From: a bacterium
Lineage (GTDB): Bacteria; Patescibacteriota; Minisyncoccia; UBA6257; GWB1-50-10
NCBI GenBank assembly: GCA_021791395.1
Contig: JAJYWR010000005.1
Coordinates: 21,259-85,258 of the forward strand
DNA length: 64,000 nucleotides
Direction of reading: 5' to 3'
In this document: positions 1 through 64,000 of the stretch, piece after piece
Layout: every line of letters starts with the position of its first letter
Position numbering within the stretch: the stretch's first letter is position 1
The notes under the pieces: model-generated
Told to the model about the DNA's origin: nothing
The model's database searches: none
The model's input: only the letters and a program-made list of their open reading frames with translations
Program-made: the position numbers and the translations under genes

Positions 1-1091
1 ATGCCGGCAAGGAGCGATAAAAGAGAAGCGAGAGCCCATCCGAGCACGATGCCGACCAAGCCGCCCGAAAACGTGATGGCGACTGATTCCATGAGAAATT
101 GATAAATGATGTCCTTCCGCTGCGCGCCGATCGCCTTCCGAAGACCGATTTCCCTTGTCCGTTCGGTGACCGTCGTTAACATCATATTCATAATGCTGAT
201 GCCGCCGACCAAAAGAGAGATCCCGGCGATTGAAGCCAAAAGCATCGTGAAGGTACTTGTTACTGTCGAAGCGGTTGCGACGATTTGCGCTTGATTGTAA
301 ACGCTGAAATCGGCGAGGGCTGGATTCGAAATTTTGTGCCGCTCTAAGAGTAGGTTCGTGATCCCCTGCTGGACGGCATCCATCGATTGCGAATCCGCCG
401 CCTCGACGCTGATTTGACTGATATAGGTATCCCCCGCAAGATATTGTTGCGCGGTCGTCAAGGGTACATAAATCATATCGTCAGCACTGTTGAATCCGCT
501 GCCGCCCTGCGAAACCGTGATGCCGATAATCCGAAATGGTACTTCGTTGATTTTAATGCTCTTCCCGACGGGATCCGTCCCCGTCGCAAAGAGATCGCTC
601 TCAACAGTCGGGCCGATAACCGCAACGCGTTCAAAAGACCGGAGATTCGCGCTCGAGATAAATGACCCTTCCGCCATTTGGACGTTTCGGACGCCTGCAT
701 AATCCGGCGTCGTTCCGACAACCTGCACATTCGTATTGGTGCCCGGCGCAGTCACCTGAAACCGAAGGTTCAGCGATGGCGCAACGGCCTGGACCAATGG
801 AACCTGCGACGCAATCGCGTTCGCGTCTGCTTCCGTCAGCGTTTGCGCGCTGCCTCGGCCGCCTGATACCTGGATACCAACGCCTCTTTGGGTACCCGGC
901 ACAACGAAAAGTAAATTGGCGCCCGCCGATTGGATGCTTGCTTGAATTTGAGCTTGCGTTCCCTGCCCGATTGCAATCATCGCAATCACGGACGCAATGC
1001 CGATCACAATACCGAGCATGGTAAGGAATGTCCGCGCCTTGTTCGCGGTCAAAGCCCAATACGTTTCCTCAATGAGATCAGTGGTTTTCAT
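1..1091 (-). CDS. MacB/FtsX-type ABC transporter permease (C-terminal end runs off the left edge of the window)
   Basis: This ORF is absent from the supplied track because it has no in-window stop. My minus-strand translation from the ATG at 1091..1089 gives MKTTDLIEETYWALTANKARTFLTMLGIVIGIASVIAMIAIGQG..., then a long extracytoplasmic domain, then ...TERTREIGLRKAIGAQRKDII.... The start overlaps the stop of the upstream ATPase gene. Confidence 0.85.
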   Translation of the reverse strand, partial: MKTTDLIEETYWALTANKARTFLTMLGIVIGIASVIAMIAIGQGTQAQIQASIQSAGANLLFVVPGTQRGVGIQVSGGRGSAQTLTEADANAIASQVPLVQAVAPSLNLRFQVTAPGTNTNVQVVGTTPDYAGVRNVQMAEGSFISSANLRSFERVAVIGPTVESDLFATGTDPVGKSIKINEVPFRIIGITVSQGGSGFNSADDMIYVPLTTAQQYLAGDTYISQISVEAADSQSMDAVQQGITNLLLERHKISNPALADFSVYNQAQIVATASTVTSTFTMLLASIAGISLLVGGISIMNMMLTTVTERTREIGLRKAIGAQRKDIIYQFLMESVAITFSGGLVGIVLGWALASLLSLLAG

Positions 1092-1773
1092 AATCTTTTG
1101 CCGGCGTATCACTTAAAATTTTTCCGTCCTTGATATGGATGATGCGCTTTGCATGTATGGCGACGTCTGGTTCGTGGGTAATAAGAACAATCGTTCGCCC
1201 TTCGTCGTTCAGCTTTTTGAACGTTCCAAGGACGATTTCTCCCGTTTGCGTGTCGAGGTTGCCGGTCGGCTCGTCCGCAAGGACGATGGTTGGATTATTC
1301 ACGAGTGCGCGTGCAATCGCGACCCGCTGCATCTGCCCGCCGGACAATTGGTTCGAGCGATAGTAAAGATGGGCTTCATCGAGTCCCGCGGCAAGAATTG
1401 CTCCCCTTGCCCGTTCCATCCGCTCTTCCTTGGGAACGCCGGCATACATCAGGGGCAGTGCGACGTTCCGGACGACGGTTGCGCGCGGCAGCAAGTTGAA
1501 GGCCTGGAACACAAAGCCGATCTTTTCTTTCCGGATGTCGGCGAGTTCCACTTCTGAGAACGACGATACATTCTTGCCGTCGAGAAGATACTGCCCCGAT
1601 GTCGGCGTATCGAGGCACCCTAAAATGTGCATTAGGGTCGATTTGCCTGATCCGGACGGTCCCATGATCGCGACATATTCACCGTCCTTAATAACGAAGG
1701 AAACTCCTTCCAGGGCCTGCGTTGAAATGTCGCCGTTCGAATATGTTTTCGTGATATTCCGAACTTCGATCAT
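1078..1773 (-). CDS. ABC transporter ATP-binding protein, MacB/LolD-like
   Basis: Walker A is GPSGSGKST, the signature is LSGGQMQR and Walker B is IVLADEPTGNLD. It overlaps both the membrane-fusion gene and the permease gene. Confidence 0.95.
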   Translation of the reverse strand: MIEVRNITKTYSNGDISTQALEGVSFVIKDGEYVAIMGPSGSGKSTLMHILGCLDTPTSGQYLLDGKNVSSFSEVELADIRKEKIGFVFQAFNLLPRATVVRNVALPLMYAGVPKEERMERARGAILAAGLDEAHLYYRSNQLSGGQMQRVAIARALVNNPTIVLADEPTGNLDTQTGEIVLGTFKKLNDEGRTIVLITHEPDVAIHAKRIIHIKDGKILSDTPAKDYENH

Positions 1774-3467
1774 CTGAGGAAGAGGGCTCCTCCGCCGAAC
1801 CGGCCCGCGCCTCCCGTTTGGGTCGCCGAGACCGTACTCGCAGAAGAACCATTGGTTTGCGTTACGACAATGTCCCCCTCCGAAAGTCCGCTTGTGATCT
1901 CGGTATTCGAATCATCCGTCGCTCCGGTTTGCACGATTATTTCTTTCGGAGCGATTGAAGAAACGACGAGGGAGCTTCCTGCGGCCGCGGGCGAAATCGC
2001 CGATTTCACGAGCGTCTCCACATAACTTACGGAGCCTTGCGACTTCACGGCGGCATTCGGGACAATTAAGACATTCTGGTGGACACCCGTTACGATATTC
2101 GCCGTCACACTCATGCCGGCACGGATGGAAGGATCCTGTGTTTCGAGCGATATCTTCACGTTGTAATTTACGACGCCTTGCGTGACGGCTCCCACGTTAT
2201 CGATCTCCGCCACCTTCCCCACGACGGTAAGATTGGGTAATGCATCAAACGTCACCGTTGCGAGGTCGCCGATCGCAATACTTGCCACGTCGGCCTCGTT
2301 CAACGTCACTTCGGCGATTTTTTGGTTCGCAACGATCGTCCCGATCTCAGTGGAACCGGTGGTTCCCGCAACCGTCGATCCGGTGATGAGATCGCCCACT
2401 TGAATGTTCAAGATGGCGACTTCGCCGGAAAAGGGCGCCGTAATGATATTGTTGTTGTAATTAGTCTGGGCGTTTTGAACCGACGCTTCCGCATTCAAAA
2501 CGGACGCTTGGGCCGCTTTAATGTCGGCATCCGTCGGCGGCGCCGTGAGCTGTGCTAGCGAGTTTTCGGCCGACGCAAGCGAGTTTTTGCCGCTTTGAAT
2601 GCTTTGCACATCCGAAATAATGGTCGAAATGTTCCCCTCGACGCTTGTGACAGCGGATGCGACGCTCGCCCGGTCGGACGCAATGGTCGTTGCGCTGAAC
2701 GAAGGGGAAGCAATCGCATTCACGAGCGAATTTTCCAAATCAAGGAAGAAGTTCTTGATCGCCGAAAGGTGGCTGAGCGACGCTTGGGCTTCTGCATCGA
2801 ATGCGCTTGAGGTCGCCGTCGGGCTCAATGCCTGGAGTTCATTTTGCCATGCGGCGAGTTCGCTGTTCACCGCAGCCCGGTCGTTTTGAGCGTTGATCTG
2901 GGATTGCATGTCGTTCGCCGAATAAATAAGCGTCGGGAGGGATGTATTGGGGTTATTGAAAAGGCCGTCCGTTGTATTATGGACGGAACTGTACGCGGTC
3001 GTATACACGGAATTCATGTCGTTGTACAAACTTACGTATGCGTGGCTCAGCGAGTTTTCTGCCGAATCGACGGAAAGCTGTGACGCTTGAATCTGCAAAT
3101 TGGTCGGCCCTGCAATGAGCTTTTCATAGTTCGCCTCTGCACTCGCAAGAGCCGCTTTTGCCTGCCCCACGGAAGACGATGCCGCCGATTCATCGAGGAC
3201 GGCAATTACCTGTCCAGCCCTCACATAATCCCCCTGCTTAACCTCGACCGCCGTCACTTTTCCGGACGCCAAGGGCGTGATATTCACCTGGTTCTCCCCC
3301 GAAACCTGCCCCGTACCGCTCACATAGGAAACGATGGTTCCCCGCGAGACGGCTGCCGTCGCGTACGTCGTGATAGCACCTTTTTTGAAGAAGATGAAAT
3401 AACCGGCGACTAAAACAATGACAACGACAACTGCAAGAATCCACTTCTTTTTGAAAATTTTCAACAT
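1770..3467 (-). CDS. HlyD/MacA-family membrane-fusion (periplasmic adaptor) protein
   Basis: The ORF 1770..3635 is trimmed to the internal start MLKIFKKKWILAVVVVIVLVAG (a TM anchor). It has biotinyl/lipoyl-like segments (GKVTAVEVKQGDYVRAGQVIAVLD, GEVAILNIQVGDLI) and a long Ala/Ser-rich coiled-coil region. Confidence 0.8.
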   Translation of the reverse strand: MLKIFKKKWILAVVVVIVLVAGYFIFFKKGAITTYATAAVSRGTIVSYVSGTGQVSGENQVNITPLASGKVTAVEVKQGDYVRAGQVIAVLDESAASSSVGQAKAALASAEANYEKLIAGPTNLQIQASQLSVDSAENSLSHAYVSLYNDMNSVYTTAYSSVHNTTDGLFNNPNTSLPTLIYSANDMQSQINAQNDRAAVNSELAAWQNELQALSPTATSSAFDAEAQASLSHLSAIKNFFLDLENSLVNAIASPSFSATTIASDRASVASAVTSVEGNISTIISDVQSIQSGKNSLASAENSLAQLTAPPTDADIKAAQASVLNAEASVQNAQTNYNNNIITAPFSGEVAILNIQVGDLITGSTVAGTTGSTEIGTIVANQKIAEVTLNEADVASIAIGDLATVTFDALPNLTVVGKVAEIDNVGAVTQGVVNYNVKISLETQDPSIRAGMSVTANIVTGVHQNVLIVPNAAVKSQGSVSYVETLVKSAISPAAAGSSLVVSSIAPKEIIVQTGATDDSNTEITSGLSEGDIVVTQTNGSSASTVSATQTGGAGRFGGGALFLR

Positions 3468-3474
3468 CTTGTTT

Positions 3475-3981
3475 TTATTGATTGGTCCCCGTTGCTCGGA
3501 AAAACATGGCCGGACCGCTCCCGGACGAAGGATTCGGCGGAAAGACCCGAATGAACGCGGCAATGATTTCACCATTCTCTCCCGGTTCGCCAATCGCGAC
3601 CAGGGGATCTCCCGGATGAAGATCGGCAATACCAATGGACGACATTCCCGCCTTCATGATGGTGCTGGTGCCGATGGCTATTGTTTTCTCATTATTATCA
3701 TTGCTCTTGATTACGATGGTATTCGTGCTCGTGCTGATGCTCATGACCACTCCGGCATTTCCGAAAGCGCTCCGCAAATCGTTCCCTCCCGGCCCCGGGA
3801 GAAAACCTGGACGCGGTTCCCCGAAGAATCGCCCGTAATTTCTTCCCCAAGCTTCGTTGAAATTCGCTTTCCTCACGCCCATCACGACGCCGAACCGAAA
3901 AACCAAAAGGAGGAGGATGATCTCGAGAATCCCTCCAACGACGAACCAGAACCATTTCAATTTAAGAATGTCGCGGTGCAT
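3475..3981 (-). CDS. hypothetical membrane-anchored protein
   Basis: It has an N-terminal TM helix (WFWFVVGGILEIILLLLVF), overlaps the upstream gene by 20 nt, and is co-oriented in the sigma/efflux operon. Confidence 0.5.
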   Translation of the reverse strand: MHRDILKLKWFWFVVGGILEIILLLLVFRFGVVMGVRKANFNEAWGRNYGRFFGEPRPGFLPGPGGNDLRSAFGNAGVVMSISTSTNTIVIKSNDNNEKTIAIGTSTIMKAGMSSIGIADLHPGDPLVAIGEPGENGEIIAAFIRVFPPNPSSGSGPAMFFRATGTNQ

Positions 3982-4393
3982 AGGTTAGTTTTGTTTTGAC
4001 GGCTTTCTTGAAATTATTCACGGCAAAAATGAACGAGACGAAAAGGATGAGCGCAAGGGAGAGAGCGCCGATCGTGGGAAGCACCGGGAGCGACTCCGCG
4101 ATCGACGCGAAGTAATCGCCGAAGTTCGCCACGACGATAGTGAAGTCTGAGAAGACGAGTGAGACGAGTTGCGGCGTTCCCGTCGCCGAAAACTGGGCGG
4201 CTGCCGCCTGGATCAGGAGATACAGCCCCGCAATCGAACCGACGGCAAGAGTGCCGAAAACTGCGGCTCTCATTTCCGCGAGCTTTTTTCTTTTTTTTTC
4301 AAGGGTGAAAATGATCCGGTCAGCAAGACCAGGAACGACTCGATAGTCCAAATCGGCAAGTATTTTTCCTAGGCGATCGACATACCTTTCCAT
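3962..4393 (-). CDS. hypothetical multi-pass membrane protein, positional candidate anti-sigma factor
   Basis: It lies directly downstream of the ECF sigma gene and has 2-3 predicted TM helices. There is no recognisable zinc anti-sigma motif. Confidence 0.4.
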   Translation of the reverse strand: MERYVDRLGKILADLDYRVVPGLADRIIFTLEKKRKKLAEMRAAVFGTLAVGSIAGLYLLIQAAAAQFSATGTPQLVSLVFSDFTIVVANFGDYFASIAESLPVLPTIGALSLALILFVSFIFAVNNFKKAVKTKLTYAPRHS

Positions 4394-4414
4394 TGGTGAT
4401 AGGTACGGGAAACC

Positions 4415-4984
4415 CTAGAGTTTCGGTGCATTTTCTGCCTCCAGCTTCGTTTTGAGCGTCGCAAGCGCCCGGCGGTGCCTGCTCCTCACGGTATTTTCCG
4501 AAGCACCTGTCACTTCCGCGATTTCCCGAAAGTTCAAATCGTCCTGGTAGTGGAGAATGAGGACCGACCGATGCGCAGGCGAAAGCTCCTGCAGGATTTT
4601 TTCCACCTCTTCCTTCGTCTCTTTGCGTTCCAGAGCGTCGTTCATGTTTTCGCCTTCATCCTTGATATCCATGATGGCATTTTCGCCGTCGTCGGTCTCA
4701 AGGTCGGAAAATTTCAATTCTTTCCGTTTGCGGAGATAATCAATAACTGCGTTCCGCGCGATTTGGAAAATCCAAACCTTGAACTTCCGCTTGGTGTCGA
4801 ACTTCTTCAAATGCTTCCAGACCCGGAAGAAGACATCTTGCGTCAGATCTTCCGCTTTTCCTTCGTCCTTAATGTATTGATGGATGAAATTGAAAATATG
4901 GTCGGCATACCGCTTCACAAGCACGTCGAAGAGATGCTCTTCCCCCTGAAGGCAGAGTTCCACCAGTTTTTCGTCCGACCCCAT
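4415..4984 (-). CDS. ECF-type RNA polymerase sigma-70 family factor
   Basis: The region 2 pattern is DLTQDVFFRVWKHL...WIFQIARNAVIDYLRKR. The region 4 HTH is LSPAHRSVLILHYQDDLNFREIAEVTGASENTVRSRHRRA. Confidence 0.9.
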   Translation of the reverse strand: MGSDEKLVELCLQGEEHLFDVLVKRYADHIFNFIHQYIKDEGKAEDLTQDVFFRVWKHLKKFDTKRKFKVWIFQIARNAVIDYLRKRKELKFSDLETDDGENAIMDIKDEGENMNDALERKETKEEVEKILQELSPAHRSVLILHYQDDLNFREIAEVTGASENTVRSRHRRALATLKTKLEAENAPKL

Positions 4985-4992
4985 GGAGGAGA

Positions 4993-5853
4993 TTATCGCA
5001 CGAATCGGAGATAAATACCCGACGGAACGATCCGGTTCGATGCTTGCTCACGGATCGCGATCTCACCGAATTCCGCGGACTTCGCTTCGGGGAATGATCC
5101 TTCGATCGCTTGAAGGAACGACTGCGGCGAGTACCCGGCGGCATACCCATTCAAGAGGAAGAATGATCCCGGTTTTTTCGAAAAGAGTTTCTGAAGGACG
5201 TCGAGAAGTTTCTGCATGTCCTCTTCGATCCGCCACACCTCATTTTCCGGCCCCCGGCCGAACGCCGGCGGATCGAGGATGATGCCTTCGTAGGCATGTC
5301 CGCGCCGCACTTCCCGCTCGGCGAACTTCAGAGCATCGTCGAGAAGCACGCGCATCGCGCCTTCCGGAACGCCGGAGAGTTTCGCGTTCTCTTTTGCCCA
5401 CGTATTCGATTGTTTCGATGCATCGATGTGCGTGACGTTCGCACCGTTTTTTGCCGCAACGATCGATGCGATGCCGGTATATCCGAAGAGATTCAGGACC
5501 TGCGGATCTTTGAGTCCGGCAACGCCCTCGGCAATCCATTCCCAATTCACCGCTTGCTCGGGAAAAATCCCGGTGTGCTTAAACGATGTAAGGCGCGCGG
5601 TGAATCGGACGTCCCGCCACTTCATTTCCCACGATTCCGGAATACCCTTGTTTTTCCACGCTCCCTTCCCACCGTTCCAGCTGAATTCCGCCTGCGCCTT
5701 TTTCCAGTCCGCTTCGCGGAGAAGTTTCCAGATCGCCTGCGTTTCCGGCCGTATCACGATATATTTGCCGTACCGCTCGAGTTTTTTATTGTCACCGGAA
5801 TCCAGGAGTTCGTAATCACTCCACGGCTCAGCGATGAGGTCAATGTTTTTCAT
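4993..5853 (-). CDS. class I SAM-dependent (rRNA) methyltransferase, RlmI/RlmK-like
   Basis: The ORF is trimmed to MKNIDLIAEPW, whose ATG overlaps the upstream stop (ATGA). The SAM motif is VLNLFGYTGIASIVAA and the catalytic motif is ILDPPAFGRG. Confidence 0.8.
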   Translation of the reverse strand: MKNIDLIAEPWSDYELLDSGDNKKLERYGKYIVIRPETQAIWKLLREADWKKAQAEFSWNGGKGAWKNKGIPESWEMKWRDVRFTARLTSFKHTGIFPEQAVNWEWIAEGVAGLKDPQVLNLFGYTGIASIVAAKNGANVTHIDASKQSNTWAKENAKLSGVPEGAMRVLLDDALKFAEREVRRGHAYEGIILDPPAFGRGPENEVWRIEEDMQKLLDVLQKLFSKKPGSFFLLNGYAAGYSPQSFLQAIEGSFPEAKSAEFGEIAIREQASNRIVPSGIYLRFVR

Positions 5854-6668
5854 TTTCGTTTCAAAACATTCTGATGCTTTGTGCTCCACGCATAGAGGAC
5901 GACGGCCGCGGAGACCGATGCGTTCAGCGATTCGCATTTCGGATCCATCGGGATCCTTAATTTCACATCGCAAAGCTCCAGGGTTTTCTCGCGGATCCCC
6001 CGCCCCTCGTTCCCGACGATGAAGAGCGTGGGGGCATCGAATACTTCATCCGCGATATTCGTGGAGCCATCCGCGACGAGGCCATAGGTTTTGAATCCCA
6101 TTTCCCTGAGGTCTTGGATCGCGTAGTTTACGTTGCCAATTGAGATCAAGGGTACCGAAAAGACCATGCCGGCCGAGACCTTCACCACGGCGCCCGTAAC
6201 CGGCGCTTGTCGATGCTCGGGGATCAGGACGCCCGACGCGCCGAAGGCGGCGGCCGACCGAATGATCGCCCCGACATTCTGCGGGTCGGTCAGTTCATCC
6301 AAGAGAACCAAAATCGTTTCTTCCGTCGGCTTCAAATTCTTTTTGAAAACGCTGAAATCAACGACGAGCGAAGAAGGGTCGACGAAGGCAATGACGCCTT
6401 GGTGCGACGCGTCTTTTCCGACGAGATGCGACGCGTCATTCGATTTCATGATGGAAAACGGAATCCCCCGTTTCGAGAGATTCTCCCGGAGTTCCCGCTC
6501 ATTCGCTTCGGGCGAGAGGAACACTTTCTTGACCGTGTGCGGCGCTTTGAGGAGCGCTTCTTCGAGCGCATGCCTGCCGTACATATAGATCTTTTCCTGA
6601 TTGTGCGAGGTATGCCCGTTGAATTTCTCCCGCCTTTCAAACTTTCTCGGCCTGAATTTCTTCTTCAT
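5850..6668 (-). CDS. rlmB: TrmH/SpoU-family RNA 2'-O-methyltransferase (RlmB-like)
   Basis: SpoU motifs are present: DELTDPQNVGAIIRSAAAFG, LFIVGNEGRGI and IPMDPKCESLNASVSAAVVLY. Confidence 0.8.
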   Translation of the reverse strand: MKKKFRPRKFERREKFNGHTSHNQEKIYMYGRHALEEALLKAPHTVKKVFLSPEANERELRENLSKRGIPFSIMKSNDASHLVGKDASHQGVIAFVDPSSLVVDFSVFKKNLKPTEETILVLLDELTDPQNVGAIIRSAAAFGASGVLIPEHRQAPVTGAVVKVSAGMVFSVPLISIGNVNYAIQDLREMGFKTYGLVADGSTNIADEVFDAPTLFIVGNEGRGIREKTLELCDVKLRIPMDPKCESLNASVSAAVVLYAWSTKHQNVLKRK

Positions 6669-6740
6669 ATATATGAAGTCCAGAATACTCTAAAGGTGTG
6701 CCAAATTCAATTTTCGCGCTGACCTCTCCGGACGCCGGAT

Positions 6741-6766
6741 TTGACAACATTCCGGTCATGTATAAT
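6741..6766 (+). promoter_or_regulatory. sigma-70-like promoter candidate (TTGACA ... TATAAT)
   Basis: TTGACA is at 6741..6746 and TATAAT at 6761..6766. The spacer is only 14 nt, which is shorter than optimal. Confidence 0.35.
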
Positions 6767-6876
6767 AGTTGAATCAATGAAACTGATGATAATGATAAGT
6801 TCCTGGCACCGCAATCACCTTTTCTGGCGAAGGGGTGCGCGATGCACTTGTTCTCGATAAACGATTTCCATTATTG

Positions 6877-6916
6877 AACACCCTCTCGCTAAGCAGGGTG
6901 TTTTTGTAATTTTTTC
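6877..6916 (+). terminator. intrinsic terminator-like hairpin just upstream of the HAD gene start
   Basis: The stem is AACACCCT (6877..6884) paired with AGGGTGTT (6895..6902), with a 10-nt loop, followed by TTTTTGTAATTTTTT. Confidence 0.6.
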
Positions 6917-6920
6917 TTCC

Positions 6921-7586
6921 ATGAAAATAAAACTTATACTTTTTGATATAGACAATACCCTCATATACGGCGAATCCGCTTCCCGGTATTATCGGCAATA
7001 CCCACCGCTCCTCGAGAAAACTCTCGCTTCCTGCCTCGGCATTTCCGTTCCCGAAGCGAAACGGATAGCCGACAAACACAGGAAGATTTTTAACGGGCGC
7101 GGAGAAAAATCATTCGAAACCTATGGCGTCGGCTTGTCGGAATGGTACGAGTCAATATGCAGCTTGGACCCTCGTGCATTCATAGGCGAAATGCCGCAGG
7201 TTCAATTTCTCCTCCGCTTCCTGAAGGAGTCGGGGTACGAACTGGGAGCTATAACCGACGGTCCAATCGAACAAGCGGCGAGGATTTTGTCTTGTGCCGG
7301 CATAGACGAAAGTATTTTCTCCCTCTTTATAGGCTGGACAAGGGGCGGAATAATGCCGAAAGGAGGCGAGGAACAAATCTTCAAGAAAATCATAGCCAAA
7401 AAGAAACTGAAGCCGGAGGAGATTCTCATGGTCGGAGATTCCATCAATACGGATATCCTCCCTGCACGGCAGTGCGGAATGAATGTTCTCCATGTGGGCG
7501 GAAACGGCACAAGCGAATTCCCTTACATACCATCAGTCGAGGAACTGCTAAAATATCTAGAAACACATGAACAAAACGAAAAATAG
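6921..7586 (+). CDS. HAD-superfamily hydrolase/phosphatase
   Basis: Motif I is LFDIDNTL (DxDxT). The C-terminal motif is MVGDSINTDI. Confidence 0.8.
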   Translation: MKIKLILFDIDNTLIYGESASRYYRQYPPLLEKTLASCLGISVPEAKRIADKHRKIFNGRGEKSFETYGVGLSEWYESICSLDPRAFIGEMPQVQFLLRFLKESGYELGAITDGPIEQAARILSCAGIDESIFSLFIGWTRGGIMPKGGEEQIFKKIIAKKKLKPEEILMVGDSINTDILPARQCGMNVLHVGGNGTSEFPYIPSVEELLKYLETHEQNEK

Positions 7587-8490
7587 GATGCCGGTCATCA
7601 TCGATACCGATCCGGGGCATGACGATGCCCTCGCCATCATGCTTCTCGAAAAATCCGGCGTGGCGGATATTAAGACCATCACCACGGTCGCCGGGAACAG
7701 TACAATCCAGAACGTGACCAATAATGCCCGGTACATACTCGATCTTTTAGATACTCCTACTCCTCTCTACTCGGGTTCTTCGGGACCGCTCAAGCGAAAA
7801 TTGGTACAGGCCGTTGTTCACGGCAAGAGTGGTCTCGATGGCGCCGAGATCAAAAAGCGTGAGAAATTGACGGGTGATGCCGTGGAGAAGATCGCATCGA
7901 TCATCCGGGAAAATCCCGGGAAGGTTTCGATTGTCGCCATTGGTCCGGAAACCAACTTAGCAAAAGCTTTCATCCGAGATCCGAAACTCCCCTCGCTCAT
8001 CAAACGACTGGTGATTATGGGCGGGGCAATTGACGTTCCCGGCAACAAAAACAGGGTCGCCGAATTCAATATCTTCGTCGACCCGGAAGCCGCGGATATT
8101 GTATGCAGGGCGGCAGTAAAAAAGGTGTTGATACCCCTCGACGTTTGCAACGATATCGTCTTACAAAGGACCGACTTTGAGAAATTGAGAAAAACTCCAC
8201 TCTCGGAATCCGTCTTAAAGATGATGGACAAATACATGTACGGACTGTCGGTCAACGAGAAAGTGAAGGGCGCATTGATGTACGATCCCCTCGCAGCCTA
8301 TTACCTCATCAATCCCTCAGCATACAAACTCCAATCCATGGATATTAAGATAGAAACGGATGGCGAGATCACGAGAGGAATGACCGTCGTGGAACGACGG
8401 ACATGGGCTCACAAGAACCCCAATGTATTGGTGGCGACCAAAATAGACGGGAGGGCATTCAAGAAAGATTTTCTAAAAATCCTTCAATAA
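7567..8490 (+). CDS. inosine/uridine-preferring nucleoside hydrolase family protein
   Basis: The N-terminal fingerprint is VIIDTDPGHDDALAI. It overlaps the HAD gene by 20 nt. Confidence 0.9.
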   Translation: MNKTKNRMPVIIDTDPGHDDALAIMLLEKSGVADIKTITTVAGNSTIQNVTNNARYILDLLDTPTPLYSGSSGPLKRKLVQAVVHGKSGLDGAEIKKREKLTGDAVEKIASIIRENPGKVSIVAIGPETNLAKAFIRDPKLPSLIKRLVIMGGAIDVPGNKNRVAEFNIFVDPEAADIVCRAAVKKVLIPLDVCNDIVLQRTDFEKLRKTPLSESVLKMMDKYMYGLSVNEKVKGALMYDPLAAYYLINPSAYKLQSMDIKIETDGEITRGMTVVERRTWAHKNPNVLVATKIDGRAFKKDFLKILQ

Positions 8491-9448
8491 CCCGGCGGAC
8501 GCCGGCGGCATCTTCCGCTTCCATGAGCTTCACGCGCAATTCTTTCGCGTCGTCGAAGCCGGAAACGTATGCCTTGAAGTGCTTCTTCATGACTTCGAAA
8601 TTCTTGATGCGGTTTTCCGTGTTGCTCTTATACAGTTTTTCGAAAAGCTCCGTATGCCGCACTAATCCTTCAAGCTTCTCCCGAAGATCGGGCACGCGGC
8701 CCGAGAAAAACCACGGATTCCCGAAAACGCCGCGCCCCACCATGACGCCGTCGAGGCCGGTTTCTTTCGCGCGCCGTTTCGCTTCGTCGAGCGATGCAAC
8801 GTCGCCGTTCCCCAAGAGGAGCGTCTTGGGCGCGATCCGGTCCCGCATCTCGACCAGCTTCGGCGCGAGGTCCCAGTGCGCCGGGACTTTCGACATTTCG
8901 CTCCGCGTCCGGAAGTGCATGGTCAAAGCCGCAATTCCCTCTTCGAGGAGCGCCGGCACCCACGTTTCAATCTCGTTCTTTCTGTATCCGATCCGGGTTT
9001 TGACCGAGATCGGCAGATCGGGAACGCTGCGCTTCGCGGCCCGGATGATTTCTTTCGCGAGCGCGGGATCTTTCATGAGTGCGGCTCCCCCGCCGGATTT
9101 TTCAACGCCCGCGTCAGGGCATCCCATGTTGATGTCCAAGCCGTCGAACCCGAGCTCCCGGATCAAGGGACTTATGCGCGCGAATAGTTCCGGCTTGCCG
9201 CCGAAGATCTGCGCAACAATCGGATGTTCCCGCTTGTCGTACCAGAGGTCGGGCAGAAGTTTTTCGCGGCCCTTCGAGAGGAGTCCCTCGGATGAAACGA
9301 ATTCAGTCCAGAAAACATCCGGTCTGCCCAAGTCCGCGAACATCTGCCGGAATGCCGCGTCCGTCACGTTCGCCATGGGTGCGATCGCCATAATCGGTTT
9401 CTTGAGTTTTTTCCAAAACCCCAAATTCGGTTCAGTGTCTCGCTTCAT
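8459..9448 (-). CDS. dus: tRNA-dihydrouridine synthase
   Basis: It carries MAIAPMANVTDAAFRQM and GFDGLDINMGCP (catalytic Cys). The ORF 8459..9490 is trimmed to MKRDTEPN, whose ATG lies inside a 16-bp palindrome. Confidence 0.85.
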   Translation of the reverse strand: MKRDTEPNLGFWKKLKKPIMAIAPMANVTDAAFRQMFADLGRPDVFWTEFVSSEGLLSKGREKLLPDLWYDKREHPIVAQIFGGKPELFARISPLIRELGFDGLDINMGCPDAGVEKSGGGAALMKDPALAKEIIRAAKRSVPDLPISVKTRIGYRKNEIETWVPALLEEGIAALTMHFRTRSEMSKVPAHWDLAPKLVEMRDRIAPKTLLLGNGDVASLDEAKRRAKETGLDGVMVGRGVFGNPWFFSGRVPDLREKLEGLVRHTELFEKLYKSNTENRIKNFEVMKKHFKAYVSGFDDAKELRVKLMEAEDAAGVRRVIEGFLENLS

Positions 9449-9553
9449 ATATATGAAGACAGCGTACCAGAGATGGTACGCTGAGTTCAAATCGCGGCAC
9501 GGATTTATATGGAGCCTTGCCTGTATAAAAATTGGTCAGAAAAAAAACTGCAA

Positions 9554-10621
9554 TTAAACTTGAGGTGCGTTTTCTTGGAAATATCTATTCAAAACCTTCA
9601 CAAATTCTCTCGTGTCCAAAAAATAATTTGGATAAGCCCTATGCAATTCTCTTGTTGTCTCCGCAGAAACGAGAACAATATCTCTATCCTCTTTGTTTTT
9701 TATCATTCTTTCTTCATACTTTGAATACTCAGAATTTGCCAGTTCTTCTTGTGATTTCTTATACGCCGTAATACTTAACTCTCTTGTTGTTAGATCCAGA
9801 TTTAAAAGATAAAAATCATACTTAGCACCCTTCTCTTTTTCGAAATCCTCAATAACCCTATGAATCTTTGTCCATTCGTTCATCTTTTTTACAACCTTTA
9901 ATTTTCTTGCCAGTACCCGTATCTGCTCTCGCAATTCTTGTTTATTTATAGGAGTTTCTGGGACTATAGGCGTTTCTTCCATATTCGCAAATGCAGAACT
10001 AACTAACTTAAAAAAATCCATCCAGTCTTTCTGCCCTTCATTCGATTTTATTGCCTGCCTAGTAAAATGATCCACTGTTTCCACTGCAGTCGCCCAATAA
10101 TGCTGCAACTTTGTCCTTATTTGTATCTCAATTAATAAACCATTATAATTCTCATTTTTATCGCTGAAGTATTTATAAACTAAGTGGACGCTTCTGTAAC
10201 CATCTCTCTTAGGACTTTGAATATGGTCATTTATTTTTGCCAATCCGTGTTTAATCCTGCTTTTTTTATATTTTTCAACAAGATTCTTTACATCACCAAC
10301 ACTTTGCAAAACTGCTCTGCATCCGCCAACATCTTGCATTTGAGACATCTTCATTGTACTGGTTTGTCCACGTCTAAGTTTTTTAATAATAGACGAGATG
10401 CGTTTAAGACGACGCACGACAAGGGCACTTGAATCAACTTGTTTGGATACGTGCTTAAGCCTCACGGCAAATATGTGGAGTGGAAAACTATGCGAAGATC
10501 TCCAATTACTCAAAACGTCCATTGCTTGCCCATACGATGACTGAGAATTATTTACTGCGACGAGAATTTTCCCCGCTTTATTTATCTGATTTTTTGTATA
10601 TTTTAATTTAGTCCATTCCAT
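9554..10621 (-). CDS. RelA/SpoT-homologue synthetase-domain protein (alarmone-synthetase fold only) with a ~150-aa C-terminal extension
   Basis: Synthetase motifs are RLKRISSIIKK, DVGGCR, GYRSVHLVY and EIQIRTKLQHYWA. There is no HD hydrolase, TGS or ACT region. GC is markedly lower than in the flanking genes. Confidence 0.85.
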   Translation of the reverse strand: MEWTKLKYTKNQINKAGKILVAVNNSQSSYGQAMDVLSNWRSSHSFPLHIFAVRLKHVSKQVDSSALVVRRLKRISSIIKKLRRGQTSTMKMSQMQDVGGCRAVLQSVGDVKNLVEKYKKSRIKHGLAKINDHIQSPKRDGYRSVHLVYKYFSDKNENYNGLLIEIQIRTKLQHYWATAVETVDHFTRQAIKSNEGQKDWMDFFKLVSSAFANMEETPIVPETPINKQELREQIRVLARKLKVVKKMNEWTKIHRVIEDFEKEKGAKYDFYLLNLDLTTRELSITAYKKSQEELANSEYSKYEERMIKNKEDRDIVLVSAETTRELHRAYPNYFLDTREFVKVLNRYFQENAPQV

Positions 10622-10777
10622 AACCGTTTCATTTACTATAGGAAGATTAGAACTTGTTGTCGGAGTTAATCTACCTCACCGCCCTCAATTCCGCTTTCTT
10701 GCCTTCCGGAGCTTTTGCGAAGGAGGGCGCACCGCTGGGGAGAGATCTTACCGTCACGGTCTTCCGTGGCGGGAAGA

Positions 10778-11227
10778 TCATTTTCCGATATACATCCGGA
10801 TCCCTTCCAGAATGCCGGATGTGAAATATTCAGCCGGATCAATTTTCGCCAAGTCCAACCATTGATAGCCGGCGTGCTCGCTGCTGATCTTCAATTCTCC
10901 GCCGCCATAGTGGGCCTCAAAGAAAAGATACAGCACATGGATGTCTTTCCCCGAGCTGGTCATCGAAGCCGGGATCAAATGCCTGCCCACGGCGACCGGG
11001 TTCTGCTGGATTTGGAACTCGACATTCCCAATTTCTTCGACTACTTCTCTCGCGATGATGTTTGAAAAATCGGTTTTAAATTCATCTGTATCGATCCGGC
11101 CGCCCGGCAGGTCATAGAAACCGGCATAGCTGCCATTATGAACGGCCTTCAAAGCGAGTATCTTGCCCTCGCTGTTTTTCAGTAAAAGCTTCAGCGATAC
11201 TTGATAAAAATCCTTTTCTTTTTTCAT
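10778..11227 (-). CDS. NUDIX hydrolase
   Basis: The NUDIX box is GGRIDTDEFKTDFSNIIAREVVEEIG. The ORF 10778..11347 is trimmed to MKKEKDFYQV because the extension would read through the tRNA-Ser gene. Confidence 0.85.
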   Translation of the reverse strand: MKKEKDFYQVSLKLLLKNSEGKILALKAVHNGSYAGFYDLPGGRIDTDEFKTDFSNIIAREVVEEIGNVEFQIQQNPVAVGRHLIPASMTSSGKDIHVLYLFFEAHYGGGELKISSEHAGYQWLDLAKIDPAEYFTSGILEGIRMYIGK

Positions 11228-11244
11228 GGCGATTCTCCTGTTTG

Positions 11245-11331
11245 CGGAGGCGGAAGGATTCGAACCTTCGATGCCCTTGCGGGCATAACGGTTTTCAAGA
11301 CCGTCCGTTTCAACCGCTCGCGCACGCCTCC
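11245..11331 (-). tRNA. tRNA-Ser (anticodon UGA)
   Basis: Hand-folded: acceptor GGAGGCG/CGCCTCC, anticodon arm ACGGT-CTTGAAA-ACCGT, long variable arm ATGCCC-GCAA-GGGCAT, T arm GAAGG-TTCGAAT-CCTTC. CCA is not encoded. Confidence 0.9.
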
Positions 11332-11378
11332 CAGTGCTGGGAATCATAAACCAGCACAGAGCTTATATCAAGGAATTT

Positions 11379-11762
11379 TTAGTAGGGCCGATGGAACCTG
11401 CTCCAGGCGCCGAAGCCGAAGAAACTTCCGGCGATACCCGCAACGCTCAAGATAGCGAAGACAAGGAGAATGATCACCACAACCACCACAAGGATTTTTC
11501 CGGCATGGTCGAACACCTTGAAGAAGCCGTCATATTCGGCTTGATGGCTGAACTGCGGGCTCTTTGCCGCAAGATCGTGGCCTTTCACGCCGAGATACAC
11601 CATGAAGACAATCCAGAACGCGATGTTCACGAACGGAACAAGCGCGAGGAGATACCACCAGAGCATCTTGTATTTCTTAATACCGACCAAAAAGGGCGCA
11701 CTGAAGAGGAACGCTCCCCACGACCACCCCGAAGCTGCGACGATATGTTTGTTTTCTTCCAT
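11379..11762 (-). CDS. hypothetical membrane protein (DUF2628-like pattern)
   Basis: It has three or more TM helices and the segment GWSWGAFLFSAPFLVGIKKYKMLWWY. Confidence 0.45.
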   Translation of the reverse strand: MEENKHIVAASGWSWGAFLFSAPFLVGIKKYKMLWWYLLALVPFVNIAFWIVFMVYLGVKGHDLAAKSPQFSHQAEYDGFFKVFDHAGKILVVVVVIILLVFAILSVAGIAGSFFGFGAWSRFHRPY

Positions 11763-11799
11763 AGATTGATTATACCAAATAAAGATGAATAATTGAGGT

Positions 11800-12417
11800 A
11801 TGCTGAAAATCTACCTCGCGCGTCACGGGCAGGACACAGATAATGCCGCGGGCATTTTGAACGGCCGGAGAGACGAACCCTTAACCGACCTTGGCAGGGA
11901 ACAAGCCCGCACGCTTGCGCGAGAGATCAAGGATGCCCACCTCACGTTCGATGCGGTATACACCTCGCCGCTCCAACGGGCGGAAGTAACTGCCAGAACC
12001 GTAACCGACGCGCTCGGCATCGCGCCGCCCGTCATTATGCCAAACCTCATCGAACGGGATTTCGGCATTATGACGGGGAAACTCACAAAAGACATCACGG
12101 CGCTCTGCGCGCCGGATGTCATCCAAGCCGACATTATCACCTATTTCCTTTCGCCCGAGGGAGCGGAAACGTTTCCCGATCTTGTCGAGCGAGGAAAGAA
12201 AGTAATCGGAGAGGTGCGGCGCCGACATCAAGACGGGAACATTCTCCTCGTCGGCCACGGCGACATGGGGAAAATGATCTATGCCGCCTACTACCACTTG
12301 GATTGGCAATCAGTCCTTACCATGTTCCACTTCGGCAATTCAGAACTCCTCCTCCTTTCGGAAGATTCTCCCGCTAAAGCCGCACACGTTTTCACATTCA
12401 AGCAGTTCAACCACTAG
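11800..12417 (+). CDS. histidine phosphatase family protein (phosphoglycerate-mutase-like)
   Basis: The N-terminal motif is LARHGQDTDN (RHG) and a distal LLVGHGDM motif is present. Confidence 0.85.
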   Translation: MLKIYLARHGQDTDNAAGILNGRRDEPLTDLGREQARTLAREIKDAHLTFDAVYTSPLQRAEVTARTVTDALGIAPPVIMPNLIERDFGIMTGKLTKDITALCAPDVIQADIITYFLSPEGAETFPDLVERGKKVIGEVRRRHQDGNILLVGHGDMGKMIYAAYYHLDWQSVLTMFHFGNSELLLLSEDSPAKAAHVFTFKQFNH

Positions 12418-12565
12418 ACACAAAACAACCTATCTGTAGCTTGCCACAAGTGGTTCTACCGTTGGGTATGCGAGTGGTGTTTGTTGGAACCTCTATCTGG
12501 AAGAAGATCAAAAATGACCGGTTGAGCAAATCGACCCAACTCCCCCCTCATGGTATCCTTATGGC

Positions 12566-13066
12566 ATGGGGAAAGAGGAAAATAACTACGCTTTCATCGA
12601 CAGCCAGAATGTCTATCAAGGCATTAAGAGCTTGGGCTGGAATCTTGATTGGGGAAGGTTCAGAAAATATCTCAAAGAGAAATACGCCGTTACGACCGCT
12701 TATCTCTTCATCGGCTTCATGCCGGAACATAACGATATCTATGACGATCTCCAGAAAGCTGGATTTGTTCTCAAATTCAAGCCGGTCCTTCCGAACAGTG
12801 ACGGCGGCGTAAAGGGCAACGTAGATGCCGATTTGGTCCTCCAAGCTATGCTGGACTACGGGAAGTATGATAAGGCAGTCATCATATCAAGCGACGGGGA
12901 TTTCTATTCCCTGGTGCGGCACCTGCACCAGAACGGTAAACTGAAACTCGTGATGAGCCCGTATGTAAAAACCTGCTCGACACTTCTCAAGAAATCAGCC
13001 AAGGAAAAGATCATCTATATGGACAATCTCAAGAAGAAGCTCGGTAAAAGAAAAAGCACCGCTTAG
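12566..13066 (+). CDS. NYN-domain (LabA/DUF88-like) predicted ribonuclease
   Basis: It carries YAFIDSQNV, GNVDADLV and VIISSDGDF acidic motifs. Confidence 0.75.
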   Translation: MGKEENNYAFIDSQNVYQGIKSLGWNLDWGRFRKYLKEKYAVTTAYLFIGFMPEHNDIYDDLQKAGFVLKFKPVLPNSDGGVKGNVDADLVLQAMLDYGKYDKAVIISSDGDFYSLVRHLHQNGKLKLVMSPYVKTCSTLLKKSAKEKIIYMDNLKKKLGKRKSTA

Positions 13067-13369
13067 GGACGGGACCCAAAGAGGTGCTCTTTCATGTGGA
13101 TGTTATTATAATACCCGCCGCTGCGGCGAAGTCAAGGAGCCGTGGATAATCGGGATAAATCGAATTGCGAGTCTCTCTTCATCAAGCATATCCAGCACTT
13201 TCCTGTGAAAGTACACAGGTGGGCTGGGGGGGAAGCGAACGTCGCTCGTCGCTTCCGCCGGCTGGCGGACAACAACTCGCTCCCTAACACCCCTCGGTTT
13301 TAGTATTTCCGCCAAGGGAGACCAGATGTTCTCCCTACCCCTCTCCGGTTCGATTCCCCTCTTAGCCGT

Positions 13370-13409
13370 AAAATATAAACACCCATCGTAAAGATGGGTG
13401 TTTATATTT
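13370..13409. terminator. bidirectional intrinsic terminator hairpin
   Basis: The stem is CACCCATC (13380..13387) paired with GATGGGTG (13393..13400). It is flanked by an A-run upstream and TTTATATTT downstream, and it abuts the 3' end of tRNA-Ala. Confidence 0.6.
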
Positions 13410-13410
13410 G

Positions 13411-13481
13411 TGGACCTACGGGGAATCGAACCCCGACCTCCTCCATGCCATGGAGGCGTAATACCATTTTACTATAAGCCC
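13411..13481 (-). tRNA. tRNA-Ala (anticodon GGC)
   Basis: Hand-folded: acceptor GGGCTTA/TAGGTCC with the G3:U70 Ala identity pair, anticodon arm CCTCC-ATGGCAT-GGAGG, T arm CGGGG-TTCGATT-CCCCG. Confidence 0.9.
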
Positions 13482-13484
13482 CTC

Positions 13485-13559
13485 TGGTGCACCCTGTAGG
13501 GATCGAACCTACGGTCTTTACAATGTCAATGTAACGCTTTACCACTAAGCTAAGGGTGC
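13485..13559 (-). tRNA. tRNA-Val (anticodon GAC), CCA encoded
   Basis: Hand-folded: acceptor GCACCCT/AGGGTGC, anticodon arm TTACA-TTGACAT-TGTAA, T arm GTAGG-TTCGATC-CCTAC, 3' ACCA. Confidence 0.9.
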
Positions 13560-13562
13560 GAC

Positions 13563-13916
13563 TTATTCCCTTTCTTCCTTCAATTTCCTAACAGCTATAT
13601 TAATATCATCGTCGGGATACCGCAAGCAGGCCTCAATGAATCCTTCAATGTCATACGAAGAATTTCCGGACGGCAATGTGCTACCCAGCTTCATGAGGTG
13701 AGTGCTCTTTTCCCTTCCATTCTCGTCCTTCGTCGTGACGATGTAAGTGTCCGGCGTTTCGTCGAAATCGAATTCAAATCCTTCATCCCGCAGCCGGGCG
13801 ATAATTCGCTTCACCTTTTCTTCGGTTTCCTGGGAGATCTTCAGCCCCTCCCGCTCCGGCATTTCCCGCTTGATGGCCATGGGACCATCATACCTCACCC
13901 TTGAAAAAACGACCAA
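13563..13916 (-). CDS. hypothetical small acidic protein
   Basis: The ORF has no recognisable motif and sits between two tRNA clusters. The true start may be MAIKREMPE at 13880. Confidence 0.35.
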   Translation of the reverse strand: MVVFSRVRYDGPMAIKREMPEREGLKISQETEEKVKRIIARLRDEGFEFDFDETPDTYIVTTKDENGREKSTHLMKLGSTLPSGNSSYDIEGFIEACLRYPDDDINIAVRKLKEERE

Positions 13917-13953
13917 TTTTCGGCAATACTTATCTGAGACCGATCAGAGGAGC

Positions 13954-14025
13954 GCCCTCATAGCTCAATGGATAGAGCAGATCCGTCCTAAGGATAAGAT
14001 GTGGGTTCGATTCCTGCTGAGGGCA
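13954..14025 (+). tRNA. tRNA-Arg (anticodon CCU)
   Basis: Hand-folded: acceptor GCCCTCA/TGAGGGC, D arm GCTC-AATGGATA-GAGC, anticodon loop GTCCTAA, T arm GTGGG-TTCGATT-CCTGC. Confidence 0.85.
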
Positions 14026-14037
14026 CCGGGGACGTTT

Positions 14038-14127
14038 GGAGGGTTCGCATAGTGGTCTAGTGCGGCGCACTCGAAATGCGCTTGGGGAGAGATCCCCTCA
14101 CAGGTTCGAATCCTGTACCCTCCGCCA
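14038..14127 (+). tRNA. tRNA-Ser (anticodon CGA), CCA encoded
   Basis: Hand-folded: acceptor GGAGGGT/ACCCTCC, anticodon arm GCGCA-CTCGAAA-TGCGC, long variable arm GGGGA-GAGA-TCCCC, T arm CAGG-TTCGAAT-CCTG, 3' GCCA. Confidence 0.9.
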
Positions 14128-14137
14128 GTTGGGAAAT

Positions 14138-14165
14138 AGCGCATCCAAAACGATGCGCTGTTTCT
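14138..14165 (+). terminator. intrinsic terminator after the tRNA-Arg/tRNA-Ser pair
   Basis: The stem is AGCGCATC (14138..14145) paired with GATGCGCT (14152..14159), followed by GTTTCT. Confidence 0.65.
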
Positions 14166-14198
14166 ATATCCGGCACAGGATTTGAACCTGAAACTTTC

Positions 14199-15632
14199 TT
14201 ACTGATACGTCGCCTTGATCCATGAGAGCAAATCTCGCGCGTCTTTCGCATAGTCATTCGATCCTAAAATAATCATAACGTACGGCCGCTCTTGAGTTGG
14301 GGTGGTGGATGTTGTCGTCGAGGTTGCCGGCGAAATTGATATTTCCGACGACGTTGCCGATGTCGCATCGAGGATCGGGAATTCTCCGTTGAATATTGAC
14401 ATGATGGTCCCGCTCGCCGCACCGTTCTGACCAACTTTCCCGCCCACAAAATCCGGGTTGCCGGCAAAAACGTTGAAATTTTGGAGATGCATAAAAACGC
14501 TCGGCCCATACGCATTCGGATCGTTATTATCTGTCGTCATCTTCAAAATGAAGCTCCGGTTGTTATAGAGGTAGCGCGCGAAGAGATAGAGGTCATGCGC
14601 CGTCGAAACGTCGCCCCAGTCGCTCCCCGATGCGTCCACGAAGTGCGTCTCCGCCATCCCGATTGATTGGGCGGTTTTATTCATCAAACTTACAAAATAC
14701 TTCGGTCCGAGGAAATACGATATGGCGACAGCCGCCTCATTCGACGACTCCTTGAGGAGCGGTTGCAAAAGATCATACAGAGAAAGTGTTTCTCCGGCTT
14801 TCAGCCGCGGAATGGATGTCGGGACAATCATTTGGGGCGTTATCGTGATGGTTCGTTCAATGTTTACATATTCCACCGCGACAAGCGCTGTCATGAGTTT
14901 CGTAAGTGATGCGACAGGAAGGACTTCGTCAGGATTTTTCTCCGCCATCACGAAATTGCTTTCGAGATCCGCGGCGAGATAGCTCCGCGCACCGATCGTC
15001 GGCTCCTGCACCGATTCTTGAAAACTGTCGCTCGTGAAATCATCACTCACGACCAGAACCGGCGTGCCGACGGGAACCGAGTCGTACAACGCTTTTGCAT
15101 CGGAAGTCGAAAGCCGGATGCATCCGCCGGAGTATGTGGAACCGACCGGCGTGCCGTCCGGATAGTACGGCCAGCCGTGGATCAAAAAGTTTCCCTGAAA
15201 GTCCAGCGCCCACGGACTATACACGTGCGCGATACTCGAGTAGTCACTCGGGATTTTTGATTCGACTTTGTAAAGTCCCGTCGGCGTCTCCCACCACGAC
15301 CCCGGCTTTCCCTTTGAAAGGACCGAGACATCTTCCGCAACGGCTCCTTTCTTGAAAAATTGCAGCCGCATCGTCGAGAGATTAACGTAAATGAATGTCG
15401 CTTTTTGCGACGTCAAGCTTGCGAGCACTTGCTCATAGAAATTTGCGTTTTGGAGCGCCGGCCAGGCGCCGTACTGAAACACAATGCCGCCGGGTGTTCC
15501 TGCCGGAAGATTAATCTCGTAGTTGTAGACAATCTCGCGGTAGAACGCGAACGCGCCGAATAAAATCCCCGCAACGATGACGAGGGTTATAATGGCTGCC
15601 CACAGTGGCACGGGGCGACGGAATATTTCCAT
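14199..15632 (-). CDS. membrane-anchored fusion protein: YkuD-type L,D-transpeptidase domain + PBP5/S11-type D-alanyl-D-alanine carboxypeptidase domain
   Basis: It has an N-terminal TM helix. The YkuD catalytic motif is LIHGWPYYPDGTPVGSTYSGGCIRL. The S11 motifs are SLTK (SxxK), SSN (SxN) and a GKVG (KTG-like) motif. Confidence 0.8.
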   Translation of the reverse strand: MEIFRRPVPLWAAIITLVIVAGILFGAFAFYREIVYNYEINLPAGTPGGIVFQYGAWPALQNANFYEQVLASLTSQKATFIYVNLSTMRLQFFKKGAVAEDVSVLSKGKPGSWWETPTGLYKVESKIPSDYSSIAHVYSPWALDFQGNFLIHGWPYYPDGTPVGSTYSGGCIRLSTSDAKALYDSVPVGTPVLVVSDDFTSDSFQESVQEPTIGARSYLAADLESNFVMAEKNPDEVLPVASLTKLMTALVAVEYVNIERTITITPQMIVPTSIPRLKAGETLSLYDLLQPLLKESSNEAAVAISYFLGPKYFVSLMNKTAQSIGMAETHFVDASGSDWGDVSTAHDLYLFARYLYNNRSFILKMTTDNNDPNAYGPSVFMHLQNFNVFAGNPDFVGGKVGQNGAASGTIMSIFNGEFPILDATSATSSEISISPATSTTTSTTPTQERPYVMIILGSNDYAKDARDLLSWIKATYQ

Positions 15633-15654
15633 AACGTTGATTCATTGTACCATC

Positions 15655-16041
15655 ATGCAATACAATGACCATATGTGGCATTTCATAAAAAGTTACGGGA
15701 TTTATTTCCTGACGGGCGGTCTATTCACAACTCTCATCGTCGCGCTTGAAGAGAACGGCGAGCGCCTCCTTTCTGGATTTGCGACGCTGATCCCCGTCTT
15801 CACTCTCGTCGCCTATTTTTTCATCGGCGAATCGAGGGGTGGCGCGGCCGTAGGGCAACATGCATGGTTCGTACTTATCGGCACTATCGTTTCCTGGGTC
15901 CCTTATATGGTTCTCGTCGCGATTCTCGCGCCGAAGATCGGATCGAAGGCCGCAATCGGCGTCGGCCTCCTCGCATTTTTCCTCTGCGCATTTGCGTACC
16001 TTGAGATTGTTTATCACTACCGTCTCTTCGGCGAAGCGTAG
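15655..16041 (+). CDS. small multi-pass membrane protein (GlpM-like pattern)
   Basis: It has four TM helices and the segment LIPVFTLVAYFFIGESRGG. The start is chosen at MQYNDHMW to avoid overlap with the divergent gene. Confidence 0.45.
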   Translation: MQYNDHMWHFIKSYGIYFLTGGLFTTLIVALEENGERLLSGFATLIPVFTLVAYFFIGESRGGAAVGQHAWFVLIGTIVSWVPYMVLVAILAPKIGSKAAIGVGLLAFFLCAFAYLEIVYHYRLFGEA

Positions 16042-16370
16042 ACCCCCTATCAATCCCATAAGCATCTTCCCGAATACCTGCGAGTGAATTTTATTGGGAG
16101 TGCTCTTAAAATTCCCACGATCGCCGCGCCGCCGAGCCAGGCTCTCCCGCCGAATGGCAAATCGGGCGGCGAGGAGCGGGCGAACGAGGAGAATTTTTTG
16201 CGCTCGAAATATTTTTGAACGAGCAAGCATTCGGAAAAATGCGCCGCACAAAAGTTATCCACAGATTTTCTCCACAAAAAACTCTATAATTAAAGAAGAA
16301 GAGGAATTTACTGCGATTGAGGAGTCGACAGTCCAACGGTAAATTTCGTAAAACGAAAAACAAAAAAACA

Positions 16371-16451
16371 ATGGCAGCAAAAAAGAAGGCAAAGAAGACG
16401 GCGAAGAAGTCTTCAAAAAAGGCCAAAAAGAGCGGCAAAAAAAGAAGATAA
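16371..16451 (+). CDS. candidate 26-aa Lys/Ala-rich basic micro-protein
   Basis: This ORF is too short to appear in the supplied track. It translates as MAAKKKAKKTAKKSSKKAKKSGKKRR* and is followed 12 nt later by a strong terminator. Confidence 0.4.
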   Translation: MAAKKKAKKTAKKSSKKAKKSGKKRR

Positions 16452-16462
16452 ATTGCTCTTAT

Positions 16463-16496
16463 AATCACCCCTCATGAGCGAGGGGTGATTATTTTT
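16463..16496 (+). terminator. intrinsic terminator
   Basis: The stem is AATCACCCCTC paired with GAGGGGTGATT, with loop ATGAGC, followed by ATTTTT. Confidence 0.75.
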
Positions 16497-16522
16497 ATGC
16501 CTGCTATAATAAATGAAATCCC

Positions 16523-17557
16523 ATGAGTGACCTCAAAACTGTACGAATCATCAAAAAAACCATGCCAGCAGTCGTTTCGATCGTCCTCTCAAAGAACGTC
16601 GATGACTTAAAAGCAGAACTTCAAAGAGAAGGGGGGCGGGGAAAAGCCATAAAAATCCCGGAAGATAAAATATCACCCGAAGGTACGGTTGAAATCGGCG
16701 GCGGTTCGGGATTCTTCGTTGACAAAAGCGGCATCGTTCTCACAAATAAGCATGTCATCGCCGAATCGAATGTACGCTACAAGATCACAACCGATGATGA
16801 ACGGACATTCGATGCGGAACTTTTGGCGCGCGATCCGATCAACGATATTGCCATACTAAAAACAAAGGACAGCGAAGGGAGAACGTTCCCCTTTTTGAAG
16901 CTCGGCGATTCTTCGAGCCTCGACTTGGGCCAAACGGTCCTCGCCATCGGAAACGCGCTTGGTATTTTTAAAAATACGGTTTCCCTCGGAATCATTTCCG
17001 GCCTCTCGCGTTCTGTAAAAGCGAAACCCGATCCCGAAAAACCGGTTCAAGAACTCCGGGGACTCATCCAAACCGATGCCGCCATCAACCCCGGGAATTC
17101 CGGAGGTCCCTTGGTTGACATGTCGGGTCGCGTCATTGGTATCAACGCAGCCGTCGTCGCCGGAGCGCAAAATATCAATTTCGCGATCCCCGTGAACACA
17201 GCGAAACGCGATATTCACGATCTCAAAAAATTCGGGAGGATCCGCCGGCCGCTCCTCGGCATCCGGTATGTGACGTTGGATAACGTGCTTTCCCGATCGA
17301 TGCACACCACCTTAACCCACGGCGCATATGTAACAAAAGAACATCCGCTGGACGACGCCGTCATCGTCGGAAGCCCTGCCGCGAAAGCGGGCATCAAGGA
17401 GAAGGACATCATCACGGAGTGGAACGGTAAGCCGATTATGGGTGGCTCAATCCAAGAGCTTTTGGAAAACTCGAACGTCGGCGATGAAATCAAATTGAAA
17501 GTAGTGAGGAACGGCAAAACATTTGAGACAAGTGTTATCCTCGCCGAACGAAAATAG
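16523..17557 (+). CDS. HtrA/DegP-family trypsin-like serine protease with C-terminal PDZ domain
   Basis: The catalytic triad context is TNKHV, NDIAILK and GNSGGPLVD. A PDZ-like C-terminus is present (GSPAAKAGIKEKDII). Confidence 0.9.
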   Translation: MSDLKTVRIIKKTMPAVVSIVLSKNVDDLKAELQREGGRGKAIKIPEDKISPEGTVEIGGGSGFFVDKSGIVLTNKHVIAESNVRYKITTDDERTFDAELLARDPINDIAILKTKDSEGRTFPFLKLGDSSSLDLGQTVLAIGNALGIFKNTVSLGIISGLSRSVKAKPDPEKPVQELRGLIQTDAAINPGNSGGPLVDMSGRVIGINAAVVAGAQNINFAIPVNTAKRDIHDLKKFGRIRRPLLGIRYVTLDNVLSRSMHTTLTHGAYVTKEHPLDDAVIVGSPAAKAGIKEKDIITEWNGKPIMGGSIQELLENSNVGDEIKLKVVRNGKTFETSVILAERK

Positions 17558-17561
17558 CCGG

Positions 17562-18500
17562 CTAGTACGTATATTCATTCACCAAGAGCCCGTTTTGATC
17601 GAGCAAGAGAACCCGGTCGTGTTTTGAGTTGAACAACCACATGCCGGGAATCCAAGCGATCCACTGGTTCGTCAAAAATCCGGTGGTATTGACGTTCTTG
17701 TCGTAGCACGATGCATAATTGAACCGATTGAGGAACTGGACGCACGCAGGTTCGCTGGAAAATGAATTGAGCGATGAAGCGCTCGGCGATTTGCACGACC
17801 CCAATGAAAGGATGTAGCTTTGGCAGTTGCCCGATAGGGTCGAAATGTCCGAACGATTGTACAGAGGAATGTAACTGCACTGGAGCTGCGGTGAAAATGC
17901 ATACGTGTTGTTGAGGTACCCCATGCACTTATTGATGCGCAAATTCTTCGCGATCGGACTTGTTGTATTATAAATATCCAAACGTCCGCCGGCCGGAAGT
18001 ACAATATCCGTCGACGGACTTAAGCCAGACGGATTGTAATCGTTGACCGCCTGCGGAATTTGCATTGAACCTTCATTTGATTTGACGGTCCAACCACTCA
18101 CGTCGATCGGCGACGCCGAACCGTATGCCGAAAGTGAAAGATGGCTGTTATACCAAACGTACGTATAAAGTGATGTTATCCTCACATCGCCGTAGAAGGG
18201 GGAGAGGTCTGCTGCCGTAAATCCCGGCGGAGGCGTAACCGTCGGCTTTGCAGGTGCAGTCGCTACGGGATGCGATGGCGAGGATAATCCTCCGCTCATC
18301 GCGCCCCCGTTTTTTACCGTGCTCGTTCCGATGGACACCGACGGTGTTCCGTTGTTTGCGGCCGACGGGGCCTGATAATTCAACTTCAAAAGCGAACTGA
18401 CGTTTTCGAATTTTATCGAACCCTTGAGCTGCGTCACCACATTCACAATGGCGACCGCAATCACGATGAGAACGATGATGAGAAAGATGTATTTCCCCAT
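17562..18500 (-). CDS. hypothetical secreted/anchored protein, possible lamin-tail-like domain plus Cys-containing C-terminal region
   Basis: It has an N-terminal TM helix and the segment IDVSGWTVKSNEGSMQIP...IVLPAGGRLDIY, which resembles the LTD pattern. Confidence 0.4.
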   Translation of the reverse strand: MGKYIFLIIVLIVIAVAIVNVVTQLKGSIKFENVSSLLKLNYQAPSAANNGTPSVSIGTSTVKNGGAMSGGLSSPSHPVATAPAKPTVTPPPGFTAADLSPFYGDVRITSLYTYVWYNSHLSLSAYGSASPIDVSGWTVKSNEGSMQIPQAVNDYNPSGLSPSTDIVLPAGGRLDIYNTTSPIAKNLRINKCMGYLNNTYAFSPQLQCSYIPLYNRSDISTLSGNCQSYILSLGSCKSPSASSLNSFSSEPACVQFLNRFNYASCYDKNVNTTGFLTNQWIAWIPGMWLFNSKHDRVLLLDQNGLLVNEYTY

Positions 18501-18503
18501 AGA

Positions 18504-20891
18504 TTAGATGACGAGGTTGATAATTCTCCCTTTCACATATACCACTTTTTTGATTTTGGCGCTTCCGAGGGCGGCAGAAACGGTCTCAAGTTTCATCGCT
18601 GCTTCCTTCACCGCTCCTTCTTCCGCGTTGGGGGGGACTATAATGCTCCCCCGCCGCTTGCCGTTCACCTGGGCGACAACCTCAACCACCTCTTCTTTCA
18701 AGAGCGACGGATCGTACGATGGCCACGATTCGAAGTGCACCGACTTCTTGTTCTTCAGAAGATACCACAATTCATCCGCGAGGTGCGGTGCGAACGGCGC
18801 GAGAATTTTCAAAAAATCGCTCCAGACGCCCGCCGGAATGATCACTTCGTCGCTTGCGGCATTCATAAAGATCATCATGGAGCTTATGGCTGTATGGAAC
18901 GCCATTTTTTCAATGTCTTCCCCGACTTTTTTCACCGTCGCTGCAAGAAGGCGCTCGAGCTTTTCGTTCTTCGTTTTTCCGATCTCCTTTTCGTGCGCGG
19001 TGTCCCACGTGCGCCGCAAGAACCGTTTTACTCCTTCGATCCCCTTTGCATCCCAGGCAATCGCCCGATCGAAAGGACCCATGAACATTTCATAGACCCG
19101 CGCAACATCGGCGCCGTATGCCCTGACGATGGTATCGGGATTCACGGCGTTGCCGCGCGACTTCGACATCTTGACACCCCTCTCTCCGAGGATCATTCCT
19201 TGCGCCGTCCGTTTCCGGTACGGTTCGCTTGTCGGAACCAATCCTTGATCGTGGAGAAAGATGTTCCAAAACCGCGAATAGAGCAAATGGAGCGTCACGT
19301 GCTCCATGCCGCCGTTGTACCAATCGATCGGCATCCAGTACTTCAATTTTTTCATCGAGGCGAACTCTTTCGCATTCTTCGGATCGGCATACCGCAAGAA
19401 GTACCAGCTCGATCCGGCCCAATTCGGCATCGTGTCCGTTTCGCGCTTCGCGACCCCTTTGCACTTCGGGCATTTGACGTTCACGAAACTCACGACGGAA
19501 GCCAAAGGCGACTCGCCGTCGTCGCGCGGCTTATAATTCTTGACGGGCGGGAGGACAACCGGCAGATCTTTTTCCGGCACGGGGACATAGCCGCATTTTT
19601 CGCAGTGAATGATCGGAATCGGCTCGCCCCAATACCTTTGGCGCGAAAAGACCCAGTCGCGCAGGTGGTAGTTCACCGTCTTCTTTCCGCCGACAAATTT
19701 TGTGATCTCCGCTTTCGCCCGCTCTGAATCCATCCCGTCAAACTTCCTGGAATTCACGAGGTTTCCCTTTCCTTCCCAAAGTTCGCCCGGCGTTCCTCCC
19801 GAAACAACGTGGATGATCGGCAGATTAAATTTCTTCGCGAACGAGAAGTCGCGCGCATCGTGCGCGGGAACCGCCATAATCGCTCCCGTGCCGTACTCGG
19901 CAAGGACGTAGTCCGCAATCCACACGGGAATTTCTTCGCCGGTCGCCGGATTCACTGCTTTCACGCCCTTGAGCTCCACACCAGTTTTTTCCCGATCCTC
20001 CGCCGTCCGTTCTTCCTCCGTTTCTTTCCGTGCTGTTTTTACATACGCCTCAACCTCATTGAAGTTCGAGATCTTATCCTTCAATTTCTCCACGAGCTCA
20101 TGTTCCGGCGCGAGGACCATATACGTTGCGCCAAATAATGTGTCGGGTCTGGTTGTAAATACCTTAATTCGAAATTCAGAATTCGAAATTCGAAATTCCA
20201 GTTCCGCCCCCTCCGATCGTCCGATCCAGTTCACCTGCTGTGCTTTGATTTCGTCCAGATAATCCACCTTCTCCAAACCCTTCAGGAGCTTGTCGGCGTA
20301 TGCGGTAATTTTGAGCATCCACTGCGCCTTCTTCCGCTTTTCGACTTCCGCGCCGCACCGCTCGCATTTTCCCGCAATCACTTCTTCGTTCGCGAGACCA
20401 ACTTTGTCATTCGGGCACCAGTTGATATCAATCTCCGCTTTATACGCCAAACCTTTTTTGAAAAATTGAAGGAAGAGCCACTGTGTCCATTTATAGTATT
20501 TCGGATCAGTCGTGTTCACTTCGCGGCTCCAATCGAACGAAAATCCCAAACCCTTGAGCTGCTTACGGAAGTTTTCGGTATTCTTCTTCGTCGCGACACG
20601 CGGATCGACGCCCGTTTTGATGGCATAGTTCTCCGTCGGGAGCCCAAACGCGTCCCATCCGATCGGATAGAGCACGTTATACCCTTCCATCCGCCGCTTG
20701 CGAGATACGATATCCATGGCCGTAAGGCTCCGGATATGGCCGATGTGGAGCCCCTGGCCGGACGGGTACGGGAATTCGATGAGCGAATACCACTTTTTCT
20801 TCTTGGAAAAATCGACGGCTTTCCCGATGTCTTGTTTTTCCCATTCTTTCTGCCACTTTTTCTCTATCTTTTTGAAATCGTACTTCGCCAT
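18504..20891 (-). CDS. leuS: leucine--tRNA ligase
   Basis: HIGH is present as PYPSGQGLHIGH, the editing motif is TTRPDTLFGATYMVLAPEH, and KMSKS is VKMSKSRGN. Confidence 0.97.
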   Translation of the reverse strand: MAKYDFKKIEKKWQKEWEKQDIGKAVDFSKKKKWYSLIEFPYPSGQGLHIGHIRSLTAMDIVSRKRRMEGYNVLYPIGWDAFGLPTENYAIKTGVDPRVATKKNTENFRKQLKGLGFSFDWSREVNTTDPKYYKWTQWLFLQFFKKGLAYKAEIDINWCPNDKVGLANEEVIAGKCERCGAEVEKRKKAQWMLKITAYADKLLKGLEKVDYLDEIKAQQVNWIGRSEGAELEFRISNSEFRIKVFTTRPDTLFGATYMVLAPEHELVEKLKDKISNFNEVEAYVKTARKETEEERTAEDREKTGVELKGVKAVNPATGEEIPVWIADYVLAEYGTGAIMAVPAHDARDFSFAKKFNLPIIHVVSGGTPGELWEGKGNLVNSRKFDGMDSERAKAEITKFVGGKKTVNYHLRDWVFSRQRYWGEPIPIIHCEKCGYVPVPEKDLPVVLPPVKNYKPRDDGESPLASVVSFVNVKCPKCKGVAKRETDTMPNWAGSSWYFLRYADPKNAKEFASMKKLKYWMPIDWYNGGMEHVTLHLLYSRFWNIFLHDQGLVPTSEPYRKRTAQGMILGERGVKMSKSRGNAVNPDTIVRAYGADVARVYEMFMGPFDRAIAWDAKGIEGVKRFLRRTWDTAHEKEIGKTKNEKLERLLAATVKKVGEDIEKMAFHTAISSMMIFMNAASDEVIIPAGVWSDFLKILAPFAPHLADELWYLLKNKKSVHFESWPSYDPSLLKEEVVEVVAQVNGKRRGSIIVPPNAEEGAVKEAAMKLETVSAALGSAKIKKVVYVKGRIINLVI
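20164..20198 (-). repeat. in-frame heptamer array (GAATTTC-type, 5 units) inside leuS
   Basis: The coding strand reads GAATTTC GAATTTC GAATTCT GAATTTC GAATTAA, translated as EFRISNSEFRIK. Confidence 0.9.
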
Positions 20892-21019
20892 TATCCAACT
20901 ATTCTAAACGAAAAGAACATTCCAAGAAAGACCAATAGGGGTAGCGAACCGAGCACCTCCGCGAAGGCTAAGACTTGGGCGTCGCCCCGGAGACAGCCTG
21001 AGAGGAGGCACTCGGCGAG

Positions 21020-21691
21020 CTAGAACGTGAGATCTTCCGGCGCGCTCACTTTCTTCCACCACGAAGCCTTCACAATCTTGACGCTCTTTCCGTCCCGCAC
21101 CATTTGCGCCATGGTCTGCGGCAAGCCGAACTCTTTCGAATCCGGCCCCGCGGGGCGCATGGGATAATCGAAATAACTCATGTCGAGGACGTAGGCGGCG
21201 GCGTTCTCGAGCATTCCCCTCCGTGCTTCCGCCTGTTCATCGATGTCGAGAACATTCCCCGATGCATCCGTTTTGATCTCCGCCCGATGCTCGCCCGGCG
21301 AAAATCGCTGGAGCTCGGCCGCGAGAATCGAAAGCGGATAGCGTACGAGTTCTTCAAGATCTTCCTTGGCGTACAAATCGTCTCCCATGAGAACGAGGAA
21401 TCGTCCCTTCAACACCGGCCGGCACAGTTCAAGTGCATGACCAGTTCCCCTGAGATCCTTCTGCTCGACATAGGTTATTTTTTTGCCGGCGTACGTTCCG
21501 TCGAAGGTCGATTTGATCTGATCGCCGAGATAACCAATAACCATGATCACTTCATCAATCTCGTCGGGAAGATTATTCAGTTTATATTCCAAGAGCGTCT
21601 TGTCACCGATTTTGAGGAGCGGCTTCGGCGTCCCCTTCGTGAGCTCGCGCATCCTCGTGCCGAGGCCGGCTGCTAGTATGACTGCTTGCAT
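21020..21691 (-). CDS. sugar-phosphate nucleotidyltransferase (NTP_transferase family)
   Basis: The N-terminal motif is ILAAGLGTRMRELTKGTPKPLL. Confidence 0.85.
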   Translation of the reverse strand: MQAVILAAGLGTRMRELTKGTPKPLLKIGDKTLLEYKLNNLPDEIDEVIMVIGYLGDQIKSTFDGTYAGKKITYVEQKDLRGTGHALELCRPVLKGRFLVLMGDDLYAKEDLEELVRYPLSILAAELQRFSPGEHRAEIKTDASGNVLDIDEQAEARRGMLENAAAYVLDMSYFDYPMRPAGPDSKEFGLPQTMAQMVRDGKSVKIVKASWWKKVSAPEDLTF

Positions 21692-21699
21692 GGTGATTA

Positions 21700-22560
21700 T
21701 TATATATGGAAAATCCTCGCCGCGTTTGCAACCGTCGCTTCCGCCATTTCGTCGGCGGGAATTCCCTTGATTTCCGCGAGCTTTTTCACGGTTTCCACGA
21801 CGTATGCCGGTTCATTCCGCTTGCCGCGGTACGGGACGGGGGCGACGTACGGCGCATCGGTTTCCGAGAGTATTCGGTCAAGGGGGAGAAACCTCACAAG
21901 TGCTGCATAATCGGGCATGCCAGCCTTCGGCGGATAGGTCACCGTACCGCCGAAGGTGAATCTGAATCCTAAATCCAAAAGTTTCTTCGCATCGTCTTTG
22001 GTACCGGTAAAAAAATGGATGATGCCAGGAATGGTATTCAGTATTTGGTGGTTAGTAGTCAGCATCTCGATCAGATCATCGAAAGCATCGCGGCAATGGA
22101 TCATCAAGGGCTTCTCAACGTCATGCGCAAGTTTGATTTGCCCGAGGAGCGCCTCCTTTTGCCGCCGCTTCAGTTTACCGACATCACCTTCCATATGAAA
22201 ATAATCCAATCCACATTCGCCGATCGCGACCGTTTTCGGGTCGAGCGCCAGCTTTTTGTAATATTCGTATTCGAATTCCTCACCACGGCTCGTAAACGCT
22301 TTCGCCGAATCACCTCCGCCGAGCTCGTTCTCATCATGATGCGACTTCGACGTATGGATCGGATGAAGGCCGATCGCCGCATACACCGGCTCGTTTTCAA
22401 ATTCATGCGCTACCTCGACGGCCCGGCGCGAGGTATCCTTCTGCGTCCCCACGTTCACCAAGCCGACACCCGCGGCGAGGGCCCGACGGATCGCATCGCG
22501 ATAGTCTTCTTTGAATGCCGCAAAGTGAGCGTGGGTATGAGCATCGAAAAATTTGTTCAT
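21700..22560 (-). CDS. TatD-family metal-dependent hydrolase/DNase
   Basis: The ORF is trimmed to MNKFFDAHTHAHF and carries GECGLDY and HCRDAFDD motifs. Confidence 0.85.
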   Translation of the reverse strand: MNKFFDAHTHAHFAAFKEDYRDAIRRALAAGVGLVNVGTQKDTSRRAVEVAHEFENEPVYAAIGLHPIHTSKSHHDENELGGGDSAKAFTSRGEEFEYEYYKKLALDPKTVAIGECGLDYFHMEGDVGKLKRRQKEALLGQIKLAHDVEKPLMIHCRDAFDDLIEMLTTNHQILNTIPGIIHFFTGTKDDAKKLLDLGFRFTFGGTVTYPPKAGMPDYAALVRFLPLDRILSETDAPYVAPVPYRGKRNEPAYVVETVKKLAEIKGIPADEMAEATVANAARIFHI

Positions 22561-22627
22561 GTATTGAATTATAAACGAAATAATTCTACTATAGGAACCA
22601 GTTTCTTTCACAATATAAGGAATCATC

Positions 22628-23260
22628 ATGTTCAAGATAGTCATCTCCGACCTCGACGGCACCCTCGTGGATTCCGCCGGCTTTTATTACCGATCGTCGG
22701 TAAGCATCTTCAAAACCTTCGGTGTTCAACCCCCGAGCTTCCAAGCCTTCCGCAGAGAAATAACGGGGAATATACCCGGTTTCTTCTACCGGCACGGCCT
22801 TAGCCGCTCGGTTACCCCCGAAGCCATAGATAAAATGACTTTTTCCTACGTTCGCGAGCATTGGCAGGAATACACCATACACCCCGGCGCACGAACTGCG
22901 CTTGCACTTTGCCGGGGGCTCAATATCCCCTTCTTCATTTTAAGTCATAATATCGACGGCGTGATCAAGAATGCCATCAAGAAATTCGAACTGGGGCTCT
23001 TCGTTACCGAAGCCATTTCTTCCGGCAATAAGAGCGAGTCCCTCTTTGCCATCGTGCGGAAATGCCGCGTTTCACCGCAGGATGTCCTATTTATGGACGA
23101 CACGGCAAGCGGAATACGGGACGGCAAGAACGCCGGTGTTGCAACATTGGGCTTTCTTGGTGGATACGAATCAAAATGGAAGATCAGCCGGGCCCGACCA
23201 GATTTCAAAACGGCCAGCTTTCAGGATGTCATGAGAGTGATCGTCCGACGTCGGATTTAG
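22628..23260 (+). CDS. HAD-superfamily hydrolase (phosphoglycolate-phosphatase-like)
   Basis: Motif I is ISDLDGTLVDS and the distal motif is FMDDTASGIRDGKNAG. Confidence 0.8.
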   Translation: MFKIVISDLDGTLVDSAGFYYRSSVSIFKTFGVQPPSFQAFRREITGNIPGFFYRHGLSRSVTPEAIDKMTFSYVREHWQEYTIHPGARTALALCRGLNIPFFILSHNIDGVIKNAIKKFELGLFVTEAISSGNKSESLFAIVRKCRVSPQDVLFMDDTASGIRDGKNAGVATLGFLGGYESKWKISRARPDFKTASFQDVMRVIVRRRI

Positions 23261-24744
23261 CGGAGGCGAGTAAACAACAGCTCGCCTCTTTTTGTTTTTA
23301 CGCTGCCGCCCTCCCAAATGATGCTCTTCGTGATCTTTTCCGCGGTACCAGGCAGGAACGACTCAATCATAACAGCGACATTGTCCAAAATAGCAACCAT
23401 GTCGAAAACCGCTTTTTCCTTTTCTTCGCGATCGGAAGCGGCCCACGGCTTTTTTTCGTTTACATACCCATCCCCGAAACCGATGAGGTTCCAAATGGCA
23501 CTGAGCGCTTCATGAAATTTGAACCCATCAAGGGCCGCCGCCATTTTTTTCTTCGTCTCTTCGATCTTTTCCGCAACATCTTTTGAAATTTCGCGGTTTT
23601 TCATTTCGTGGAGTCCTTCGCCAAGCGCGAGAACGCGCGCTGCAAAGTTGCCGAGACCATTTGCTAAATTCGCGTGGTAACTTTTATCGAACTTGTCCCA
23701 CGTAAAATCGCCGTCCTCAAAGGGAACCAAATCGTGGAGAAGCCAAAAACGGAGCGCATCCGTGCCGTATTTTTCGACGACCTCAAACGGGTCAACGACG
23801 TTCCCCAAACTCTTCGACATTTTTTGGCCGTTCGAGTTCACAAATCCATGAATCAGTATCTGCCGTGATGTCGGGAGGCCGGCCGACATAAGCATCGCTT
23901 GCCACATGGCCGATTGTTGGCGGAGATTGTCCTTGCCGGCGACTTGCAAAGCATTCGGATGCTCGTTTGTTCCCCAAAAACGTTCGAAGTTTTCTTGGTC
24001 CTCCGGCCAGCCGAGCGTCGAAACATAATTCACCAGAGCGTCGAACCAAACGTACATCACGTGATCGTCGTCCCCCGGCACCGGCACACCCCACGGCATT
24101 TTCAACTTGAGCCGTGAGACGCTGAAATCTTGGAGCCCCGCAGACACGAAATTCTTTATTTCCGTAAGGCGGTGGGAAGGCAGAACGAAATCGTGATATT
24201 TTTCATAAAGATCGAGAAGTGGCTTTTGATACTTTGAAAAACGGAAGAAATAATTTTCTTCTTCAATGACCTCGATTTTTAGATTGGGATGGATCGGACA
24301 CGTGCCGTCTATGAGTTCTGACTCCGTCTTTTCCAACTCGCAGCCGACGCAGTATTTAATTTGATAATTTTTTTTGTAAATATCACCCTTTGCATCACAT
24401 CGCCCCCAGAACTCCTCGACCGCACTTATGTGATGCATATCCGTCGTGCGGACGAAGTTCGTGTAACTCAAGTTGAGCGCCGAGCGGAGCTTGTCGAACT
24501 CGGCTGCTTTTTCGTCGACGTATACCTTCACCTCTTTCCCCGCTTCTCCGGCATTCCGGTATATTTTTTGCCCATGCTCATCCGTACCGGTATTGAAAAT
24601 GACACGCTCGCCCAAAAAATCCCTGTGATAGCGCGCAATGGCGTCCGCTTGAACGATCTCCAGAGCAAAGCCGATGTGCGGCGACGCATTCACATACGGC
24701 AAAGTGGTCGTGATATAAAAATTTTTCTTTTCCATCCTCTTCAA
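23257..24744 (-). CDS. metG: methionine--tRNA ligase
   Basis: It carries PYVNASPHIGF (a HIGH-like motif) and KMSKSLGN. Confidence 0.95.
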   Translation of the reverse strand: MKRMEKKNFYITTTLPYVNASPHIGFALEIVQADAIARYHRDFLGERVIFNTGTDEHGQKIYRNAGEAGKEVKVYVDEKAAEFDKLRSALNLSYTNFVRTTDMHHISAVEEFWGRCDAKGDIYKKNYQIKYCVGCELEKTESELIDGTCPIHPNLKIEVIEEENYFFRFSKYQKPLLDLYEKYHDFVLPSHRLTEIKNFVSAGLQDFSVSRLKLKMPWGVPVPGDDDHVMYVWFDALVNYVSTLGWPEDQENFERFWGTNEHPNALQVAGKDNLRQQSAMWQAMLMSAGLPTSRQILIHGFVNSNGQKMSKSLGNVVDPFEVVEKYGTDALRFWLLHDLVPFEDGDFTWDKFDKSYHANLANGLGNFAARVLALGEGLHEMKNREISKDVAEKIEETKKKMAAALDGFKFHEALSAIWNLIGFGDGYVNEKKPWAASDREEKEKAVFDMVAILDNVAVMIESFLPGTAEKITKSIIWEGGSVKTKRGELLFTRLR

Positions 24745-24747
24745 AAT

Positions 24748-25779
24748 CTATTCAAAATCGAGTTCCAGGCGCTTCGATTTTTTCTCCGCCAAGTAGTCAA
24801 AGATTTCCTGAACGAGAACCGCCACTGGCACCGAAAGAATGATGCCCGTGAATCCAGCAATCTCGCCTCCCGCGAGGACCGAAACGAGAACGATTACCGG
24901 GTGCACCCGCATGCTCTTGCCAACCAAGATTGGTATCAAAATGTGGTTTTCTACCTGCTGAATGACGACGAAGAAGATGACCGCATAGATCGCCAAACTC
25001 ACGGAATACGAGGCTGCAACGACGAACGCGATGAGCCCCGTAATGATCGGGCCGATGAGGGGGACGATTTCGAGGATTCCCGCGATGACACCAAGCAAAA
25101 TCGGGTACTTGACGCCGATAAGAAACATCCCGACAAAAACCGCCATGCCAACGAAGAGACTTAAGGCAAGCTGCGTTGCAAACCACCGCCGCATCTTCCG
25201 TTCATAATTTTTGAAAACGGTCATAACCGACCGCTCATATGAACCGGGAAGGATAACTTCGAGCATCCGCTCCGCCCCGTGCCGTTCCACTGAAAGATAG
25301 AGTGTTACGATGACGGCCGAGAAGACGAGAATAATATCCGTGATAAGCGACCAAAACGTCGCCGTGATTGAAAAATTAATGGTGGAAAGAAACGTCGAGA
25401 TTTGATTCAGGCCCGACTGGACATTTTGAACGGAGGGCAGCACGAATTTGATCCCCGGTATCGTCGGGATGATTTCATTCAGTCGGCCGACAAAACCGGA
25501 GAATTCAATAATGAGGATAGGTATAACAAGATATAGAAAAAGCCCAACGACCGTTATCGAAACGACAAAAACGGTGATTATCGCGAGGATCCTCCCAAAT
25601 TTCAATTTCTCACTCAAAAATCCGACAATCGGCTCGACTCCGAGGGATAAGACAACGCCGACCAAAAGCACCGCAAAAGCGTCCCGCGCAAAATACAAAA
25701 GGAGGGCGAATCCGATAAATATGAAGATACGCCACAGCGCCGTCCATCCTACCTCCAGCTTTTGAGATGATTGGCTCAC
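24748..25779 (-). CDS. AI-2E family (PerM/UPF0118) transporter
   Basis: It is a multi-pass membrane protein with the family-typical C-terminal helices (IPLIGPIITGL...VHPVIVLVSVLAGGEIAG). Confidence 0.8.
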   Translation of the reverse strand: MSQSSQKLEVGWTALWRIFIFIGFALLLYFARDAFAVLLVGVVLSLGVEPIVGFLSEKLKFGRILAIITVFVVSITVVGLFLYLVIPILIIEFSGFVGRLNEIIPTIPGIKFVLPSVQNVQSGLNQISTFLSTINFSITATFWSLITDIILVFSAVIVTLYLSVERHGAERMLEVILPGSYERSVMTVFKNYERKMRRWFATQLALSLFVGMAVFVGMFLIGVKYPILLGVIAGILEIVPLIGPIITGLIAFVVAASYSVSLAIYAVIFFVVIQQVENHILIPILVGKSMRVHPVIVLVSVLAGGEIAGFTGIILSVPVAVLVQEIFDYLAEKKSKRLELDFE

Positions 25780-27044
25780 ACCTTCAATATATCAAGAAAG
25801 CTCCGTTTCTTGAAGGGACCGATGACGGCCAAGTTCAACCGATCATTCTTGATGATTTGTCCCATGACGCTCCGGATTTGGTCCGCTGTCACGGCATTAA
25901 TGCTTCTCGCCACCTCCTGGGGGGTTGAGAGCTTCAAGCCGAAGATCTCCTGGGCCGCATAAAAAGATGCCAACTCATCGGATCCTTCAAGCGCCATGAA
26001 AAGATTTCCAATGAGGTGCTCCTTGGCGCGCTTCAACTCTTGGACGCCCACCGACTCTTTCGCGATCCGACTGAATTCTTTGAGCGCCGCCTTCAATACC
26101 ATATCGATCTTTTCGTGCTCGACGCCAGCCGACATTTCGAGAAGGCCGTGATCGACATACAAATCCGCGTCGGTCCGCACATAGTACGCTGCACCGAGTT
26201 CCTCGCGCACTTTTTGGAACAAGCGTGAGCTCATTCCTCCGCCCATGATGTCGGCGGCGACTTGGAGGGGGTATCGCCGCTTGTCGAATACGTCGAACGC
26301 CCGAAATCCCACGATCAAGTGCGATTGATCGACGTCCTTGAACGAAACGAGTTCTTTCGGCTTCTTTTGCGATTCTTTCGTTTTTGGTTTTGCACCCTTC
26401 TTGCCGGCCGACAATTCTTTGAAATAACCCTCGGTCTTCTTCAACAAGTCGCGCGTCGCATGCCCGCCGGAAATCGTCACGATCGTCGATTGCGGTAGGT
26501 AGTGCCGTCCGCGATAATCAACGAAGTCGTCGCGCGTAAGTCGCCTGATGATCTCTTTTTTCCCGCCGATATCCCAACCGGCCGGCTGATCACCATACAC
26601 CAGATTCATAAAAAGCTCCGCAACCCGCCGCATCGGCGTGTCTTCATACATATTAAGTTCTTGAATGATGACACCACGCTCTTTTTCAATTTCCTGATGC
26701 TCGAACGTCGGATCTAAATACATGTCTGCGACAACATCCAAGATCTCCGCAGCGTTCTCGTTTTTCGCTTTCGCGTAGTAACTCGTTGATTCCTGCGACG
26801 TAAACGCATTGTATTGGGCTCCCAACCCATCGAGTTCGGCGGCGATATCCATGGCCGTCGGTCGCTTATGTGTTCCCTTAAAACACATATGCTCCAAGAA
26901 ATGTGAAAGGCCATTGATGTTCTTTGTTTCGTATTCCGATCCGGCTTCGACGGAAACCATGACGGTCGTCGTTAAGTTTTGCGATTCCGGTACCAGGATC
27001 ACCCGGAGACCGTTTTTTAGTCTGAATCGTTGCGGTTTTGTCAT
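25776..27044 (-). CDS. M16 (pitrilysin/insulinase) family zinc peptidase
   Basis: The inverted zinc motif is HFLEHMCFKGT. The ORF is trimmed to MTKPQRFRLKNGLRV. Confidence 0.85.
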   Translation of the reverse strand: MTKPQRFRLKNGLRVILVPESQNLTTTVMVSVEAGSEYETKNINGLSHFLEHMCFKGTHKRPTAMDIAAELDGLGAQYNAFTSQESTSYYAKAKNENAAEILDVVADMYLDPTFEHQEIEKERGVIIQELNMYEDTPMRRVAELFMNLVYGDQPAGWDIGGKKEIIRRLTRDDFVDYRGRHYLPQSTIVTISGGHATRDLLKKTEGYFKELSAGKKGAKPKTKESQKKPKELVSFKDVDQSHLIVGFRAFDVFDKRRYPLQVAADIMGGGMSSRLFQKVREELGAAYYVRTDADLYVDHGLLEMSAGVEHEKIDMVLKAALKEFSRIAKESVGVQELKRAKEHLIGNLFMALEGSDELASFYAAQEIFGLKLSTPQEVARSINAVTADQIRSVMGQIIKNDRLNLAVIGPFKKRSFLDILKV

Positions 27045-27062
27045 TTGTTCATTATAACCGCT

Positions 27063-27099
27063 TAAAAAAGAAAACGACAGGCTATTCACCTGTCGTTTT
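27063..27099 (-). terminator. intrinsic terminator after the 27119..28033 gene
   Basis: The stem is AAAACGACAGG paired with CCTGTCGTTTT, with loop CTATTCA. On the minus strand it is followed by CTTTTTTA. Confidence 0.7.
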
Positions 27100-27118
27100 C
27101 GATCGGATGGCCGCCGAT

Positions 27119-28033
27119 TTATTGGAGCATGAACGGACCGCTCACGGCCGGTGTCCCACCCTTGCCGTCGATACCGATGGATATCTTATAATTTCCGTTC
27201 GATATAGACGGATCATATTTCCACGCATAGCTCCCCATATCGGGCAGGTTATTCGTGATAACCTTCACGATATTTCCCCGAGGATCCAGTAAAGTGATGC
27301 CGACTGTTTGGCCCGATACGCCCTTATCCTTCCACTGGATGTTCATAATTACATCCTTCCCGTCATTAGACCACACGCTGCCCGCCTGCGGACTAGTAAT
27401 AACGATTGGAGAAGCCGCGGAAGCTACCCCAACATCAATTCCCTCCTTATCGCTCCCCAGAACATTTCCAGTTGAGTTATAAGCAGTAAGACTCAGAGTT
27501 ACTGTCGCGGGCACATCCGAGTTGTTTATGACCGGTATGGTTAACGCAAGGTAGTCCAGCGTTGGATCATATAAGTCAATTGTATCGAACCTCAACGTCG
27601 TCCCGCAGATATTCTCGCCGTTTTTGCCAGACACCGTTACCCCATTGGGGCAACCAATGGAGAGATCCCAGTAAGAGATTGCTTTATTCTGGGGATATCC
27701 AGCAATAGAAACATTCGCGAAGGCGCCGTTTGAAGATTGGCCCTGAATATTTATTTTGAGAGTCACCGGAACCTGAGTCAATGGAGACGTTGAGGTAACC
27801 GAAACCGAAACTGAAGGATTTGTTTGATTTAATCCGCTTGTGGTACTTCCTTCTAGGGTAAGTTGAACCTTTGCTATCGTACCAGCGTCCGCGCCGAACG
27901 CCTGCAGGAGATTTACAATCGCCTGGACCTGCGACGAAGTGAGGCCACTTGCATACGCCTTAGCGCCCATAAAAGCGACCCCGAGAATCATAACGAACGA
28001 AAAAACTGCAATGACGAGCTTGTTGTGCTTCAT
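27119..28033 (-). CDS. hypothetical secreted protein
   Basis: It has a signal peptide (MKHNKLVIAVFSFVMILGVAFMGAKAYA) and no recognisable catalytic motif. Confidence 0.5.
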   Translation of the reverse strand: MKHNKLVIAVFSFVMILGVAFMGAKAYASGLTSSQVQAIVNLLQAFGADAGTIAKVQLTLEGSTTSGLNQTNPSVSVSVTSTSPLTQVPVTLKINIQGQSSNGAFANVSIAGYPQNKAISYWDLSIGCPNGVTVSGKNGENICGTTLRFDTIDLYDPTLDYLALTIPVINNSDVPATVTLSLTAYNSTGNVLGSDKEGIDVGVASAASPIVITSPQAGSVWSNDGKDVIMNIQWKDKGVSGQTVGITLLDPRGNIVKVITNNLPDMGSYAWKYDPSISNGNYKISIGIDGKGGTPAVSGPFMLQ

Positions 28034-28080
28034 ATTTTTTATTTTTAATGTTTTTACCTTTTAACTACCCCCGACCTTTC

Positions 28081-29391
28081 TTAGGATTGTTTCAAACGCT
28101 CTTCCAAATGTGTTCCCAACTCTCCGATCTTCACCCGTTCCTGTTTCATGGTGTCGCGATCGCGGACGGTTACGTCATCGTGCTCCAAGCTATCGAAGTC
28201 GACGGTGACACAGAAGGGCGTTCCCGCTTCGTCCTGCGCGCGGTATCGCTTGCCGATATTTCCCCGGTCGTCCCACGCGACCATCATGTTTTTTTTCAAA
28301 TCGTCGTAGATCTTCTTCGCGGTCTTCACGAGTTCCGGCTTATTCGCGAGAAGCGGAAAGACCGCGACTTTGTACGGCGCGAGGCGCGGATGCAAGCGGA
28401 GCACCGTCCTTATCTCACCATCTTTCACTTTCTCCTCTTTATAGGCGTTCATCAGGAAGAAAAGCGTTGCCCGATCCACACCACCGGACGTTTCAATGAT
28501 ATGCGGGAGGAATTTTTCTTTCGTTTCTTCGTCAAAGTACGTCATGTCCTCGCCCGAAAATTCCTGGTGCCTTCGCACATCCCAGTCGCCCCGGTGATGA
28601 ACACCCTCCATCTCTTTCCATTCGCCTTCCGCATTGTATTCAATATCGAACGCTGCCTTCGCATAGTGGGCTAGCTCGTCCTTTGCGTGCTCCTTGAACC
28701 GCAAATTTTCTTTTTTCATGCCGAGTGAGACATACCAGCCCATCCGCTCTTTCTTCCAATATTCAAATTGCTCCATCGATTCCTTCAGGTCGGGCTTTAC
28801 GTAATACTGGAGCTCCATCTGCTCGAATTCACGCGACCGGAAGGTGAAACCACCCGGCGTAATTTCATTCCGGAAGGCTTTGCCGATTTGCGCCACGCCA
28901 AACGGAATTTTGACGCGCGTCGAACTCAAGATATTTTTGAAATTGACGTGGACGCCTTGCGTGATCTCGCCCCGCAAATACGTTTTGAGTTTTTCTCCTT
29001 CGATGACCCCGAGGTAGGTTTCCACCATCAAGTTGAACTGCTTCGGCTCCGTGAGATCGCCGCCGCAATCCGGGCATTTCTTTTCCGTCAACTGATCAGC
29101 CCTGAATCGGTGGTGGCACTTTTTGCATTCGACGAGCGGATCGGAAAACGATGTCAAGTGTCCCGAAGCTTCCCACACCTTCGGATTCATAATGATCGCG
29201 GCATCCAATCCCGCAACGTCACTCCGTTCCTGAACCATCGACTTCCAAAATTCGTTCTTGATGTTGCGTTTCAGCTCCACCCCGAGAGGACCGTAATCCC
29301 AGGTACCCGCAAGGCCGCCGTAGATCTCGCTCCCGGGAAAAATGAATCCGCGCCGCTTCGCTAAGCTCGTTATTTTTTCCCACATATCCAT
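28081..29391 (-). CDS. glyQS: glycine--tRNA ligase (homodimeric GlyQS type)
   Basis: The N-terminus RRGFIFPGSEIYGGLAGTWDYGPLGVELKRNI is typical of class II GlyRS. Confidence 0.95.
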   Translation of the reverse strand: MDMWEKITSLAKRRGFIFPGSEIYGGLAGTWDYGPLGVELKRNIKNEFWKSMVQERSDVAGLDAAIIMNPKVWEASGHLTSFSDPLVECKKCHHRFRADQLTEKKCPDCGGDLTEPKQFNLMVETYLGVIEGEKLKTYLRGEITQGVHVNFKNILSSTRVKIPFGVAQIGKAFRNEITPGGFTFRSREFEQMELQYYVKPDLKESMEQFEYWKKERMGWYVSLGMKKENLRFKEHAKDELAHYAKAAFDIEYNAEGEWKEMEGVHHRGDWDVRRHQEFSGEDMTYFDEETKEKFLPHIIETSGGVDRATLFFLMNAYKEEKVKDGEIRTVLRLHPRLAPYKVAVFPLLANKPELVKTAKKIYDDLKKNMMVAWDDRGNIGKRYRAQDEAGTPFCVTVDFDSLEHDDVTVRDRDTMKQERVKIGELGTHLEERLKQS

Positions 29392-29454
29392 GTACCTTAT
29401 AGTATCTTAAAAATTTTCCGCTTTCCAGATTCCTAAACCTTCTTCATTTCCCGG

Positions 29455-29563
29455 ATCAAACCGTCTCGCAGGATGAGCGGGCATGGTTTTTGCGGAGCGA
29501 AAGAGCAAATCCGAGAGCGAGCGGCCAAACCACGCCGGGGTTCGGCATAGCGTGTTTGAGAAG
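29455..29563. repeat. GC-rich intergenic repeat, family 1 (short copy)
   Basis: Its left arm matches 58080..58112 at 28/33 positions. Its right arm aligns to part of 58267..58327 and contains a hairpin with compensatory changes. Confidence 0.8.
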
Positions 29564-29579
29564 AAAAATAAAGAAAGTC

Positions 29580-31373
29580 CTACTGGGTAACGACGCCAGA
29601 ACCCGGTGCAACGCTCGAATCGTCCGGCAACGCCGTCGTCACCGGCCCCGCGGAGATATTTACGGCTGCTCCCGTGAAATTATCCGTCGCTTGAAGATTA
29701 CTCGTGTTCAGAAGATCTTCATACGAACCAATAAAATCTGAGGCCGGTGTTGCCGAAACTTGGAACACAGCCTCGGCCGGACCACCGAGGAATCCGCTCC
29801 CAGCAAAGACGTTCCCAATGCTCCACACCATGCTCTCGGTCGATGTGTCGTACGAAATCGAGGATGATGCAACCGTCGTCGTCGCAAAACCAGTCCAGAT
29901 AACGCCCGTCGGAAGCGGAGCTGACACGACGACATTACTCAAGTCGTTCCCGAAATCGCTTATCCGCCAGTGAATCGAGTATTCGGTGGCGCTCCCGACG
30001 CGGGGCGGAAAGGGACCTGAGTTTTGTACGGCGGACGAAGGATCGTTTGTATACCCTTTTGCGCTGAAATAAACCAAGCTTGAAATCTTCGTTTCTTCCG
30101 TCGTCTCGGCGAACGTTTGATTGCCAGACACATAGTACGGCACCGACGGCGAAGAGAGTGTAACATCCGCCTTGACGTACAAATTCTTATTCGAAAGCCC
30201 CTGCAAGGAAACGGGCGCGGAGAGCGTCGTCGAAAGCGTAAGATTCAAATTCCCGACCGTGCCAGGTTCAACGAACGCCAAGGCGGGCGTCGTCGACGAA
30301 TTCCACGTTACGGTTCTCGTCGAAGGATTAAATATGCCGTCCGTTTTTACACTCGACCAGTCGGCAAAACCGGAAAGGATCGCCTTTACAACGACATCTT
30401 TCAAGGCGATTCCGCTTTGATTGTTGTATTGGATCGAATAGTTCAATGTATCCACCGGCTTTGCGACGTAGTTATTCGATCCGTTTACAGTGACGCTTAC
30501 GCCAATCGGCGATGGCGAAAGAGAAAACGTGGCTTGGTAGTCGGCAATGTCATAGTTTTGGCCGTTCAAAACGGCATAGAGCTTCAAGGGTATCGTAAAC
30601 GATGAGGCGCTTGAATCGGTGAATATCCCCTTGATGGTTACGGTGCCGGTCGCGTTCGCCGCAGCCGAACCGAGCGCGAAGGTATCGGCAAGAGTCGCAG
30701 CTGGAGCACTCGCTGATTCGAATTGGAACGAGTTGGGGAAATCCGCCTCGAGGATCATCGCGGGAAAATTGAACTGAGAACTGTTCGCGTAGTTGACGCT
30801 AAAAGAAAGTGCTGAGCCGTTCAATATTTGATCCGGCTTCGTGATACTCATGGTTACGGCGGAGTTGGACAAGAGAACCTTCACTTCTTGTTTTACTTCA
30901 AAACGGCTCCCCGTTTGATTGAAATAGAAGAACGAAACGTCCAGTGTCTGACTGGAATTCAAATCGCCGACCGGGATCACTTGATAGTTCTTTTTCACGA
31001 GATCTCCCACTCCCACGTCGCCCGTATTTTCCGAGTAAACGCTCCCACTCGTCGTCGAATTCCAAATCAGGAGTCCATTGGAAAGCGTTACGGCAATCGA
31101 CGAGTTCCTGATCGGATTGCCAGACACATTCATTATGTTGAGATCCAGCTCGAAAGGAACTCCCCGCGAGACATCGGTCGGCGCCGTAACTTCCAAATCG
31201 ACCCCCTTCGGCTGATTTAGATAGTATGCAATGAATGCAACGCCGGCGATGATGACGGCGAGGCCGACAAAGATCAGTCCCCAAAGAATCTTGGGAACCC
31301 AAGCTGAAACCGTCCTCTTAGTAGAGGACTTCCTGAACTTCTTCAACCTTTTTTCTATATCGGAGATTGCCAT
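29580..31373 (-). CDS. hypothetical large membrane-anchored surface protein
   Basis: It has an N-terminal TM helix followed by a ~540-aa Ser/Thr/Asn-rich region that looks beta-rich. No motif was recognised. Confidence 0.5.
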   Translation of the reverse strand: MAISDIEKRLKKFRKSSTKRTVSAWVPKILWGLIFVGLAVIIAGVAFIAYYLNQPKGVDLEVTAPTDVSRGVPFELDLNIMNVSGNPIRNSSIAVTLSNGLLIWNSTTSGSVYSENTGDVGVGDLVKKNYQVIPVGDLNSSQTLDVSFFYFNQTGSRFEVKQEVKVLLSNSAVTMSITKPDQILNGSALSFSVNYANSSQFNFPAMILEADFPNSFQFESASAPAATLADTFALGSAAANATGTVTIKGIFTDSSASSFTIPLKLYAVLNGQNYDIADYQATFSLSPSPIGVSVTVNGSNNYVAKPVDTLNYSIQYNNQSGIALKDVVVKAILSGFADWSSVKTDGIFNPSTRTVTWNSSTTPALAFVEPGTVGNLNLTLSTTLSAPVSLQGLSNKNLYVKADVTLSSPSVPYYVSGNQTFAETTEETKISSLVYFSAKGYTNDPSSAVQNSGPFPPRVGSATEYSIHWRISDFGNDLSNVVVSAPLPTGVIWTGFATTTVASSSISYDTSTESMVWSIGNVFAGSGFLGGPAEAVFQVSATPASDFIGSYEDLLNTSNLQATDNFTGAAVNISAGPVTTALPDDSSVAPGSGVVTQ

Positions 31374-31386
31374 ACAAGTGCGGTGG

Positions 31387-31923
31387 TCACTTCAAATATA
31401 GTAAATTATTTTCGTTTATTTTTGAACCACAGAATTCGCACAGAAATTCCTGGCTCCCCTCATTGAAGAACGCGATGTCCGATGCGCCGCACCAAGTGCA
31501 CGACGCATGACGTGGATCGTATCCCAAAACGGAGATGAGGGCAACGAAATTAAAGGCCCCGGATTGGAGCGAATAAATAAGAAAATCCCATAGCGCGGGA
31601 TCGGGAACCGCTTCTGGGGAAATCACCCGAAGGACGTTCGCCGCCCGCAAAGCCCTTGCAAAAAATCCCTCCTTCTCCCTCGAAACCTTAAAGTCATCTT
31701 CCACGACCGCGTCAGTCAGGGTAAGTGCATTCTTTTCCACAATCTTCACCGTCGCGAGATTACAAATATCCAAATGAGGGGAAAGTTTTGAAACAATTTT
31801 TCTCCCCCCCGGCGCTCTCACGCGGATTCTGCCGAGATCTTCCGTATAGAAATCGAAGATTTTGTCGTGTTCCTTGCTGTCTTTGAAACCGAGGACGATA
31901 GCCCTCGTGACATATTCGGACAT
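31387..31923 (-). CDS. recO: DNA repair protein RecO (short form)
   Basis: It has an N-terminal OB-fold pattern (RAIVLGFKDSKEHDKIFDFYTEDLGRIRVRA) and a C-terminal CxxC...CxxC zinc motif. Confidence 0.75.
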   Translation of the reverse strand: MSEYVTRAIVLGFKDSKEHDKIFDFYTEDLGRIRVRAPGGRKIVSKLSPHLDICNLATVKIVEKNALTLTDAVVEDDFKVSREKEGFFARALRAANVLRVISPEAVPDPALWDFLIYSLQSGAFNFVALISVLGYDPRHASCTWCGASDIAFFNEGSQEFLCEFCGSKINENNLLYLK

Positions 31924-31934
31924 AAATTTAGTTT

Positions 31935-31976
31935 AAAATGCAAAACCCAAATATTAAAACTGAAACGTAAAACCTT
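31935..31976. repeat. 7-nt-periodic A-tract array (6 units) in the recO upstream intergenic region
   Basis: The units are AAAATGC AAAACCC AAATATT AAAACTG AAACGTA AAACCTT. Confidence 0.8.
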
Positions 31977-32021
31977 TTAGCTTTAAACTTCACTTTTACG
32001 CTTTGGAATCTAAATTTTGCA

Positions 32022-33488
32022 TTATCTTTTGGGGGTTCGCCAGTATCCGAGACGTGCACGCCCGCCGATCATAAGCCTCGTTTGAGCATCAAGCGCCGGG
32101 ATGGCCCCGAAGAAAATAAAGACGAGCGGCATGAGCGCCCACTCGACGAAGTAATAAAAATAATATCTTTTCTTGAAACCTTTGATCCGGGGTGCCATGA
32201 GGATAAGACTCAAGACGGCCGAGACGATGATGCCAATCGTCGAAAGATTCAAAATGACGCCCGTCATCCGCGGCAGGTTATACGACAAGATTGAGCTTTT
32301 GAAATTTTCGTTTCCGAGGATATTCGGAAGGATACCGAACAAAAAAATGATGAACGAGCTCGTCGACCATGAAAAGAAGCCGTCAAATTCTGTCCACAGC
32401 CAAAATCGTCTGATCCTCTTCGGAATACCGCTTTCTTTTTTCGAATCTCTTGCAAGATATACGAAGTTTTCCGCCCCCCACGCCCACCGGCGCTGCTGCT
32501 TGTAAAGGTTCTTCATGGCCTCGAAGAAATTCTTTCCGACCACCGCATCCATGTATACCGGGTAGAAAAGAGGGACCGTCCGCCAATCGCCCTTGTAGCG
32601 CGCCAAGCATTGGAAGAATATCCGCGCATCCTCTGAAACGAGGTTGGTTTCCCAAAAACCCACATCGACGAGTGCTTTCAAAGGAAGGCTGTGCGAAGAG
32701 AAAGTGACCAACTGCTCGGGGCGCGAGGATTGCATTAAGTGCCAAAAGCTCGACGAAAACCCGACGAGTCGCGCGAAAAATTTTGCATCTCCGAGATTGT
32801 TTGTAAAAAGCGGAATGGGTTGGTAACTCGATCGGAGAGGGTTGGGTGCTTTGAGAAAATGGTATGCCAAAATGCCAAAGTAATCACTCTCCGTTCTCGT
32901 GTCACTGTCGAAAACGGAAACCAGAACATTTTCATACGGGATATGTCGCTCGTCGACGAGGACGGGTAAGGCATGTTTAATGGCCCACGTTTCATTGGAC
33001 CCTTTTCCCGGCAACTCACCGGGCAAACCGGCCGGGTGGAATGTCGTGGCAAATCCACCGAATACCGATCCGAACTTTTTTTCTATCTTTTCCGCCGTCT
33101 CGCGATCTGCTTCTCCTCCCCGCTCTTCGCAGGCGAGAAGAACGAATATCTTTTCCTTCGGATAATTCGCCTCGACTAAACTCTCCAGGCTTTGATCGAC
33201 GACGCCGTACGGCTCTTTGTACATCGGCAGTATGACGAGGTGGCGAATTTTTTCCCAATCCAGCTTTTCCGCCTTCAATTTTTCGAGCCAGTCAATGCGG
33301 AGATTTTTTCTCATGCGAGAGAGGGCAAATCTGAGATGCAAGAACAAATAAAAAAGCTTGAGGAGCCAGTAAAGATCGTAGAGTAAGATGAAAATAACGA
33401 CCACTTGGGGCAATTTCCAGGAGAGAAACGTAAGGCCAAGGAGAGTAACCCAAGCAGCCATGCCGGGGATTATTTCATACACCCGCAT
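32022..33488 (-). CDS. family 2 glycosyltransferase, processive (cellulose/chitin-synthase-like) membrane enzyme
   Basis: It has multiple TM helices, a DSD motif (VSVFDSDT) and a QxxRW motif (KQQRRWAWG). Confidence 0.8.
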   Translation of the reverse strand: MRVYEIIPGMAAWVTLLGLTFLSWKLPQVVVIFILLYDLYWLLKLFYLFLHLRFALSRMRKNLRIDWLEKLKAEKLDWEKIRHLVILPMYKEPYGVVDQSLESLVEANYPKEKIFVLLACEERGGEADRETAEKIEKKFGSVFGGFATTFHPAGLPGELPGKGSNETWAIKHALPVLVDERHIPYENVLVSVFDSDTRTESDYFGILAYHFLKAPNPLRSSYQPIPLFTNNLGDAKFFARLVGFSSSFWHLMQSSRPEQLVTFSSHSLPLKALVDVGFWETNLVSEDARIFFQCLARYKGDWRTVPLFYPVYMDAVVGKNFFEAMKNLYKQQRRWAWGAENFVYLARDSKKESGIPKRIRRFWLWTEFDGFFSWSTSSFIIFLFGILPNILGNENFKSSILSYNLPRMTGVILNLSTIGIIVSAVLSLILMAPRIKGFKKRYYFYYFVEWALMPLVFIFFGAIPALDAQTRLMIGGRARLGYWRTPKR

Positions 33489-33493
33489 AAAGA

Positions 33494-33898
33494 TTAATAA
33501 ATAAGAATACCGAGCAAGCGATCGATGCTGAGGGACCCGCCGCCAAGAAGTACGAGAAGCACGACCGATGCGAGGATTAAAAGATCGAATTCGTAACCGC
33601 CGACGAAACCGCTTTTCCGCTTCACGGCCGCAAGAATCACAATGAATTCAATGACGAAGAATGCTGCAATGATTTGAGTGAAAAACCCCGCAAAGAGTGC
33701 CAAGCCGCCGACGACCTCGAGAATCGCAATGAGCGTCCCCCACCAGCGCCCCGGCTTGAACCCCATGCCCGCGAAGCTCTCGCCCGTCGCCTTCAGATCC
33801 TTCATTTTGAGCAAACCGTGACGAATGAAGATAAGCCCCAAAACCACCCTCAAGAACAAGATCCCCCAATCACCCCAAATCAACAACAGTTGAATCAT
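33494..33898 (-). CDS. DoxX family membrane protein
   Basis: It has four TM helices and the segment LRVVLGLIFIRHGLLK. Confidence 0.75.
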   Translation of the reverse strand: MIQLLLIWGDWGILFLRVVLGLIFIRHGLLKMKDLKATGESFAGMGFKPGRWWGTLIAILEVVGGLALFAGFFTQIIAAFFVIEFIVILAAVKRKSGFVGGYEFDLLILASVVLLVLLGGGSLSIDRLLGILIY

Positions 33899-33966
33899 AG
33901 GGACAGTATACCCCTCCCCTTGAGCGATTTCCAGTTCCTTGATACCTTCTATACTACTGGCTTGCT

Positions 33967-35073
33967 ATGAAAATTCTATCGATAGAAACAAGCTGCGATG
34001 AGACGTCAATCGCCTCAGTGGAAGCTTCCGGCGGCATCAGAGCTCCCCGCTTTAAGGTGTTGCAGAACATCGTTTCGTCGCAAATAGCGCTTCACGCCCC
34101 TTTCGGCGGCGTGGTTCCCAACATTGCCAAGCGAGAGCACCTCAAAAATCTACCCATCATCTTTAGGCAAATTTTTGTAAATCCTAAATCAAAAATCCTC
34201 AATCCTAAACAAACACAAAATACTGAGTACAAAATACTAAGCACAAAAGTGGACGTGGTAGCAGTAACAGTGGGTCCGGGTCTTGAGCCGGCTCTTTGGA
34301 CCGGCGTCAATTTTGCAAAGGAAATCCATAAAAACCATTTCCCAAAAGCGAAGCTCATCGGTGTGAACCACATGGAGGGACACCTTTACAGCTTTCTATT
34401 GCCACAGAAAACTCAATTTCCAATTTCCAATTCTCAATTTTCAAAAACGAAAATTTTTCCGGCAGTCGGCCTCGTGGTCTCCGGGGGGCATACCATACTT
34501 CTCCTCATGAAATCCCTCACGGAGTGGAAAAAACTCGGCGAAACACGGGATGATGCCGTTGGAGAAGCATTCGATAAAGTGGCGCGAATGCTCGGTCTCC
34601 CCTATCCCGGCGGACCCGAGATCCAAAGAGCGGCCGCTCCCGGAGACCCGTCATCCGTGAATTTCCCCCGCCCGATGATGAAAGATAAAAACTATGACTT
34701 CAGCTTCTCTGGTCTCAAAACATCAGTACTCTACTATATAAGAGACCACAAAGAGCAATCAAAGAATAAAAATTTCATCGAGGACGTTGCAGCGAGCTTC
34801 CAGGCGGCGGCTGTTGAAACGCTCGTTTATAAAACGGCGCGCGCCGTGCAAGAATTCAAGGCAAAATCTATCATCCTTGCCGGCGGCGTAGCCGCAAACC
34901 AATCGCTCCGTGAGACGCTGGTAAAAACAAGCAAGGAGCTCGGCGTACACTTTTTTGCGCCGCCTATGGCATACAACACCGACAATGCCGCAATGATCGC
35001 CGCCGCCGCATATATTCAAACACTCAAGAAAAAGAACCGCCGTATCACGGCCCAAGCGAATTTGAATCTTTGA
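33967..35073 (+). CDS. tsaD: tRNA N6-adenosine threonylcarbamoyltransferase
   Basis: It carries ILSIETSCDETS, GGVVPNIAKREH, VTVGPGLEPAL, HMEGH and VVSGGHT. It also contains two AT-rich low-complexity inserts. Confidence 0.9.
   Translation: MKILSIETSCDETSIASVEASGGIRAPRFKVLQNIVSSQIALHAPFGGVVPNIAKREHLKNLPIIFRQIFVNPKSKILNPKQTQNTEYKILSTKVDVVAVTVGPGLEPALWTGVNFAKEIHKNHFPKAKLIGVNHMEGHLYSFLLPQKTQFPISNSQFSKTKIFPAVGLVVSGGHTILLLMKSLTEWKKLGETRDDAVGEAFDKVARMLGLPYPGGPEIQRAAAPGDPSSVNFPRPMMKDKNYDFSFSGLKTSVLYYIRDHKEQSKNKNFIEDVAASFQAAAVETLVYKTARAVQEFKAKSIILAGGVAANQSLRETLVKTSKELGVHFFAPPMAYNTDNAAMIAAAAYIQTLKKKNRRITAQANLNL
34178..34248 (+). repeat. in-frame AT-rich module pair inside tsaD (AAATCC-type heptamers, then an AAACAC..AAAATAC module)
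   Basis: The sequence is TAAATCC TAAATCA AAAATCC TCAATCC TAAACAA, then ACACAAAATACTGAGTACAAAATACTAAGCAC. It is translated as VNPKSKILNPKQTQNTEYKILSTK. Confidence 0.9.
34414..34455 (+). repeat. in-frame heptamer array (CAATTTC-type, 6 units) inside tsaD
   Basis: The units are CAATTTC CAATTTC CAATTCT CAATTTT CAAAAAC GAAAATT, translated as QFPISNSQFSKTKIF. Confidence 0.9.
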
Positions 35074-35110
35074 CCTGAAAAGCTTTATTTTAAGGGGAAA
35101 ATCGGCCATA

Positions 35111-37336
35111 ATGGAACACATGAACGCCGACTTTTCGAAGCCGTACGACCCGAAAGCGACCGAGTCCATGATCTACCAACAATGGCTCGATTCCGGCTAT
35201 TTCAATCCGGACAATTTAAAAATTAAAAATCCAAAAATCCAAAATTATGTAGTGTACATGCCCCTCCCGAACGTGACAGGAACACTCCACATGGGGCACG
35301 CTTTGGACAATACCGGATCGGATATTTTGGTCCGGTACTACCGCATGAAGGGCTTCCGGACACTCTGGCTTCCCGGAACCGATCATGCCGGCATCGCGAC
35401 GCAATACAAAGTTGAAAAAGAATTGCGCAAGGAGGGCGCCTCCCGGTTCGAGCTGGGACGAGAGAAATTTATCGAGCGCGTCTGGAAGTGGAAAGAAGAG
35501 TACGGCGGCATTATCATCGATCAACTCAAAAAACTGGGCGCCTCGGCCGATTGGTCGCGCCTTCGGTTCACGATGGACCCGGATTATACCAAGGATGTCC
35601 TCTCGGCTTTCGTTCATTACTACGAAAAAGGCCTCATTTATCGCGGCGAGCGCACGGTCAACTGGTGCCCGCGCTGTGGTACCAGCCTTTCCGAACTCGA
35701 GCTCGAGCATCAGGAAGAAAAAGGGTCACTGTGGTACATCAAATACCCGCTCATCGATACCAAACACGAAATACCTAATACAAAATACATTATTGTAGCC
35801 ACAACGCGCCCCGAGACCATGCTCGGCGACACTGCCGTCGCCGTGAATCCGAACGACAAGCGGTATGCGAAATTCATCGGGAAAACCATACGGCTCCCCC
35901 TCACCAATCGGGAGATACCGATCGTCGCCGACTTGAAGATAGATCCCGGATTCGGAACGGGGGCCGTGAAGGTCACGCCGGCGCACGATATCCTTGATTT
36001 TGAGATCGGCGGGCGGCACAAGCTCGCATCGATTCAAGTCATCGATGAACGGGGGAAAATGAACGCGAACGCCGGATCGTATGCCGGCATGAAAACGGAA
36101 GAGGCCCGGAAAGCGATCGTCGAACGACTGGCATCCGAGGGGCTGCTCGAAAAAGAGGAGTCTTATGTGCACAACATTACCATCTGCTATCGCTGCGGAC
36201 ACGTCATCGAGCCGATCCCCTCAATGCAATGGTTCCTTCAGATGGACAAGCTTGCCGCAAACGCCTTGAAGACGGTTCAATCTGGTAAAGTGGACATTCA
36301 GCCAGAAAATTTTCAAAAAATCTATTTCGATTGGTTAGAAAACATACGTGATTGGACGATCTCACGCCAATTGTGGTGGGGGCACCAGCTTCCTGTTTGG
36401 TTTTGTAAAAACCAAACAGGAAGCTCCAATTCTCAATTTCTAATTTCTAATAAAAATTTATCAGCCGAAGACTTCGTGGTATCCGTGGAAAAACCGGCAA
36501 CGTGTCCAATTTGTAAAAATTGCGACATGATCAAATCCCCCGACGTTCTCGATACCTGGTTCTCGTCGGCTCTGTGGCCCTTTGCCGGTCTTTCAGAATC
36601 CGACCGGAAAAATTATTATCCCGGCAACTTTGTTTCGAATGCACGCGACATTTTAAATCTCTGGGATGCCCGCATGATATTTTCCGGACTTGAATTTATG
36701 GGAAAGCCGCCTTTCCAAAATGTTTTCGTCCACGGTACCATCCTCACAAAAGACGGCAAGCGCATGTCGAAAAGCTTGGGAACCGGTATTGATCCGTTGA
36801 AATACATCGACCAATACGGCGCGGATGCGACGCGCTTCGCCGTCATCTGGCAGGCAAACGGTCAAGACATCCACTGGGACGAAGCGGCGGTCATGGCCGG
36901 CAGAAAATTTTGCAACAAGATATGGAACGCATCCCGCTTCGTCTTGGAACGAAGCGGAAACTCGAAATTCGACCTGCCTCTGCAGACAGAAACTCAAAAT
37001 TCATTGACCCCGCAGACCGAGGCCGATAAAAAAATACTGGCGAAACTCGCAGAAGTGAAAAAACAAACCGAGCGATACATTGAAACATTCGAATTTGCAA
37101 AGGCGCTCCAAAATCTTTACGACTTCTTTTGGCACGATTTCTGCGATATTTATCTCGAAGAATCAAAAGGACAGATCGCTGATGAGAAAACGGGGTCTTC
37201 CACGCAAGCGATTTTGCGGAATGCCCTTGTTGAGTCTCTTAAAATGCTCCATCCGTTCATGCCGTTCGTAACTGAAGCCGTCTATCAAAACCTCGACGAG
37301 CGGAGCAATCAATTCCTCATGACAACCGAATGGTGA
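35111..37336 (+). CDS. valS: valine--tRNA ligase (741 aa; appears to lack the long C-terminal coiled-coil of many bacterial ValRS)
   Basis: It carries PNVTGTLHMGHA, the editing motif ATTRPETMLGDTAVAVNP, and KMSKSLGT. Confidence 0.95.
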   Translation: MEHMNADFSKPYDPKATESMIYQQWLDSGYFNPDNLKIKNPKIQNYVVYMPLPNVTGTLHMGHALDNTGSDILVRYYRMKGFRTLWLPGTDHAGIATQYKVEKELRKEGASRFELGREKFIERVWKWKEEYGGIIIDQLKKLGASADWSRLRFTMDPDYTKDVLSAFVHYYEKGLIYRGERTVNWCPRCGTSLSELELEHQEEKGSLWYIKYPLIDTKHEIPNTKYIIVATTRPETMLGDTAVAVNPNDKRYAKFIGKTIRLPLTNREIPIVADLKIDPGFGTGAVKVTPAHDILDFEIGGRHKLASIQVIDERGKMNANAGSYAGMKTEEARKAIVERLASEGLLEKEESYVHNITICYRCGHVIEPIPSMQWFLQMDKLAANALKTVQSGKVDIQPENFQKIYFDWLENIRDWTISRQLWWGHQLPVWFCKNQTGSSNSQFLISNKNLSAEDFVVSVEKPATCPICKNCDMIKSPDVLDTWFSSALWPFAGLSESDRKNYYPGNFVSNARDILNLWDARMIFSGLEFMGKPPFQNVFVHGTILTKDGKRMSKSLGTGIDPLKYIDQYGADATRFAVIWQANGQDIHWDEAAVMAGRKFCNKIWNASRFVLERSGNSKFDLPLQTETQNSLTPQTEADKKILAKLAEVKKQTERYIETFEFAKALQNLYDFFWHDFCDIYLEESKGQIADEKTGSSTQAILRNALVESLKMLHPFMPFVTEAVYQNLDERSNQFLMTTEW
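35213..35247 (+). repeat. in-frame A-rich array inside valS (AAAAATCC x2 core)
   Basis: The sequence is AATTTAAAAATTAAAAATCCAAAAATCCAAAATTA, translated as NLKIKNPKIQNY. It lies just before the HIGH region. Confidence 0.85.
35761..35793 (+). repeat. in-frame AAACAC..AAATAC module inside valS
   Basis: The sequence CAAACACGAAATACCTAATACAAAATAC matches tsaD 34210..34237 at 24/28 positions. It is translated as TKHEIPNTKY, just before ATTRPET. Confidence 0.85.
36427..36461 (+). repeat. in-frame heptamer array (CAATTTC/TAATTTC-type) inside valS
   Basis: The units are CAATTCT CAATTTC TAATTTC TAATAAA AATTTAT, translated as SNSQFLISNKNL. It shares the 15-mer TCCAATTCTCAATTT with tsaD. Confidence 0.9.
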
Positions 37337-38031
37337 CCGACTACCTCAACCTGATCCCGGTATTCGTAATTGCCGCTATCCCGGCCCTCGTCTGGCTTCT
37401 CTTTTTTCTGAAAGAGGATTTGCATCCGGAGCCGAAAAAGATGCTCGCCATAACGTTCCTTGCGGGTATGGCATCGAGCATTCCCGTCCTCTTCATCGAG
37501 CTCGTGTTTCAAAAAATAGCCGTCACGCCGCTCCACAGCATTCTCCTCTTCATCATCGGCATCGCTATCATCGAAGAAGTTTTTAAATTCTTTGCGACCT
37601 ATCTCGTCAACGCAGAAAGCAAGTACCTCGACGAGCCCATTGATGCCATGATCTACATGATTACGGCCGCCTTGGGTTTCGCGACGATAGAAAATTTCTT
37701 CGTCGTACGGAACAGCCTCGACATCGTGAACCTGAAGACCATTTTCGACATGTTGAATGCAGTTTCCCTCCGCTTCGTCGGCGCTACGCTTCTCCACGCG
37801 CTTGCTTCTGGCATCGTCGGCTACTACTGGGCGCTCGACCGTTTCAAGAAAAAGCGCGGAGCGGTTTTGGTCGGCCTTTTTATAGCAGCTGCGGTCCATG
37901 CGATTTTCAACTTCTTCGTCGTACAATTCCAATCAAGTGATATTTTCTACCCGACGTTTTTTCTCGTCTTCATCGCATTTTGGGTCCTTGCCGACTTTGA
38001 GCGTACCAAAAGAATAAGCAACGGTGTATAA
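37330..38031 (+). CDS. PrsW-family intramembrane protease
   Basis: It is multi-pass and carries IIEEVFKFFA, ALGFATIENF and GATLLHALASG. It overlaps the valS stop. Confidence 0.75.
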   Translation: MVTDYLNLIPVFVIAAIPALVWLLFFLKEDLHPEPKKMLAITFLAGMASSIPVLFIELVFQKIAVTPLHSILLFIIGIAIIEEVFKFFATYLVNAESKYLDEPIDAMIYMITAALGFATIENFFVVRNSLDIVNLKTIFDMLNAVSLRFVGATLLHALASGIVGYYWALDRFKKKRGAVLVGLFIAAAVHAIFNFFVVQFQSSDIFYPTFFLVFIAFWVLADFERTKRISNGV

Positions 38032-38485
38032 TGGAAACATGGACGAAGAAAATAAAGGCAGCGATATTTTTGTGGAACTCGCCAAAGTGAAGAGCGATCC
38101 GGTTCCCATTACCATCGAGGATGATAAAACTCCCGCCCCTTCCGATGAGGGCGAAGGGACGCTGACCGTTGACGTATACGACGACGGAGATGATATTGTG
38201 GTTCAATCAACCGTTGCCGGCGTCGATGACGACGATCTTGAAATCAACATCACAACAGAATCGGTGACCGTGAAGGGCACCCGGAAACAGGAAAAGAAAA
38301 TCGAAGAAAAGAATTATTTTTACCAGGAACTTTTTTGGGGATCGTTTTCCCGATCAATCATCCTTCCGCAGGAAGTCGATCCGGACCACTCGACGGCAAA
38401 TCTTTCAAAGGGCATTTTGACCATCCGAATGCCGAAACTCACCCGCTCGAAGACGAAAAAATTGAAGGTGAAGGCGGCAGACTAA
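38024..38485 (+). CDS. Hsp20/alpha-crystallin family small heat-shock protein
   Basis: The alpha-crystallin core is LTVDVYDDGDDIVVQSTVAGVDDDDLEINI...GSFSRSIILPQEVD...GILTIRMPK. Confidence 0.85.
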   Translation: MYNGNMDEENKGSDIFVELAKVKSDPVPITIEDDKTPAPSDEGEGTLTVDVYDDGDDIVVQSTVAGVDDDDLEINITTESVTVKGTRKQEKKIEEKNYFYQELFWGSFSRSIILPQEVDPDHSTANLSKGILTIRMPKLTRSKTKKLKVKAAD

Positions 38486-38507
38486 AGCTCGCCAATCACT
38501 TTTCGGC

Positions 38508-39944
38508 TTACAAGTATTTCCGTATATATTCGTTGAATTTTTCTCCACGGTCGAATTCGTTCTTGAATTTTTCGAAGCTTGCGGCGCCGGGAGAAAAGAG
38601 AATCGTGCAGGGAAGGGCATAGAATTTGGGGAGCAAAGCTTTTATCTTTTCCACAATCAACTCAAGATCCTCGAAGGTTTGGGGTCTTTCTTTCTTAAAA
38701 TATTTCAACCGATCAAGCTCGGCGATCAATCTCTTCGTCGCACCGCCGCTCAAGAAAAAGACGTTTTCCGGCACAAGCGTATTCTGTATTTCTCTGGCAA
38801 GCGGCTTGAAATCGAGGTTCTTGTCGGTTCCGCCGGTCATTAAAATCAGCCGTCCGTCGCCGTGAAATCTTCGGATGGCGGCTACCACGGCGTCGGGTGA
38901 TGTTGCTGCTGAGTCATTGATCACCCTTAAGCCTTCTTTTTCTAAAATCGTTTCCTCCCGATACTTTATCTCCGGCAAACTCCTCACTGCCGCCGCGATC
39001 TCGAACCAAGAAATGCCGGCGAGGTGCGCAGCAAGGGCTGCAGCCATGAGATTCATCACATTATGCTCTCCCCTCTTTCGAGTCAACAAAACCGCACTTT
39101 CCGATATCACCTCTTCACTCCGTCCATTTTCTTGAAAAAACAAAGATCCCTTCTTTAGAAAAATCCCGTTCTTGCTTTTCGGCAAGTGTTTCAGGGAAAA
39201 GAAATAAATCTTCGCCTTCGGACGCAGCTTCAGAAAAAATCCGGTCCATCGGTTGTCATCATTCAAGATCAACCTTTGATCTCTCTTTTGTCCCTTGAAT
39301 ATGCCCGCTTTTGCGCGCGCATAGCTTTTCATTCCCTTATAGCGATTCAAATGGTCTGAATAGAGGTTCGTTATGACGGCGATTTCCGGCGCATACTTTG
39401 ACCCTGGCAAGCGCTCCAAGTGCCAGGACGAAAGTTCGACGACCACCGGCATTTTCTTGCTTTTCAGCCGATCCGCCAAATCGAGGAGCGCAAGATTCGA
39501 TGAATTTCCCGCAACGGCAACGCTTTTATTCCTCGTCCGCAAAAAATGGGCTATCCAATTCGTCGTGGTTGTTTTTCCCCGGGTTCCCGTGACGGCGATC
39601 ACCGGATTTTCCACGACGTCAAAGAATATCCGCGCGTCATTTATTAAAAGTCGCTTATGTTTCTTTGCAACCGCGAGATATTCGTTTTCGCGCCGCACGG
39701 CTGGGTTTACGATGATAACATCGTTCCGTTCGAAATCATCTTTCCGATGCTCGCCAAGGACGAACTTTATTTTCCTTGCCGAGCTTCCGAGCGATCGGAT
39801 CGAATCGGCAAGTTCACTTTTCGTCCGCACGTCAGTCACGGTAACGCGGGCGCCATGGCGCACGAGCCACTTGGCCGTCGCAACGCCACCGCCCAAGATC
39901 CCGAGCCCCATCACCAGAACTTTTTTACCCTTGAAATTCATCAT
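38508..39944 (-). CDS. murD: UDP-N-acetylmuramoylalanine--D-glutamate ligase
   Basis: It has an N-terminal Rossmann motif (VLVMGLGILGGG) and an ATP-binding loop (AVTGTRGKTTT). Confidence 0.9.
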   Translation of the reverse strand: MMNFKGKKVLVMGLGILGGGVATAKWLVRHGARVTVTDVRTKSELADSIRSLGSSARKIKFVLGEHRKDDFERNDVIIVNPAVRRENEYLAVAKKHKRLLINDARIFFDVVENPVIAVTGTRGKTTTTNWIAHFLRTRNKSVAVAGNSSNLALLDLADRLKSKKMPVVVELSSWHLERLPGSKYAPEIAVITNLYSDHLNRYKGMKSYARAKAGIFKGQKRDQRLILNDDNRWTGFFLKLRPKAKIYFFSLKHLPKSKNGIFLKKGSLFFQENGRSEEVISESAVLLTRKRGEHNVMNLMAAALAAHLAGISWFEIAAAVRSLPEIKYREETILEKEGLRVINDSAATSPDAVVAAIRRFHGDGRLILMTGGTDKNLDFKPLAREIQNTLVPENVFFLSGGATKRLIAELDRLKYFKKERPQTFEDLELIVEKIKALLPKFYALPCTILFSPGAASFEKFKNEFDRGEKFNEYIRKYL

Positions 39945-39957
39945 TGGTAATTATAAG

Positions 39958-40097
39958 CGAAAAGCCGCATTACTTCTCAGCACCGGGCGTTCATTGGCTC
40001 CAGCGGCCGATGCCGCCCTACGCCCTCGGCCCACAATCCCTTTCGGGGAACTAAACCCGCTCGCTTCCGGAAGCTGCTTCGAAATAATGCGGCTTTC
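39958..40097. repeat. GC-rich long-hairpin intergenic repeat, family 2
   Basis: Terminal inverted repeats are AAGCCGCATTA and TAATGCGGCTT. The core at 39978..40029 matches 58137..58188 at about 43/52 positions. Confidence 0.8.
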
Positions 40098-40119
40098 TCT
40101 TCCCTACTCCTATTTCTCC

Positions 40120-42087
40120 TTAAAGGAACGGAACAATGAGGAGGGCTACAATGTTGATAACCTTAATCAACGGATTGATCGCGGGACCTGCGGTATCCTT
40201 GTAAGGATCGCCGACGGTATCTCCGGTAACGGCGGCCTTGTGAGCATCCGATCCCTTGCCACCGAAGTTGCCCGATTCGATGTATTTCTTTGCATTATCC
40301 CACGCGGCTCCGCCAGAAGTCATGGAAATCGCGATAAAAAGTCCCGAGACGATTGTACCAATCAAGAACCCGCCGAGGGCCTCCTTTCCCAAAATGAATC
40401 CCACGAGGAGCACCATGACGACCGGCAAAAGCGCCGGGACAATCATTTCTCGGAGAGCCGACTTCGTCACGATGTCGACGGCCTTCTTGTAATCGGGTTT
40501 TGCCGAACCTTCGAGAAGCCCCTTGATTTCCCGAAACTGCCTTCGGATTTCTTCGACAATCGAGCCGGCCGCCTTGCCGACCGATTTCATGGCCATCGAT
40601 CCGAATAGGTAGGGGATCGAAGCTCCTAAAATGAGGCCGATTAAGACGTATGGGTTTTGGATGTCGAACGTGACATTCGAAGAGATCTTTTGAACCGCGT
40701 CCGTGTATGCGCTAAAGAGCACAAGTGCGGCGAGCCCGGCCGATGCGATGGCATATCCTTTCGTTACCGCTTTCGTGGTGTTCCCGACGGCATCCAAGGC
40801 GTCCGTGATCTTCCGGACCTCTTCCGGAGCACCGCTCATTTCGGCGATACCGCCGGCATTATCCGTGATTGGCCCAAATGAATCAATGGAAACAATGATG
40901 CCGGCAACGGAAAGCATCGAAACAGCGGCGATGGCGACGCCATAGATGCCCGCAAGCAAGTACGATCCAATAATGCCGGCAACGATGACAAGAATCGGCA
41001 AGAAGGTCGCTTCCATACCAACCGAAAGGCCAATAATGATGTTTGTTCCGTGTCCCGATTTCGAAGCATCGGCGATGTTCTTCACCGGCTTGTACTTTTT
41101 CGAAGTGTAATAATCCGTGATGATAACCATGAGCGCCGTCACGAGAAGACCGATGAGGCTCGAAAAGAATATATTCATAGCATTCCCTCCCATGAATGAC
41201 TGAGCGGCAAAATAGAACAAAATCGCTGCCACAATCAAGGCGACAGTGAGCCCTTTGTAGAGCGCGCCCATAATCGATTCGCTCTTGCCAAGTTTTACAA
41301 AGAAACTTCCGATGATTGAAGCAATAATCGCAAGGCCGCCCATGACGAGCGGAAAGATGAGTTGGGCGCCGGAAAGCGCAAGTGCGCTTCCGATCAAGAT
41401 CGAAGCGGTTAAAGTTACCGCATACGTCTCAAAAAGGTCGGCAGCCATGCCGGCGCAGTCGCCGACATTGTCGCCGACATTGTCGGCGATCACGCCCGGA
41501 TTCCGCGGATCATCTTCCGGAATCCCGGCTTCAACTTTCCCGACCAAATCGGTCCCGACATCCGCTGCTTTTGTAAAAATGCCGCCGCCAAGGCGGGCAA
41601 AAACCGAAATCAAACTTGCGCCGAATCCAAGGCCAATCAAACTCCGGATATCATGTGTTAAGAGAAAAAATCCCGAGACTGCAAGGAGACCGACGCCGAC
41701 AACAAGGAGTCCCGTGACCGATCCGGCCTTAAAGGCGAGCGAAAGCGCCGATTTCAACCCATGGCTTGCCGCATCCGTCGTTTTCGCGTTCGACCGGACG
41801 GCAACGCTCATACCGAGAAATCCAGCGAGAGCCGACGCGATGGCGCCGACCAAAAATCCGACGGCCGTAAGCCAGCCGAGTGCGAGATAAATTGCAACGA
41901 AAAGGACAACTGCAACAATGCCGACCGTCTTGTACTGCCGACCGAGATATGCGGACGACCCTTCTTGAATCGCTCTCGAAATCTCCTTCATTTTGTCGCT
42001 TCCCGAACTCTGCTTTTTGAGCCATAACGCGAGGTATGCAGTATAGAAAACCGCAAGAACTACAGGACCGAAAATCAAATAATTCAT
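40120..42087 (-). CDS. hppA: membrane-integral (H+/Na+)-translocating pyrophosphatase
   Basis: It is a 655-aa multi-pass protein with [38 protein letters not shown] and [15 protein letters not shown]. Confidence 0.95.
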
Positions 42088-42108
42088 GATTTTGATTAAT
42101 TATTGATA

Positions 42109-43401
42109 TTATTGTTTGACTTCTTTTTTATTTTCTTTGTTTTCATTTCCTAAAACATCAACGTCGAGCTTCGGATTGTCCTCGTCTTCATCGTCGACGG
42201 TCGCTTCTTCTACCACACTTGCTGTCACTTCACCGTCGTCGTCACCCATGCCGCCGCTCGCTGCAACGCCGCCTTCTTGAACTTCTTCCGGATTCGACTG
42301 CGACCGGACGTCGATCTTCCAACCCGTAAGCTTCGCCGCAAGACGGACATTTTGTCCGCCCTTGCCGATCGCGAGCGACAGCTGATCCTCGGGAACGAGG
42401 ACTTTTGCTTCGCGCCGCGGCAGAACATCGATTGATTTTACCTTCGCCGGTGAGAGTGCACTTGGAATGAATTTCGCCGGTTCGTCGGACCACTCGACAA
42501 CATCGACTTTTTCGTTGCCAAGCTCATTCGTCACCGCCATGACCCGCGTCCCCCGCTGACCGACGGCGGCGCCGACCGGATCAATACCTTCCTCATTCGA
42601 AGCGACAGCCACTTTCGTACGCGAACCTGCTTCGCGCGCGATGCTCTTAATCACGACCGTGCCGTCCGCAATCTCCGGCACTTCGAGTTCGAAGAGTTTC
42701 ATGACGAAGTTCGGATGCGAGCGCGAAAGAACGATGCCCGGACGGCGCGCATCGTCTTGAACCGCCAAAACATAGAATCGCATCCGGTCACCCACTCGGT
42801 AGTGCTCACCGGGGATACTTTCATTCGGATACATGATCCCCATTGCCCGGCCGAGGTTCACATACACGTTTCCACGCTCAAACCGCTGGATTTGCCCACT
42901 CATAATTTCCCCTTCCTTGCTTGCAAACTCCTCCTTGATGGATGAGCGTTCCGCCTCGCGGATGGATTGCAGAACCACTTGCTTTGCCGTCTGCGCCGCA
43001 ATGCGGCCGAAGTCACTCTTTCCTTCGAGCGGGAATTCCAGTTCGTCGCCGGATTTCACATCCGCCTTGACCTTCTTCGCGTCTTCGATGAGGATCTGCC
43101 GATCCGCATTAAACCGCGGAAGGGCTTCTTCTCCTTCTTGATGTTCGGGCCTTTCAACCTCTTCGGCTCCTCCCTCGACGATCGTAACCTCGGACGGATC
43201 AACGACCGTTTTTACTTGGAAAAATTCGAGGTCTCCGGTCTTCAAATTGAATTTGGCCCGGACAATCTCCGACTTCTTCCGATACTCCTTTTTGTACGCG
43301 GCAGCGATCGCCGCTTCAATCGCGCCGATGACTTTTTCCGGCGCTATCCCCTTTTCCGCAGCGATTTGTTCGACCGCGCTTGCTAATTGTTTTAAGTCCA
43401 T
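42109..43401 (-). CDS. nusA: transcription termination/antitermination factor NusA
   Basis: It has the N-terminal domain, an S1 domain (GQIQRFERGNVYVNLG), two KH domains (AVGQRGTRV, AIGKGGQNVRLA), and an acidic/Lys-rich tail. Confidence 0.95.
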   Translation of the reverse strand: MDLKQLASAVEQIAAEKGIAPEKVIGAIEAAIAAAYKKEYRKKSEIVRAKFNLKTGDLEFFQVKTVVDPSEVTIVEGGAEEVERPEHQEGEEALPRFNADRQILIEDAKKVKADVKSGDELEFPLEGKSDFGRIAAQTAKQVVLQSIREAERSSIKEEFASKEGEIMSGQIQRFERGNVYVNLGRAMGIMYPNESIPGEHYRVGDRMRFYVLAVQDDARRPGIVLSRSHPNFVMKLFELEVPEIADGTVVIKSIAREAGSRTKVAVASNEEGIDPVGAAVGQRGTRVMAVTNELGNEKVDVVEWSDEPAKFIPSALSPAKVKSIDVLPRREAKVLVPEDQLSLAIGKGGQNVRLAAKLTGWKIDVRSQSNPEEVQEGGVAASGGMGDDDGEVTASVVEEATVDDEDEDNPKLDVDVLGNENKENKKEVKQ

Positions 43402-43511
43402 AGGCGTATTTAAAATTTTGACCGCTCACTCGAGCGGCCTTTACGTCAATACTTTACCACAACCCCCCGAAAAAGACAAGCCGCTCTTTGAGTTTATACA
43501 ACACATTAAAT

Positions 43512-44150
43512 TTAAATATTTGTCAATATATCCTCTTTTGTAAATTCACCGACTCGCGTACGTACGAGTTCCGCGACATACCCGCCGACACCCAAAGTAT
43601 CCCCCACGTCCCGGGCAAGCGATCGGACGTATACGCCGGGGCCGGTTACAACTTTCAATTCCAGATACGGCGGATTATATGAAAGGATTTTGATCGAAAA
43701 AATTTTCACGCGGCGCGAATTCATCTCGGGTATTTTTCCGCGGCGCGCGAGCTTATATGCCGGCACGCCTTTTATTTTCAGGGCACTGTATACCGGCGGT
43801 ACTTGGTCGACGACGCCGACGAACGACGGTAAAATTTTTTCAATGCGCTCGATATCCGGAAAACGTTCCCGCTCGACAATTTCTTTTTCCCCTTCTTCAT
43901 CGCCCGTCGTGCTCCGCACGCCGAGCCTTATCTTTACGAGATATTCTTTTTCTTCCCCTGCCGCCATATTGAGTCGCTTCGTTGCTGCGCGCCCAACGCC
44001 GACGACGAGGATGCCCGACGCCAATGGATCGAGTGTCCCCGCGTGCCCGATCTTTCTTGTCCCCATTTTCTTTTTCAATCGATTGAGGAACTCAGCCGAT
44101 GTCGGTCCCTTCGGTTTCCACGCGGCGAATATTTCACCTCCCTCATTCAT
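43512..44150 (-). CDS. truB: tRNA pseudouridine(55) synthase
   Basis: The catalytic motif is GHAGTLDPLASGILVVGVG. Confidence 0.9.
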   Translation of the reverse strand: MNEGGEIFAAWKPKGPTSAEFLNRLKKKMGTRKIGHAGTLDPLASGILVVGVGRAATKRLNMAAGEEKEYLVKIRLGVRSTTGDEEGEKEIVERERFPDIERIEKILPSFVGVVDQVPPVYSALKIKGVPAYKLARRGKIPEMNSRRVKIFSIKILSYNPPYLELKVVTGPGVYVRSLARDVGDTLGVGGYVAELVRTRVGEFTKEDILTNI

Positions 44151-44153
44151 GTG

Positions 44154-44519
44154 TTAAATATTTTCGTAATGTTTCACGTCGAACCCATTTCCCCAATTCT
44201 TCGTGAGCGCAATGACGTCGAGTCGCCATCCTTTTTTGTCGTCGATTAATTCTTCATGGGCTCCCGCATATACTCGCGCCGCTCTCGTAAATTTCTCAAT
44301 CTTTGATTTTGTCATCTGCTCTTCCGCTTCGATGCCGGGACCGACAACCGTTTTTACTTCGACGAAGACCAGTACCTTGTCCGGCGCGACGGCAACGATA
44401 TCGAGTTCCCCCCATTTTTTTCTGTTATTTCTTTCAATGATACGCCAACCGATCTTTTGCAAATATCTCGAAGCAAAATTTTCTCCCCGTCTTCCCAATT
44501 CGGATCTTCCATCCCTCAT
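44154..44519 (-). CDS. YraN-family (UPF0102) predicted endonuclease
   Basis: It carries GENFASRYLQKIGWRIIERN...GELDIVA...VFVEVK. The ORF is trimmed to MRDGRSELG. Confidence 0.8.
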   Translation of the reverse strand: MRDGRSELGRRGENFASRYLQKIGWRIIERNNRKKWGELDIVAVAPDKVLVFVEVKTVVGPGIEAEEQMTKSKIEKFTRAARVYAGAHEELIDDKKGWRLDVIALTKNWGNGFDVKHYENI

Positions 44520-44620
44520 ATATAAACTATACATCGAAAGCGTTGACATCAAAAAGCTGCCGTAATAAAGTAATGAAAGTTTATAAAAATCAAAATCATC
44601 TCACGAAAGGTAGGTGCGAA

Positions 44621-45262
44621 ATGAGAATCATTTTCCTGGTAGCCGCATTGTTTTTATCGGGATGCGCTTCGTCATTCTTTTCGGGCAAAAATCATGAACC
44701 TCTTCCGGAAAAGTTCTATGCCACCATCACAACCAAGGACGGCTACGGTTCCTCAATAAATCTCGGGGAAGGATATTTTTTATCCTGCAGCCACGTCATC
44801 AGAAACGATGCCGGCAAATTCGATAAAAAAATATGCCTGATGGAAGAATTCAAAACCGGACCTAAAATAGATTCTTCGGTAACGATAATTTCTGTAGACA
44901 CCCTCAATGATCTGGTACTTCTCAAATCTTCGAAATTGATCAATAAAACGAACATCAGATTCGCTCACGATCCTGTCCTTGAAAGGGTATATTGGGTTCA
45001 GCCGGCATTCTATTCAGATGGCAATCTTTTCTTTTTTGTATCCGGCAGGATATCCGGCTTCAATCCCGGGAATGTATTCCTCGATAAACCTGTTTTCGAT
45101 GGAGCTTCCGGTACTGGCATATTTGATAGAAATGGCAATTTAGTTGGCATGGCCCAAAGTACATTCATATATAGTAAGAATCTTCTGTTTGGTTCTTTGG
45201 CTAGTCCCCAAAAAATAGAGAAATTTCTGATCAAAAATAGAATAAAAATCCCCAAAATATGA
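44621..45262 (+). CDS. trypsin-like serine protease family lipoprotein (candidate)
   Basis: The ORF is trimmed to MRIIFLVAALFLSGCAS (a lipobox). Candidate triad residues are CSHVIRN, NDLVLLK and FDGASGTGIFD. GC is lower than in neighbouring genes. Confidence 0.55.
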   Translation: MRIIFLVAALFLSGCASSFFSGKNHEPLPEKFYATITTKDGYGSSINLGEGYFLSCSHVIRNDAGKFDKKICLMEEFKTGPKIDSSVTIISVDTLNDLVLLKSSKLINKTNIRFAHDPVLERVYWVQPAFYSDGNLFFFVSGRISGFNPGNVFLDKPVFDGASGTGIFDRNGNLVGMAQSTFIYSKNLLFGSLASPQKIEKFLIKNRIKIPKI

Positions 45263-45278
45263 ATTTTGGGGATTTTTT
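45248..45278 (+). terminator. intrinsic terminator overlapping the stop codon of the protease gene
   Basis: The stem is ATCCCCAAAAT paired with ATTTTGGGGAT, with loop ATGA, followed by TTTTTT. Confidence 0.8.
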
Positions 45279-45540
45279 GCTCAAAATAAGTGTTTCAAAA
45301 TGTTTCACGCTAAACATTTTTTGCATCAAAAAATCAAAAGTGTAGGTTTCATCGCATTATCAGCCTGTTAAACATTTTGAATGTTTTACAGGCTGGTTTT
45401 TCAATTTACCAGGTTTTTTAACTTTTCTGTGTTTTTTGACTTTTTATATCTTGGCCCCCCGCTCTCCCTCAAAAATTCGAGGAGAGCGGGGGGCCTTAGA
45501 TTCTGTGGAAAACTTTTGTCCGATCTCTCCGATAATATGG

Positions 45541-45683
45541 AAACAAAAAAGCACGGACTATTTTTCAATAAATCCGTGCCAAAACTTCCTGGATACTCGA
45601 CTACGACCGGCCTTCCGATCGCCATTTCAGCAATCGTACCTTCGCCGTGTATTTCTTTTATTGTTTGTGTACTATAATCTTAA
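45541..45683 (-). ncRNA. candidate ~140-nt small RNA (promoter-to-terminator unit, no convincing ORF)
   Basis: It is bounded by the minus-strand promoter at 45690..45718 and by a minus-strand terminator (stem GCACGGA 45551..45557 / TCCGTGC 45573..45579, followed by TTTTTTGTTT). It has an internal stem CGATTGC/GCGATCG. Confidence 0.35.
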
Positions 45684-45689
45684 GTTACT

Positions 45690-45718
45690 ATAATATCACA
45701 TTTATTATCATTTGTCAA
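45690..45718 (-). promoter_or_regulatory. near-consensus sigma-70 promoter (TTGACA-N17-TATTAT) on the minus strand
   Basis: The minus strand reads TTGACAAATGATAATAAATGTGATATTAT. Confidence 0.5.
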
Positions 45719-45728
45719 TTTCTCCCAA

Positions 45729-45758
45729 TTGACCTTATCTGCCGTTGGTTGGTACAAT
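45729..45758 (+). promoter_or_regulatory. sigma-70-like promoter (TTGACC-N18-TACAAT) on the plus strand, divergent from the previous one
   Basis: TTGACC is at 45729..45734 and TACAAT at 45753..45758. Confidence 0.5.
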
Positions 45759-45804
45759 CCACACTACCAAAATCACAGACCTTAACATAACCAAGAGGCA
45801 TCAT

Positions 45805-45936
45805 ATGGATCATATGGAAGAAACCCGTGATTTTTCACTCTCGGAATGCACATGGTTCGTGCGCCCGAGCAATGGGGACAAGATCGCCGCAGCGGCACTC
45901 AACGAGAATTGCATCGAGGGAGTACGCCGGACATAG
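45805..45936 (+). CDS. candidate 43-aa small protein
   Basis: It translates as MDHMEETRDFSLSECTWFVRPSNGDKIAAAALNENCIEGVRRT. An AAGAGG Shine-Dalgarno sequence lies 6 nt upstream, one of the best in this window. No homology was recognised. Confidence 0.35.
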   Translation: MDHMEETRDFSLSECTWFVRPSNGDKIAAAALNENCIEGVRRT

Positions 45937-46133
45937 AAAAGGATCTCCGACGAAAACGGCGCCGTCCACAAATTTTGGCAGTGCGACGGAAAGGCGACCG
46001 AGATGTTTTTAAGCCCTCGAATTCCGCTCCGGGGGAAGTTCCTTCTCTACCGACTTTTCCCGAAGGGGGAACGTCCTTTCACCGCGGAATTATTCCTTGA
46101 AGTCGGATAACGATCCGCCGACATTCTACCACG

Positions 46134-46164
46134 GCCGCCGAGCTCGAATTTCGGCGGCTTTTTT
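46134..46164 (+). terminator. intrinsic terminator upstream of ftsK
   Basis: The stem is GCCGCCGA paired with TCGGCGGC, followed by TTTTTT. Confidence 0.75.
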
Positions 46165-46194
46165 ATTGAAGAGGGGAACAAAAGAGAGTAAAAT

Positions 46195-48318
46195 ATGGGT
46201 GTCATGGCGAAAAAACCCCAGAAGGAAATCAAGAAAAAAAAGCGAGATCAGCGAAATAATCGAGACGACAACGAAGGGCGCGGAGGATCATACATGAAGC
46301 AATCGCCGCTCCACCCGGAAACGAAACAAAGCATTTGGTCCATCGCCTTCATTGCGCTCACCGTCATCTTTCTCCTTTCAGCTCTCCATTTTGCGGGTCC
46401 GTGGGGCGACGGTATTTTTAACTTCTTCACGATGCTCTTCGGCGTTGGGTATTATCTCTTGCCAGCCTTAGCGCTCATCATCGCCCTCACACTCCTTTCC
46501 AAAGACAAACAGGAGGTCCTCGGATTCTCGCTCATCGGAGCGGGGCTTTTCATTCTTTCGGCGTTGGGATTTATCGATATCGTAAGCCCCAGAAACGGCG
46601 GAGTTATCGGAAGCATCGCAGGAGCAATTAAAACACCTTTCAGCATTCCCGGCGGCATCGTGATTACGATCGCCGTCATGGTGATCTCGTTCCTCATGAT
46701 CTTGAATAAGCCTCTGCGTCTCCCAAAACGAGAAGAAGCCGAAGAAGAGGAGCTGGAGGAAACGATCGTGACTGCTCCATCTGTTCCGGAACCTCAAAGA
46801 ATCGATGAAGAAAAACCGAAGAAGCAGAAAGAAAAGGAATTGGAAATCAAAACGCACGAAGACAAGATCCCCGAACTCAAAACTTCATCCGTCAAACAAT
46901 TCAAGAATTATGTTGCGCCCCCCTTGAACCTCCTCGCTTCACAAGTCGATAAACCGACGATTGGCGACCTCCGCGCGAACGCGAACGTCATCAAGCGAAC
47001 GCTTGAAAGTTTCGGCATCCCCGTCGAGATGGGAGAGATCAATGTGGGACCGACCGTTACGCGGTACACCTTGAAGCCGGCGGAGGGTATCAAGCTTTCA
47101 CGTATTACATCATTGAACCAGGATCTTGCGCTTTCGCTCGCAGCACACCCGATCCGCATCGAAGCGCCGATCCCCGGCAAATCGCTCGTCGGCATCGAGG
47201 TACCAAACAAATCGGCGGCCGTCGTGCGCCTCGGAAGCCTACTTCTCTATGAAGACTTCGGGAAGGCGGGACCCTTAGCTTTTGCACTCGGCAGAAACGT
47301 TTCCGGCGAGCCGATTTTCAAGGACGTCGCGAAGATGCCGCACCTTTTGATCGCCGGCGCGACCGGCAGTGGAAAGTCTATTATGATCCACTCACTTATC
47401 CTGTCGCTCCTTTTCAAAAATTCGCCCGAGACGCTCCGCCTCCTCATGATCGACCCGAAGCGCGTCGAGCTTTCCATCTACGACGGCATTCCGCACCTTT
47501 TGTCCCCGGTCATCACCGAAAACAAGAAATCGATCGGCGTCCTCCGATGGGCAATCCAGGAAATGGATCGGCGCTACCAAGTCCTCCTCGAGGCGGGATC
47601 CCGCGATATCAAGAGCTACAACAGTTCCGGCAAATCGATGCCATACATCGTAATCGTGATCGACGAGTTGGCCGACCTCATGACCTCGTACGGCAGGGAA
47701 GTTGAGGGATCAATCATCCGCCTTGCACAAATGGCGCGGGCGACCGGCATCCATCTCATCGTTTCGACTCAGCGGCCGTCGGTTGAAGTCATCACCGGCC
47801 TTATCAAGGCGAACATCACCTCGCGCATCGCGCTCCAAGTCGCGAGCCAAATCGACTCGCGGACGATCCTTGATACGCCGGGCGCTGAAAAATTGCTCGG
47901 CCACGGCGATGCGCTTTTCATTTCCGCGGAACTCTCAAAACCGCTCCGCATCCAAGGCGCTTTTGTTTCAGAAGAAGAAATCAAAAAGGTTTCGAGCTTC
48001 ATCGCTAAAAACAACGAAACATCCAGCGAAGAACTCGATTTCGGCAGCGGCTCGAAAGAAGAAGGGGAAGGCGGCCAACCGAATCTCGACTTCGACGCTT
48101 TGGGCAATGATAACGACAATGACGAACTTCTCGATGAAGCCATTGAGACGGTGCGATCCGCCAAAAAAGCATCAGCATCACTTCTCCAACGGCGACTCAA
48201 GGTCGGCTACGCGCGGGCGGCGCGCCTCCTCGACATGATGGAGGAGCGGGGAGTTATTGGCCCCGGCGACGGTGCAAAACCCCGGGAAGTATTCTTTACG
48301 AACGACAACAATGTCTGA
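46195..48318 (+). CDS. ftsK: DNA translocase FtsK/SpoIIIE
   Basis: It has N-terminal TM helices, Walker A (LIAGATGSGKS), Walker B (VIVIDELADL) and a C-terminal gamma winged helix (LLQRRLKVGYARAARLLDMMEERGVIG). Confidence 0.92.
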   Translation: MGVMAKKPQKEIKKKKRDQRNNRDDNEGRGGSYMKQSPLHPETKQSIWSIAFIALTVIFLLSALHFAGPWGDGIFNFFTMLFGVGYYLLPALALIIALTLLSKDKQEVLGFSLIGAGLFILSALGFIDIVSPRNGGVIGSIAGAIKTPFSIPGGIVITIAVMVISFLMILNKPLRLPKREEAEEEELEETIVTAPSVPEPQRIDEEKPKKQKEKELEIKTHEDKIPELKTSSVKQFKNYVAPPLNLLASQVDKPTIGDLRANANVIKRTLESFGIPVEMGEINVGPTVTRYTLKPAEGIKLSRITSLNQDLALSLAAHPIRIEAPIPGKSLVGIEVPNKSAAVVRLGSLLLYEDFGKAGPLAFALGRNVSGEPIFKDVAKMPHLLIAGATGSGKSIMIHSLILSLLFKNSPETLRLLMIDPKRVELSIYDGIPHLLSPVITENKKSIGVLRWAIQEMDRRYQVLLEAGSRDIKSYNSSGKSMPYIVIVIDELADLMTSYGREVEGSIIRLAQMARATGIHLIVSTQRPSVEVITGLIKANITSRIALQVASQIDSRTILDTPGAEKLLGHGDALFISAELSKPLRIQGAFVSEEEIKKVSSFIAKNNETSSEELDFGSGSKEEGEGGQPNLDFDALGNDNDNDELLDEAIETVRSAKKASASLLQRRLKVGYARAARLLDMMEERGVIGPGDGAKPREVFFTNDNNV

Positions 48319-49021
48319 AGAAGAACGGAAGAATTTTTCGAGCATTCTCATCGAGGCGATCAAAATGAAATCGACCTCGGTTGAAAAATTGTCGCAAGCG
48401 ACCGGCGTTCCCGAAAACGTGATCGGACTTCTTATCAACGAGAAATTTGACAAGCTTCCGGCCGCACCCTATCTCCATGGCTATCTCTTGAAGATAAGCG
48501 GCGCCTTGAATCTCGACGGCGAAAAGGTTTGGAAAGAATATTTAAGCACGAAAGACGAGATCAGGAAATCGGGCGCAGAAGACATTTTGCCGCCGAACCG
48601 CTTTGCAATACCGAAAGTGAATAAGAAAATCGTGGGTGTTATAATAGGAATAGTTTTGATCTTGATGTATGCCGCTTTCCGCCTCCCGAGCATTGTGGGA
48701 ACCCCCTTCATTTCATTCACCGATATGCCCAACAACATCACCGTGACCAAAGATCAAAATTTTGCCATCCAGGGGATTTTGAAGAATGGGGATACGCTCT
48801 CGATGAATGGGGAAGGCCTTCCCATCGATAAAAACGGAGATTTTCAAAAAACCGTCGTTTTAAACCCTGGATTCAATACCTTCAAATTCGAGGCTACAAA
48901 AATTCTCGGGAAGACATACTCGACGACCAAGCAGGTTTATTTCCAATTCGAAGGAAGCTCATCTGAAGCATTTTCGACTTCAACCTTGATTCATCCCGCC
49001 GCTACGTCGACCAATCAATAA
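48311..49021 (+). CDS. RodZ-like HTH + TM protein (candidate)
   Basis: The ORF is trimmed to MSEEERKNF. It has an HTH-like N-terminus ([23 protein letters not shown]), a single TM helix, and overlaps the ftsK stop. Confidence 0.5.
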
Positions 49022-49025
49022 AATT

Positions 49026-50060
49026 ATGGCACAAGCTAAAAAAACAAAAGAAGAAAAAGCGGAAAGTGTCGATTCACTGCTCGAATCGCTCCAGTCGCGG
49101 TTCGGCGAAGGTTCAGTCATGAAACTCGGCGAGGTAAAGAAAGCGAACGTGGATGTCATTCCATCCGGGTCATTCTCGCTTGATATCGCGCTCGGCGTCG
49201 GCGGTCTCCCCAAAGGAAGGATCGTTGAAATTTTCGGACCGGAAAGTTCGGGGAAAACAACCTTGGCGCTCCATGCCGTGGCGGAAACCCAAAAGAAGGG
49301 GGGAAAAGCCGCTTACATCGACGCCGAACATGCCCTCGATCCGGAGTATGCAGCGAGGATTGGCGTGAAAGTAAAAGACTTGATTATTTCCCAGCCGGAC
49401 AGCGGCGAGGAGGCCCTGAACATTATGGAAAGCTTGGTCCGATCGGGGATCATCGACATTGTCGTCATCGATTCGGTCGCGGCTCTTACGCCTCGCGCCG
49501 AAATAGAAGGAGAAATGGGTCAGCAGCAAATCGGCCTTCAAGCACGCTTGATGTCCCAAGCACTCCGAAAAATCACCGCCGTTGCCGCGCGATCCGGAAC
49601 GATTGTCATCTTCATCAACCAAACCAGGATGAAAATCGGCATTATGTTCGGGAATCCCGAAACAACGCCCGGAGGATTAGCGTTGAAATTTTACGCTTCA
49701 GTCCGAATCGACATCCGGCGCATCGCTCAAATCAAGAAAGGGGAGGAGTCGATTGGTAATCGGGTGAAAGCGAAGGTAGTTAAAAACAAGGTAGCCCCGC
49801 CCTTCAAAATCGCCGAATTTGATATCTTGTTCGGCGAAGGCATTTCCTACGAAGCTGACGTTTTAAATACGGCCGTAAAATACGGCGTAGTCTCAAAGAA
49901 CGGCGCAAGCTATGCATTCGGAGGAGAAAAACTCGGGAACGGCTTCGATAATATCCGCGAGAAACTCAAGGGAGACAAAAAACTTTTGAACACAATTGAA
50001 AAAGCGACGCTTCAAGCCGTCGCAAAGAAAGGGACGGTCAGCGAAGCAGAGGGGGAGTAG
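49026..50060 (+). CDS. recA: recombinase RecA
   Basis: It carries [23 protein letters not shown] and [22 protein letters not shown]. Confidence 0.97.
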
Positions 50061-50075
50061 AACGAGGGGACTAAT

Positions 50076-50885
50076 CTAGGATTGTTGGTTTAGTTTATAG
50101 AAATTCTCGAAGAGCTTGGCAATCAAAATCGGCCCGGCTCCTCCCGGAACGGGAGTGTAGAAAGACAAATGAGAAACCGATTCGGAGACATTAAGGTCTC
50201 CGGTTGTTTTTTCTCCAACCTTCCCATATCCGAAGTCGATTACTCCCGCACCCTCCTTCAACATGGACGGCTTCACGAGCGCTGGCTGGCCCGTCCCGAG
50301 AATCACAAGGTCCGCTTTTTTGAGAATCGAAAAATCGCTTCCCCGGTGGACGACGTAAATTTCTCCGACCTTGTTCATAAACCACGCGACGATCGGCCGA
50401 CCGATCAAAAATCCAGTTCCCACGACGCCGATCTTCTTCCCCTTCAACTCGAAACCGACCCTCTTTAAGATCTCAAGTGTCGTTTCCGCAACGGGCGGTA
50501 ATACGGGATTTCGGTTCACATAAAAAGCGCCGAGCGCACGCTCACCCAAAACATCGACATCTTTCTCGCGGGGAATGGCATTCAAAATGTAGTGCCGGTT
50601 CAAGGAGTCGGGGAGGGGAAGTTCAACGAGCGCACCGCCGCACGTTTTATGTTCGGCGATTTTTCTCACTTCCTCGCGCAAGCCGTCATTCCCGAGATCA
50701 GCGGCAAGTTTATAAATTCTGAAATCAACCCCGAGTTCTTCGGCAACCTTCTTTTTTTGTTCCAAGAAACTCAACGACGCCTGATTGCTGCCAATGAGTA
50801 TCCCCGCCAGAAACTTTTGGGGTCTTATCCTCTCCTTCAATCCACCGAGAATTTCCTCGGCTATTTTTTTTCCTTCGACAATCAT
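50076..50885 (-). CDS. folD: bifunctional methylenetetrahydrofolate dehydrogenase/cyclohydrolase
   Basis: It carries VVGTGFLIGRPI and YTPVPGGAGPILIA. Confidence 0.9.
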   Translation of the reverse strand: MIVEGKKIAEEILGGLKERIRPQKFLAGILIGSNQASLSFLEQKKKVAEELGVDFRIYKLAADLGNDGLREEVRKIAEHKTCGGALVELPLPDSLNRHYILNAIPREKDVDVLGERALGAFYVNRNPVLPPVAETTLEILKRVGFELKGKKIGVVGTGFLIGRPIVAWFMNKVGEIYVVHRGSDFSILKKADLVILGTGQPALVKPSMLKEGAGVIDFGYGKVGEKTTGDLNVSESVSHLSFYTPVPGGAGPILIAKLFENFYKLNQQS

Positions 50886-50890
50886 GGACC

Positions 50891-52072
50891 TTATTTATCC
50901 CCAAGCACTTTGTCGATTTTCGCCGCAAGTTTTTTCATATCTCCTTCTTTCATGCCACGGGTTGTCGCGGCGGGCGTACCGATCCGGATCCCGGAAGGAT
51001 CCGTCGGCTTTCGTATATCATAGGGGATCGTGTTTTTATTCACGATGATCCCCGCGCGTTCGAGTTTTTCCGCCGCTTCCTTGCCACCGATGCCGCGGGA
51101 CATCGTATCGACGAGTACAAGATGGGTATCGGTGCCGTCGGAAATGATCCGCCAGCCGAGTTTTTTCAATTCCTCCGCGAGCACTTTTGCGTTTTTTATA
51201 ACCTGCTTCGCATATCTTTTGAACTCCGGCTTCGCAGCTTCCCGAAGAGCAACACCGATAGCCGCTATGGCATTCAAATGTGGACCGCCTTGGAGGCCGG
51301 GAAATACGGCTTTATCGATCGCTTCCGCGATCGTCAATTTCGAATTCACTTTGATTTTTCGCGAGAATATCATGGCACCACGTGGTCCGCGGAGCGTCTT
51401 GTGCGTCGTTGTCATAACGACATCGGCGTACTTGAAAGGTGTCGGATATCCCCCTCCCGCGACGAGTCCCGCAAAATGGGACATATCAACCATAAGGATC
51501 GCCCCCACGCTGTCCGCTATTTTCCTGAACTTGCCGAAATCGATGATCCGGGGGTATGCGGTATATCCGGTAACGATGATTGCTGGCTTTTCTCTTTTTG
51601 CGATCTTTGCGATTTCCACGTAATCCAATGTTTCTGTTTTTTGAGAAACGCCGTATGGAATTTGGCTCCACAGCTTCCCCGTCACGCTCACTCTTTGGCC
51701 GTGCGTAAGGTGACCGCCCATTGCAAGACTCATCCCCATAATCTTTTCTCCCGGCGGGACAAGAGCAAGATAAATCGCGAAATTCGCGGGTGACCCCGAA
51801 TACGGCTGGACATTCACCGACCAATCGTCGGGTGAGAGATGAAAGAGCCTCAATGCGCGTCTCCTCACCGCATTTTCCAGCTTATCCGCAACTACGGTAC
51901 CGCCGTAATACCGGCTGCCGGGGTACCCTTCGGCATATTTATTGGTAAAAACGGAGCCGAGCGCTTCCAAAACGTCACTCGAAGCAAAATTCTCTGAGGC
52001 AATCAAATTGACGACTTTCTTTTCTCTTGCCGCTTCTTCCTGTATCAATTTTTCTATTTCCCTGTCCTTCAT
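50891..52072 (-). CDS. glyA: serine hydroxymethyltransferase
   Basis: It carries SENFASSDVLEALGS, and TTTHKTLRGPRG containing the PLP lysine. Confidence 0.95.
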   Translation of the reverse strand: MKDREIEKLIQEEAAREKKVVNLIASENFASSDVLEALGSVFTNKYAEGYPGSRYYGGTVVADKLENAVRRRALRLFHLSPDDWSVNVQPYSGSPANFAIYLALVPPGEKIMGMSLAMGGHLTHGQRVSVTGKLWSQIPYGVSQKTETLDYVEIAKIAKREKPAIIVTGYTAYPRIIDFGKFRKIADSVGAILMVDMSHFAGLVAGGGYPTPFKYADVVMTTTHKTLRGPRGAMIFSRKIKVNSKLTIAEAIDKAVFPGLQGGPHLNAIAAIGVALREAAKPEFKRYAKQVIKNAKVLAEELKKLGWRIISDGTDTHLVLVDTMSRGIGGKEAAEKLERAGIIVNKNTIPYDIRKPTDPSGIRIGTPAATTRGMKEGDMKKLAAKIDKVLGDK

Positions 52073-52398
52073 TATTTATTCAAACTGTTTTGTATTTGAT
52101 TCAACGCGTTTTCATCGCTCTGCAAATTTTGCAAGCTTGACGGCAAGCTCCTTGTGGACGTCGAGGGAGTGGTAACCTTTTCGTTCGGCGTCGTGGTAGC
52201 AGCTGTCGCGGTTGAAGATGTCGATACTCCGACAACCGTCGTCGTCGGCACCGTAAGACCGCTCACACCAACTGGCTGCTCTGCCGGGACTTGGTTTTGA
52301 GGAGGAAAGAGAAGGGGAATATAGATGGCGACAACCGAGAGAACCATGAGGACCGCGAATGCCACGACTACCGCCCGATTATTCTTCAACTTGAACAT
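52072..52398 (-). CDS. hypothetical membrane-anchored Thr/Ser-rich protein
   Basis: It has an N-terminal TM helix followed by a low-complexity region. Confidence 0.4.
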   Translation of the reverse strand: MFKLKNNRAVVVAFAVLMVLSVVAIYIPLLFPPQNQVPAEQPVGVSGLTVPTTTVVGVSTSSTATAATTTPNEKVTTPSTSTRSLPSSLQNLQSDENALNQIQNSLNK

Positions 52399-52411
52399 GA
52401 TTTGATTTGAT

Positions 52412-52975
52412 TTAAATTAATTGATTTTGACTCGACTCTTCCGCGGGAGCTAGGGCGACTTTCACCATCTCATTCGAATTTCGCTGAGGCACCCACACAT
52501 ATCCCTGCTTTTTAATGAGTTCATAGAGCTCCTTGGTTAATTTTACATCATTCAGGCAATAACTTTTAAGTTTCTCCATCTCGCCCCGCGCGTAGAGTTC
52601 GGCCGCCTCGAGGCCGTGGCCGGTTTTTCCGGCACCAATGTTTGCTTCGGCGAGAACACCAAGGCCAATGCGTCGGCCGTACTCTTCTTCTATTTCTTCC
52701 AAAATGTCGTAATGCCGAATGGATTGGATGTCAAAATTGAAATACTTTTCCATAACCGGCAGATCAAAGCGCTTGCCGGCGAATGTTACGATGAGTTGCG
52801 TTTTTTGCAGCATTTTCCCGAGATCGCCGAACTCCGATTCCTCAAATGCCCGGTACTCATCTCTTATATAGGAATAGACCCCAATGACGGAAATATCAAG
52901 ATCCTTCAGGTTATCGCGACCGCCTACATCCTGAAAAGTATTTTTAGTTTCGATGTCGATGACTAAAGTATCCAT
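52412..52975 (-). CDS. RNase H-like fold predicted 3'-5' exonuclease (YprB-like)
   Basis: It carries LVIDIETKN (the Exo I DxE motif) and SYCLNDVKLTKELY (Exo III-like). Confidence 0.65.
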   Translation of the reverse strand: MDTLVIDIETKNTFQDVGGRDNLKDLDISVIGVYSYIRDEYRAFEESEFGDLGKMLQKTQLIVTFAGKRFDLPVMEKYFNFDIQSIRHYDILEEIEEEYGRRIGLGVLAEANIGAGKTGHGLEAAELYARGEMEKLKSYCLNDVKLTKELYELIKKQGYVWVPQRNSNEMVKVALAPAEESSQNQLI

Positions 52976-52980
52976 GGTTA

Positions 52981-53043
52981 GTAGCTAGTATATGGTAGTT
53001 AGTGTATACAAATACCAACTACTTCATACTGAATACGAAATAT
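52981..53043. repeat. 7-nt-periodic array (9 units) filling the intergenic region upstream of the exonuclease gene
   Basis: The units are GTAGCTA GTATATG GTAGTTA GTGTATA CAAATAC CAACTAC TTCATAC TGAATAC GAAATAT. Confidence 0.8.
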
Positions 53044-53046
53044 TCG

Positions 53047-53550
53047 TTAGGCGTAAATATCTGCGACGTTCGAAGCGGCGTAACTTTCCGGTTTCGTTTT
53101 TGGTTCGAAATTATGAGCCCGAACCATGCCAACCACCTCTTGAATCAGCGTTTTCGTCGGACCGTTTTCGCCGACGTCGACGTGAATTTCGAAACTCCAG
53201 TTGAAATTCTCCCCTCCTTCCGCCTTGGCTTGGATTTTCGTTTTTAAAACGTTCAAAAACGCGCTTGATGCATCAATTGAAAGCATCACTTCCTGCACGA
53301 TCCGGTCGTGTAGGTTATAAAATTTTCCGAGTTTCACGCGCCGCCAAAAATATCTCCCGCCGTTCCCGATCCGATGAACCACAACAGCCGTTACAAAATC
53401 GGCCATTTTATCTTCTAAAAGTTCCGAGTCGCTGCCGATGGTCACCCGATACGACGCTTTCGGTTTTTTCTCCATGAACGCGACGATTTCGTCCGCGACG
53501 GAAGCGAGGTCCACCTGCAAACCATACGATGTGTTGAACTTCAAATCCAT
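53047..53550 (-). CDS. YkuK/DUF458-like RNase H-fold protein (candidate)
   Basis: The pattern VTIGSDSE...TAVVVHRIGNGGRYF resembles the YkuK family. This call is from memory only. Confidence 0.45.
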   Translation of the reverse strand: MDLKFNTSYGLQVDLASVADEIVAFMEKKPKASYRVTIGSDSELLEDKMADFVTAVVVHRIGNGGRYFWRRVKLGKFYNLHDRIVQEVMLSIDASSAFLNVLKTKIQAKAEGGENFNWSFEIHVDVGENGPTKTLIQEVVGMVRAHNFEPKTKPESYAASNVADIYA

Positions 53551-53620
53551 AAGTATCTTTCAAGGTAAATCCGGGGAGTACCTTTGTCAATAAAAATCAT
53601 CTCGTTCGATCTTTCTTGTA

Positions 53621-53649
53621 AAACGAAGCACCTCACCATAAAGGCGAGG
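53621..53649 (-). terminator. terminator-like hairpin after the tRNA-Ile/tRNA-Val pair
   Basis: The minus strand reads CCTCGCC-TTTAT-GGTGAGG followed by TGCTTCGTTTT. Confidence 0.5.
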
Positions 53650-53660
53650 TATTTTGTTTG

Positions 53661-53732
53661 TGGGCGATGAGGGGATCGAACCCCCGACCTTCTCGGTGTA
53701 AACGAGACGCTCTACCACTAAGCTAATCGCCC
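53661..53732 (-). tRNA. tRNA-Val (anticodon UAC)
   Basis: Hand-folded: acceptor GGGCGAT/ATCGCCC, anticodon arm TCTCG-TTTACAC-CGAGA, T arm GGGGG-TTCGATC-CCCTC. Confidence 0.9.
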
Positions 53733-53743
53733 GGGGAAGCCTG

Positions 53744-53816
53744 TCGGCACGGTAGGACTCGAACCTACGATCCACGAGGTATAAGCTCGTTGCATTAGCC
53801 GCTATGCTACGTGCCG
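53744..53816 (-). tRNA. tRNA with anticodon UAU (reads AUA; predicted tRNA-Ile)
   Basis: Hand-folded: acceptor CGGCACG/CGTGCCG, D arm GCAT-AGCGGCTA-ATGC, anticodon arm ACGAG-CTTATAC-CTCGT, T arm GTAGG-TTCGAGT-CCTAC, discriminator A. Confidence 0.85.
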
Positions 53817-53831
53817 CTCTCCGCAGGTATT

Positions 53832-55679
53832 CTATATCTTTACGGCAACGGGCTTCAAGTGGAAGCTTTCGATAATCGCGTAAAACTCCTCTCTTTCCAG
53901 GGTTTCTTTTTCAATAAGGACATGGGCGATCTTATCAAGCGCATTCCGGTTTTTTACCACGATGTTCTTCGCTGCATCGAGCGTTTTCTTAATAAAAGCA
54001 TTGACCGCCTCGTCAATCTTGTTCCCAACCTCTTCCGAATAATCCTTTTCCGTGGAAATTTCTCTTCCCAAGAAGACCATTTCTTCAGTCTTCCCAAATG
54101 TCCGCGGACCGAGGTCGCTCATGCCATAATTGGTGACCATGTCCTTTGCCATTTCGGTAGCGCTCCGGATATCCGACGACGAACCCGTTGAAACATCGCC
54201 GAAGACAGTTGTTTCCGCAACGTAGCCGCCGAAGGCGACTGCCAAGTCGGCCAAGAACTGAGACTTCGTCCGAAGGTGCCGTTCTTCGAGAGGAAGTTTT
54301 AAAGTGTATCCACCGGCAAGGCCGCGCGATATAATCGAGACCTTGTGGACAGGATCTGCATCCTTGAGCATCGCGGCGACCAAGGCGTGTCCCGCCTCGT
54401 GATATGCCGTCACTTCTTTTTCTTTTTGGGAAATCGCCCGGCTTCGCCGCTCGGGCCCCAGCATCACTTTTTCGATCGAATCGAGGATATCTTGTTGCAT
54501 GACCACCTTTTCATTCTTCCGTGCCGCGAGAATTGCCGCTTCATTCACCAAGTTCGCGAGATCAGCGCCGGAAAATCCCGGCGTCCGTACCGCAACCGTG
54601 CGGGCGTCGATATTCTTGTCGAGTTTCTTACCGGTTAAGTGTATCTTCAAAATTTCTTCGCGATCGTTGATGTCGGGAATATCCAAAATCACCCGCCGGT
54701 CGAATCTGCCGGGGCGGAGAAGCGCCGAATCCAAAATATCGGGCCGATTCGTCGCTGCCATTACGATCACGTTCGAATCGCGATCGAAGCCGTCCATTTC
54801 GACGAGAATTTGGTTCAACGTCTGTTCGCGTTCATCGTGGCCGCCGCCGAGGCCGGCACCACGCTCGCGGCCAACGGCATCGATTTCGTCGATGAAGATG
54901 ATTGAGGGGGCTGCTTTTTTGGCTGTTTGAAAAAGATCACGCACACGCGATGCTCCCACGCCCACGAACATTTCAACGAACTCGGATGCCGAAATGTGGA
55001 AGAAGGGGACATTCGATTCGCCCGCGACCGCACGCGCGAGAAGCGTTTTCCCCGTACCTGGCGGGCCGACGAGGAGTACACCCCGGGGAATCCGCGCGCC
55101 GATTTCCAGGAATTTTTGCGGATGTTTCAAAAAATCAACCACTTCCGTCAATTCCTCTTTTGCTTCCTTGAGTCCTGCAACATCCTGAAAGGTCACCTTA
55201 TCCTTGTCTGAAGAAAAGAGTCGGATGTTCACTTTGCCGAAGCTGAAGGCTTGATTCGCACCGCTCTTTGCTTGCCGAAAAATGAGCCAAAAGATAACGA
55301 GCATCGCGAGGGTCGGGAGAAGCGTCGGGAGGAGAAGACTCATCCAATACCCGAAACCGCTCTGGTTTTCGACGCTGACGTTCACCGCGGCGAGCGAAGT
55401 TGAAGAAACGCCGAAACTTCGGAGCGTCTCCACAATTCCCGTTTCGGCTTCTTTTTGGGAGATTGCCGAACTGCCATTCATCATCGTCACTTTCAAATCG
55501 TTCCCATTCACGACGATCGTTTTTATCTTCCCCGCATTCACGTCCGCCGCCAGTTCTCCAATCGAGAGAGCTTGGGGGTTCGAATTCGATCCAGAGAAAT
55601 TCGCGAAGAGCGAAAACACAAAAGACACCGTGAAGAGGATTGCGAGGGCAATGAGAAAACTTCTAACGAATTTATTCAT
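53832..55679 (-). CDS. ftsH: ATP-dependent zinc metalloprotease FtsH
   Basis: It carries Walker A ([11 protein letters not shown]), Walker B (IIFIDEIDA), the SRH ([18 protein letters not shown]) and the zinc site (HEAGHA). Confidence 0.97.
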
Positions 55680-56771
55680 CTACTTCTTGAGCTTGAGATT
55701 AATTCTCCGTTCAGTCGATTTTACGCTTTCTATTATAAAGGAATATTGTTCTCCTTGCGAGAGCTCTTTTTTCATTTCCGGTACACCGCCGAATTCAGTA
55801 ACCCTGATAATACCCTGGAAACCGTGATCCAGGTTCACGACGGCACCGAATTGATTCAAAGAATAAACCGTTCCCACAACTTCGTCTCCGTCCTTGAAAT
55901 ATTCTGAAACCTTCACCCACGGATCTTCTTTCAGAGCCTTGAGCGACAGCGAAATCCTGCCGTCTTTGATGTCGACAATTTTCGCCTTTACGACTTCATC
56001 AACCTTCAAAACTTCTTTGGGGTTTTCGATGATCCTCCAGTCGATTTCGGAAACGTGCACGAAACCTTCGACGGCCGGATTATCGGTAAACCGGAGGAAC
56101 GCGCCGAAATCAGCAACGCCCGAAATAATCCCCTCGATGACTTGCCCGACAGCGTAGTTCTTTGCGAGATCACGGGCAGAAAGTTCCTGCACCGCCTTCT
56201 CGGAAACGATGAGCTTCGAGGTTCGGGGGTTTACATCGATGATCTTTACTTCAAGCTCGGAGCCCACGAGGAGCTGGAGTGACTGGAAAATCTTCGATTT
56301 TTCCTCCTCGCTTACTTTCGGATAATGATCTTGTGAGAGCTGAGAAACCGGCAGGAATGCGGAGAGTCCTTTTATTTCCGCCATAAGCCCTCCCTTATTG
56401 AATCCGGTAATTTTTACTTTTAATATCTCTTCCTTTTCTTTCAATTCTTGGACTTCGGTCCACGATTTCTGTTTATCTGCTTCGGAAAGCGACAGTTCTA
56501 CGAGTCCTTCGTCGTTGTCGATATCAATGACTTTTGCATGAACTGCGTCTCCGGTATTCAAATTCTTTATATATTCCTTCGCATTTTGAAGTTCGCCGCG
56601 GTACACCGCGCCGGTCCCGTATTTCCCAAGATCAATGAAAAGCTTCGCTGATCCCTTTTCCAGGATTTTTCCTTCCACAAGATCGCCGACTCGGAGCGTC
56701 GGCAAAAACGAGTGGTTCGTCTTCAAAATTTGCCCGATAAGCCCTCCCCCGTTTTTTATATTGATCGTCAT
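55680..56771 (-). CDS. rpsA: 30S ribosomal protein S1-like protein (four S1 domains)
   Basis: It has four repeated S1 OB-fold motifs (GDLVEGKI.., GDAVHAKV.., GSELEVKI.., GQVIEGII.., GDEVVGTV..). Its stop abuts the ftsH start. Confidence 0.8.
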   Translation of the reverse strand: MTINIKNGGGLIGQILKTNHSFLPTLRVGDLVEGKILEKGSAKLFIDLGKYGTGAVYRGELQNAKEYIKNLNTGDAVHAKVIDIDNDEGLVELSLSEADKQKSWTEVQELKEKEEILKVKITGFNKGGLMAEIKGLSAFLPVSQLSQDHYPKVSEEEKSKIFQSLQLLVGSELEVKIIDVNPRTSKLIVSEKAVQELSARDLAKNYAVGQVIEGIISGVADFGAFLRFTDNPAVEGFVHVSEIDWRIIENPKEVLKVDEVVKAKIVDIKDGRISLSLKALKEDPWVKVSEYFKDGDEVVGTVYSLNQFGAVVNLDHGFQGIIRVTEFGGVPEMKKELSQGEQYSFIIESVKSTERRINLKLKK

Positions 56772-56853
56772 GATGATTGTTGCTCAAGCGCCGTTGATAG
56801 GGCCCCAAGCGAAGAAATGATAGCAGGAACGACCAAGGATGTCCACCTTGCAG

Positions 56854-56986
56854 AAAACCCAAAATCCAAATTCCAAATGCCACATCAGACTTCGATAATC
56901 AAACATCAAAGTGTCTTTCATTTTTTCATTCGGATTTTGATATTGATTGGGCATTTGTCATTTGAGCCTTGTCATTTTAAAATAGG
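56854..56986. repeat. paired 7-nt-periodic arrays in the divergent rpsA / 56990 promoter region
   Basis: The left array is AAAACCC AAAATCC AAATTCC AAATGCC. The right array has T-rich units of opposite polarity (..GATTTTG ATATTGA TTGGGCA TTTGTCA TTTGAGC CTTGTCA TTTT..). Confidence 0.75.
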
Positions 56987-56989
56987 GAC

Positions 56990-57562
56990 ATGGTAATCAC
57001 ACGCCAAGGAGACGGGTACTTCAAACTGCAATCCGGTGAAAAAGCGGTGCTTATCGACCCAGACAATCAGCGATCGTACAAGGGATCGATTCTCATCGTC
57101 GCAACAACGAAACCTTCCTTAACCGAGCCCGAGGATGGCGGACCGTTCTTTATCGATGGACAAGGAGAATATGACGTTTCCGAAATACGGATCGAGGGCA
57201 AAACCGCCGAGCACGAAGGGGAGGGGGTCGAAAAAACGGCCTACCGGATCGTTTTCGACGATATTGTGATCGGTGTTTTAGGTCCCGTTAAAAAGGAGCC
57301 GGACCCGAAGGTTGTGGAAGTTCTCCAAGACTGCGATATCCTCATTTTGCCGGGAGGAGAAAAACCATACCTCAATGCTTCTGCCGTCGCCAAGATGATA
57401 CGTCAAACCGAACCAGGCATCATCATTCCCTCTTTCACTAAAAACCCGAAAGAACTTTTAAAAGAGTTGGGCCAAGAAAACGGCAAACCGGAAGAAAAAT
57501 TGACCTTGAAGAAAAAAGATATTTCTCCCAAGGCAATGACCGTCGTGTGGCTTACCGCTTAA
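56990..57562 (+). CDS. hypothetical protein, possibly a degenerate MBL-fold (UPF0173-like) protein
   Basis: The overall pattern (KAVLIDP..., DILILPGG) resembles the family, but I saw no HxHxDH motif. Confidence 0.35.
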   Translation: MVITRQGDGYFKLQSGEKAVLIDPDNQRSYKGSILIVATTKPSLTEPEDGGPFFIDGQGEYDVSEIRIEGKTAEHEGEGVEKTAYRIVFDDIVIGVLGPVKKEPDPKVVEVLQDCDILILPGGEKPYLNASAVAKMIRQTEPGIIIPSFTKNPKELLKELGQENGKPEEKLTLKKKDISPKAMTVVWLTA

Positions 57563-57568
57563 CGGGCT

Positions 57569-58048
57569 ATGCCAAACAGAGAGAAGACAAAAGACTTCAT
57601 CAAAAAACTCCAAGAGAAGGACGAAAAAACGAAGCGCGTGTATCTTGCGGTCGCTTCATCGGTTTCCATGATCGTCATCGTTCTCCTTTGGATTCTCTAC
57701 CTCAACTTTACCGTCCCAATGGTCGGGCAAGGGAACGCGACCTCTACTGCGGCGCCCACGACGACCATCGATTATATTCCCCGACCAGCGGGAAACGCCT
57801 CCGGCAATTCATTTCTTAATACCCTCGGCAGAGGATTTTCCAATGTCTCAGACGGCCTCGTGAACGGGGTTGAAAACCTCACCAACCAAATAGGGTCTTT
57901 TGTTTCCCGCTTGGAGGAACAAATACGGGGTGAATTTCAAAAAACGAACACTTTCAACATCCAAGGAGGGACCCAAACTATAACGCCGACCTTCACGCCA
58001 CCCGCAACCACAACCCTTGAGACGATCCCCACGACGACACTTCCATAG
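57569..58048 (+). CDS. hypothetical membrane-anchored Thr-rich protein
   Basis: It has a single TM helix (VYLAVASSVSMIVIVLLWILYL) followed by a low-complexity region. Confidence 0.4.
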   Translation: MPNREKTKDFIKKLQEKDEKTKRVYLAVASSVSMIVIVLLWILYLNFTVPMVGQGNATSTAAPTTTIDYIPRPAGNASGNSFLNTLGRGFSNVSDGLVNGVENLTNQIGSFVSRLEEQIRGEFQKTNTFNIQGGTQTITPTFTPPATTTLETIPTTTLP

Positions 58049-58079
58049 AATTTTGAACGCTGATGATTTCCACTCTCGT

Positions 58080-58327
58080 ATCAAACCATCTCGGAGACCG
58101 AGCGGGCATGGTGGGAAGGAAAACAGCACCATCCTCTCGGCACCGAGTGTTCCTTGGCTCCAGCGGCCAAGGCCGCTCTGCGCTCTCGCTCTGGTTTCTG
58201 CCAAGAGCAGACCAAGTAAACCAGAGCTCCGAGAGCTGCCGTTCGGACAGTACTGTTTTCCTTCCCGAGTGAGGTTGAGAGCGAGCGCGAATTCCTCGCC
58301 GGGGAATTCGATAGCGTGTTTGAAGAG
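58080..58327. repeat. composite intergenic repeat: a family 1 element interrupted by a family 2 long-hairpin element (58113..58266)
   Basis: The outer arms (58080..58112 and 58267..58327) match 29455..29563. The inner element has perfect 14-bp terminal inverted repeats (GGGAAGGAAAACAG/CTGTTTTCCTTCCC) and a core homologous to 39978..40029. Confidence 0.8.
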
Positions 58328-58393
58328 AGGGCGGAAATCGTCAGCTCATTTGATTCTTGGTTCGTAATCGCCGATAATGAAGAGGCTTATATT

Positions 58394-60835
58394 ATGGAAG
58401 AACAGAGAGAGCAGGGAAAAATAGAAGAAAAAGAAATAACCGCTGAACTTTCGGAAAGCTATTTGGACTACGCGATGTCCGTCATTGTCTCGCGCGCCCT
58501 CCCGGATGTTCGGGACGGCCTAAAGCCAGTGCAACGGAGAATTTTGTGGGCGATGTGGGATACGGGACTCACCCACAGCGCGAAATTCAAGAAATCCGCG
58601 AACGTCGTGGGAGAAGTACTCGGCAAATATCATCCGCATGGCGATATGGCGGTTTACGATGCCTTGGCCCGCATGGCCCAGGACTTTTCGCTCCGATATC
58701 CCCTGATCGACGGGCAGGGAAACTGGGGGTCCGTCGACGGCGACAGTCCGGCCGCCATGCGGTACACCGAAGCGCGGCTTTCGAGGATCGCCGAAGAAAT
58801 GCTCATCGACATCGAGAAAGAAACGGTCAATTGGATTCCCAATTACGACTCGACGCGTGAAGAACCTCAATTCCTTCCCGCCAAACTCCCGAACTTACTT
58901 TTGAACGGCACAGTCGGCATCGCTGTCGGCATGGCCACATCCATTCCGCCCCATAACCTCGGGGAAGTGGCGGACGCGGTCGCTCACCTCGCAAAAAATC
59001 CTGACGCAACGGTAAAAGATCTCATGCAATTCATCCAAGGGCCCGATTTTCCGACGGGCGGTCTTGTATATGGTAAGAAATCGCTCGAAGAAGCGTACTC
59101 AACCGGCAAGGGCTCCATTACGATGCGCGCAAAAGCCGACATTGAAGAGCGAAAGAGCGGTAGTTTTCAAATCGTCATCACGGAAATCCCGTACCAAGTC
59201 AACAAAGCCGACCTCATCACGAAGATCGCGGAACTCGTCCAAGAAAAGAAAGTCGAGGGCATCAAGGATGTCCGCGACGAATCGGACCGCGAAGGTCTTC
59301 GGATCGCAATCGATCTCAAGACTGACGCGAATCCGCAAAAAATCTTGAATCAACTCTTCGAATACACCGAGCTCCAGAAAAATTTCTATTACAATATGCT
59401 CGCCTTGGTCGACGGCATCCAACCGCAAGTCCTTTCCCTGAAAGACGTCCTCTCACAATACCTTGAACATCGGAAAGTCATCATTCGCCGGCGAACCGAA
59501 TTCGACCTCAAGAAAGCCGAAGAACGGGCGCATATCCTAGAGGGATTGGTAACCGCGCTCGACGTCATCGACAAAATCATCGCGACCATCAAGAAATCGA
59601 AAGACAAGGAAACCGCGAAGGCAAACCTGATGAAGAATTTCAAACTCTCCGCGCTCCAAGCTGATGCGATTCTCGAAATGAAATTGCAATCCTTGGCCGC
59701 CCTCGAGCGGATTAAATTGGAGGACGAATTGAAGGAAAAGAAGAAAATGATCGCGGAGTTTAAGCTTATCCTAAAGGAACCGAAACGAATCCTTGCGATC
59801 ATCGAAGGGGATCTCGAGTATTTGAAAAAGACGTTCGATAATCCCCGAAAAACGAAAGTCGTTGCCGGCGGCCTCAAGGAATTCAACGAAGAGGATTTGA
59901 TACCGGAAGGGGATTCGATTATCGCAATTTCCGAAGACGGTTACATTAAACGGATGCCGCCCGACACGTTCCGCGCTCAAAAGCGCGGAGGAAAGGGATT
60001 GATCGGCGCAGAGCTCAAGGAGGAAGATAAGATCTCACAAATCATTTATGCTTCGACGCACGACAATATTCTCTTCTTTACCAACAAGGGGCGGGCATTC
60101 CAAACGAAGGCGTACGAAATACCCGAAGCGTCACGCACTTCGAAAGGAAAATCAATCTACAACTTCCTCGAGGTACCGGTAACGGAAAAGGTGAGCGCCG
60201 TCATTTCATATCCCAAGGATACGAAAGAGGGGTATCTCGTCATGATCACGAGAGGCGGCATCGTGAAAAAAACTCCACTCGAGGATTTTGAAAATGTCCG
60301 ACGGACCGGCATTATCGCCATCAAGCTTTCTCCCGATGACGCGCTTCTTTGGGTCAAACTTTCCGGGGGCAGCGATGAAGTAATCCTCGCGACAACAAGA
60401 GGCCAAGCCATTCGATTTAAAGAAAAAGATGTGCGAGAAATGGGACGAACCGCGGGAGGAGTGAAGGGCATCTCCCTTAAAAAGAATGATGTGGTTTCCG
60501 GAGCCGACATCGTGCCCACGAAGTCAGTCGGAAACTCGCGCCTCCTTGTTGTTATGGCGAACGGCTTCGGAAAGCAAACAAACCTTAAAGAATATAAAAT
60601 ACAAAGGAGAGGCGGCTCGGGGATCAAGACGGCAAACATCACCGACAAAACGGGAACCGTCATCGGCGCTCACGTCGTAGGAGATGAAATCACGGAACTG
60701 ATTGCTTTTTCCTCGAAGGGCCAAGCCATTAAGATACCCCTGAAAGACGTGCGAGTTCTCGGGAGAGCGACCCAAGGTGTTAAAATTATGAATGTAGATA
60801 AAGGAGATACTTTGGTCGGCATTGTTGCCTTATGA
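58394..60835 (+). CDS. gyrA: DNA gyrase subunit A
   Basis: It carries [11 protein letters not shown], and [10 protein letters not shown] containing the catalytic Tyr. The ORF 58316.. is trimmed to MEEQREQGK because the extension overlaps the repeat element. Confidence 0.97.
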
Positions 60836-62139
60836 ATTTTTCAAAACAACAACTCATCATCTTCGGAGGAATCGGCCTCTTGATCCTTGTCCTCATTCTC
60901 GTCTTCGCGGGAATTCTCCCCGGATCGAAGACCTCGACAAATAACCCGGCAAACACCCAGGGGGGTCTTACAATGTGGATCTACGGCGATCAACCTTCCT
61001 TTTACAATCAAGCTATCGCCGCATTCAACGCAACCTATCCGCACGTCAAGGTGGACGTTCGAGCATTCGGTAATTACGGAACCTATTCCCAAACGCTTCT
61101 CGAGGCCATGGCGTCCGGCCAAGCACCCGATATTTTCATGATCCCCTCAACCGAACTCCCAACGTACTTCAATAAGATCGTCCCCGTGAGCTCGGCGCTC
61201 TTCTCGCCGTTCAACTTGCAGCAAGATTTCCCCGCAGTCGTCTACCAAGATTTCGTATCCGGACAATACGTGTACGGACTCCCACTTTCCCTCGATACGA
61301 TGGCTCTTTTTTACAACAAAGATCTCTTTACAAAGGCGGGGATTGTGTATCCGCCCGCGACCTGGCAAGATTTCGACCGCATCGTTCCGTCCCTCACGCA
61401 AATTTCATCGACCGGCACCATCGATCAAGCAGCGGCAGCCATCGGCACGTCGAACGCAAATATCGACCACGCGACCGATCTCTTGTCGCTCCTTATGCTC
61501 CAAACGGGCACCACGATAACCAACGCAACAAAGAATCAGGCGACGTTTGCCGTCGACACCGGCTTCAACGCCTTCAAATTTTACACTCAATTTTCTGACC
61601 CCAAGAATAATCTGTATACGTGGAACGACAATATGCCCGATTCGCTCGATGCGTTTGCAACAAACAAAGTCGCCATGATCTTCGATTATGAATCGGCCGT
61701 GAACCAACTGAAGGCAAAAAATTCTTTCTTGAACTACGGTATTGCGCCCGTTCCCCAACCGGCTTCGTCAACGGCATACGTTTCCTACCCGGACTATGCC
61801 GGCTTCGTCGTTTCCAAGCAGTCGAGGTACCAGTCGCTTGCGTGGACGCTCATTCTCTCCATGACAACAAATGCCCAAAACGCCAATTCGTACGTCACCG
61901 CATCGGGCAACCCCCCGGCGCTCCTTTCACTTATTCAAAGCCGCCTCCAAGACCCGAATCTTTCGGTCTTCGCAAAACAAGCTCTCTACGCCCGGTCGTG
62001 GTATGGACCGAACCGGACTTCTATTGCAAGCGTCCTTTCGCAGATGATCGATGCATACGTGACCGGCCAAACAAGCCTTCAAACCGCCGTGAAAGAGGCG
62101 GCGAACCAAGTGACGAGTATAATGAATAGTGGACTCTGA
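60832..62139 (+). CDS. extracellular solute-binding protein (ABC-type, family 1-like), TM-anchored, with no adjacent permease or ATPase genes
   Basis: It has an N-terminal TM helix. The pattern is LTMWIYGD...[19 protein letters not shown]...[15 protein letters not shown]. Confidence 0.7.
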
Positions 62140-63695
62140 TGAAACGGGGGATTATCAAAAAATTGGCGATTACATCCGCTTTCGGGGCATTTATCGTCCT
62201 CTTTTTTGCGGCTCACGGATTCGCCCTTGCCCAAGGCACCGGCATCTGGGCTGATACGAGCTGCGCGGCGCGGAGTACGACGGGCGGTCCCGTCGGCCCC
62301 TGCGATTTCTGCGATGCAATCATCGTCACAAACAACATCATCCAGATGCTCTTTAAGTTCTCGCTTGGAATCGGAACGCTCATGATCGTCATCGGCGGCG
62401 TTGCCATGATCATTTCGGCGGGTAGTAAGGAAAAATTCGAAAAAGGAAAAAAAATTCTCGTGAAAGCGGTGACCGGCGTCGCTATTGCTCTCCTCTCGTG
62501 GATCATCGTCTCGACGGTCATCCGCGTCCTCACAGGGAGTTCCGCATTCCCCTGGAACCAAATTTCCTGCACCCACAACCCGCAATTGCAACCCTTGAAT
62601 TCGCTGCCGAATCTCGCAACCGCCTCAAGCACATATATGAAGGTTGCCTCGAACGGCTCGTATGCCTGCAGTGCGAGCGGCAATACCTGCAACAACTCTG
62701 ACTTCAGTGGTTCATTCTGCAGTACAGCAACATGCTATGCAGGCGACAAGACCGAATGCGGACAACCGGCCGTCGGAACCACTACCGTGTGGGCTCCGGC
62801 AAATTCGGCGACGACCTACGGCAGCGCGACGATCTACGATTGCTCCGCGGGGTATACTTCCCAATCGGCCTGTGAAAGCGGTTCCGGAACTTCCTGCACG
62901 CCCATTACGACAAATGGAGCAAACCCCCAAGATTCCCAGCCGACTCAAACGGCCGCAAGTCAATACATCATCCATGCGGCAATCGGGAACGATGGAACGT
63001 TCCACTGCGGCACGTCGACTATTCAAAATGTTCCCGCCAACGCACAAATTTACGAATTGGGGCAGATGCCGTTTTTAACCGATAAATGGACTAATCTCGG
63101 CGGCTTTACCGACGCCTGCAAATCCGAGATAATCAACGGCTCGATGCAGGACAACTGGTGCGGCGCGAACGTCGTCAACAATCTTGACGAAATGAACTGG
63201 ATAACGGGCTGCGTCCCGTTCGGAGTAAATCTCGGCACTGATTGGACATATTTCAAGTGGGCACTGAACGGCGGGGCACTTTGCAGCCCCTCCGGAAAGA
63301 GCTGCAATGACATCGTGGGGGCGGACCCCAACGATCCGTGTCTCGTAGGGCGCAAGTCCATCATTAAGTGCGGTGAAGGAGGAACGACGTACGCTAAAAT
63401 TTCCAACAACGGCGTGTGGGCCTGCGGATACCCGGCAAGCCAAATACAGGGGGCTCCCATCAACGCCACTACATATACCGTCGGGCAGGGTTACTTCATA
63501 AATACTTCGCTATGTGGTGAGAAGGTTTTGCCGAACTTTCCCACCACGCCCCCCAACGCCGTTTACGCCAAAAAACTGAGTGACGGTAAGTATACCTGCA
63601 GCTTTATTGACTGCAATATGCCGAATTCCGATCCGAATGCCGACTGCATCATCCTCCCTGGACTTGAGCAATGCGAAGGACAAGTCCTACACTGA
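62139..63695 (+). CDS. TrbC/VirB2-like (T4SS-pilin family) domain fused to a ~370-aa Cys-rich extracellular domain
   Basis: It has a signal peptide, a CDFCD pair, and two TM helices flanking the GGVAMIISAGSKEKFEKGKK loop. The C-terminal region then has about 23 Cys by my count and repeated x-SNG-x-Y/W-x-C modules. Confidence 0.6.
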   Translation: MKRGIIKKLAITSAFGAFIVLFFAAHGFALAQGTGIWADTSCAARSTTGGPVGPCDFCDAIIVTNNIIQMLFKFSLGIGTLMIVIGGVAMIISAGSKEKFEKGKKILVKAVTGVAIALLSWIIVSTVIRVLTGSSAFPWNQISCTHNPQLQPLNSLPNLATASSTYMKVASNGSYACSASGNTCNNSDFSGSFCSTATCYAGDKTECGQPAVGTTTVWAPANSATTYGSATIYDCSAGYTSQSACESGSGTSCTPITTNGANPQDSQPTQTAASQYIIHAAIGNDGTFHCGTSTIQNVPANAQIYELGQMPFLTDKWTNLGGFTDACKSEIINGSMQDNWCGANVVNNLDEMNWITGCVPFGVNLGTDWTYFKWALNGGALCSPSGKSCNDIVGADPNDPCLVGRKSIIKCGEGGTTYAKISNNGVWACGYPASQIQGAPINATTYTVGQGYFINTSLCGEKVLPNFPTTPPNAVYAKKLSDGKYTCSFIDCNMPNSDPNADCIILPGLEQCEGQVLH

Positions 63696-63710
63696 TCCGT
63701 TTTTGATATA

Positions 63711-64000
63711 ATGAAATCAATGAAAAAAATAGCGCTTCTCCTCGCCATCGTCTTTGCCTTTACCTCGGGCAGCATCGCTCTCGCCGATCTTAATCCGCCA
63801 AGCCCTTCAGCAACGAACATCACCCTCATCAACCCTTTGGGCGGCGGCAATAGCGACATTTCAAGCGTCATCAACAACGTCATGCAGTGGCTTATTATGG
63901 CGGGATCTCCCATTGCGGCGCTCATGGTCGTCGTCGGTGGCATCCAAATTCTTACCTCCGGCGGAGAGCCAGAAAAGTTCAAAAAAGGCAGACAGACAAT
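63711..64000 (+). CDS. TrbC/VirB2-like T4SS-pilin family protein (3' end beyond the window)
   Basis: This ORF is absent from the supplied track because it has no in-window stop. My translation is MKSMKKIALLLAIVFAFTSGSIALADLNPP...ISSVINNVMQWLIMAGSPIAALMVVVGGIQILTSGGEPEKFKKGRQT. Confidence 0.6.
   Translation, partial: MKSMKKIALLLAIVFAFTSGSIALADLNPPSPSATNITLINPLGGGNSDISSVINNVMQWLIMAGSPIAALMVVVGGIQILTSGGEPEKFKKGRQT

Follow-up and report, generated by a model that had tools for sequence, protein, structure and literature searches.

Translated heptanucleotide repeats, often beside hairpins copied from neighbouring codons, add loops to ValRS and other essential proteins of Patescibacteria

Background

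Tandem repeats with a unit of seven nucleotides have been described in bacteria (Mrazek et al. 2007; the cyanobacterial STRR; GGGAATC in Xanthomonas; TAACTGA in Beggiatoaceae), and in PMC4679880 and PMC4692102 they appear as few-copy arrays that are over-represented, lineage-specific and variable, overwhelmingly intergenic, and either G-rich or of one fixed sequence, with slippage proposed as their source. The two papers, citing Mrazek 2007, set out an excess of heptamer simple-sequence repeats (SSRs) together with a hypothesis of slippage related to the polymerase footprint. Template-switch mutations form a second relevant class, in which a reverse-complement copy yields a perfect stem with homogenised arms and for which coding changes are documented (PMC8794818, PMC8604942, PMC7202029); template switching both creates and maintains perfect hairpins (PMC8794818, PMC8604942). 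The Patescibacteria arrays described here share features with both classes, but ca. 80-86% of them lie in open reading frames (ORFs), essential aaRS genes included, where they are in frame, consist of many, mostly A/T-rich units and often have a hairpin attached. Moreover, whereas the known template-switch cases are isolated, those found here recur at defined sites of several genes across a phylum-level group, and the inverted copy is always the 3' one and carries a heptamer array.

Repeats inside translated genes are found in other systems as well. The Rickettsia palindromic elements (RPE) of Ogata et al. 2000 reportedly lie in frame in protein genes and are said to be 100-150 bp long, with a family consensus and a self-contained palindrome. 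Our inserts resemble them as repeated DNA that is translated in conserved housekeeping genes, inserted in frame at permissive sites, surface-exposed and compatible with function, but they are 20-45-nt tandem heptamers without consensus, and their hairpin is formed with flanking gene sequence. An RPE-like element was rejected, as the units are diverse and tsaD and valS are alike only at the level of units, the exception being an 87-nt cassette in one relative (L005, see below). Housekeeping proteins of Plasmodium, whose genome has ca. 80% A+T, carry low-complexity Asn/Lys-rich insertions made of codon-based repeats; these too are A/T-rich, slippage-prone, non-conserved, situated in enzyme loops and thought largely neutral, but in the genome studied here G+C amounts to 50% and the repeat unit to 7 nt. 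Borg elements, which are extrachromosomal, have genic tandem repeats with units in multiples of three that create disordered protein regions. Both kinds are fast-evolving tandem nucleotide repeats within ORFs that add disordered segments; ours differ in having 7-nt units in chromosomal core genes. No prior description of heptamer or heptanucleotide arrays for Patescibacteria or Parcubacteria was found in the literature searched.

Results and discussion

Heptamer arrays in valS, tsaD and leuS

The window (i.e., the whole stretch of 64,000 nucleotides that was analysed) contains a valS gene whose best homologues are Patescibacteria ValRS and which matches the Thermus thermophilus enzyme 1GAX with E=1e-195. 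While the gene as a whole has 50.3% A+T, three in-frame patches reach 76-89%, i.e., 35213-35247 (88.6%, peptide NLKIKNPKIQNY), 35761-35793 (75.8%, TKHEIPNTKY, immediately 5' of ATTRPET) and 36427-36461 (85.7%, SNSQFLISNKNL). A first-pass annotation had singled out these three, and composition and translation bear out its coordinates and peptides. It had also placed them at variable positions of ValRS, and indeed all three stand out as indel hot spots when 30 ValRS sequences are aligned and face gaps in 1GAX, which makes them in-frame insertions or replacements. The three modules that it counted in valS stand, but not as a total, given a fourth, decayed site at ~36934-36975, and two of the inserts have hairpins; it had also overlooked the 7-nt periodicity detected by TRF and a perfect 18-bp hairpin that adjoins the third module (Table 1).

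Table 1 Heptamer arrays, hairpins and their host gene in the window
Feature	Position	Strand	Unit or sequence	Encoded peptide or context	Basis
valS, host gene (valine-tRNA ligase, 741 aa)	35111..37336	+			ORF list, translation
valS site 1, heptamer/octamer array	35216..35247	+	TTAAAAA / AAAAATCC units	KIKNPKIQN	TRF, period 7 and 8
valS site 2, heptamer array	35757..35789	+	ATACNAA units, period 7/14	DTKHEIPNTKY	TRF
valS site 3, hairpin	36387..36425	+	perfect 18-bp inverted repeat, 3-nt loop		inverted-repeat search
valS site 3, heptamer array	36426..36461	+	AATTCTC/AATTTCT	NSQFLISNKNL; adjoins hairpin right arm	TRF 36430-36451, period 7
valS site 4, hairpin	36934..36957	+	CCGCTTCGT cttgga ACGAAGCGG	left arm: codons of conserved SRFV	sequence
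valS site 4, decayed heptamer array	36958..36975	+	AAACTCG AAATTCG ...	GNSKFD	sequence
tsaD arrays	34178..34248	+	(TAAATCC)n 34178-34209 and 14-mer (CACAAAATACTAAG)n 34214-34248		TRF
tsaD array	34414..34444	+	(CAATTTC)n	QFPISNSQFS	TRF
leuS array	20166..20198	-	(GAATTTC)n	EFRISNSEFRI; just 5' of VFTTRPDT	TRF, translation
non-coding heptamer array	56851..56886	.	AAAACCC AAAATCC AAATTCC AAATGCC	divergent intergenic region	TRF

The patches are translated heptanucleotide SSRs: they have at least three head-to-tail units, are enriched, and change in copy number and in concert. TRF assigns a period of 7 or 14 to every patch in valS, tsaD and leuS, with 3.0-4.7 copies at period 7 for the first three valS arrays (35216-35247, 35757-35789, 36430-36451) and similar values for the other two genes. 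Three 7-nt units make 21 nt or seven codons, so all three frames are read and a 7-residue peptide repeat results, e.g., NSKFKIQ from (AAAATTC)n and ISNFQFP from (AATTTCC)n. Site 1, which lies 5' of the HIGH motif, has period-7 matches at 16/21 positions and is an indel site in both ValRS and codon alignments. Site 2 directly precedes ATTRPET at the editing-domain entry, with a 7-residue gap in 1GAX (10 residues at the site-3 array), and the leuS array occupies the homologous position. An AlphaFold2 model of ValRS gives pLDDT<50 at residues 220-222 (site 2), 437-452 (site 3) and 617-630 (site 4); sites 2-4 are predicted as low-confidence loops and site 1 as a moderate-confidence coil.

The relation that the first-pass annotation saw between the valS patches and those of tsaD and leuS is real, as all are heptamer arrays of one kind, and the individual matches were reproduced: the 15-mer TCCAATTCTCAATTT is common to tsaD and valS in exactly two copies (34426 and 36425), tsaD 34210-34237 agrees with valS 35761-35788 at 24/28 positions, AAAAATCC AAAAATCC is present at 35225-35240, and NPK occurs in both proteins. 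However, discrete modules I, II and III shared as units had to be given up in favour of unit-level likeness, the similarity between genes being explained by arrays of similar heptamers (AATTTCC/AATTCTC, AAATCC(T), AAATAC(N)); pattern searches with up to three mismatches returned only the tsaD/valS 15-mer pair, and modules 1 and 2 had no further copies. The exact 15-mer is unremarkable alone because the window holds 17 repeated 15-mers (1-8 in shuffles), and its weight is set by the fact that both copies sit in arrays of the same repeat unit; we therefore dropped it as evidence of mobility. The shared irregular unit AATTCTC does not by itself prove common descent, as it recurs in 18/71 arrays and differs from the commonest unit, AATTTTC, by a single substitution.

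Similar runs are by no means equally common in all long genes. Only leuS, tsaD and valS are affected among 63 ORFs, metG (23257..24744, - strand) and glyQS (28081..29391, - strand) are clean, as had been noted before, and a 50-kb stretch of E. coli around valS has no arrays, all of which speaks against a uniform compositional drift. In total, eight arrays were observed in the window against 0.2 expected from shuffles.

Period-7 arrays across Patescibacteria

The pattern extends across the lineage. In a census of 1.85 Mb of related Patescibacteria loci, 164 period-7 arrays were found in the first set (1.36 Mb, the window plus L001-L086) against 2-21 at periods 5, 6 and 8-12, and 146 in an independent second set (0.49 Mb, L087-L166) against at most six at other periods, i.e., period 7 is commoner than each other non-harmonic period by ca. 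8-fold or more. Long ORFs contain 126/160 and 126/146 of the arrays in the two sets, and others are found in non-coding DNA. The units vary widely across genomes, from AAAAATT to AGTCCGG. Of the two strands, the sense strand is the one with A>T in 100/126 CDS arrays, and the reverse complement lacks an open frame in 63/126 (mean number of open frames 0.85, vs 2.0 on the sense strand). Heptamer arrays, often beside a hairpin copied from neighbouring codons, add loops to essential proteins throughout this group. Essential genes should purge non-triplet repeats, yet across this large bacterial radiation such repeats dominate over other repeat classes and mostly lie inside ORFs, which bears on the old excess of heptameric repeats in bacteria. 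Such lineage-specific insertions in marker genes of Patescibacteria also affect annotation, alignment, phylogenomics and structure prediction.

Hairpins on the upstream side

In the site-3 hairpin the conserved QLPVWF codons form the left arm, and their reverse complement, read as KNQTGSS, forms the right arm; the fold is stable both as RNA (-32.8 kcal/mol, z -5.35) and as DNA (z -6.9). Site 4 has a 9-bp stem (DNA z -3.46), and its hairpin and array are also present in nine relatives (L007, L008, L015, L024, L025, L028, L035, L049 and L050), with clean arrays in orthologues, e.g., GNSKFEIRNLKLT in L008. The perfect reverse-complement stem that marks a template-switch or quasipalindrome event is therefore found at sites 3 (18 bp) and 4 (9 bp) and missing at sites 1 and 2, where folds of the upstream region gave a weak 5-bp stem without significance and no hairpin, respectively. 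In tsaD the hairpin upstream of the 34414..34444 array is degenerate in the window and perfect in L001, L002, L004, L005 and L006.

This arrangement is polar. Perfect inverted repeats of at least 9 nt within 60 nt of CDS arrays lie upstream in 32/126 cases and downstream in 4/126 (first set), the corresponding figures for the second set being 18 and 0; the gap between right arm and array is 0-4 nt, and 50-mers upstream of arrays have better folds than either downstream or random 50-mers (p = 4e-4 and 1e-3). Since many of these hairpins stand at orthologous sites, they represent far fewer than 50 independent events. Non-coding arrays show no such association (upstream 1/34, downstream 2/34). 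A programmed -1 frameshift site, which would combine a slippery X XXY YYZ heptamer with a structure after it and two overlapping ORFs, was rejected, since valS is one continuous ORF and its arrays follow the structure instead of preceding it.

Among relatives, a site-3 hairpin with covarying arms occurs in insert-bearing genes only, and inverted repeats of at least 9 nt were found there in 15/36 long-insert, 1/27 intermediate and 0/76 insert-free genes. The right arm mirrors whichever codons the host gene uses (CCT GTT TGG, CCT GTC TGG, CCA ATC TGG, GTT TAT), and likewise the ANW codons of TsaD, where GCC AAC TGG is followed by CCA GTT GGC (PVG) and GCT AAT TGG by CCA ATT AGC (PIS); where host codons change synonymously, the arms covary with them. 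Loops measure 0-8 nt. The palindrome centre shifts among lineages, for which reason we used per-sequence inverted-repeat lengths and not a column-wise pair count.

Perfect hairpins with such stability, whose arms covary over deep divergence, could also be functional nucleic-acid elements, i.e., a hairpin plus an unstructured A/U-rich, G-poor tract under selection in mRNA or DNA, the selected effect being ribosome pausing at the boundaries of domains, control over mRNA decay or Rho loading, or internal promoter activity. The arrays are indeed situated at junctions between domains (preceding HIGH, at the editing-domain entry, in the Zn-finger insertion), and when the window is compared with L003, the hairpin and array of site 3 show unusual conservation of synonymous sites. 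Nevertheless, we rate this explanation as improbable: no significant hairpin accompanies valS sites 1 and 2 or the leuS array, and insert-free close relatives exist and are evidently viable. Promoter activity of the modules, as suggested previously, finds no apparent support in the sequence, since none of the six promoter-like matches (consensus -35/-10 hexamers with proper spacing, 33900-37400) falls inside a module; terminator-like matches in the same scan are at chance level with none in modules, and an Rfam scan of the window returned only seven tRNAs at gathering score and no structured RNA family at the modules. The stems show perfect Watson-Crick pairing, and none of the four usable interruptions (a very small sample) is a G-U wobble; templated copying predicts such stems, and selection on RNA would not require them. 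Covariation, too, can be obtained from template switching alone (PMC8794818).

Selection could instead act on the protein, favouring Lys/Asn/Ser/Gln-rich 7-residue repeats as surface loops for tRNA contacts or episymbiotic interactions. It would agree with this that inserts occupy the same positions (four in ValRS, others in TsaD) in lineages only 52-65% identical, and that the peptides are basic, polar and exposed in the AlphaFold model. However, a period that is not a multiple of three indicates an origin at the DNA level, KNQTGSS, PVG and PIS are dictated by the reverse complement of upstream codons, pLDDT is low, arrays occur in non-coding DNA as well, and the peptides change wholesale between close relatives (95% identity). 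Protein-level adaptation is accordingly quite improbable in our view.

Proposed slippage and template switching

We lean towards replication slippage plus template switching as the origin of these inserts, with selection for the reading frame as filter and surface loops as tolerant sites. Slippage at the DNA level would be the source of array birth and change, and at several sites it would be coupled to intrastrand template switching: where conserved codons naturally contain a short palindrome, e.g., TGGTTTTGTAAAAC in W-F-C-K-N, the nascent strand may fold back and copy the upstream codons, producing a perfect hairpin whose perfection could be maintained by later repeats of the same process. 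Stalling at the hairpin base would then provoke 7-nt slippage, which can persist only on the side where the protein tolerates extra residues, and we propose that this is why the array adjoins the right arm. Survivors of the filter would be those that keep the frame, avoid stops (mostly with the A-rich, G-poor strand as sense) and sit in surface loops. The peptides that they add most probably serve no specific function and are carried along as passengers. If so, these genes offer a natural and much-replicated system in which protein segments are born from DNA-level processes, together with a testable rule, namely that post-loop residues are the translated reverse complement of upstream codons, and they may help explain the evolution of reduced genomes with few repair functions.

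Several points count against slippage and template switching. A single 7-nt slip would shift the frame of an essential gene, hence growth by 21-nt steps or paired events is required; the mechanism gives no reason for period 7 over other numbers; non-coding arrays show no association with hairpins; and orthology among the hairpin sites lowers the number of independent events. Further difficulties come from the comparison of relatives.

Change among relatives

The genome closest to the window is 84-86% identical (86% in ValRS), and no strain-level relative of the window was found in metagenomes (best match 65% identical). The tsaD arrays at 34178..34248 are absent from the TsaD genes of L001, L002 and L004 in a codon alignment of orthologues. 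L003 and L004 differ by 21 nt (three units), the single clean 21-nt indel seen, and strains at least 99.9% identical show no variation in array length, so that the arrays are not hypermutable at that timescale. A phase-variable contingency locus was therefore discarded, the ORF being intact in all relatives, indels absent among near-identical strains and the host genes essential (aaRS, tsaD). At somewhat greater distance, change is rapid and concerted. Between the 95% identical genes of L002 and L007, all units of site 1 turn from AAAAATT into A(N)ACCCC at constant length and the array of site 2 is replaced by an unrelated one; between genes of the same identity the peptide NKNSKLKIKNY gives way to AAKPHTPHPKPY. 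Whole-array replacement by unrelated units at this identity is hard to obtain by stepwise slippage.

Moreover, the phylogeny of the modules conflicts with that of the gene. The site-3 module of the window is 90% identical in nucleotides to that of the more distant L003 and L004 (75% gene-wide), with 3/24 same-amino-acid codons differing against 46% gene-wide, whereas the modules of closer relatives (L002, L001 and L006) show no relation to it; recombination or transfer fits this better than evolution in situ. Identical units are slightly commoner among arrays of one locus (8%) than between loci (2.5%, p = 0.009), the valS gene of L005 carries an 87-nt cassette twice, at two sites and with one mismatch, and paired copies in P0020, P0022 and P0039 are closer within a genome than between genomes. 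Unit sharing within loci and the double cassette also count against slippage and template switching.

These observations would agree with mini-cassettes, hairpin-plus-array units that a dedicated process puts into genes or exchanges among homologous sites and genomes, candidates being recombination after DNA uptake, the footprint of a hairpin-forming nuclease or transposase (P-nucleotide-like flank copies plus filler) or a snap-back reiterative reverse transcriptase. Hairpin-opening footprints are known from V(D)J and hAT excision, and the layout of flank, inverted flank and added bases is similar. We nonetheless consider mini-cassettes unlikely, as there is no conserved element sequence, the units are too diverse, loops of 0-8 nt with moving palindrome centres do not fit simple P-nucleotides, the window has no candidate enzyme gene beside the arrays, and units that change in concert while the length stays the same are what tandem repeats typically show. 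The right arm always copies the local flank, and must hence have been made on site rather than carried in. A MITE was rejected too, as neither a repeat search (33900-37400) nor codon alignments showed terminal inverted repeats or target-site duplications.

A more specific and still less probable scenario would be a dedicated polar DNA-writing process in Patescibacteria (Paceibacteria-type lineages) that inserts the inverted-flank hairpin and heptamer array at defined core-gene sites, after which cassettes are exchanged between genomes; its agent may be a hairpin-forming nuclease or transposase that leaves a footprint, or else an enzyme (polymerase or reverse transcriptase) that snaps back and then synthesises 7 nt reiteratively. 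If true, it would be an unrecognised route to new protein segments, with a peptide that is partly the reverse complement of neighbouring codons.

All sequences compared are metagenome-assembled, and polymerase template switching in vitro can produce inverted chimeras. An assembly or amplification artefact is nevertheless extremely improbable, because projects in different countries have independently assembled the same in-frame inserts, site 3 resembles that of L003 and L004, L091, L092 and L093 are identical across samples, the ORFs are intact, and the hairpin arms follow lineage-specific codons.

Translated heptanucleotide arrays in valS, tsaD and leuS

The window has a G+C content of ca. 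50%, and its best protein matches come from Patescibacteria (Jorgensenbacteria-like). The first-pass annotation had described three in-frame patches in valS (sites 1–3; its modules II, III and I), and their coordinates and peptides were confirmed on the sequence, as were their AT-richness (76–89% A+T vs 50% for the whole gene), the doubling of AAAAATCC at 35225, the exact 15-mer common to tsaD and valS, and the match of these two genes at 24/28 positions. Since 15-mers are often repeated in this window (17, vs 1–8 in shuffles), the shared 15-mer alone carries little weight. In Tandem Repeats Finder (TRF), all patches of valS, tsaD and leuS had a period of 7 (or 14). As three heptamers amount to 21 nt, i.e., seven codons, such an array passes through all three frames and gives a seven-residue repeat; in a codon alignment of the window valS with six relatives, (AATTCAA)n is read as AAT TCA AAA TTC AAA ATT CAA (NSKFKIQ) and (AATTTCC)n as ATT TCC AAT TCT CAA TTT CCA (ISNSQFP). 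The periodicity and the codon alignment identify modules I–III as arrays with similar units rather than discrete elements.

With a threshold of at least 15/21 matches, eight period-7 arrays were found in the window (0.2 in shuffles), i.e., three in valS, two in tsaD, one in leuS and two at intergenic spots. At this threshold, the other 60 window ORFs (including metG, glyQS, gyrA, ftsK and ftsH) contained none, in agreement with the earlier view that metG and glyQS are patch-free. The leuS array adjoins VFTTRPDT on its upstream side, a position homologous to valS site 2, which precedes ATTRPET. Across 30 aligned ValRS orthologues, all three valS patches lie at presence/absence hot spots, bearing out their placement at variable positions, and each corresponds to a gap in the solved Thermus thermophilus enzyme (1GAX). 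An AlphaFold2 model built on the same alignment (mean pLDDT 80) has pLDDT < 50 at residues 220–222, 437–452 and 617–630, and coil at residues 36–44. We consider it secure that the patches are translated heptanucleotide repeats in permissive loops; the promoter activity suggested for them was unsupported by a promoter scan.

Two further repeats were noted in window ORFs: a G/C-containing period-7 (or period-12) repeat, ATGCCGA (63618–63647, TRF), near the 3′ end of ORF 62139..63695, and an in-frame 12-nt tandem repeat (GTCGCCGACATT × 2.7, 41458–41489) within a 655-aa ORF (40120..42087, minus strand), a candidate H+-pyrophosphatase as suggested by synteny with the related loci L003 and L006.

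Coordinates of genes, arrays, hairpins and cassettes (window numbering, except for the cassette of the related locus L005)
Feature	Position	Strand	Description
leuS	18504..20891	-	
metG	23257..24744	-	
glyQS	28081..29391	-	
tsaD	33967..35073	+	directly upstream of valS
valS	35111..37336	+	741-aa ORF
valS site 1	35213–35247		before HIGH
valS site 2	35761–35793		before ATTRPET
valS site 3 array	36427–36461		
valS site 3 hairpin	36387–36404 / 36408–36425	+	perfect 18-bp inverted repeat, 3-nt loop, directly 5′ of module 3
valS site 4 hairpin	36934–36957	+	CCGCTTCGT cttgga ACGAAGCGG; perfect 9-bp stem; left arm = SRFV codons
valS site 4 decayed array	3′ of site 4 hairpin, to 36975	+	AAACTCG AAATTCG, encoding GNSKFD
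L005 regions with the cassette	3621–3735 and 4332–4462		valS of P0020; peptide NDEF(K/R)MTNDVKELKNLEIDSKFKIQNSKF

Hairpins formed with adjoining codons

The site 3 hairpin, missing from the first-pass annotation, folds with −32.8 kcal/mol (z −5.35); its left arm consists of the conserved QLPVWF codons, whose reverse complement forms the right arm and encodes KNQTGSS. A fourth valS site, likewise unlisted before, follows the same design (hairpin, then array), and many relatives carry clean hairpin-plus-array inserts at its position. In the window genome, a fold test gave no significant hairpin for either site 1 or site 2 of valS, nor for the arrays of leuS and tsaD. A regulatory role of the hairpin and A-rich tract is possible, but this combination is missing at half of the sites and such a role is unnecessary for explaining the data.

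In related Patescibacteria, perfect inverted repeats of at least 9 nt within 60 nt of coding arrays were located upstream in 32/126 cases and downstream in 4/126, with the right arm 0–4 nt from the array, and a second locus set gave 18 upstream and none downstream, although many of these coding cases are orthologous sites and independent events are far fewer than the raw counts. Inverted repeats of at least 10 nt occurred in 9/600 random 155-nt windows, and 50-mers upstream of arrays folded better than downstream or random ones. No hairpin association was found for non-coding arrays in the same survey. At valS site 3, inverted repeats of at least 9 nt accompany the long insert in 15/36 genes and an intermediate segment in 1/27, and were seen in 0/76 insert-free genes.

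The arms follow lineage-specific codons: at valS site 3, CCT GTT TGG TTT T base-pairs with AAAACCAAACAGG, CCT GTC TGG with CCAGACAGG, CCA ATC TGG with CCAGATTGG and GTT TAT TTC TG with CAGAAATAAAC. In TsaD, likewise, CCA GTT GGC (PVG) comes after GCC AAC TGG (ANW) and CCA ATT AGC (PIS) after GCT AAT TGG, and the Ser codon of YSFLL sets the residue after QK. The inserted peptide is thus encoded in part by the reverse complement of adjoining host codons.

Period-7 arrays in related Patescibacteria

We surveyed loci around valS from related Patescibacteria (80 genome and 80 metagenome, ORF-based gene calls). The first 1.36 Mb contained 164 period-7 arrays (2–21 for periods 5, 6 and 8–12) and an independent 0.49 Mb contained 146 (at most 6 for other periods, the harmonic 14 excepted), in loci centred on an array hot spot, i.e., 8.6 arrays per 50 kb overall vs 2.9 outside the tsaD–valS core. 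A 50-kb stretch around E. coli valS contained none. Roughly 80–86% of arrays lie inside ORFs of at least 120 codons, and their units are diverse (AAATTCC, AAAATTC, AAAAATC and AATTTTC through to AAGCGAC and AGTCCGG). On the sense strand, 100/126 arrays are A-rich; as half of the arrays have a reverse complement without any open frame, reading-frame selection accounts for much of this orientation bias. The four ValRS and two TsaD sites bear arrays even across lineages with only 52–65% ValRS identity.

Turnover and possible origin of the arrays

No array indels were seen among strains at least 99.9% identical, which rules out contingency loci. L003 and L004 differ at valS site 3 by exactly 21 nt, i.e., three units. 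The valS genes of L002 and L007 are 95% identical overall and their divergence peaks at the modules: at site 1 (L002 3105–3140), all units have undergone the same change from AAAAATT to A(N)ACCCC while the array kept its length, turning an A/T-rich Lys/Asn loop (NKNSKLKIKNY) into a Pro/His-rich one (AAKPHTPHPKPY), and an (AAATTTC)-type array has taken the place of (ATACAAA)n at site 2.

We infer that the arrays arise when replication slippage is coupled with template switching within a strand, with selection afterwards keeping the frame, the absence of stop codons and the loop location. This mechanism is favoured by the known heptamer excess, documented template switching and mini-palindromes at hairpin sites. 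Heptameric repeats are known as the over-represented long SSR class in bacteria, with a polymerase-footprint slippage hypothesis, where PMC4679880 and PMC4692102 cite Mrazek 2007, and template switching makes perfect stems in one step and keeps them perfect, mimicking compensatory evolution (PMC8794818, PMC8604942). Natural mini-palindromes occur in conserved codons (GTTTTGTAAAAC in W-F-C-K-N, GTTCTGGAAC in V-L-E) and could seed fold-back. The polarity may be read simply: the left arm would lie within insertion-intolerant residues, so that only right-arm-side slippage products survive.

Exchange by recombination and a dedicated process of insertion are serious rivals, as wholesale array replacement, incongruent module phylogeny and a duplicated cassette fit them better than slippage with template switching. 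The window site 3 hairpin and array (36383–36461) share 90% DNA identity with L003/L004 (75% gene-wide) and are unrelated to the modules of L002, L001 and L006, which are closer relatives; this likeness to more distant loci suggests recombinational exchange or differential turnover. In L005, an 87-nt AT-rich cassette occupies sites 2 and 3 of one valS gene, the two copies differing by one mismatch; two other ValRS sequences (P0022, P0039) also have this cassette at both sites, and in all three the copies are more alike within than between genomes. Unit sharing is also slightly commoner within a locus than between loci (p = 0.009).

The nearest known systems are intergenic heptanucleotide repeats (STRR, Xanthomonas GGGAATC, Beggiatoaceae TAACTGA), template-switch mutations, in-frame Rickettsia palindromic elements and Plasmodium low-complexity inserts. 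Unlike all of these, a non-triplet repeat is here read in frame in essential genes, together with a hairpin templated from host codons. Our literature search found no paper linking heptamer repeats with Patescibacteria.

Other features of the window

A stretch of low G+C (0.42) at 44000–46000 (especially 45209–45723), upstream of ftsK and apparently mostly non-coding, has a row of AT-rich islands and 9-nt repeats (45414–45445). Many AT-rich islands (9692–10295) and reduced regional G+C also mark a RelA/SpoT-domain gene (9554–10621, minus strand) that may have been acquired from elsewhere. The palindrome-containing 16-mer CTTCATATATATGAAG has two copies at gene boundaries (6663–6678 and 9443–9458) and may be an operator-like site. 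ARAGORN predicted a tRNA-Ile with anticodon TAT (53743–53816, minus strand), adjoining a tRNA-Val (TAC).

Follow-up and report, generated by a model that had tools for sequence, protein, structure and literature searches.

Nested, inverted and variably present hairpin repeats in intergenic spacers of a Patescibacteria lineage, probably a superfamily of REP/REPIN-like elements

The spacer upstream of gyrA in a Patescibacteria genome was shown to hold two structured repeats, one nested within the other, as a composite that is found in place but in the opposite orientation in a sister lineage, and that is partly present or missing in other relatives. Together with related copies at other intergenic sites, these repeats are probably (we would put it at roughly 60%) members of one lineage-restricted superfamily of small, non-coding, Y-shaped hairpins that act, much as REP/REPIN, ERIC and MITE elements do, as unstable or non-autonomous mobile DNA, with REP/REPIN-like structured palindromic elements as the closest known kin. 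The window referred to below is the whole stretch of 64,000 nt that was analysed. The gyrA spacer is laid out in it as follows.

58061..58077, plus strand: TGATGATTTCCACTCTC, the left-hand arm of the outermost imperfect inverted repeat; L082/L083/L085, with the block inverted, have this arm unaltered
58078..58326, plus strand: 249-nt block of family 1 with nested family 2, inverted as a whole in the sister lineage
58078..58112, plus strand: first part of family 1 (ATCAAACC, TCTCG, GAGCGGGCATGGT); matches 29449-29487 and is kept at the same site in L087 and L090
58113..58266, plus strand: inner, family 2 element, a perfect 14-bp inverted repeat forming part of its long basal stem; the family 1 copy of L087 lacks this element
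58134..58243, plus strand: three-way-junction core of family 2; covariance model score 116 bits
58138-58142 / 58237-58241, plus strand: P2 of the nested core, from consensus fold and covariation
58152-58172, plus strand: P3 hairpin of the nested core, loop TCCAGCG, from consensus fold and covariation
58182-58236, plus strand: P4 of the nested core, with variable apex, from consensus fold and covariation
58267..58326, plus strand: second part of family 1; matches 29513-29564 and includes the hallmark hairpin
58288-58310: family 1 hallmark hairpin, cgaattcc-CCGGCGA-ggaattcg in minus-strand reading; compensatory stem changes in 29524-29546 and in L087
58327..58343, plus strand: GAGGGCGGAAATCGTCA, the right-hand arm of that outermost repeat; pairs with the left arm and is not moved by the inversion
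58350..58378, plus strand: promoter-like TTGATT-17-GATAAT for gyrA, downstream of the element; conserved in L083 and L087

The original prediction, made from the letters of this stretch, had described a 154-nt inner element bounded by perfect 14-bp inverted repeats, and these were found exactly as described (GGGAAGGAAAACAG at 58113-58126 and CTGTTTTCCTTCCC at 58253-58266). The alignment of the flanking arms with a compact copy elsewhere in the window was likewise reproduced, with 82% identity over 39 nt on the left (58074-58112 against 29449-29487, E 5e-5) and 78% over 54 nt on the right (58277-58328 against 29513-29564, E 2e-5), as was the homology of the inner core to a stand-alone element (78% identity with 39960-40028 over 69 nt; within-window E 3e-10). 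The arms of the outer element were correctly located, but its length had been set too short, as it reaches 58061-58343 by way of the outermost inverted repeat, a 16/17-bp imperfect pair (58061-58077 / 58327-58343) that closes the outer hairpin with 13 of 16 positions complementary. Apart from tRNAs, the family 1 and family 2 matches are the sole similarities between spacers among the 26 spacers of the window. The further copies and the corresponding sites in the window are listed here.

29438..29577, minus strand: compact family 1 element in the spacer that separates a gene for a DUF11-domain protein from one for a class II aminoacyl-tRNA synthetase; hallmark hairpin at 29524-29546 within a core at 29455-29562
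39955..40101, plus strand: stand-alone family 2 element in the spacer between the H+-pyrophosphatase gene and murD; core 39974-40081, P3 hairpin 39992-40012
44148..44156, minus strand: empty site of 3 nt between the stop of a UPF0102 gene and the start of truB; L100 has a family 2 element of ~155 nt here
20892..21019, minus strand: spacer between an NTP-transferase gene and leuS, with an unrelated hairpin of ~70 nt; L104 and L105 have family 2 here

All three element loci (gyrA, 29455 and murD) are intergenic and lie between housekeeping genes, namely those for a small membrane protein and gyrA, for the DUF11-domain protein and the class II aminoacyl-tRNA synthetase, and for the H+-pyrophosphatase and murD. 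Each family is represented twice in the ~73 kb of this genome that was compared, alongside ~150 kb from close relatives; neither a copy of either family nor, in the gene list, a transposase domain was present in the 8.9 kb to the left of the window (L101).

By its GyrA, the window groups with Paceibacteria-like MAGs within Patescibacteria. Relatives were retrieved through the fast-evolving protein that is encoded upstream of gyrA, and their gyrA spacers take the following forms.

L002 and L003 (GyrA 85-87% identical): empty spacer of ~45 bp
L087-L089 (upstream protein 76% identical): family 1 alone, in the same place and orientation as in the window
L090 (upstream protein 58% identical): start of family 1, followed by the contig end
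L082, L083 and L085, from three samples (upstream protein 86% identical): whole composite, inverted
L091-L093 (the window's own lineage): spacer identical to that of the window

The nesting that had been proposed is thus borne out by L087, in which family 1 stands alone at the same gyrA site, as well as by the copy at 29455, in which family 1 lacks the insert. In place of the 154-nt element and GAGTGAGGTT of the gyrA copy, the compact one has 25 nt (TTTTGCGGAGCGAAAGAGCAAATCC), indicating that the swap was no clean cut-and-paste event. On the lineages compared, one gain and one loss are equally parsimonious for the gyrA nest. The outermost inverted repeat of L087 has a different sequence, with pairing retained.

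In the sister lineage, the block 58078-58326 is the reverse complement of L083 1211-1459 over 249 nt, at 91.6% identity and with 0 indels, while its flanks are collinear (gyrA 91.0% identical, spacers 92-97%, window against L083). The same length, boundaries and divergence are indicative of an inversion in place rather than of a second insertion; independent re-insertion as the cause of the opposite orientation was dismissed, since the block has kept its exact ends and length and has diverged to the same degree as its flanks. Such a segment, bounded by inverted repeats and seen in both orientations at gyrA and likewise at a second locus, if only between lineages, might be a programmed inverton, flipped by a site-specific recombinase so as to control gyrA or the operon before it. 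We regard this as very improbable, given that the segment contains no promoter, that the promoter-like site of gyrA lies outside it and is unaffected, and that no invertase or recombinase domain was detected in the window ORFs scanned (nine of which have no family match) or in the domain lists of the gyrA neighbourhood. Orientation is, moreover, fixed within each lineage (three independent assemblies of each, 3 + 3) and the two forms differ by ~8%, so that the flip appears to be old rather than ongoing.

RNA folding gave z = -5.2 for 58070-58335 and z = -4.0 for 39950-40105. Family 2 was shown to consist of a three-way junction with a closing helix (CGGCA/UGCCG), a hairpin arm with a 7-8-bp stem and the loop UCCRGCG, and an arm based on GCUCUCG/CGAGAGC with a variable apex. 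Covariation supports the pairings CGGCA/TGCCG (58138-58142 / 58237-58241) and GCTCTCG/CGAGAGC (58182-58188 / 58230-58236), and not CTCTCGG/CCGAGAG (58134-58140 / 58229-58235), one of the internal pairings originally put forward. The other, GCTCTGGTTT/AAACCAGAGC, is present in the single-sequence fold only; the sequence of this arm region is wholly different in other family 2 copies, and it was set as unpaired in the covariation tests. Across nine copies of family 2, 95.5% of cells are paired and 13 of 25 pairs carry double changes, compared with 4.2 in shuffles (0/500 reach 13) and at most 4 in slid controls. Six versions of the P3 stem were observed (CCTTGGC, CCTTGAC, CATTGGC, CTCCGCT, CACTTGC and CTTTCC), with the loop TCCRGCG and the junction bases fixed. 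Family 1 forms a long hairpin with compensatory changes in 16 of 42 pairs. The ends of the elements also differ between copies (GGGAAGGAAAACAG, AAGCGAAAAGCCGC, AAAAAACCATG, CCCTGTTTTT, GGAAGGGAGATTG and GGCGGCGGACAG), pairing alone being conserved. The structure of the element is itself under selection.

An origin of these patterns in chance, local duplication or assembly artefact, for which the presence of just two copies per family in the window and the derivation of the contigs from short-read metagenome assemblies might be cited, is hardly conceivable. Within-window E-values range from 1e-5 to 1e-10, the covariation is far above the controls, and copies are present at five loci and in four or more lineages whose samples and assemblers were independent. 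As the imperfect 16-bp repeat is far shorter than the assembly k-mer (k141, from the contig identifiers), it could not have caused a mis-join.

The elements range in size from 110 to 155 nt and have no conserved reading frame; a small-peptide coding function was rejected, since copy lengths do not differ by multiples of three and substitutions are of the compensatory, not the synonymous, kind. Diversity-generating template and variable repeats (DGR) were likewise dismissed, since differences between copies are not adenine-specific, as was an integron attC site, in view of ends unlike RYYYAAC/GTTRRRY and of the housekeeping neighbours. In all seven family 2 copies compared (7/7, from about five independent loci), RNA folding favours the same strand of the element by 2-16 kcal/mol, irrespective of how the adjacent genes are oriented.

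The strong covariation, the conserved loop and junction, the preference for one strand and the retention of the motif in a relative with 65% GyrA identity would all suit an independent small structured RNA gene, or the RNA part of an RNA-guided or RNA-protein system, with its own promoter and a loop contacting a protein. This interpretation is nonetheless improbable: a sigma-70-like promoter was found inside no copy, no associated protein gene recurs beside the copies, exceptions in the stems are about equally often G-U and A-C, and gain or loss between very close lineages, together with nesting, is unlike the behaviour of single-copy RNA genes. Rfam provides no match either, as a search of the window with Rfam 15 at gathering score returned only tRNAs, and a further search of the three element loci on both strands, with E up to 10, returned nothing credible. 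A hammerhead or other self-cleaving ribozyme was rejected on the mismatch of the junction strands as well as the lack of an Rfam match, and SRP, 6S and tmRNA on the latter and on the multiple polymorphic copies.

The original prediction had treated the two families as separate, a division that did not hold, as the reverse strand of family 1 displays the three-way-junction layout of family 2 together with a CCRGCG-loop hairpin. With filters off, the best non-self match of the family 2 covariance model (R2) in the window was the compact family 1 element on the opposite strand (29455-29562, 15.2 bits), with an E-value of 0.07 for 64 kb and of 2e-4 for the spacer; it is the minus strand of this element that aligns with the model. 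The alignment runs from end to end, with CAAAC/GUUUG as the closing helix, the hairpin with loop CCGGCG(U) as P3, UCUCG/CGAGA as the third helix and the variable stretch of family 1 at the P4 apex. In the window spacers, hairpins with a CCRGCG loop and a stem of at least 7 bp are confined to the four elements, where family 2 carries them on the plus and family 1 on the minus strand, and both types show the A/G alternation of the loop (L082 has CCAGCGA, the window CCGGCGA). The family 1 copies of L087 and L083, which are shorter or interrupted, did not reach an R2 match with E <=1. Homology is based on one 15-bit model match and a common loop motif, and the assignment of both families to one superfamily, which follows from the shared layout and hairpin, is moderately supported. 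If they are one superfamily, the gyrA composite consists of two related units in a head-to-head nest, with the insertion at the variable apex.

The murD, truB, leuS and DUF11 loci of relatives were reached through homologues of MurD and of the DUF11-domain protein. At murD, family 2 is inverted relative to the genes in the sister lineage (L100/L104) compared with the window, the unit being ~79% identical over 154 nt in the inverted sense only, between flanking genes that are 92% and 83% identical. Here the basal stem differs in sequence and still pairs (ACCATGTTA/TAACATGGT in the sister lineage, GCCGCATTA/TAATGCGGC in the window). An in-place inversion thus separates the sister lineages at two separate loci, gyrA and murD; that one pair of lineages differs by a flip at both of its two shared loci points to a high rate or to a helper activity. 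In L096-L098, the murD site has a plain terminator-like hairpin (GAAACGCCGCTTT-CTA-AAGCGGCGTTTC) instead of family 2. In stem and flanks this hairpin is similar to the base of the murD element in the window, and it represents either a pre-insertion target or an excision remnant of the plain-palindrome kind described for REPINs (PMC3337134).

At truB, L100 carries family 2 between the UPF0102 gene and truB, where the window has 3 nt. At leuS, L104 and L105 carry family 2 between the NTP-transferase gene and leuS, while the leuS spacer of the window has none and gave no match to R2. Empty sites in related strains had been named as a proof of mobility, and presence/absence at orthologous sites was indeed observed for both families, with filled and empty states at gyrA, truB, leuS and murD. 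The accompanying expectation of target-site duplications fared less well, with one imperfect candidate of 8 bp at truB in L100, where 6 of 8 positions agree between the copies (flanks TTTGACAC and TTTAAAAC, empty site TTTAACAC), and none evident at the gyrA nest, murD or 29455. In L099 and L104, the spacer between the DUF11-domain and aminoacyl-tRNA synthetase genes is a mosaic sequence, which may represent a composite in decay.

Beyond these relatives, a family 2 copy is present in L005 (65% GyrA identity); its basal stem is perfect over 27 bp and its loop is the same. No copies besides L005 were detected by blastn and the covariance model in ~1.2 Mb of gyrA loci from 80 other species. Scans of viral contigs for both families gave 0 matches, blastn against a phage collection gave none, and a metagenome scan with the pattern of the family 1 5'-half gave just two chance matches in high-G+C coding DNA.

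The sites occupied by these copies bear on whether the elements might be host-beneficial, cis-acting hairpins, i.e. terminators, stabilisers of mRNA 3' ends or operon insulators, that are inherited vertically and altered by local duplication and deletion, with a stem that works either way round. Every copy lies just past a stop codon and ahead of the promoter of the next gene, the basal stem is followed by a T-run at leuS in L104 (TTTTTTATTATT) and at murD in both L100 (TTTTTCTT) and the window (CTTTTCGCTT), and L096 has at its murD position a canonical terminator-like hairpin with a homologous stem; because the stem forms on either strand, inversion would be tolerable. A terminator, however, has no need of a 110-nt three-way junction, an invariant loop or conserved junction bases, and the occurrence of the same core at unrelated loci indicates spread rather than a local origin at each site. 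The elements are also dispensable in relatives (gyrA spacer of 45 bp; truB spacer of 3 nt), no T-run is found at the gyrA composite, at 29455 or in L005, and a terminator scan returned none for full elements. We therefore consider a cis-acting role as the reason for these elements possible but unlikely. With some copies located on, or replacing, terminator-type hairpins with a T-tract, termination or protection of mRNA ends is a plausible side effect of the elements, not their raison d'être.

The position of the composite, past the stop codon of the preceding gene and ahead of the promoter-like site of gyrA, also affects how gyrA is read. As had been proposed, the conserved GyrA sequence starts at the ATG at 58394, since relatives begin at the equivalent ATG and the gene of the inverted lineage is called there. 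The start in the public gene call, GTG 58316, lies upstream of the promoter-like site at 58350-58378 and is an artefact of the open frame of the element, into which the call runs, making it 26 codons too long. With the promoter-like site placed between the element and the ATG at 58394, the element is outside the gyrA leader. A riboswitch or other leader in the 5'-UTR of gyrA was accordingly rejected, the promoter-like site being downstream of the element and the orientation varying by locus and lineage.

Each unit is built from a long basal stem of variable sequence, a short closing helix, a 7-8-bp hairpin with a CCRGCG loop that is flanked by conserved junction bases, and an arm based on UCUCG/CGAGA with a variable apex. 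At gyrA, the course of events begins with an outer family 1 unit in reverse orientation, seen between the upstream stop codon and the gyrA promoter. A family 2 unit, whose nesting is observed, would then have entered the variable apex of this outer unit head-to-head, insertion being favoured here over loss from a nested ancestor. In the sister lineage, finally, the whole 249-nt interior was inverted between the arms of the outermost inverted repeat, as is directly seen. The most likely route for this last step, judging from the established behaviour of inverted repeats, would be recombination or replication template-switching across the stem. As for the selection on structure, it would most likely reflect recognition of the single-stranded hairpin by a trans-acting enzyme that may be encoded elsewhere in the genome; the conserved three-way junction and fixed loop, combined with stems that are free to vary, point to structure-specific recognition. 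A more specific proposal is that the CCRGCG-loop hairpin and the junction form the site of a hairpin-specific enzyme, of the HUH/Y1 type or another single-strand DNA recombinase, which would flip units and also place them into the apices of existing hairpins, be it terminator loops or a second unit's variable arm; we advance it tentatively and hold it to be rather unlikely.

The MITE-like mobility suggested at the outset is supported as far as nesting and presence/absence are concerned. It does not extend to a classical MITE, since what the terminal repeats conserve is their pairing, not their sequence, and a target duplication is found at one site at most. The absence of a transposase from the window was corroborated, with neither a transposase nor a recombinase domain found among the scanned ORFs of the window, nine of which matched no family, or in the 48-64 kb domain lists. 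No autonomous partner element was found in the window, no Y1 transposase domain in the gene lists of ~150 kb from the clade, and no protein gene that recurs beside the copies.

Several known systems show parts of this behaviour. The MITEs of the ERIC/IRU, Correia/NEMIS, BOX and RUP types are small intergenic imperfect palindromes that occur in either orientation and are present or absent between close relatives, some of them with internal insertions or a modular build, and they are probably read through into mRNAs. Their terminal inverted repeats are conserved between copies and usually accompanied by a defined target duplication such as TA, whereas the elements described here retain the pairing of their ends alone, show an arguable duplication at a single site and have no sequence similarity to these types. 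Inversion mediated by inverted repeats, or quasipalindrome template switching, is established in E. coli plasmids and chromosomes, where the segment between the arms flips and the arms stay without a dedicated recombinase. This is exactly the pattern of 58078-58326, although the arms here are short and imperfect (16-17 bp, 13/16) and two loci are affected in the same two lineages. The terminal hairpins of parvoviruses, including AAV, are T-shaped and occur in flip and flop forms; they share with the present elements a Y- or T-shaped three-way-junction DNA hairpin of ~145 nt, two inverted configurations and GAGC/GCTC-rich stems, and GAGAGCGAGCGCG at 58280-58292 recalls the GAGC repeats to which Rep binds. 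The elements described here differ in being chromosomal and internal rather than telomeric, and no Rep/HUH gene was seen with them; the likeness is one of analogy.

REP/REPIN elements and their RAYT transposases offer the closest parallel, being extragenic, non-coding and ~100-150 nt in length, forming long single-strand hairpins whose stems drift with frequent compensatory changes while short motifs are conserved, inserting into or beside one another, leaving plain palindromes after excision of the central part, and being mobilised by a gene located elsewhere that need not adjoin them (PMC3116915, PMC3337134). The unit described here differs in that it has one hallmark hairpin and a non-palindromic three-way-junction core, not two complementary inverted REPs. 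In self-comparisons, the arms of the basal stem are the only inverted repeats and the core is not self-complementary; the gyrA composite does contain two hallmark hairpins in inverted orientation, with unlike stems (CCTTGGC and CGAATTCC). A GTAG-type REP motif is absent from the elements, no RAYT or Y1 transposase was found in the ~150 kb examined, and copy number appears to be low. The host also differs, being a Patescibacteria lineage, a group for which no report of REP-, REPIN- or MITE-like elements was found in the literature searched.

Patescibacteria (CPR) genomes are tiny, tightly packed and usually described as repeat-poor. Provided that both families belong together, the elements reported here constitute a structured repeat superfamily with turnover between lineages less than 10% apart in DNA, with nesting of one unit in another and with inversion in place. 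For annotation, they account for an open frame that overextends the public gyrA call, and for strain-level comparison of MAGs they mark the element-bearing spacers as hotspots of structural change. For the biology of mobile elements, the enzyme responsible could be identified by scanning whole genomes with the covariance model. If a hairpin-specific enzyme does act on these units, they would represent a chromosomal 'flip/flop' hairpin mobile element of an undescribed kind, from a phylum that is regarded as nearly repeat-free.

The public gyrA call describes a protein of 839 aa initiated at a GTG at position 58316; this start falls within the repeat, and the promoter-like site lies downstream of it. 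In relatives, including the lineage in which the element is inverted, gyrA starts at the ATG equivalent to that at 58394 (813 aa), and comparison with these starts delimits the surplus portion of the call:

58316-58393: over-extended part of the gyrA call, as judged from the starts in relatives

In each of the seven copies of family 2, the inner three-way-junction hairpin element (39958-40097 and 58113-58266 among them), RNA folding consistently favours the strand complementary to the modelled one, which is more stable by 2-16 kcal/mol whichever way the adjacent genes point. A possible cause of this bias is the presence of purine-purine mismatches, instead of pyrimidine-pyrimidine ones, in the internal loop of the basal stem.

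The spacer between the DUF11 and aaRS genes, which in the window carries the compact copy of family 1 (the outer hairpin element of the gyrA spacer), is occupied in sister lineages by a replacement mosaic of 230-330 nt:

L104 11795-12123, L106 8947-9275 and L099 10499-10776: mosaic in the DUF11-aaRS spacer (window equivalent 29392-29579)

The outermost stem of this mosaic, CTTTCTTYATTTTTCTCCTCAA, is the same as that in the window, while its interior (CTCAAGAGGGAATGGCAAC ... GTTGCCATTACTTTTGAG) differs from that of the window and includes one piece similar to the 3' arm of the family 2 copy nested at gyrA. In another relative (L096), the spacer holds just a fragment, similar to the 5' arm of the same nested copy. 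The site may formerly have been occupied by a composite element.

In L101, the sequence covering the region to the left of the window, positions 12472-20696 (about 0.7-9.6 kb left of the window start) encode ParB-N, a D12-class DNA methyltransferase, RadC and AbiEii, along with several HTH/S24 repressor-like proteins. This block resembles a mobile or defence island that has become integrated; no copies of families 1 and 2 were found in it.

Within the window, ARAGORN called a tRNA-Ile with anticodon TAT (UAU) at 53743-53816; in most bacteria, AUA is decoded by a modified CAU tRNA. A tRNA-gene spacer of ~480 nt in a relative (L086 1660-2135) is strongly structured, with additional sequence between tRNA-like pieces that is missing from the window.

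In the sister lineage with the inverted gyrA composite (L082), a 204-nt insertion (2977-3181) separates the ftsH start from the stop of an S1-domain gene; the equivalent window position, 55679/55680, is without any spacer, and the insertion has no sequence relationship to families 1 and 2. A further sister-lineage stretch (L100) carries a NUDIX gene not present in the window, flanked on both sides by long, hairpin-packed spacers:

L100 4050-4375 and 4769-5027: hairpin-rich spacers around the NUDIX gene, with a repeated GTACAAAACATGCGATCGC motif

Downstream of gyrA, the relative with family 1 alone at gyrA harbours a hairpin element distinct from families 1 and 2, in the spacer that separates the gyrA stop codon from the gene that follows:

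L087 3703-3806: 102-nt hairpin element (window equivalent 60832-60835)

The element carries ATCCCGTGAGAAATAAAC and GTTTATTTCTAACGGGAT as terminal repeats and lies between the two copies of a duplicated ATGA(A). As gyrA and the following gene overlap at the same ATGA in the window (60832-60835), this position represents a clean empty site, with target duplication, for the 102-nt element, a finding which indicates that further hairpin insertion families are active in the clade.

Follow-up and report, generated by a model that had tools for sequence, protein, structure and literature searches.

What would a small membrane pilin do with a cysteine-rich tail of 370 residues, and on which side of the membrane would that tail act? 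These questions are raised by the first gene of a pilin array near the end of a 64,000-nucleotide stretch of a Patescibacteriota genome, hereafter the window. VirB2-like pilin arrays are known in CPR bacteria, and one of them, a set of six pilins within the Southlakia epibionticum ML1 T4SS locus, is essential (PMC12102498, PMC10633639, PMC12857230). Quinonero-Coronel et al. 2025 describe 441 Patescibacteria arrays of 2-11 pilins. These papers make no mention of a cysteine-rich tail or of a linkage to a solute-binding protein (SBP), and we found no described Cys-rich or fused VirB2-like pilin from CPR in the searchable literature.

The long pilin heads an array in a conserved gyrA-SBP-pilin cluster

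The long pilin gene is the first gene of its array and lies in a conserved chromosomal gyrA-SBP-pilin cluster of a Paceibacteria-type Patescibacteria genome (Table 1). A conserved neighbour of the cluster, gyrA has homologues that begin MEEQREQGK, and its counterparts in the loci of relatives carry DNA_topoisoIV and DNA_gyraseA_C domains. The SBP domain assignments are strong (SBP_bac_8, E 7.4e-31, 108 bits; SBP_bac_1, E 6e-26), and the position of the SBP gene is preserved in loci L001-L019. Its stop codon and the start codon of the long pilin share the sequence TGATG, a start/stop coupling that the original prediction had proposed and that direct reading confirmed; the coupling is kept across distant lineages. 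The same prediction had called the SBP gene an orphan, which is correct in that no permease or ATPase gene adjoins it in any locus examined, in the window or in relatives, but the gene is no accidental neighbour, as it is a conserved partner of the array. The terminator scan placed no terminator-like site before the SBP gene, and both promoter and terminator scans gave chance-level output only.

Table 1 Features of the gyrA-SBP-pilin cluster, in window coordinates
Feature	Coordinates	Strand	Description and evidence
gyrA	58394..60835	+	Same direction as and 5' of the SBP gene; gyrA stop overlaps SBP start (ATGA)
Membrane-anchored SBP, 435 aa	60832..62139	+	SBP_bac_8/SBP_bac_1 domains
Long pilin gene, whole, 518 aa	62139..63695	+	ATG start; pilin with Cys-rich tail
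Signal peptide, residues 1-31	62139..62231	+	KRGIIKK n-region, hydrophobic core, GFALA/QG cleavage motif (slash, cut); hydropathy
Mature N-terminal outer segment	62232..62318	+	Conserved GTGIW, C42, C55-D-F-C58-D (CDFCD, residues 55-59)
Pilin core	62319..62537	+	Helix 1 ~61-95, basic loop 96-105, helix 2 ~106-133; PF18895 match, hydropathy, AF2
PWNQISC (C144, ancestral C-terminus) and linker THNPQLQPLNSLPNLATASS	62538..62624	+	Conserved; junction PWNQISC-THNPQ
Module A (residues 163-208, 5 Cys) and module X (209-258, 3 Cys)	62625..62912	+	Unit HMM; AF2 pLDDT 70-84
B-A unit 1, residues 275-411, 8 Cys	62961..63371	+	Unit HMM 133 bits; alignment A3
Hypervariable insertion within unit 1, residues 313-366	63075..63236	+	High dN, indels; AF2 pLDDT <50 in parts
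B-A unit 2, residues 414-518, 6 Cys	63378..63692	+	Unit HMM 120 bits; AF2
Second pilin gene of array, canonical size, partial	63711..64000	+	Cut by window end; PF18895

The next gene downstream, also anticipated as a pilin-like gene of canonical size, gives a partial product that scores 31.1 bits against PF18895; its orthologue in L008 is 123 aa long. The full-length orthologue reaches 41.1 bits against PF18895 and 23.4 bits against TrbC (GA 27.9), where it aligns to TrbC positions 8-96 of 98. Close relatives have five consecutive PF18895 genes (36-41 bits), that is, every gene of the array.

T4SS machinery was looked for around the locus, as the original prediction had suggested, and did not appear. 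None of the 57 window ORFs scanned has a VirB4, VirD4, VirB6 or TrsD domain, and the 62 kb upstream of the long pilin contain no T4SS machinery. In L001-L006, L015 and L017-L019 the sequence up to 10 kb from the array, its downstream side included, is likewise free of VirB4, VirB6, VirD4 and other T4SS genes. This neighbourhood gives weight to an alternative in which the hairpin of the long pilin only anchors it at the cell surface, outside any filament, and its ectodomain serves for binding, envelope organisation or nutrient capture together with the co-transcribed SBP: T4SS assembly genes are missing near the array, and distant lineages keep both the SBP gene and its translational coupling to the pilin gene. 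Two features of the genomic setting point the other way. The array also encodes four further PF18895 pilins, and the source genome of L015 (Jorgensenbacteria GW2011_GWB1_50_10), which has a homologous cluster, is listed as VirB4-positive, elsewhere in the genome, in Table S1 of PMC12102498. Taken with the evidence from the tail and the core given below, we regard this alternative as somewhat unlikely.

The core belongs to a four-cysteine subfamily of PF18895 pilins

The predicted order of signal peptide, CDFCD motif, helix, basic loop and second helix can be read directly in the N-terminal region. An A-x-A cleavage motif followed after the cut by (Q/A)G is kept in all homologues, and W37, C55, C58 and D59 are invariant in alignment A4. 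Hydropathy peaks at residues 4-36, 66-97 and 105-136, and AF2 places helices at residues 57-92 and 97-132; the inter-helix loop, SAGSKEKFEKGKK, includes the basic part SKEKFEKGKK (96-105) with a charge of +3. AF2 pLDDT falls below 50 over residues 128-162.

Against PF18895 (T4SS_pilin), the full protein scores 26.7 bits, a marginal pass of 0.1 bit over the gathering cut-off of 26.6, and residues 1-154 alone score 29.4 bits, so that the proposed HMM search of the N-terminus came out narrowly above the Pfam cut-off. The match spans residues 64-126, corresponding to profile positions 9-70 of 71. Searching the other way, with a profile built on the N-terminal subfamily, retrieved 102 proteins, nearly all already annotated as PF18895; a k-mer search with the N-terminus alone had returned one protein only, and a profile built from diverse N-termini was needed to reach the 102. 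The long pilin shares with the family its gathering score, a signal peptide and two helices with a basic loop, and a place in a tandem array. It departs from the family in size (518 aa against about 90-180 aa), the surplus being the appended domain and not a different core.

Lengths among the 102 relatives have a median of 139 aa, with 94 at or below 180 aa, seven at or above 200 aa, and a longest member of 273 aa. Short relatives are thus somewhat longer than the 100-130 aa originally supposed (94-180 aa, median 139), while the claim that 518 aa is exceptional for the family stands. The CxxCD motif occurs in 64 of the 102; 56 of these 64 have exactly four cysteines, and 51 terminate within four residues of the last cysteine. 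The long pilin therefore belongs to a widespread four-cysteine subfamily of PF18895 (VirB2-like) pilins. Members of this subfamily start with a signal peptide and an outer N-segment bearing C...CxxCD; a hairpin of two helices joined by a basic loop follows, and the protein closes with PWxxIxC.

Placement in the TrbC/VirB2 family itself, also part of the original prediction, was not supported: the long pilin has no PF04956 match at E≤1, and just its neighbour's orthologue scores against that model, below the cut-off. Two distant relatives, P0075 and P0110, carry both PF18895 and PF04956 annotations. A Foldseek search of the PDB ranked the A. pernix conjugation pilus 8dfu eighth, at a non-significant E of 2.9 (TM(target) 0.62, 75 columns); the core is modelled at pLDDT 50-67. 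A profile search of PDB sequences gave chance transmembrane matches only. To our knowledge, no pilus made of PF18895 proteins has ever been seen.

The tail is modular and grafted onto the ancestral C-terminus

Of 26 cysteines in the long pilin, four lie in residues 1-150 and 22 in the 370-aa tail, one fewer than the approximately 23 first counted there. Cysteine makes up 6.0% of the tail, compared with 0.41% in 47 other Pfam-supported window genes (binomial P ~1e-18). The tail is modular, comprising an A half-unit, module X and two B-A units of ~105 aa, and the repeats are real: each B-A unit has six conserved cysteines (alignment A3), and an HMM trained on B-A units alone also finds the separate A half-unit (residues ~160-208, i-E 3.8e-6). 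All four recurring modules originally quoted are present and were borne out as repeats by this unit HMM.

Module content varies among homologues that share the N-terminus (P0001-P0007, P0010, L007-L013). Sets range from none, in the short forms, to the full A-X-(B-A)-(B-A); P0003, P0005 and P0007 lack the A-X pair, and the single unit of P0007 is 59% identical to unit 2 of the long pilin. Because the short relatives end 0-3 residues past the cysteine equivalent to C144, the tail can be seen to have been grafted onto the ancestral C-terminal cysteine of a four-cysteine short pilin, which occurred in one small lineage.

The tail has no detectable relatives outside the family

AF2 models B-A unit 2 with confidence (mean pLDDT 85.6, pTM 0.78), while the full-length model (pLDDT 61.5, pTM 0.30) is too weak to judge module packing or a C58-C144 contact. 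Known domains were rejected as the identity of the tail: residues 150-518 match nothing in Pfam or NCBIfam at E≤1, the unit profile has no match among PDB sequences at E≤10, the best Foldseek matches to the confidently modelled unit have E 1.7 in the PDB and 0.57 in BFVD, with TM≤0.32, and Foldseek of the full-length model against the PDB assigns the tail to no known domain. An exhaustive phmmer search of 1.84 billion proteins with the tail produced four matches, three of them family members; the fourth, a eukaryotic EGF/sushi protein matched at E 4e-4 over ~40 residues, was rejected as compositional. Within the window and 19 loci, the unit HMM recovers orthologous pilins only from all six-frame ORFs. 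The tail domain is thus unique to this pilin family among the 1.84 billion proteins searched, and its fold is without a known match.

Among relatives, the tail of the fourth pilin of the array weakly resembles Dickkopf_N (22-23 bits; GA 25), and the unit HMM finds no match in it. The B-A units resemble Dickkopf_N-like, EGF and sushi domains in being small disulfide-type modules in tandem, but differ from them in having no Pfam match.

The fusion is real and under purifying selection

A pilin joined to such a tail could in principle be a chimeric ORF arising from mis-assembly, frameshift or read-through, or a decaying pseudogene. Two relatives give this some colour, as codon 477 of L006/P0002 is an in-frame TAA and the tail of L009/P0010 is truncated and Cys-depleted. 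Yet the same architecture, with the same PWNQISC-THNPQ junction and tail, recurs in at least eight independent assemblies, and dN/dS for the whole gene is 0.07-0.11 along its full length, with dS of 0.64-0.86. Even in L006 the frame past the stop is conserved to residue 518, and the gene differs little in GC content from the window (53.9% against 50.4%). Recurrence in independent assemblies and purifying selection together effectively refute mis-assembly or pseudogenisation, to which we attach almost no weight, and the comparison across genomes that had been called for thus removes the risk of a mis-assembled junction. The gene is intact, real and under purifying selection.

Selection is uneven along the protein. 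By part, dN/dS is 0.02-0.09 in the core, 0.01-0.06 in A-X and 0.01-0.12 in the Cys-rich modules overall. The core is the most conserved part of the gene, more so than a mere membrane anchor would need, which speaks against a surface protein outside any filament. The insertion at residues 313-366 has dN of 0.10-0.30, saturated dS and indels between relatives that are ~90% identical overall, whereas the remaining tail modules (166-258, 278-312, 367-518) show dN of 0.005-0.09. Strong conservation marks the tail outside the insertion (omega 0.01-0.12), in contrast to many host-range determinants.

Topology and cysteine chemistry

Sec export and cleavage of the signal peptide would leave both ends of the hairpin outside the cell and the basic loop in the cytoplasm. 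The signal peptide and the basic inter-helix loop thus suggest an extracellular tail, and topology prediction agrees with the original proposal in placing the Cys-rich domain outside, not in the cytoplasm. Because cysteine numbers are even in every module set, the tail is also probably oxidised, with its cysteines in disulfides.

The CxxC motif allows a different chemistry to be considered, in which the four core cysteines, and possibly some of the tail, form a metal or redox site of an extracytoplasmic redox or metal-handling component. Thioredoxin-like and metal-binding motifs of this type have their CxxC at a helix N-cap, and here too the CxxC caps helix 1, which starts at residue 57 in the AF2 model; in 56 of the 64 CxxCD members the four cysteines hardly vary. 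Structural disulfides fit better with the even number of cysteines in each module set, with the joint loss of C184 and C199 in L009, and with a predicted extracellular domain in a genome whose other window genes have 0.41% Cys; nor does the protein match a redox family in Pfam or NCBIfam. We consider a metal or redox site improbable.

Discussion

We propose that the long pilin is a pilin of the array with a grafted outer Cys-rich tail, acting as a low-copy pilin or as a hairpin-anchored surface protein that binds a ligand on a host or partner cell, a reading to which we give about an even chance. By analogy with the F pilus, the long pilin could enter a VirB2-like filament with its tail displayed outward. 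For steric reasons a tail of 370 aa on every subunit would be implausible, and alongside lie genes for four pilins that are plain or shorter, which favours a low-copy role; the protein may accordingly be an initiating, tip or sparsely decorating pilin, or may simply be a hairpin-anchored surface protein. Its tail would bind a ligand on the surface of a host or partner cell, and the hypervariable loop of unit 1 may be the part that determines specificity. An adhesin or minor-pilin role is plausible; we infer the adhesin function from the location of the tail, its Cys-rich repeat character and one variable loop, in a domain with no similarity to known binding domains.

If the tail were instead carried by the major structural pilin, every subunit would bear it and the result would be a thick 'bottle-brush' pilus. 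The long pilin gene comes first in the array, its direct coupling to upstream genes may give it the highest level of translation, and the outward orientation of both pilin termini in F pili would accommodate such a structure. Against it, the tail outweighs the core by about three to one, any of four plainer pilins could supply the structural subunit, and relatives with the same array have no tail or one to three module sets, which indicates that the tail is dispensable for the function of the core. We judge this arrangement very improbable. The size of the tail, awkward for tight helical packing of the kind described for F pili (PMC5018250), also adds to the case for a hairpin-anchored protein outside any filament.

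With other Patescibacteria VirB2-like arrays the long pilin shares the family PF18895, a signal peptide and two-helix hairpin, and a chromosomal setting of tandem sequence-divergent paralogues in a CPR genome; it differs in that the array adjoins gyrA and the SBP gene instead of virB4, and in the 370-aa Cys-rich tail of a member whose relatives are mostly at or below 180 aa. In the F pilus both pilin termini are exterior and the inter-helix loop lies in the lumen, so that a C-terminal graft would be displayed outside (PMC5018250). TraA (F), VirB2 (Ti) and TrbC (RP4), all of PF04956, are likewise small membrane proteins, exported by Sec and made of two helices joined by a basic loop. The orthologue of the neighbouring pilin aligns to TrbC at 23.4 bits, but the long pilin itself has no PF04956 match. 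VirB2 and TrbC are cyclised head to tail, whereas in the long pilin the C-terminal cysteine and an N-segment cysteine could form a disulfide staple instead. No VirB2-family pilin known to us from nature carries a large C-terminal domain. Such an arrangement has its parallel in modular type IV pilins, for example PilB of Streptococcus sanguinis, where a functional module sits on the pilin C-terminus: in both, a pilin core for polymerisation would be combined with a binding module appended to a minor subunit, although the type IV filament has a class III signal peptide and an unrelated pilin fold.

The proposed role, that of a target-cell contact element of a T4SS, is also that of VirB5 and PrgB, to which we found no relation in sequence or fold. 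VirB5, a pilus-tip protein, also nucleates pilus growth (PMC12857230). PrgB-like adhesins are reported as not detected in CPR, so the long pilin would be a replacement for them and not a homologue. In a more far-reaching version, unlikely in its entirety, the gyrA-SBP-pilin cluster would encode the external part of a T4SS-related filament for host contact or uptake: the four-cysteine, disulfide-stapled first pilin would be the initiating or tip subunit, with its own grafted adhesin of new fold and a hypervariable specificity loop, and the anchored SBP would help to capture host-derived molecules. The first pilin may then be the disulfide-stapled counterpart of a cyclic T-pilin, in bacteria without VirB5 and PrgB-type adhesins. 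If this filament reading is true, no 'modular' VirB2-family pilin would have been known from nature before the long pilin.

The sole genetically tractable Patescibacterium requires its T4SS genes and pilin arrays to live as an epibiont, and no T4SS adhesin has so far been found in Patescibacteria. This analysis defines a widespread four-cysteine pilin subfamily with a C-terminal cysteine, a deeply conserved SBP-pilin linkage that is unmentioned in the searchable literature, and a Cys-rich unit of ~105 residues with a confident predicted structure and no detectable relatives outside the family. A large pilin domain predicted to be extracellular offers an expressible handle for seeking a ligand or host, and its modular gain and loss among close relatives constitutes a natural experiment on host specificity.

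Pilin core and predicted topology

Translation of the window confirms the long-pilin open reading frame of the original prediction, together with the N-terminal layout claimed for it: a signal peptide, a CxxC pair, two hydrophobic stretches and an intervening loop. The TGATG overlap behind its proposed translational coupling to a solute-binding protein (SBP) gene is likewise present, the long-pilin start and the upstream stop having one base in common. The Pfam T4SS_pilin model (PF18895) aligns to residues 64-126 (profile positions 9-70 of 71) and scores 26.7 bits on the full-length protein, against a gathering score of 26.6, and 29.4 bits on the N-terminal 154 residues alone. Because the forward score is marginal, we also ran a reverse search with a profile covering the first 150 residues of nine diverse homologues (alignment A4), which agreed, recovering 102 proteins that are nearly all already annotated as PF18895. 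The label "T4SS-pilin-like (TrbC/VirB2 family)" therefore stands in its first half, while the TrbC/VirB2 model (PF04956) gave no match to the long pilin at E ≤ 1; NCBIfam gave none either. AlphaFold2 places helices at residues 57-92 and 97-132 in a full-length model of weak overall confidence (pLDDT 61.5, pTM 0.30). Every Foldseek match of this model in the PDB was non-significant, and the archaeal conjugative pilus subunit at rank 8 (E 2.9) is no more than compatible with a pilin.

Of the 26 cysteines, 4 precede residue 150 and 22 follow it, giving a tail that is 6.0% Cys compared with 0.41% in 47 Pfam-supported window genes (binomial P about 1e-18); all four modules quoted in the original prediction are found there. 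Five Lys and two Glu lie in the inter-helix loop, whereas the segments preceding helix 1 and following helix 2 have no net positive charge. Given the signal peptide, the mature N-terminus is predicted to lie outside the cell and, because of the positive-inside rule, this charge pattern would make the loop cytoplasmic and the tail extracellular, as originally proposed. Such a placement agrees with a Cys content that is 15-fold the average of the local proteome.

Features of the long pilin, its relatives and the window
Feature	Sequence	Position	Strand	Description
Long pilin	window	62139..63695	+	ATG start, 518 aa
Signal peptide	long pilin			MKRGIIKK, hydrophobic core, GFALA/QG; read from translation
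Outer segment	long pilin			C42 and C55-D-F-C58-D; read from translation
Core cysteines	window	62262..62318 and 62568..62570		C42, C55, C58, C144
First hydrophobic stretch	long pilin	residues ~61-95
Inter-helix loop	long pilin	between the hydrophobic stretches		SAGSKEKFEKGKK
Second hydrophobic stretch	long pilin	residues ~106-133
Linker	long pilin	after C144, then modules		THNPQLQPLNSLPNLATASS; low confidence (AlphaFold2 pLDDT <50 at residues 128-162)
Architecture	window, L007, L008, L006			A-X-(B-A)-(B-A), 515-523 aa
Architecture	L010, L011			A-X-(B-A), 369-372 aa
Architecture	P0003/L012, P0005			(B-A)-(B-A), 378-379 aa
Architecture	P0007/L013			(B-A), 265 aa
Architecture	P0010/L009	L009 10001..10807		degenerate A-X, 268 aa
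Architecture	L014-L016			no tail, 134-157 aa
In-frame TAA	L006 (P0002)	~5362..5364		codon 477 of orthologue, within an A-run
Fourth pilin	L008	11648..12400		downstream of window end
Fourth pilin	L012	12035..12880		downstream of window end
gyrA-SBP-pilin array	window	58394..63695		also in L001-L019
tRNA-Ile	window	53743..53816	-	anticodon UAU, adjoins tRNA-Val(UAC)
Candidate surface protein	window	29580..31373	-	597 aa, DUF11 repeat
Candidate surface protein	window	27119..28033	-	304 aa, Kre9/KNH-like Ig domain
Membrane H+-pyrophosphatase	window	40120..42087	-	887 bits
L, loci in relatives' genomes; P, homologous proteins; A, X and B, tail modules.

Tail modules and fold

Every tail module starts with a Y-A-K-I-x-N-G-x-(W/Y)-x-C hairpin motif. 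Type B modules conserve two Cys together with the motif IQGAP-x-NA, type A modules conserve four Cys (C-S-x-S-G-x-x-C-N-D ... C-L-I ... C), and a B-A pair forms a ~105-residue unit with six conserved Cys, to which additional Cys are added only in pairs (alignments A2 and A3). The A+X part holds 8 Cys, unit 1 (residues 275-411) 8 and unit 2 (residues 414-518) 6. An HMM trained on B-A units alone also detects the lone A half-unit at residues ~160-208 (i-E 3.8e-6) and, across the window and 19 loci, nothing beyond the pilin family's own tail modules.

AlphaFold2 models unit 2 (alignment A3) as a set of β-hairpins (mean pLDDT 85.6, pTM 0.78), reproducibly so in five of five models (pLDDT 83.7-85.6). 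This model has no significant neighbour in the PDB (best E 1.7, TM ≤ 0.32) or BFVD (best E 0.57), and neither a search of PDB sequences with the unit profile nor Pfam gave a match. When 1.84 billion representative proteins were searched exhaustively by phmmer, residues 151-518 matched four of them at E ≤ 1e-3, three being family members; the fourth, a eukaryotic EGF/sushi protein aligned over ~40 residues (E 4e-4), we regard as compositional. The grafted domain is previously undescribed, with a fold lacking a match and a very narrow distribution.

Tail evolution among relatives

A full-protein database search found six homologues (92-36% identity) that have the N-terminus in common and Cys-rich tails of differing length, and ten loci came from scanning a single genome for each GTDB species. 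Architectures read from translated loci and proteins show modular gain and loss of the tail. In four ~90%-identical genes (dS 0.64-0.86), dN/dS is 0.07-0.11 over the whole gene and 0.01-0.12 inside the Cys-rich modules; the frame therefore encodes a protein constrained over its full length, and the whole gene is under purifying selection. That the gene is an artefact, such as a mis-assembled junction, is extremely improbable, since the same N-terminus recurs with Cys-rich tails in homologues and dN/dS is low throughout. Within unit 1, an indel-rich loop (residues 313-366) is hypervariable, with dN of 0.10-0.30 versus 0.005-0.09 in other tail modules.

Two individual loci are worth recording. 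The TAA in L006 reflects a sequencing error or else a nonsense mutation of recent origin; past it, the frame stays conserved through residue 518, where the protein normally ends. In L009, where the orthologue's tail is cut to A-X only, C184 and C199 are both lost, a joint loss that suggests a C184-C199 disulfide in the intact module.

Graft point and core cysteines

CxxCD is present in 64 of the 102 subfamily relatives, 56 of which have exactly four Cys, and 51 of the 64 stop no more than 4 residues past the last Cys, typically in ...P-W-x-x-I-x-C. Because the counterpart of this Cys in the long pilin is C144, the tail was added to a widespread short pilin at its ancestral C-terminus. The protein is thus a PF18895 core onto whose ancestral C-terminus a repeat-built, Cys-rich tail, predicted to be extracellular, has been grafted. 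Subfamily length has a median of 139 aa, and only 7 of 102 members reach at least 200 aa; other add-ons among these seven (Cys-rich N-terminal extensions, a helical tail, tandem double pilins) indicate that pilin decoration arises sporadically, the long pilin being the largest decoration among the relatives examined. The add-ons in the PF18895 proteins P0101, P0081, P0072, P0075 and P0078 range from Cys-rich sequence, either as an N-terminal extension or as segments at both ends, to a helical tail rich in Ala and fusions of two tandem pilins.

In this widespread 4-Cys subfamily the CxxCD caps the N-terminal end of helix 1, and a further Cys is found at or near the very C-terminus (PWxxIxC-COOH). 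All four conserved core Cys are predicted to face outward, three from the N-segment and the fourth from the ancestral C-terminus. VirB2 and TrbC are head-to-tail cyclised, and by analogy we infer that a disulfide staple joining both pilin ends may be the functional counterpart of this cyclisation. A metal site at the four core Cys could be an alternative. More generally, it appears unlikely that the Cys serve in redox chemistry or metal handling, a reading that would not exclude the others.

Genomic neighbourhood

The window is housekeeping throughout. Among the 57 ORFs scanned are LeuRS, a class-I tRNA synthetase (tRNA-synt_1 family), MetRS, H+-PPase, FtsK, RecA, NusA, SHMT and FtsH, and no VirB4, VirD4, VirB6 or type IV pilus domain occurs in any of the 57. 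The H+-pyrophosphatase sits amid otherwise minimal housekeeping genes, and tRNA-Ile(UAU) is an uncommon bacterial route to reading AUA. In every locus examined VirB4 is absent within 10 kb of the array, although the source genome of one tailless locus, L015, is listed as VirB4-positive (Table S1, PMC12102498).

The gyrA, SBP and pilin genes have start/stop overlaps with no terminator-like site between them, and coupling of the SBP stop to the first pilin start is usual across the loci. They sit in a longer housekeeping synteny (SHMT - RNaseH-like - FtsH - S1 - Lactamase_B_3 - hypothetical - GyrA - SBP - pilins ... - XerC - S15 - NYN - PNPase) that spans close relatives, Jorgensenbacteria, Brennerbacteria and Paceibacterota MAGs. 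The upstream SBP, of the SBP_bac_8/1 type, is anchored in the membrane, and in no locus does a permease or ATPase gene adjoin it. It had been called an orphan; since it keeps its place beside the array across relatives, it is a conserved partner and not a stray gene. Two MAGs with the closest homologues (L007, L010) are labelled 'uncultured Candidatus Saccharibacteria bacterium'; as synteny and nearest short homologues are Paceibacteria-type, these labels may be wrong.

The basic cluster has three short pilins and the window's clade five, all PF18895 (36-41 bits), in keeping with the canonical-size pilin-like gene noted after the long pilin. The orthologue of that next gene aligns to nearly the whole TrbC profile at 23.4 bits, below the threshold of 27.9. 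In relatives the fourth array pilin (250-281 aa) carries a different, CxxxxCPSGQTC-type Cys-rich tail, weakly Dickkopf_N-like (22-23 bits versus a cut-off of 25), so that two of the clade's five pilins are decorated.

Discussion

CPR genomes widely encode T4SSs related to monoderm conjugation systems and, unusually for monoderms, VirB2-like pilins; a catalogue of them comprises 441 pilin arrays, each of 2-11 divergent genes, and PrgB-like adhesins went undetected (PMC12102498). Epibiotic growth of Southlakia epibionticum requires both the T4SS genes and their pilin array, to which no function has been assigned (PMC10633639; PMC12857230; PMC11665869). In Gram-negative systems the pilus tip consists of VirB5, which also nucleates growth of the pilus (PMC12857230). 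The literature searched mentions neither a pilin fused to a large domain or a Cys-rich pilin, nor SBP or gyrA linkage to a pilin array.

The fusion is real and its original structural reading largely right, with "adhesin" and the T4SS link as candidate labels. Because the tail is bulky and four plainer pilins are present, the long pilin would be either a pilin present in few copies, whether as initiator, at the tip or as sparse decoration, or a surface protein anchored by its hairpin; that it is instead the major, decorated pilin is quite improbable. That it is purely a surface-anchored protein is possible but less likely. To the fuller proposal we give an even chance: an outwardly displayed, disulfide-bonded tail on such a low-copy pilin or surface protein would bind a structure on a partner cell, and the hypervariable loop would tune binding specificity.

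The source organisms have not been brought into culture, and the link of the long pilin to a filament or a ligand is for now putative. Both the pilin family and the array type are known, and what is new is the grafted domain of unmatched fold; for specialists in CPR and T4SSs, the modular pilin and its conserved SBP linkage are noteworthy and experimentally approachable.
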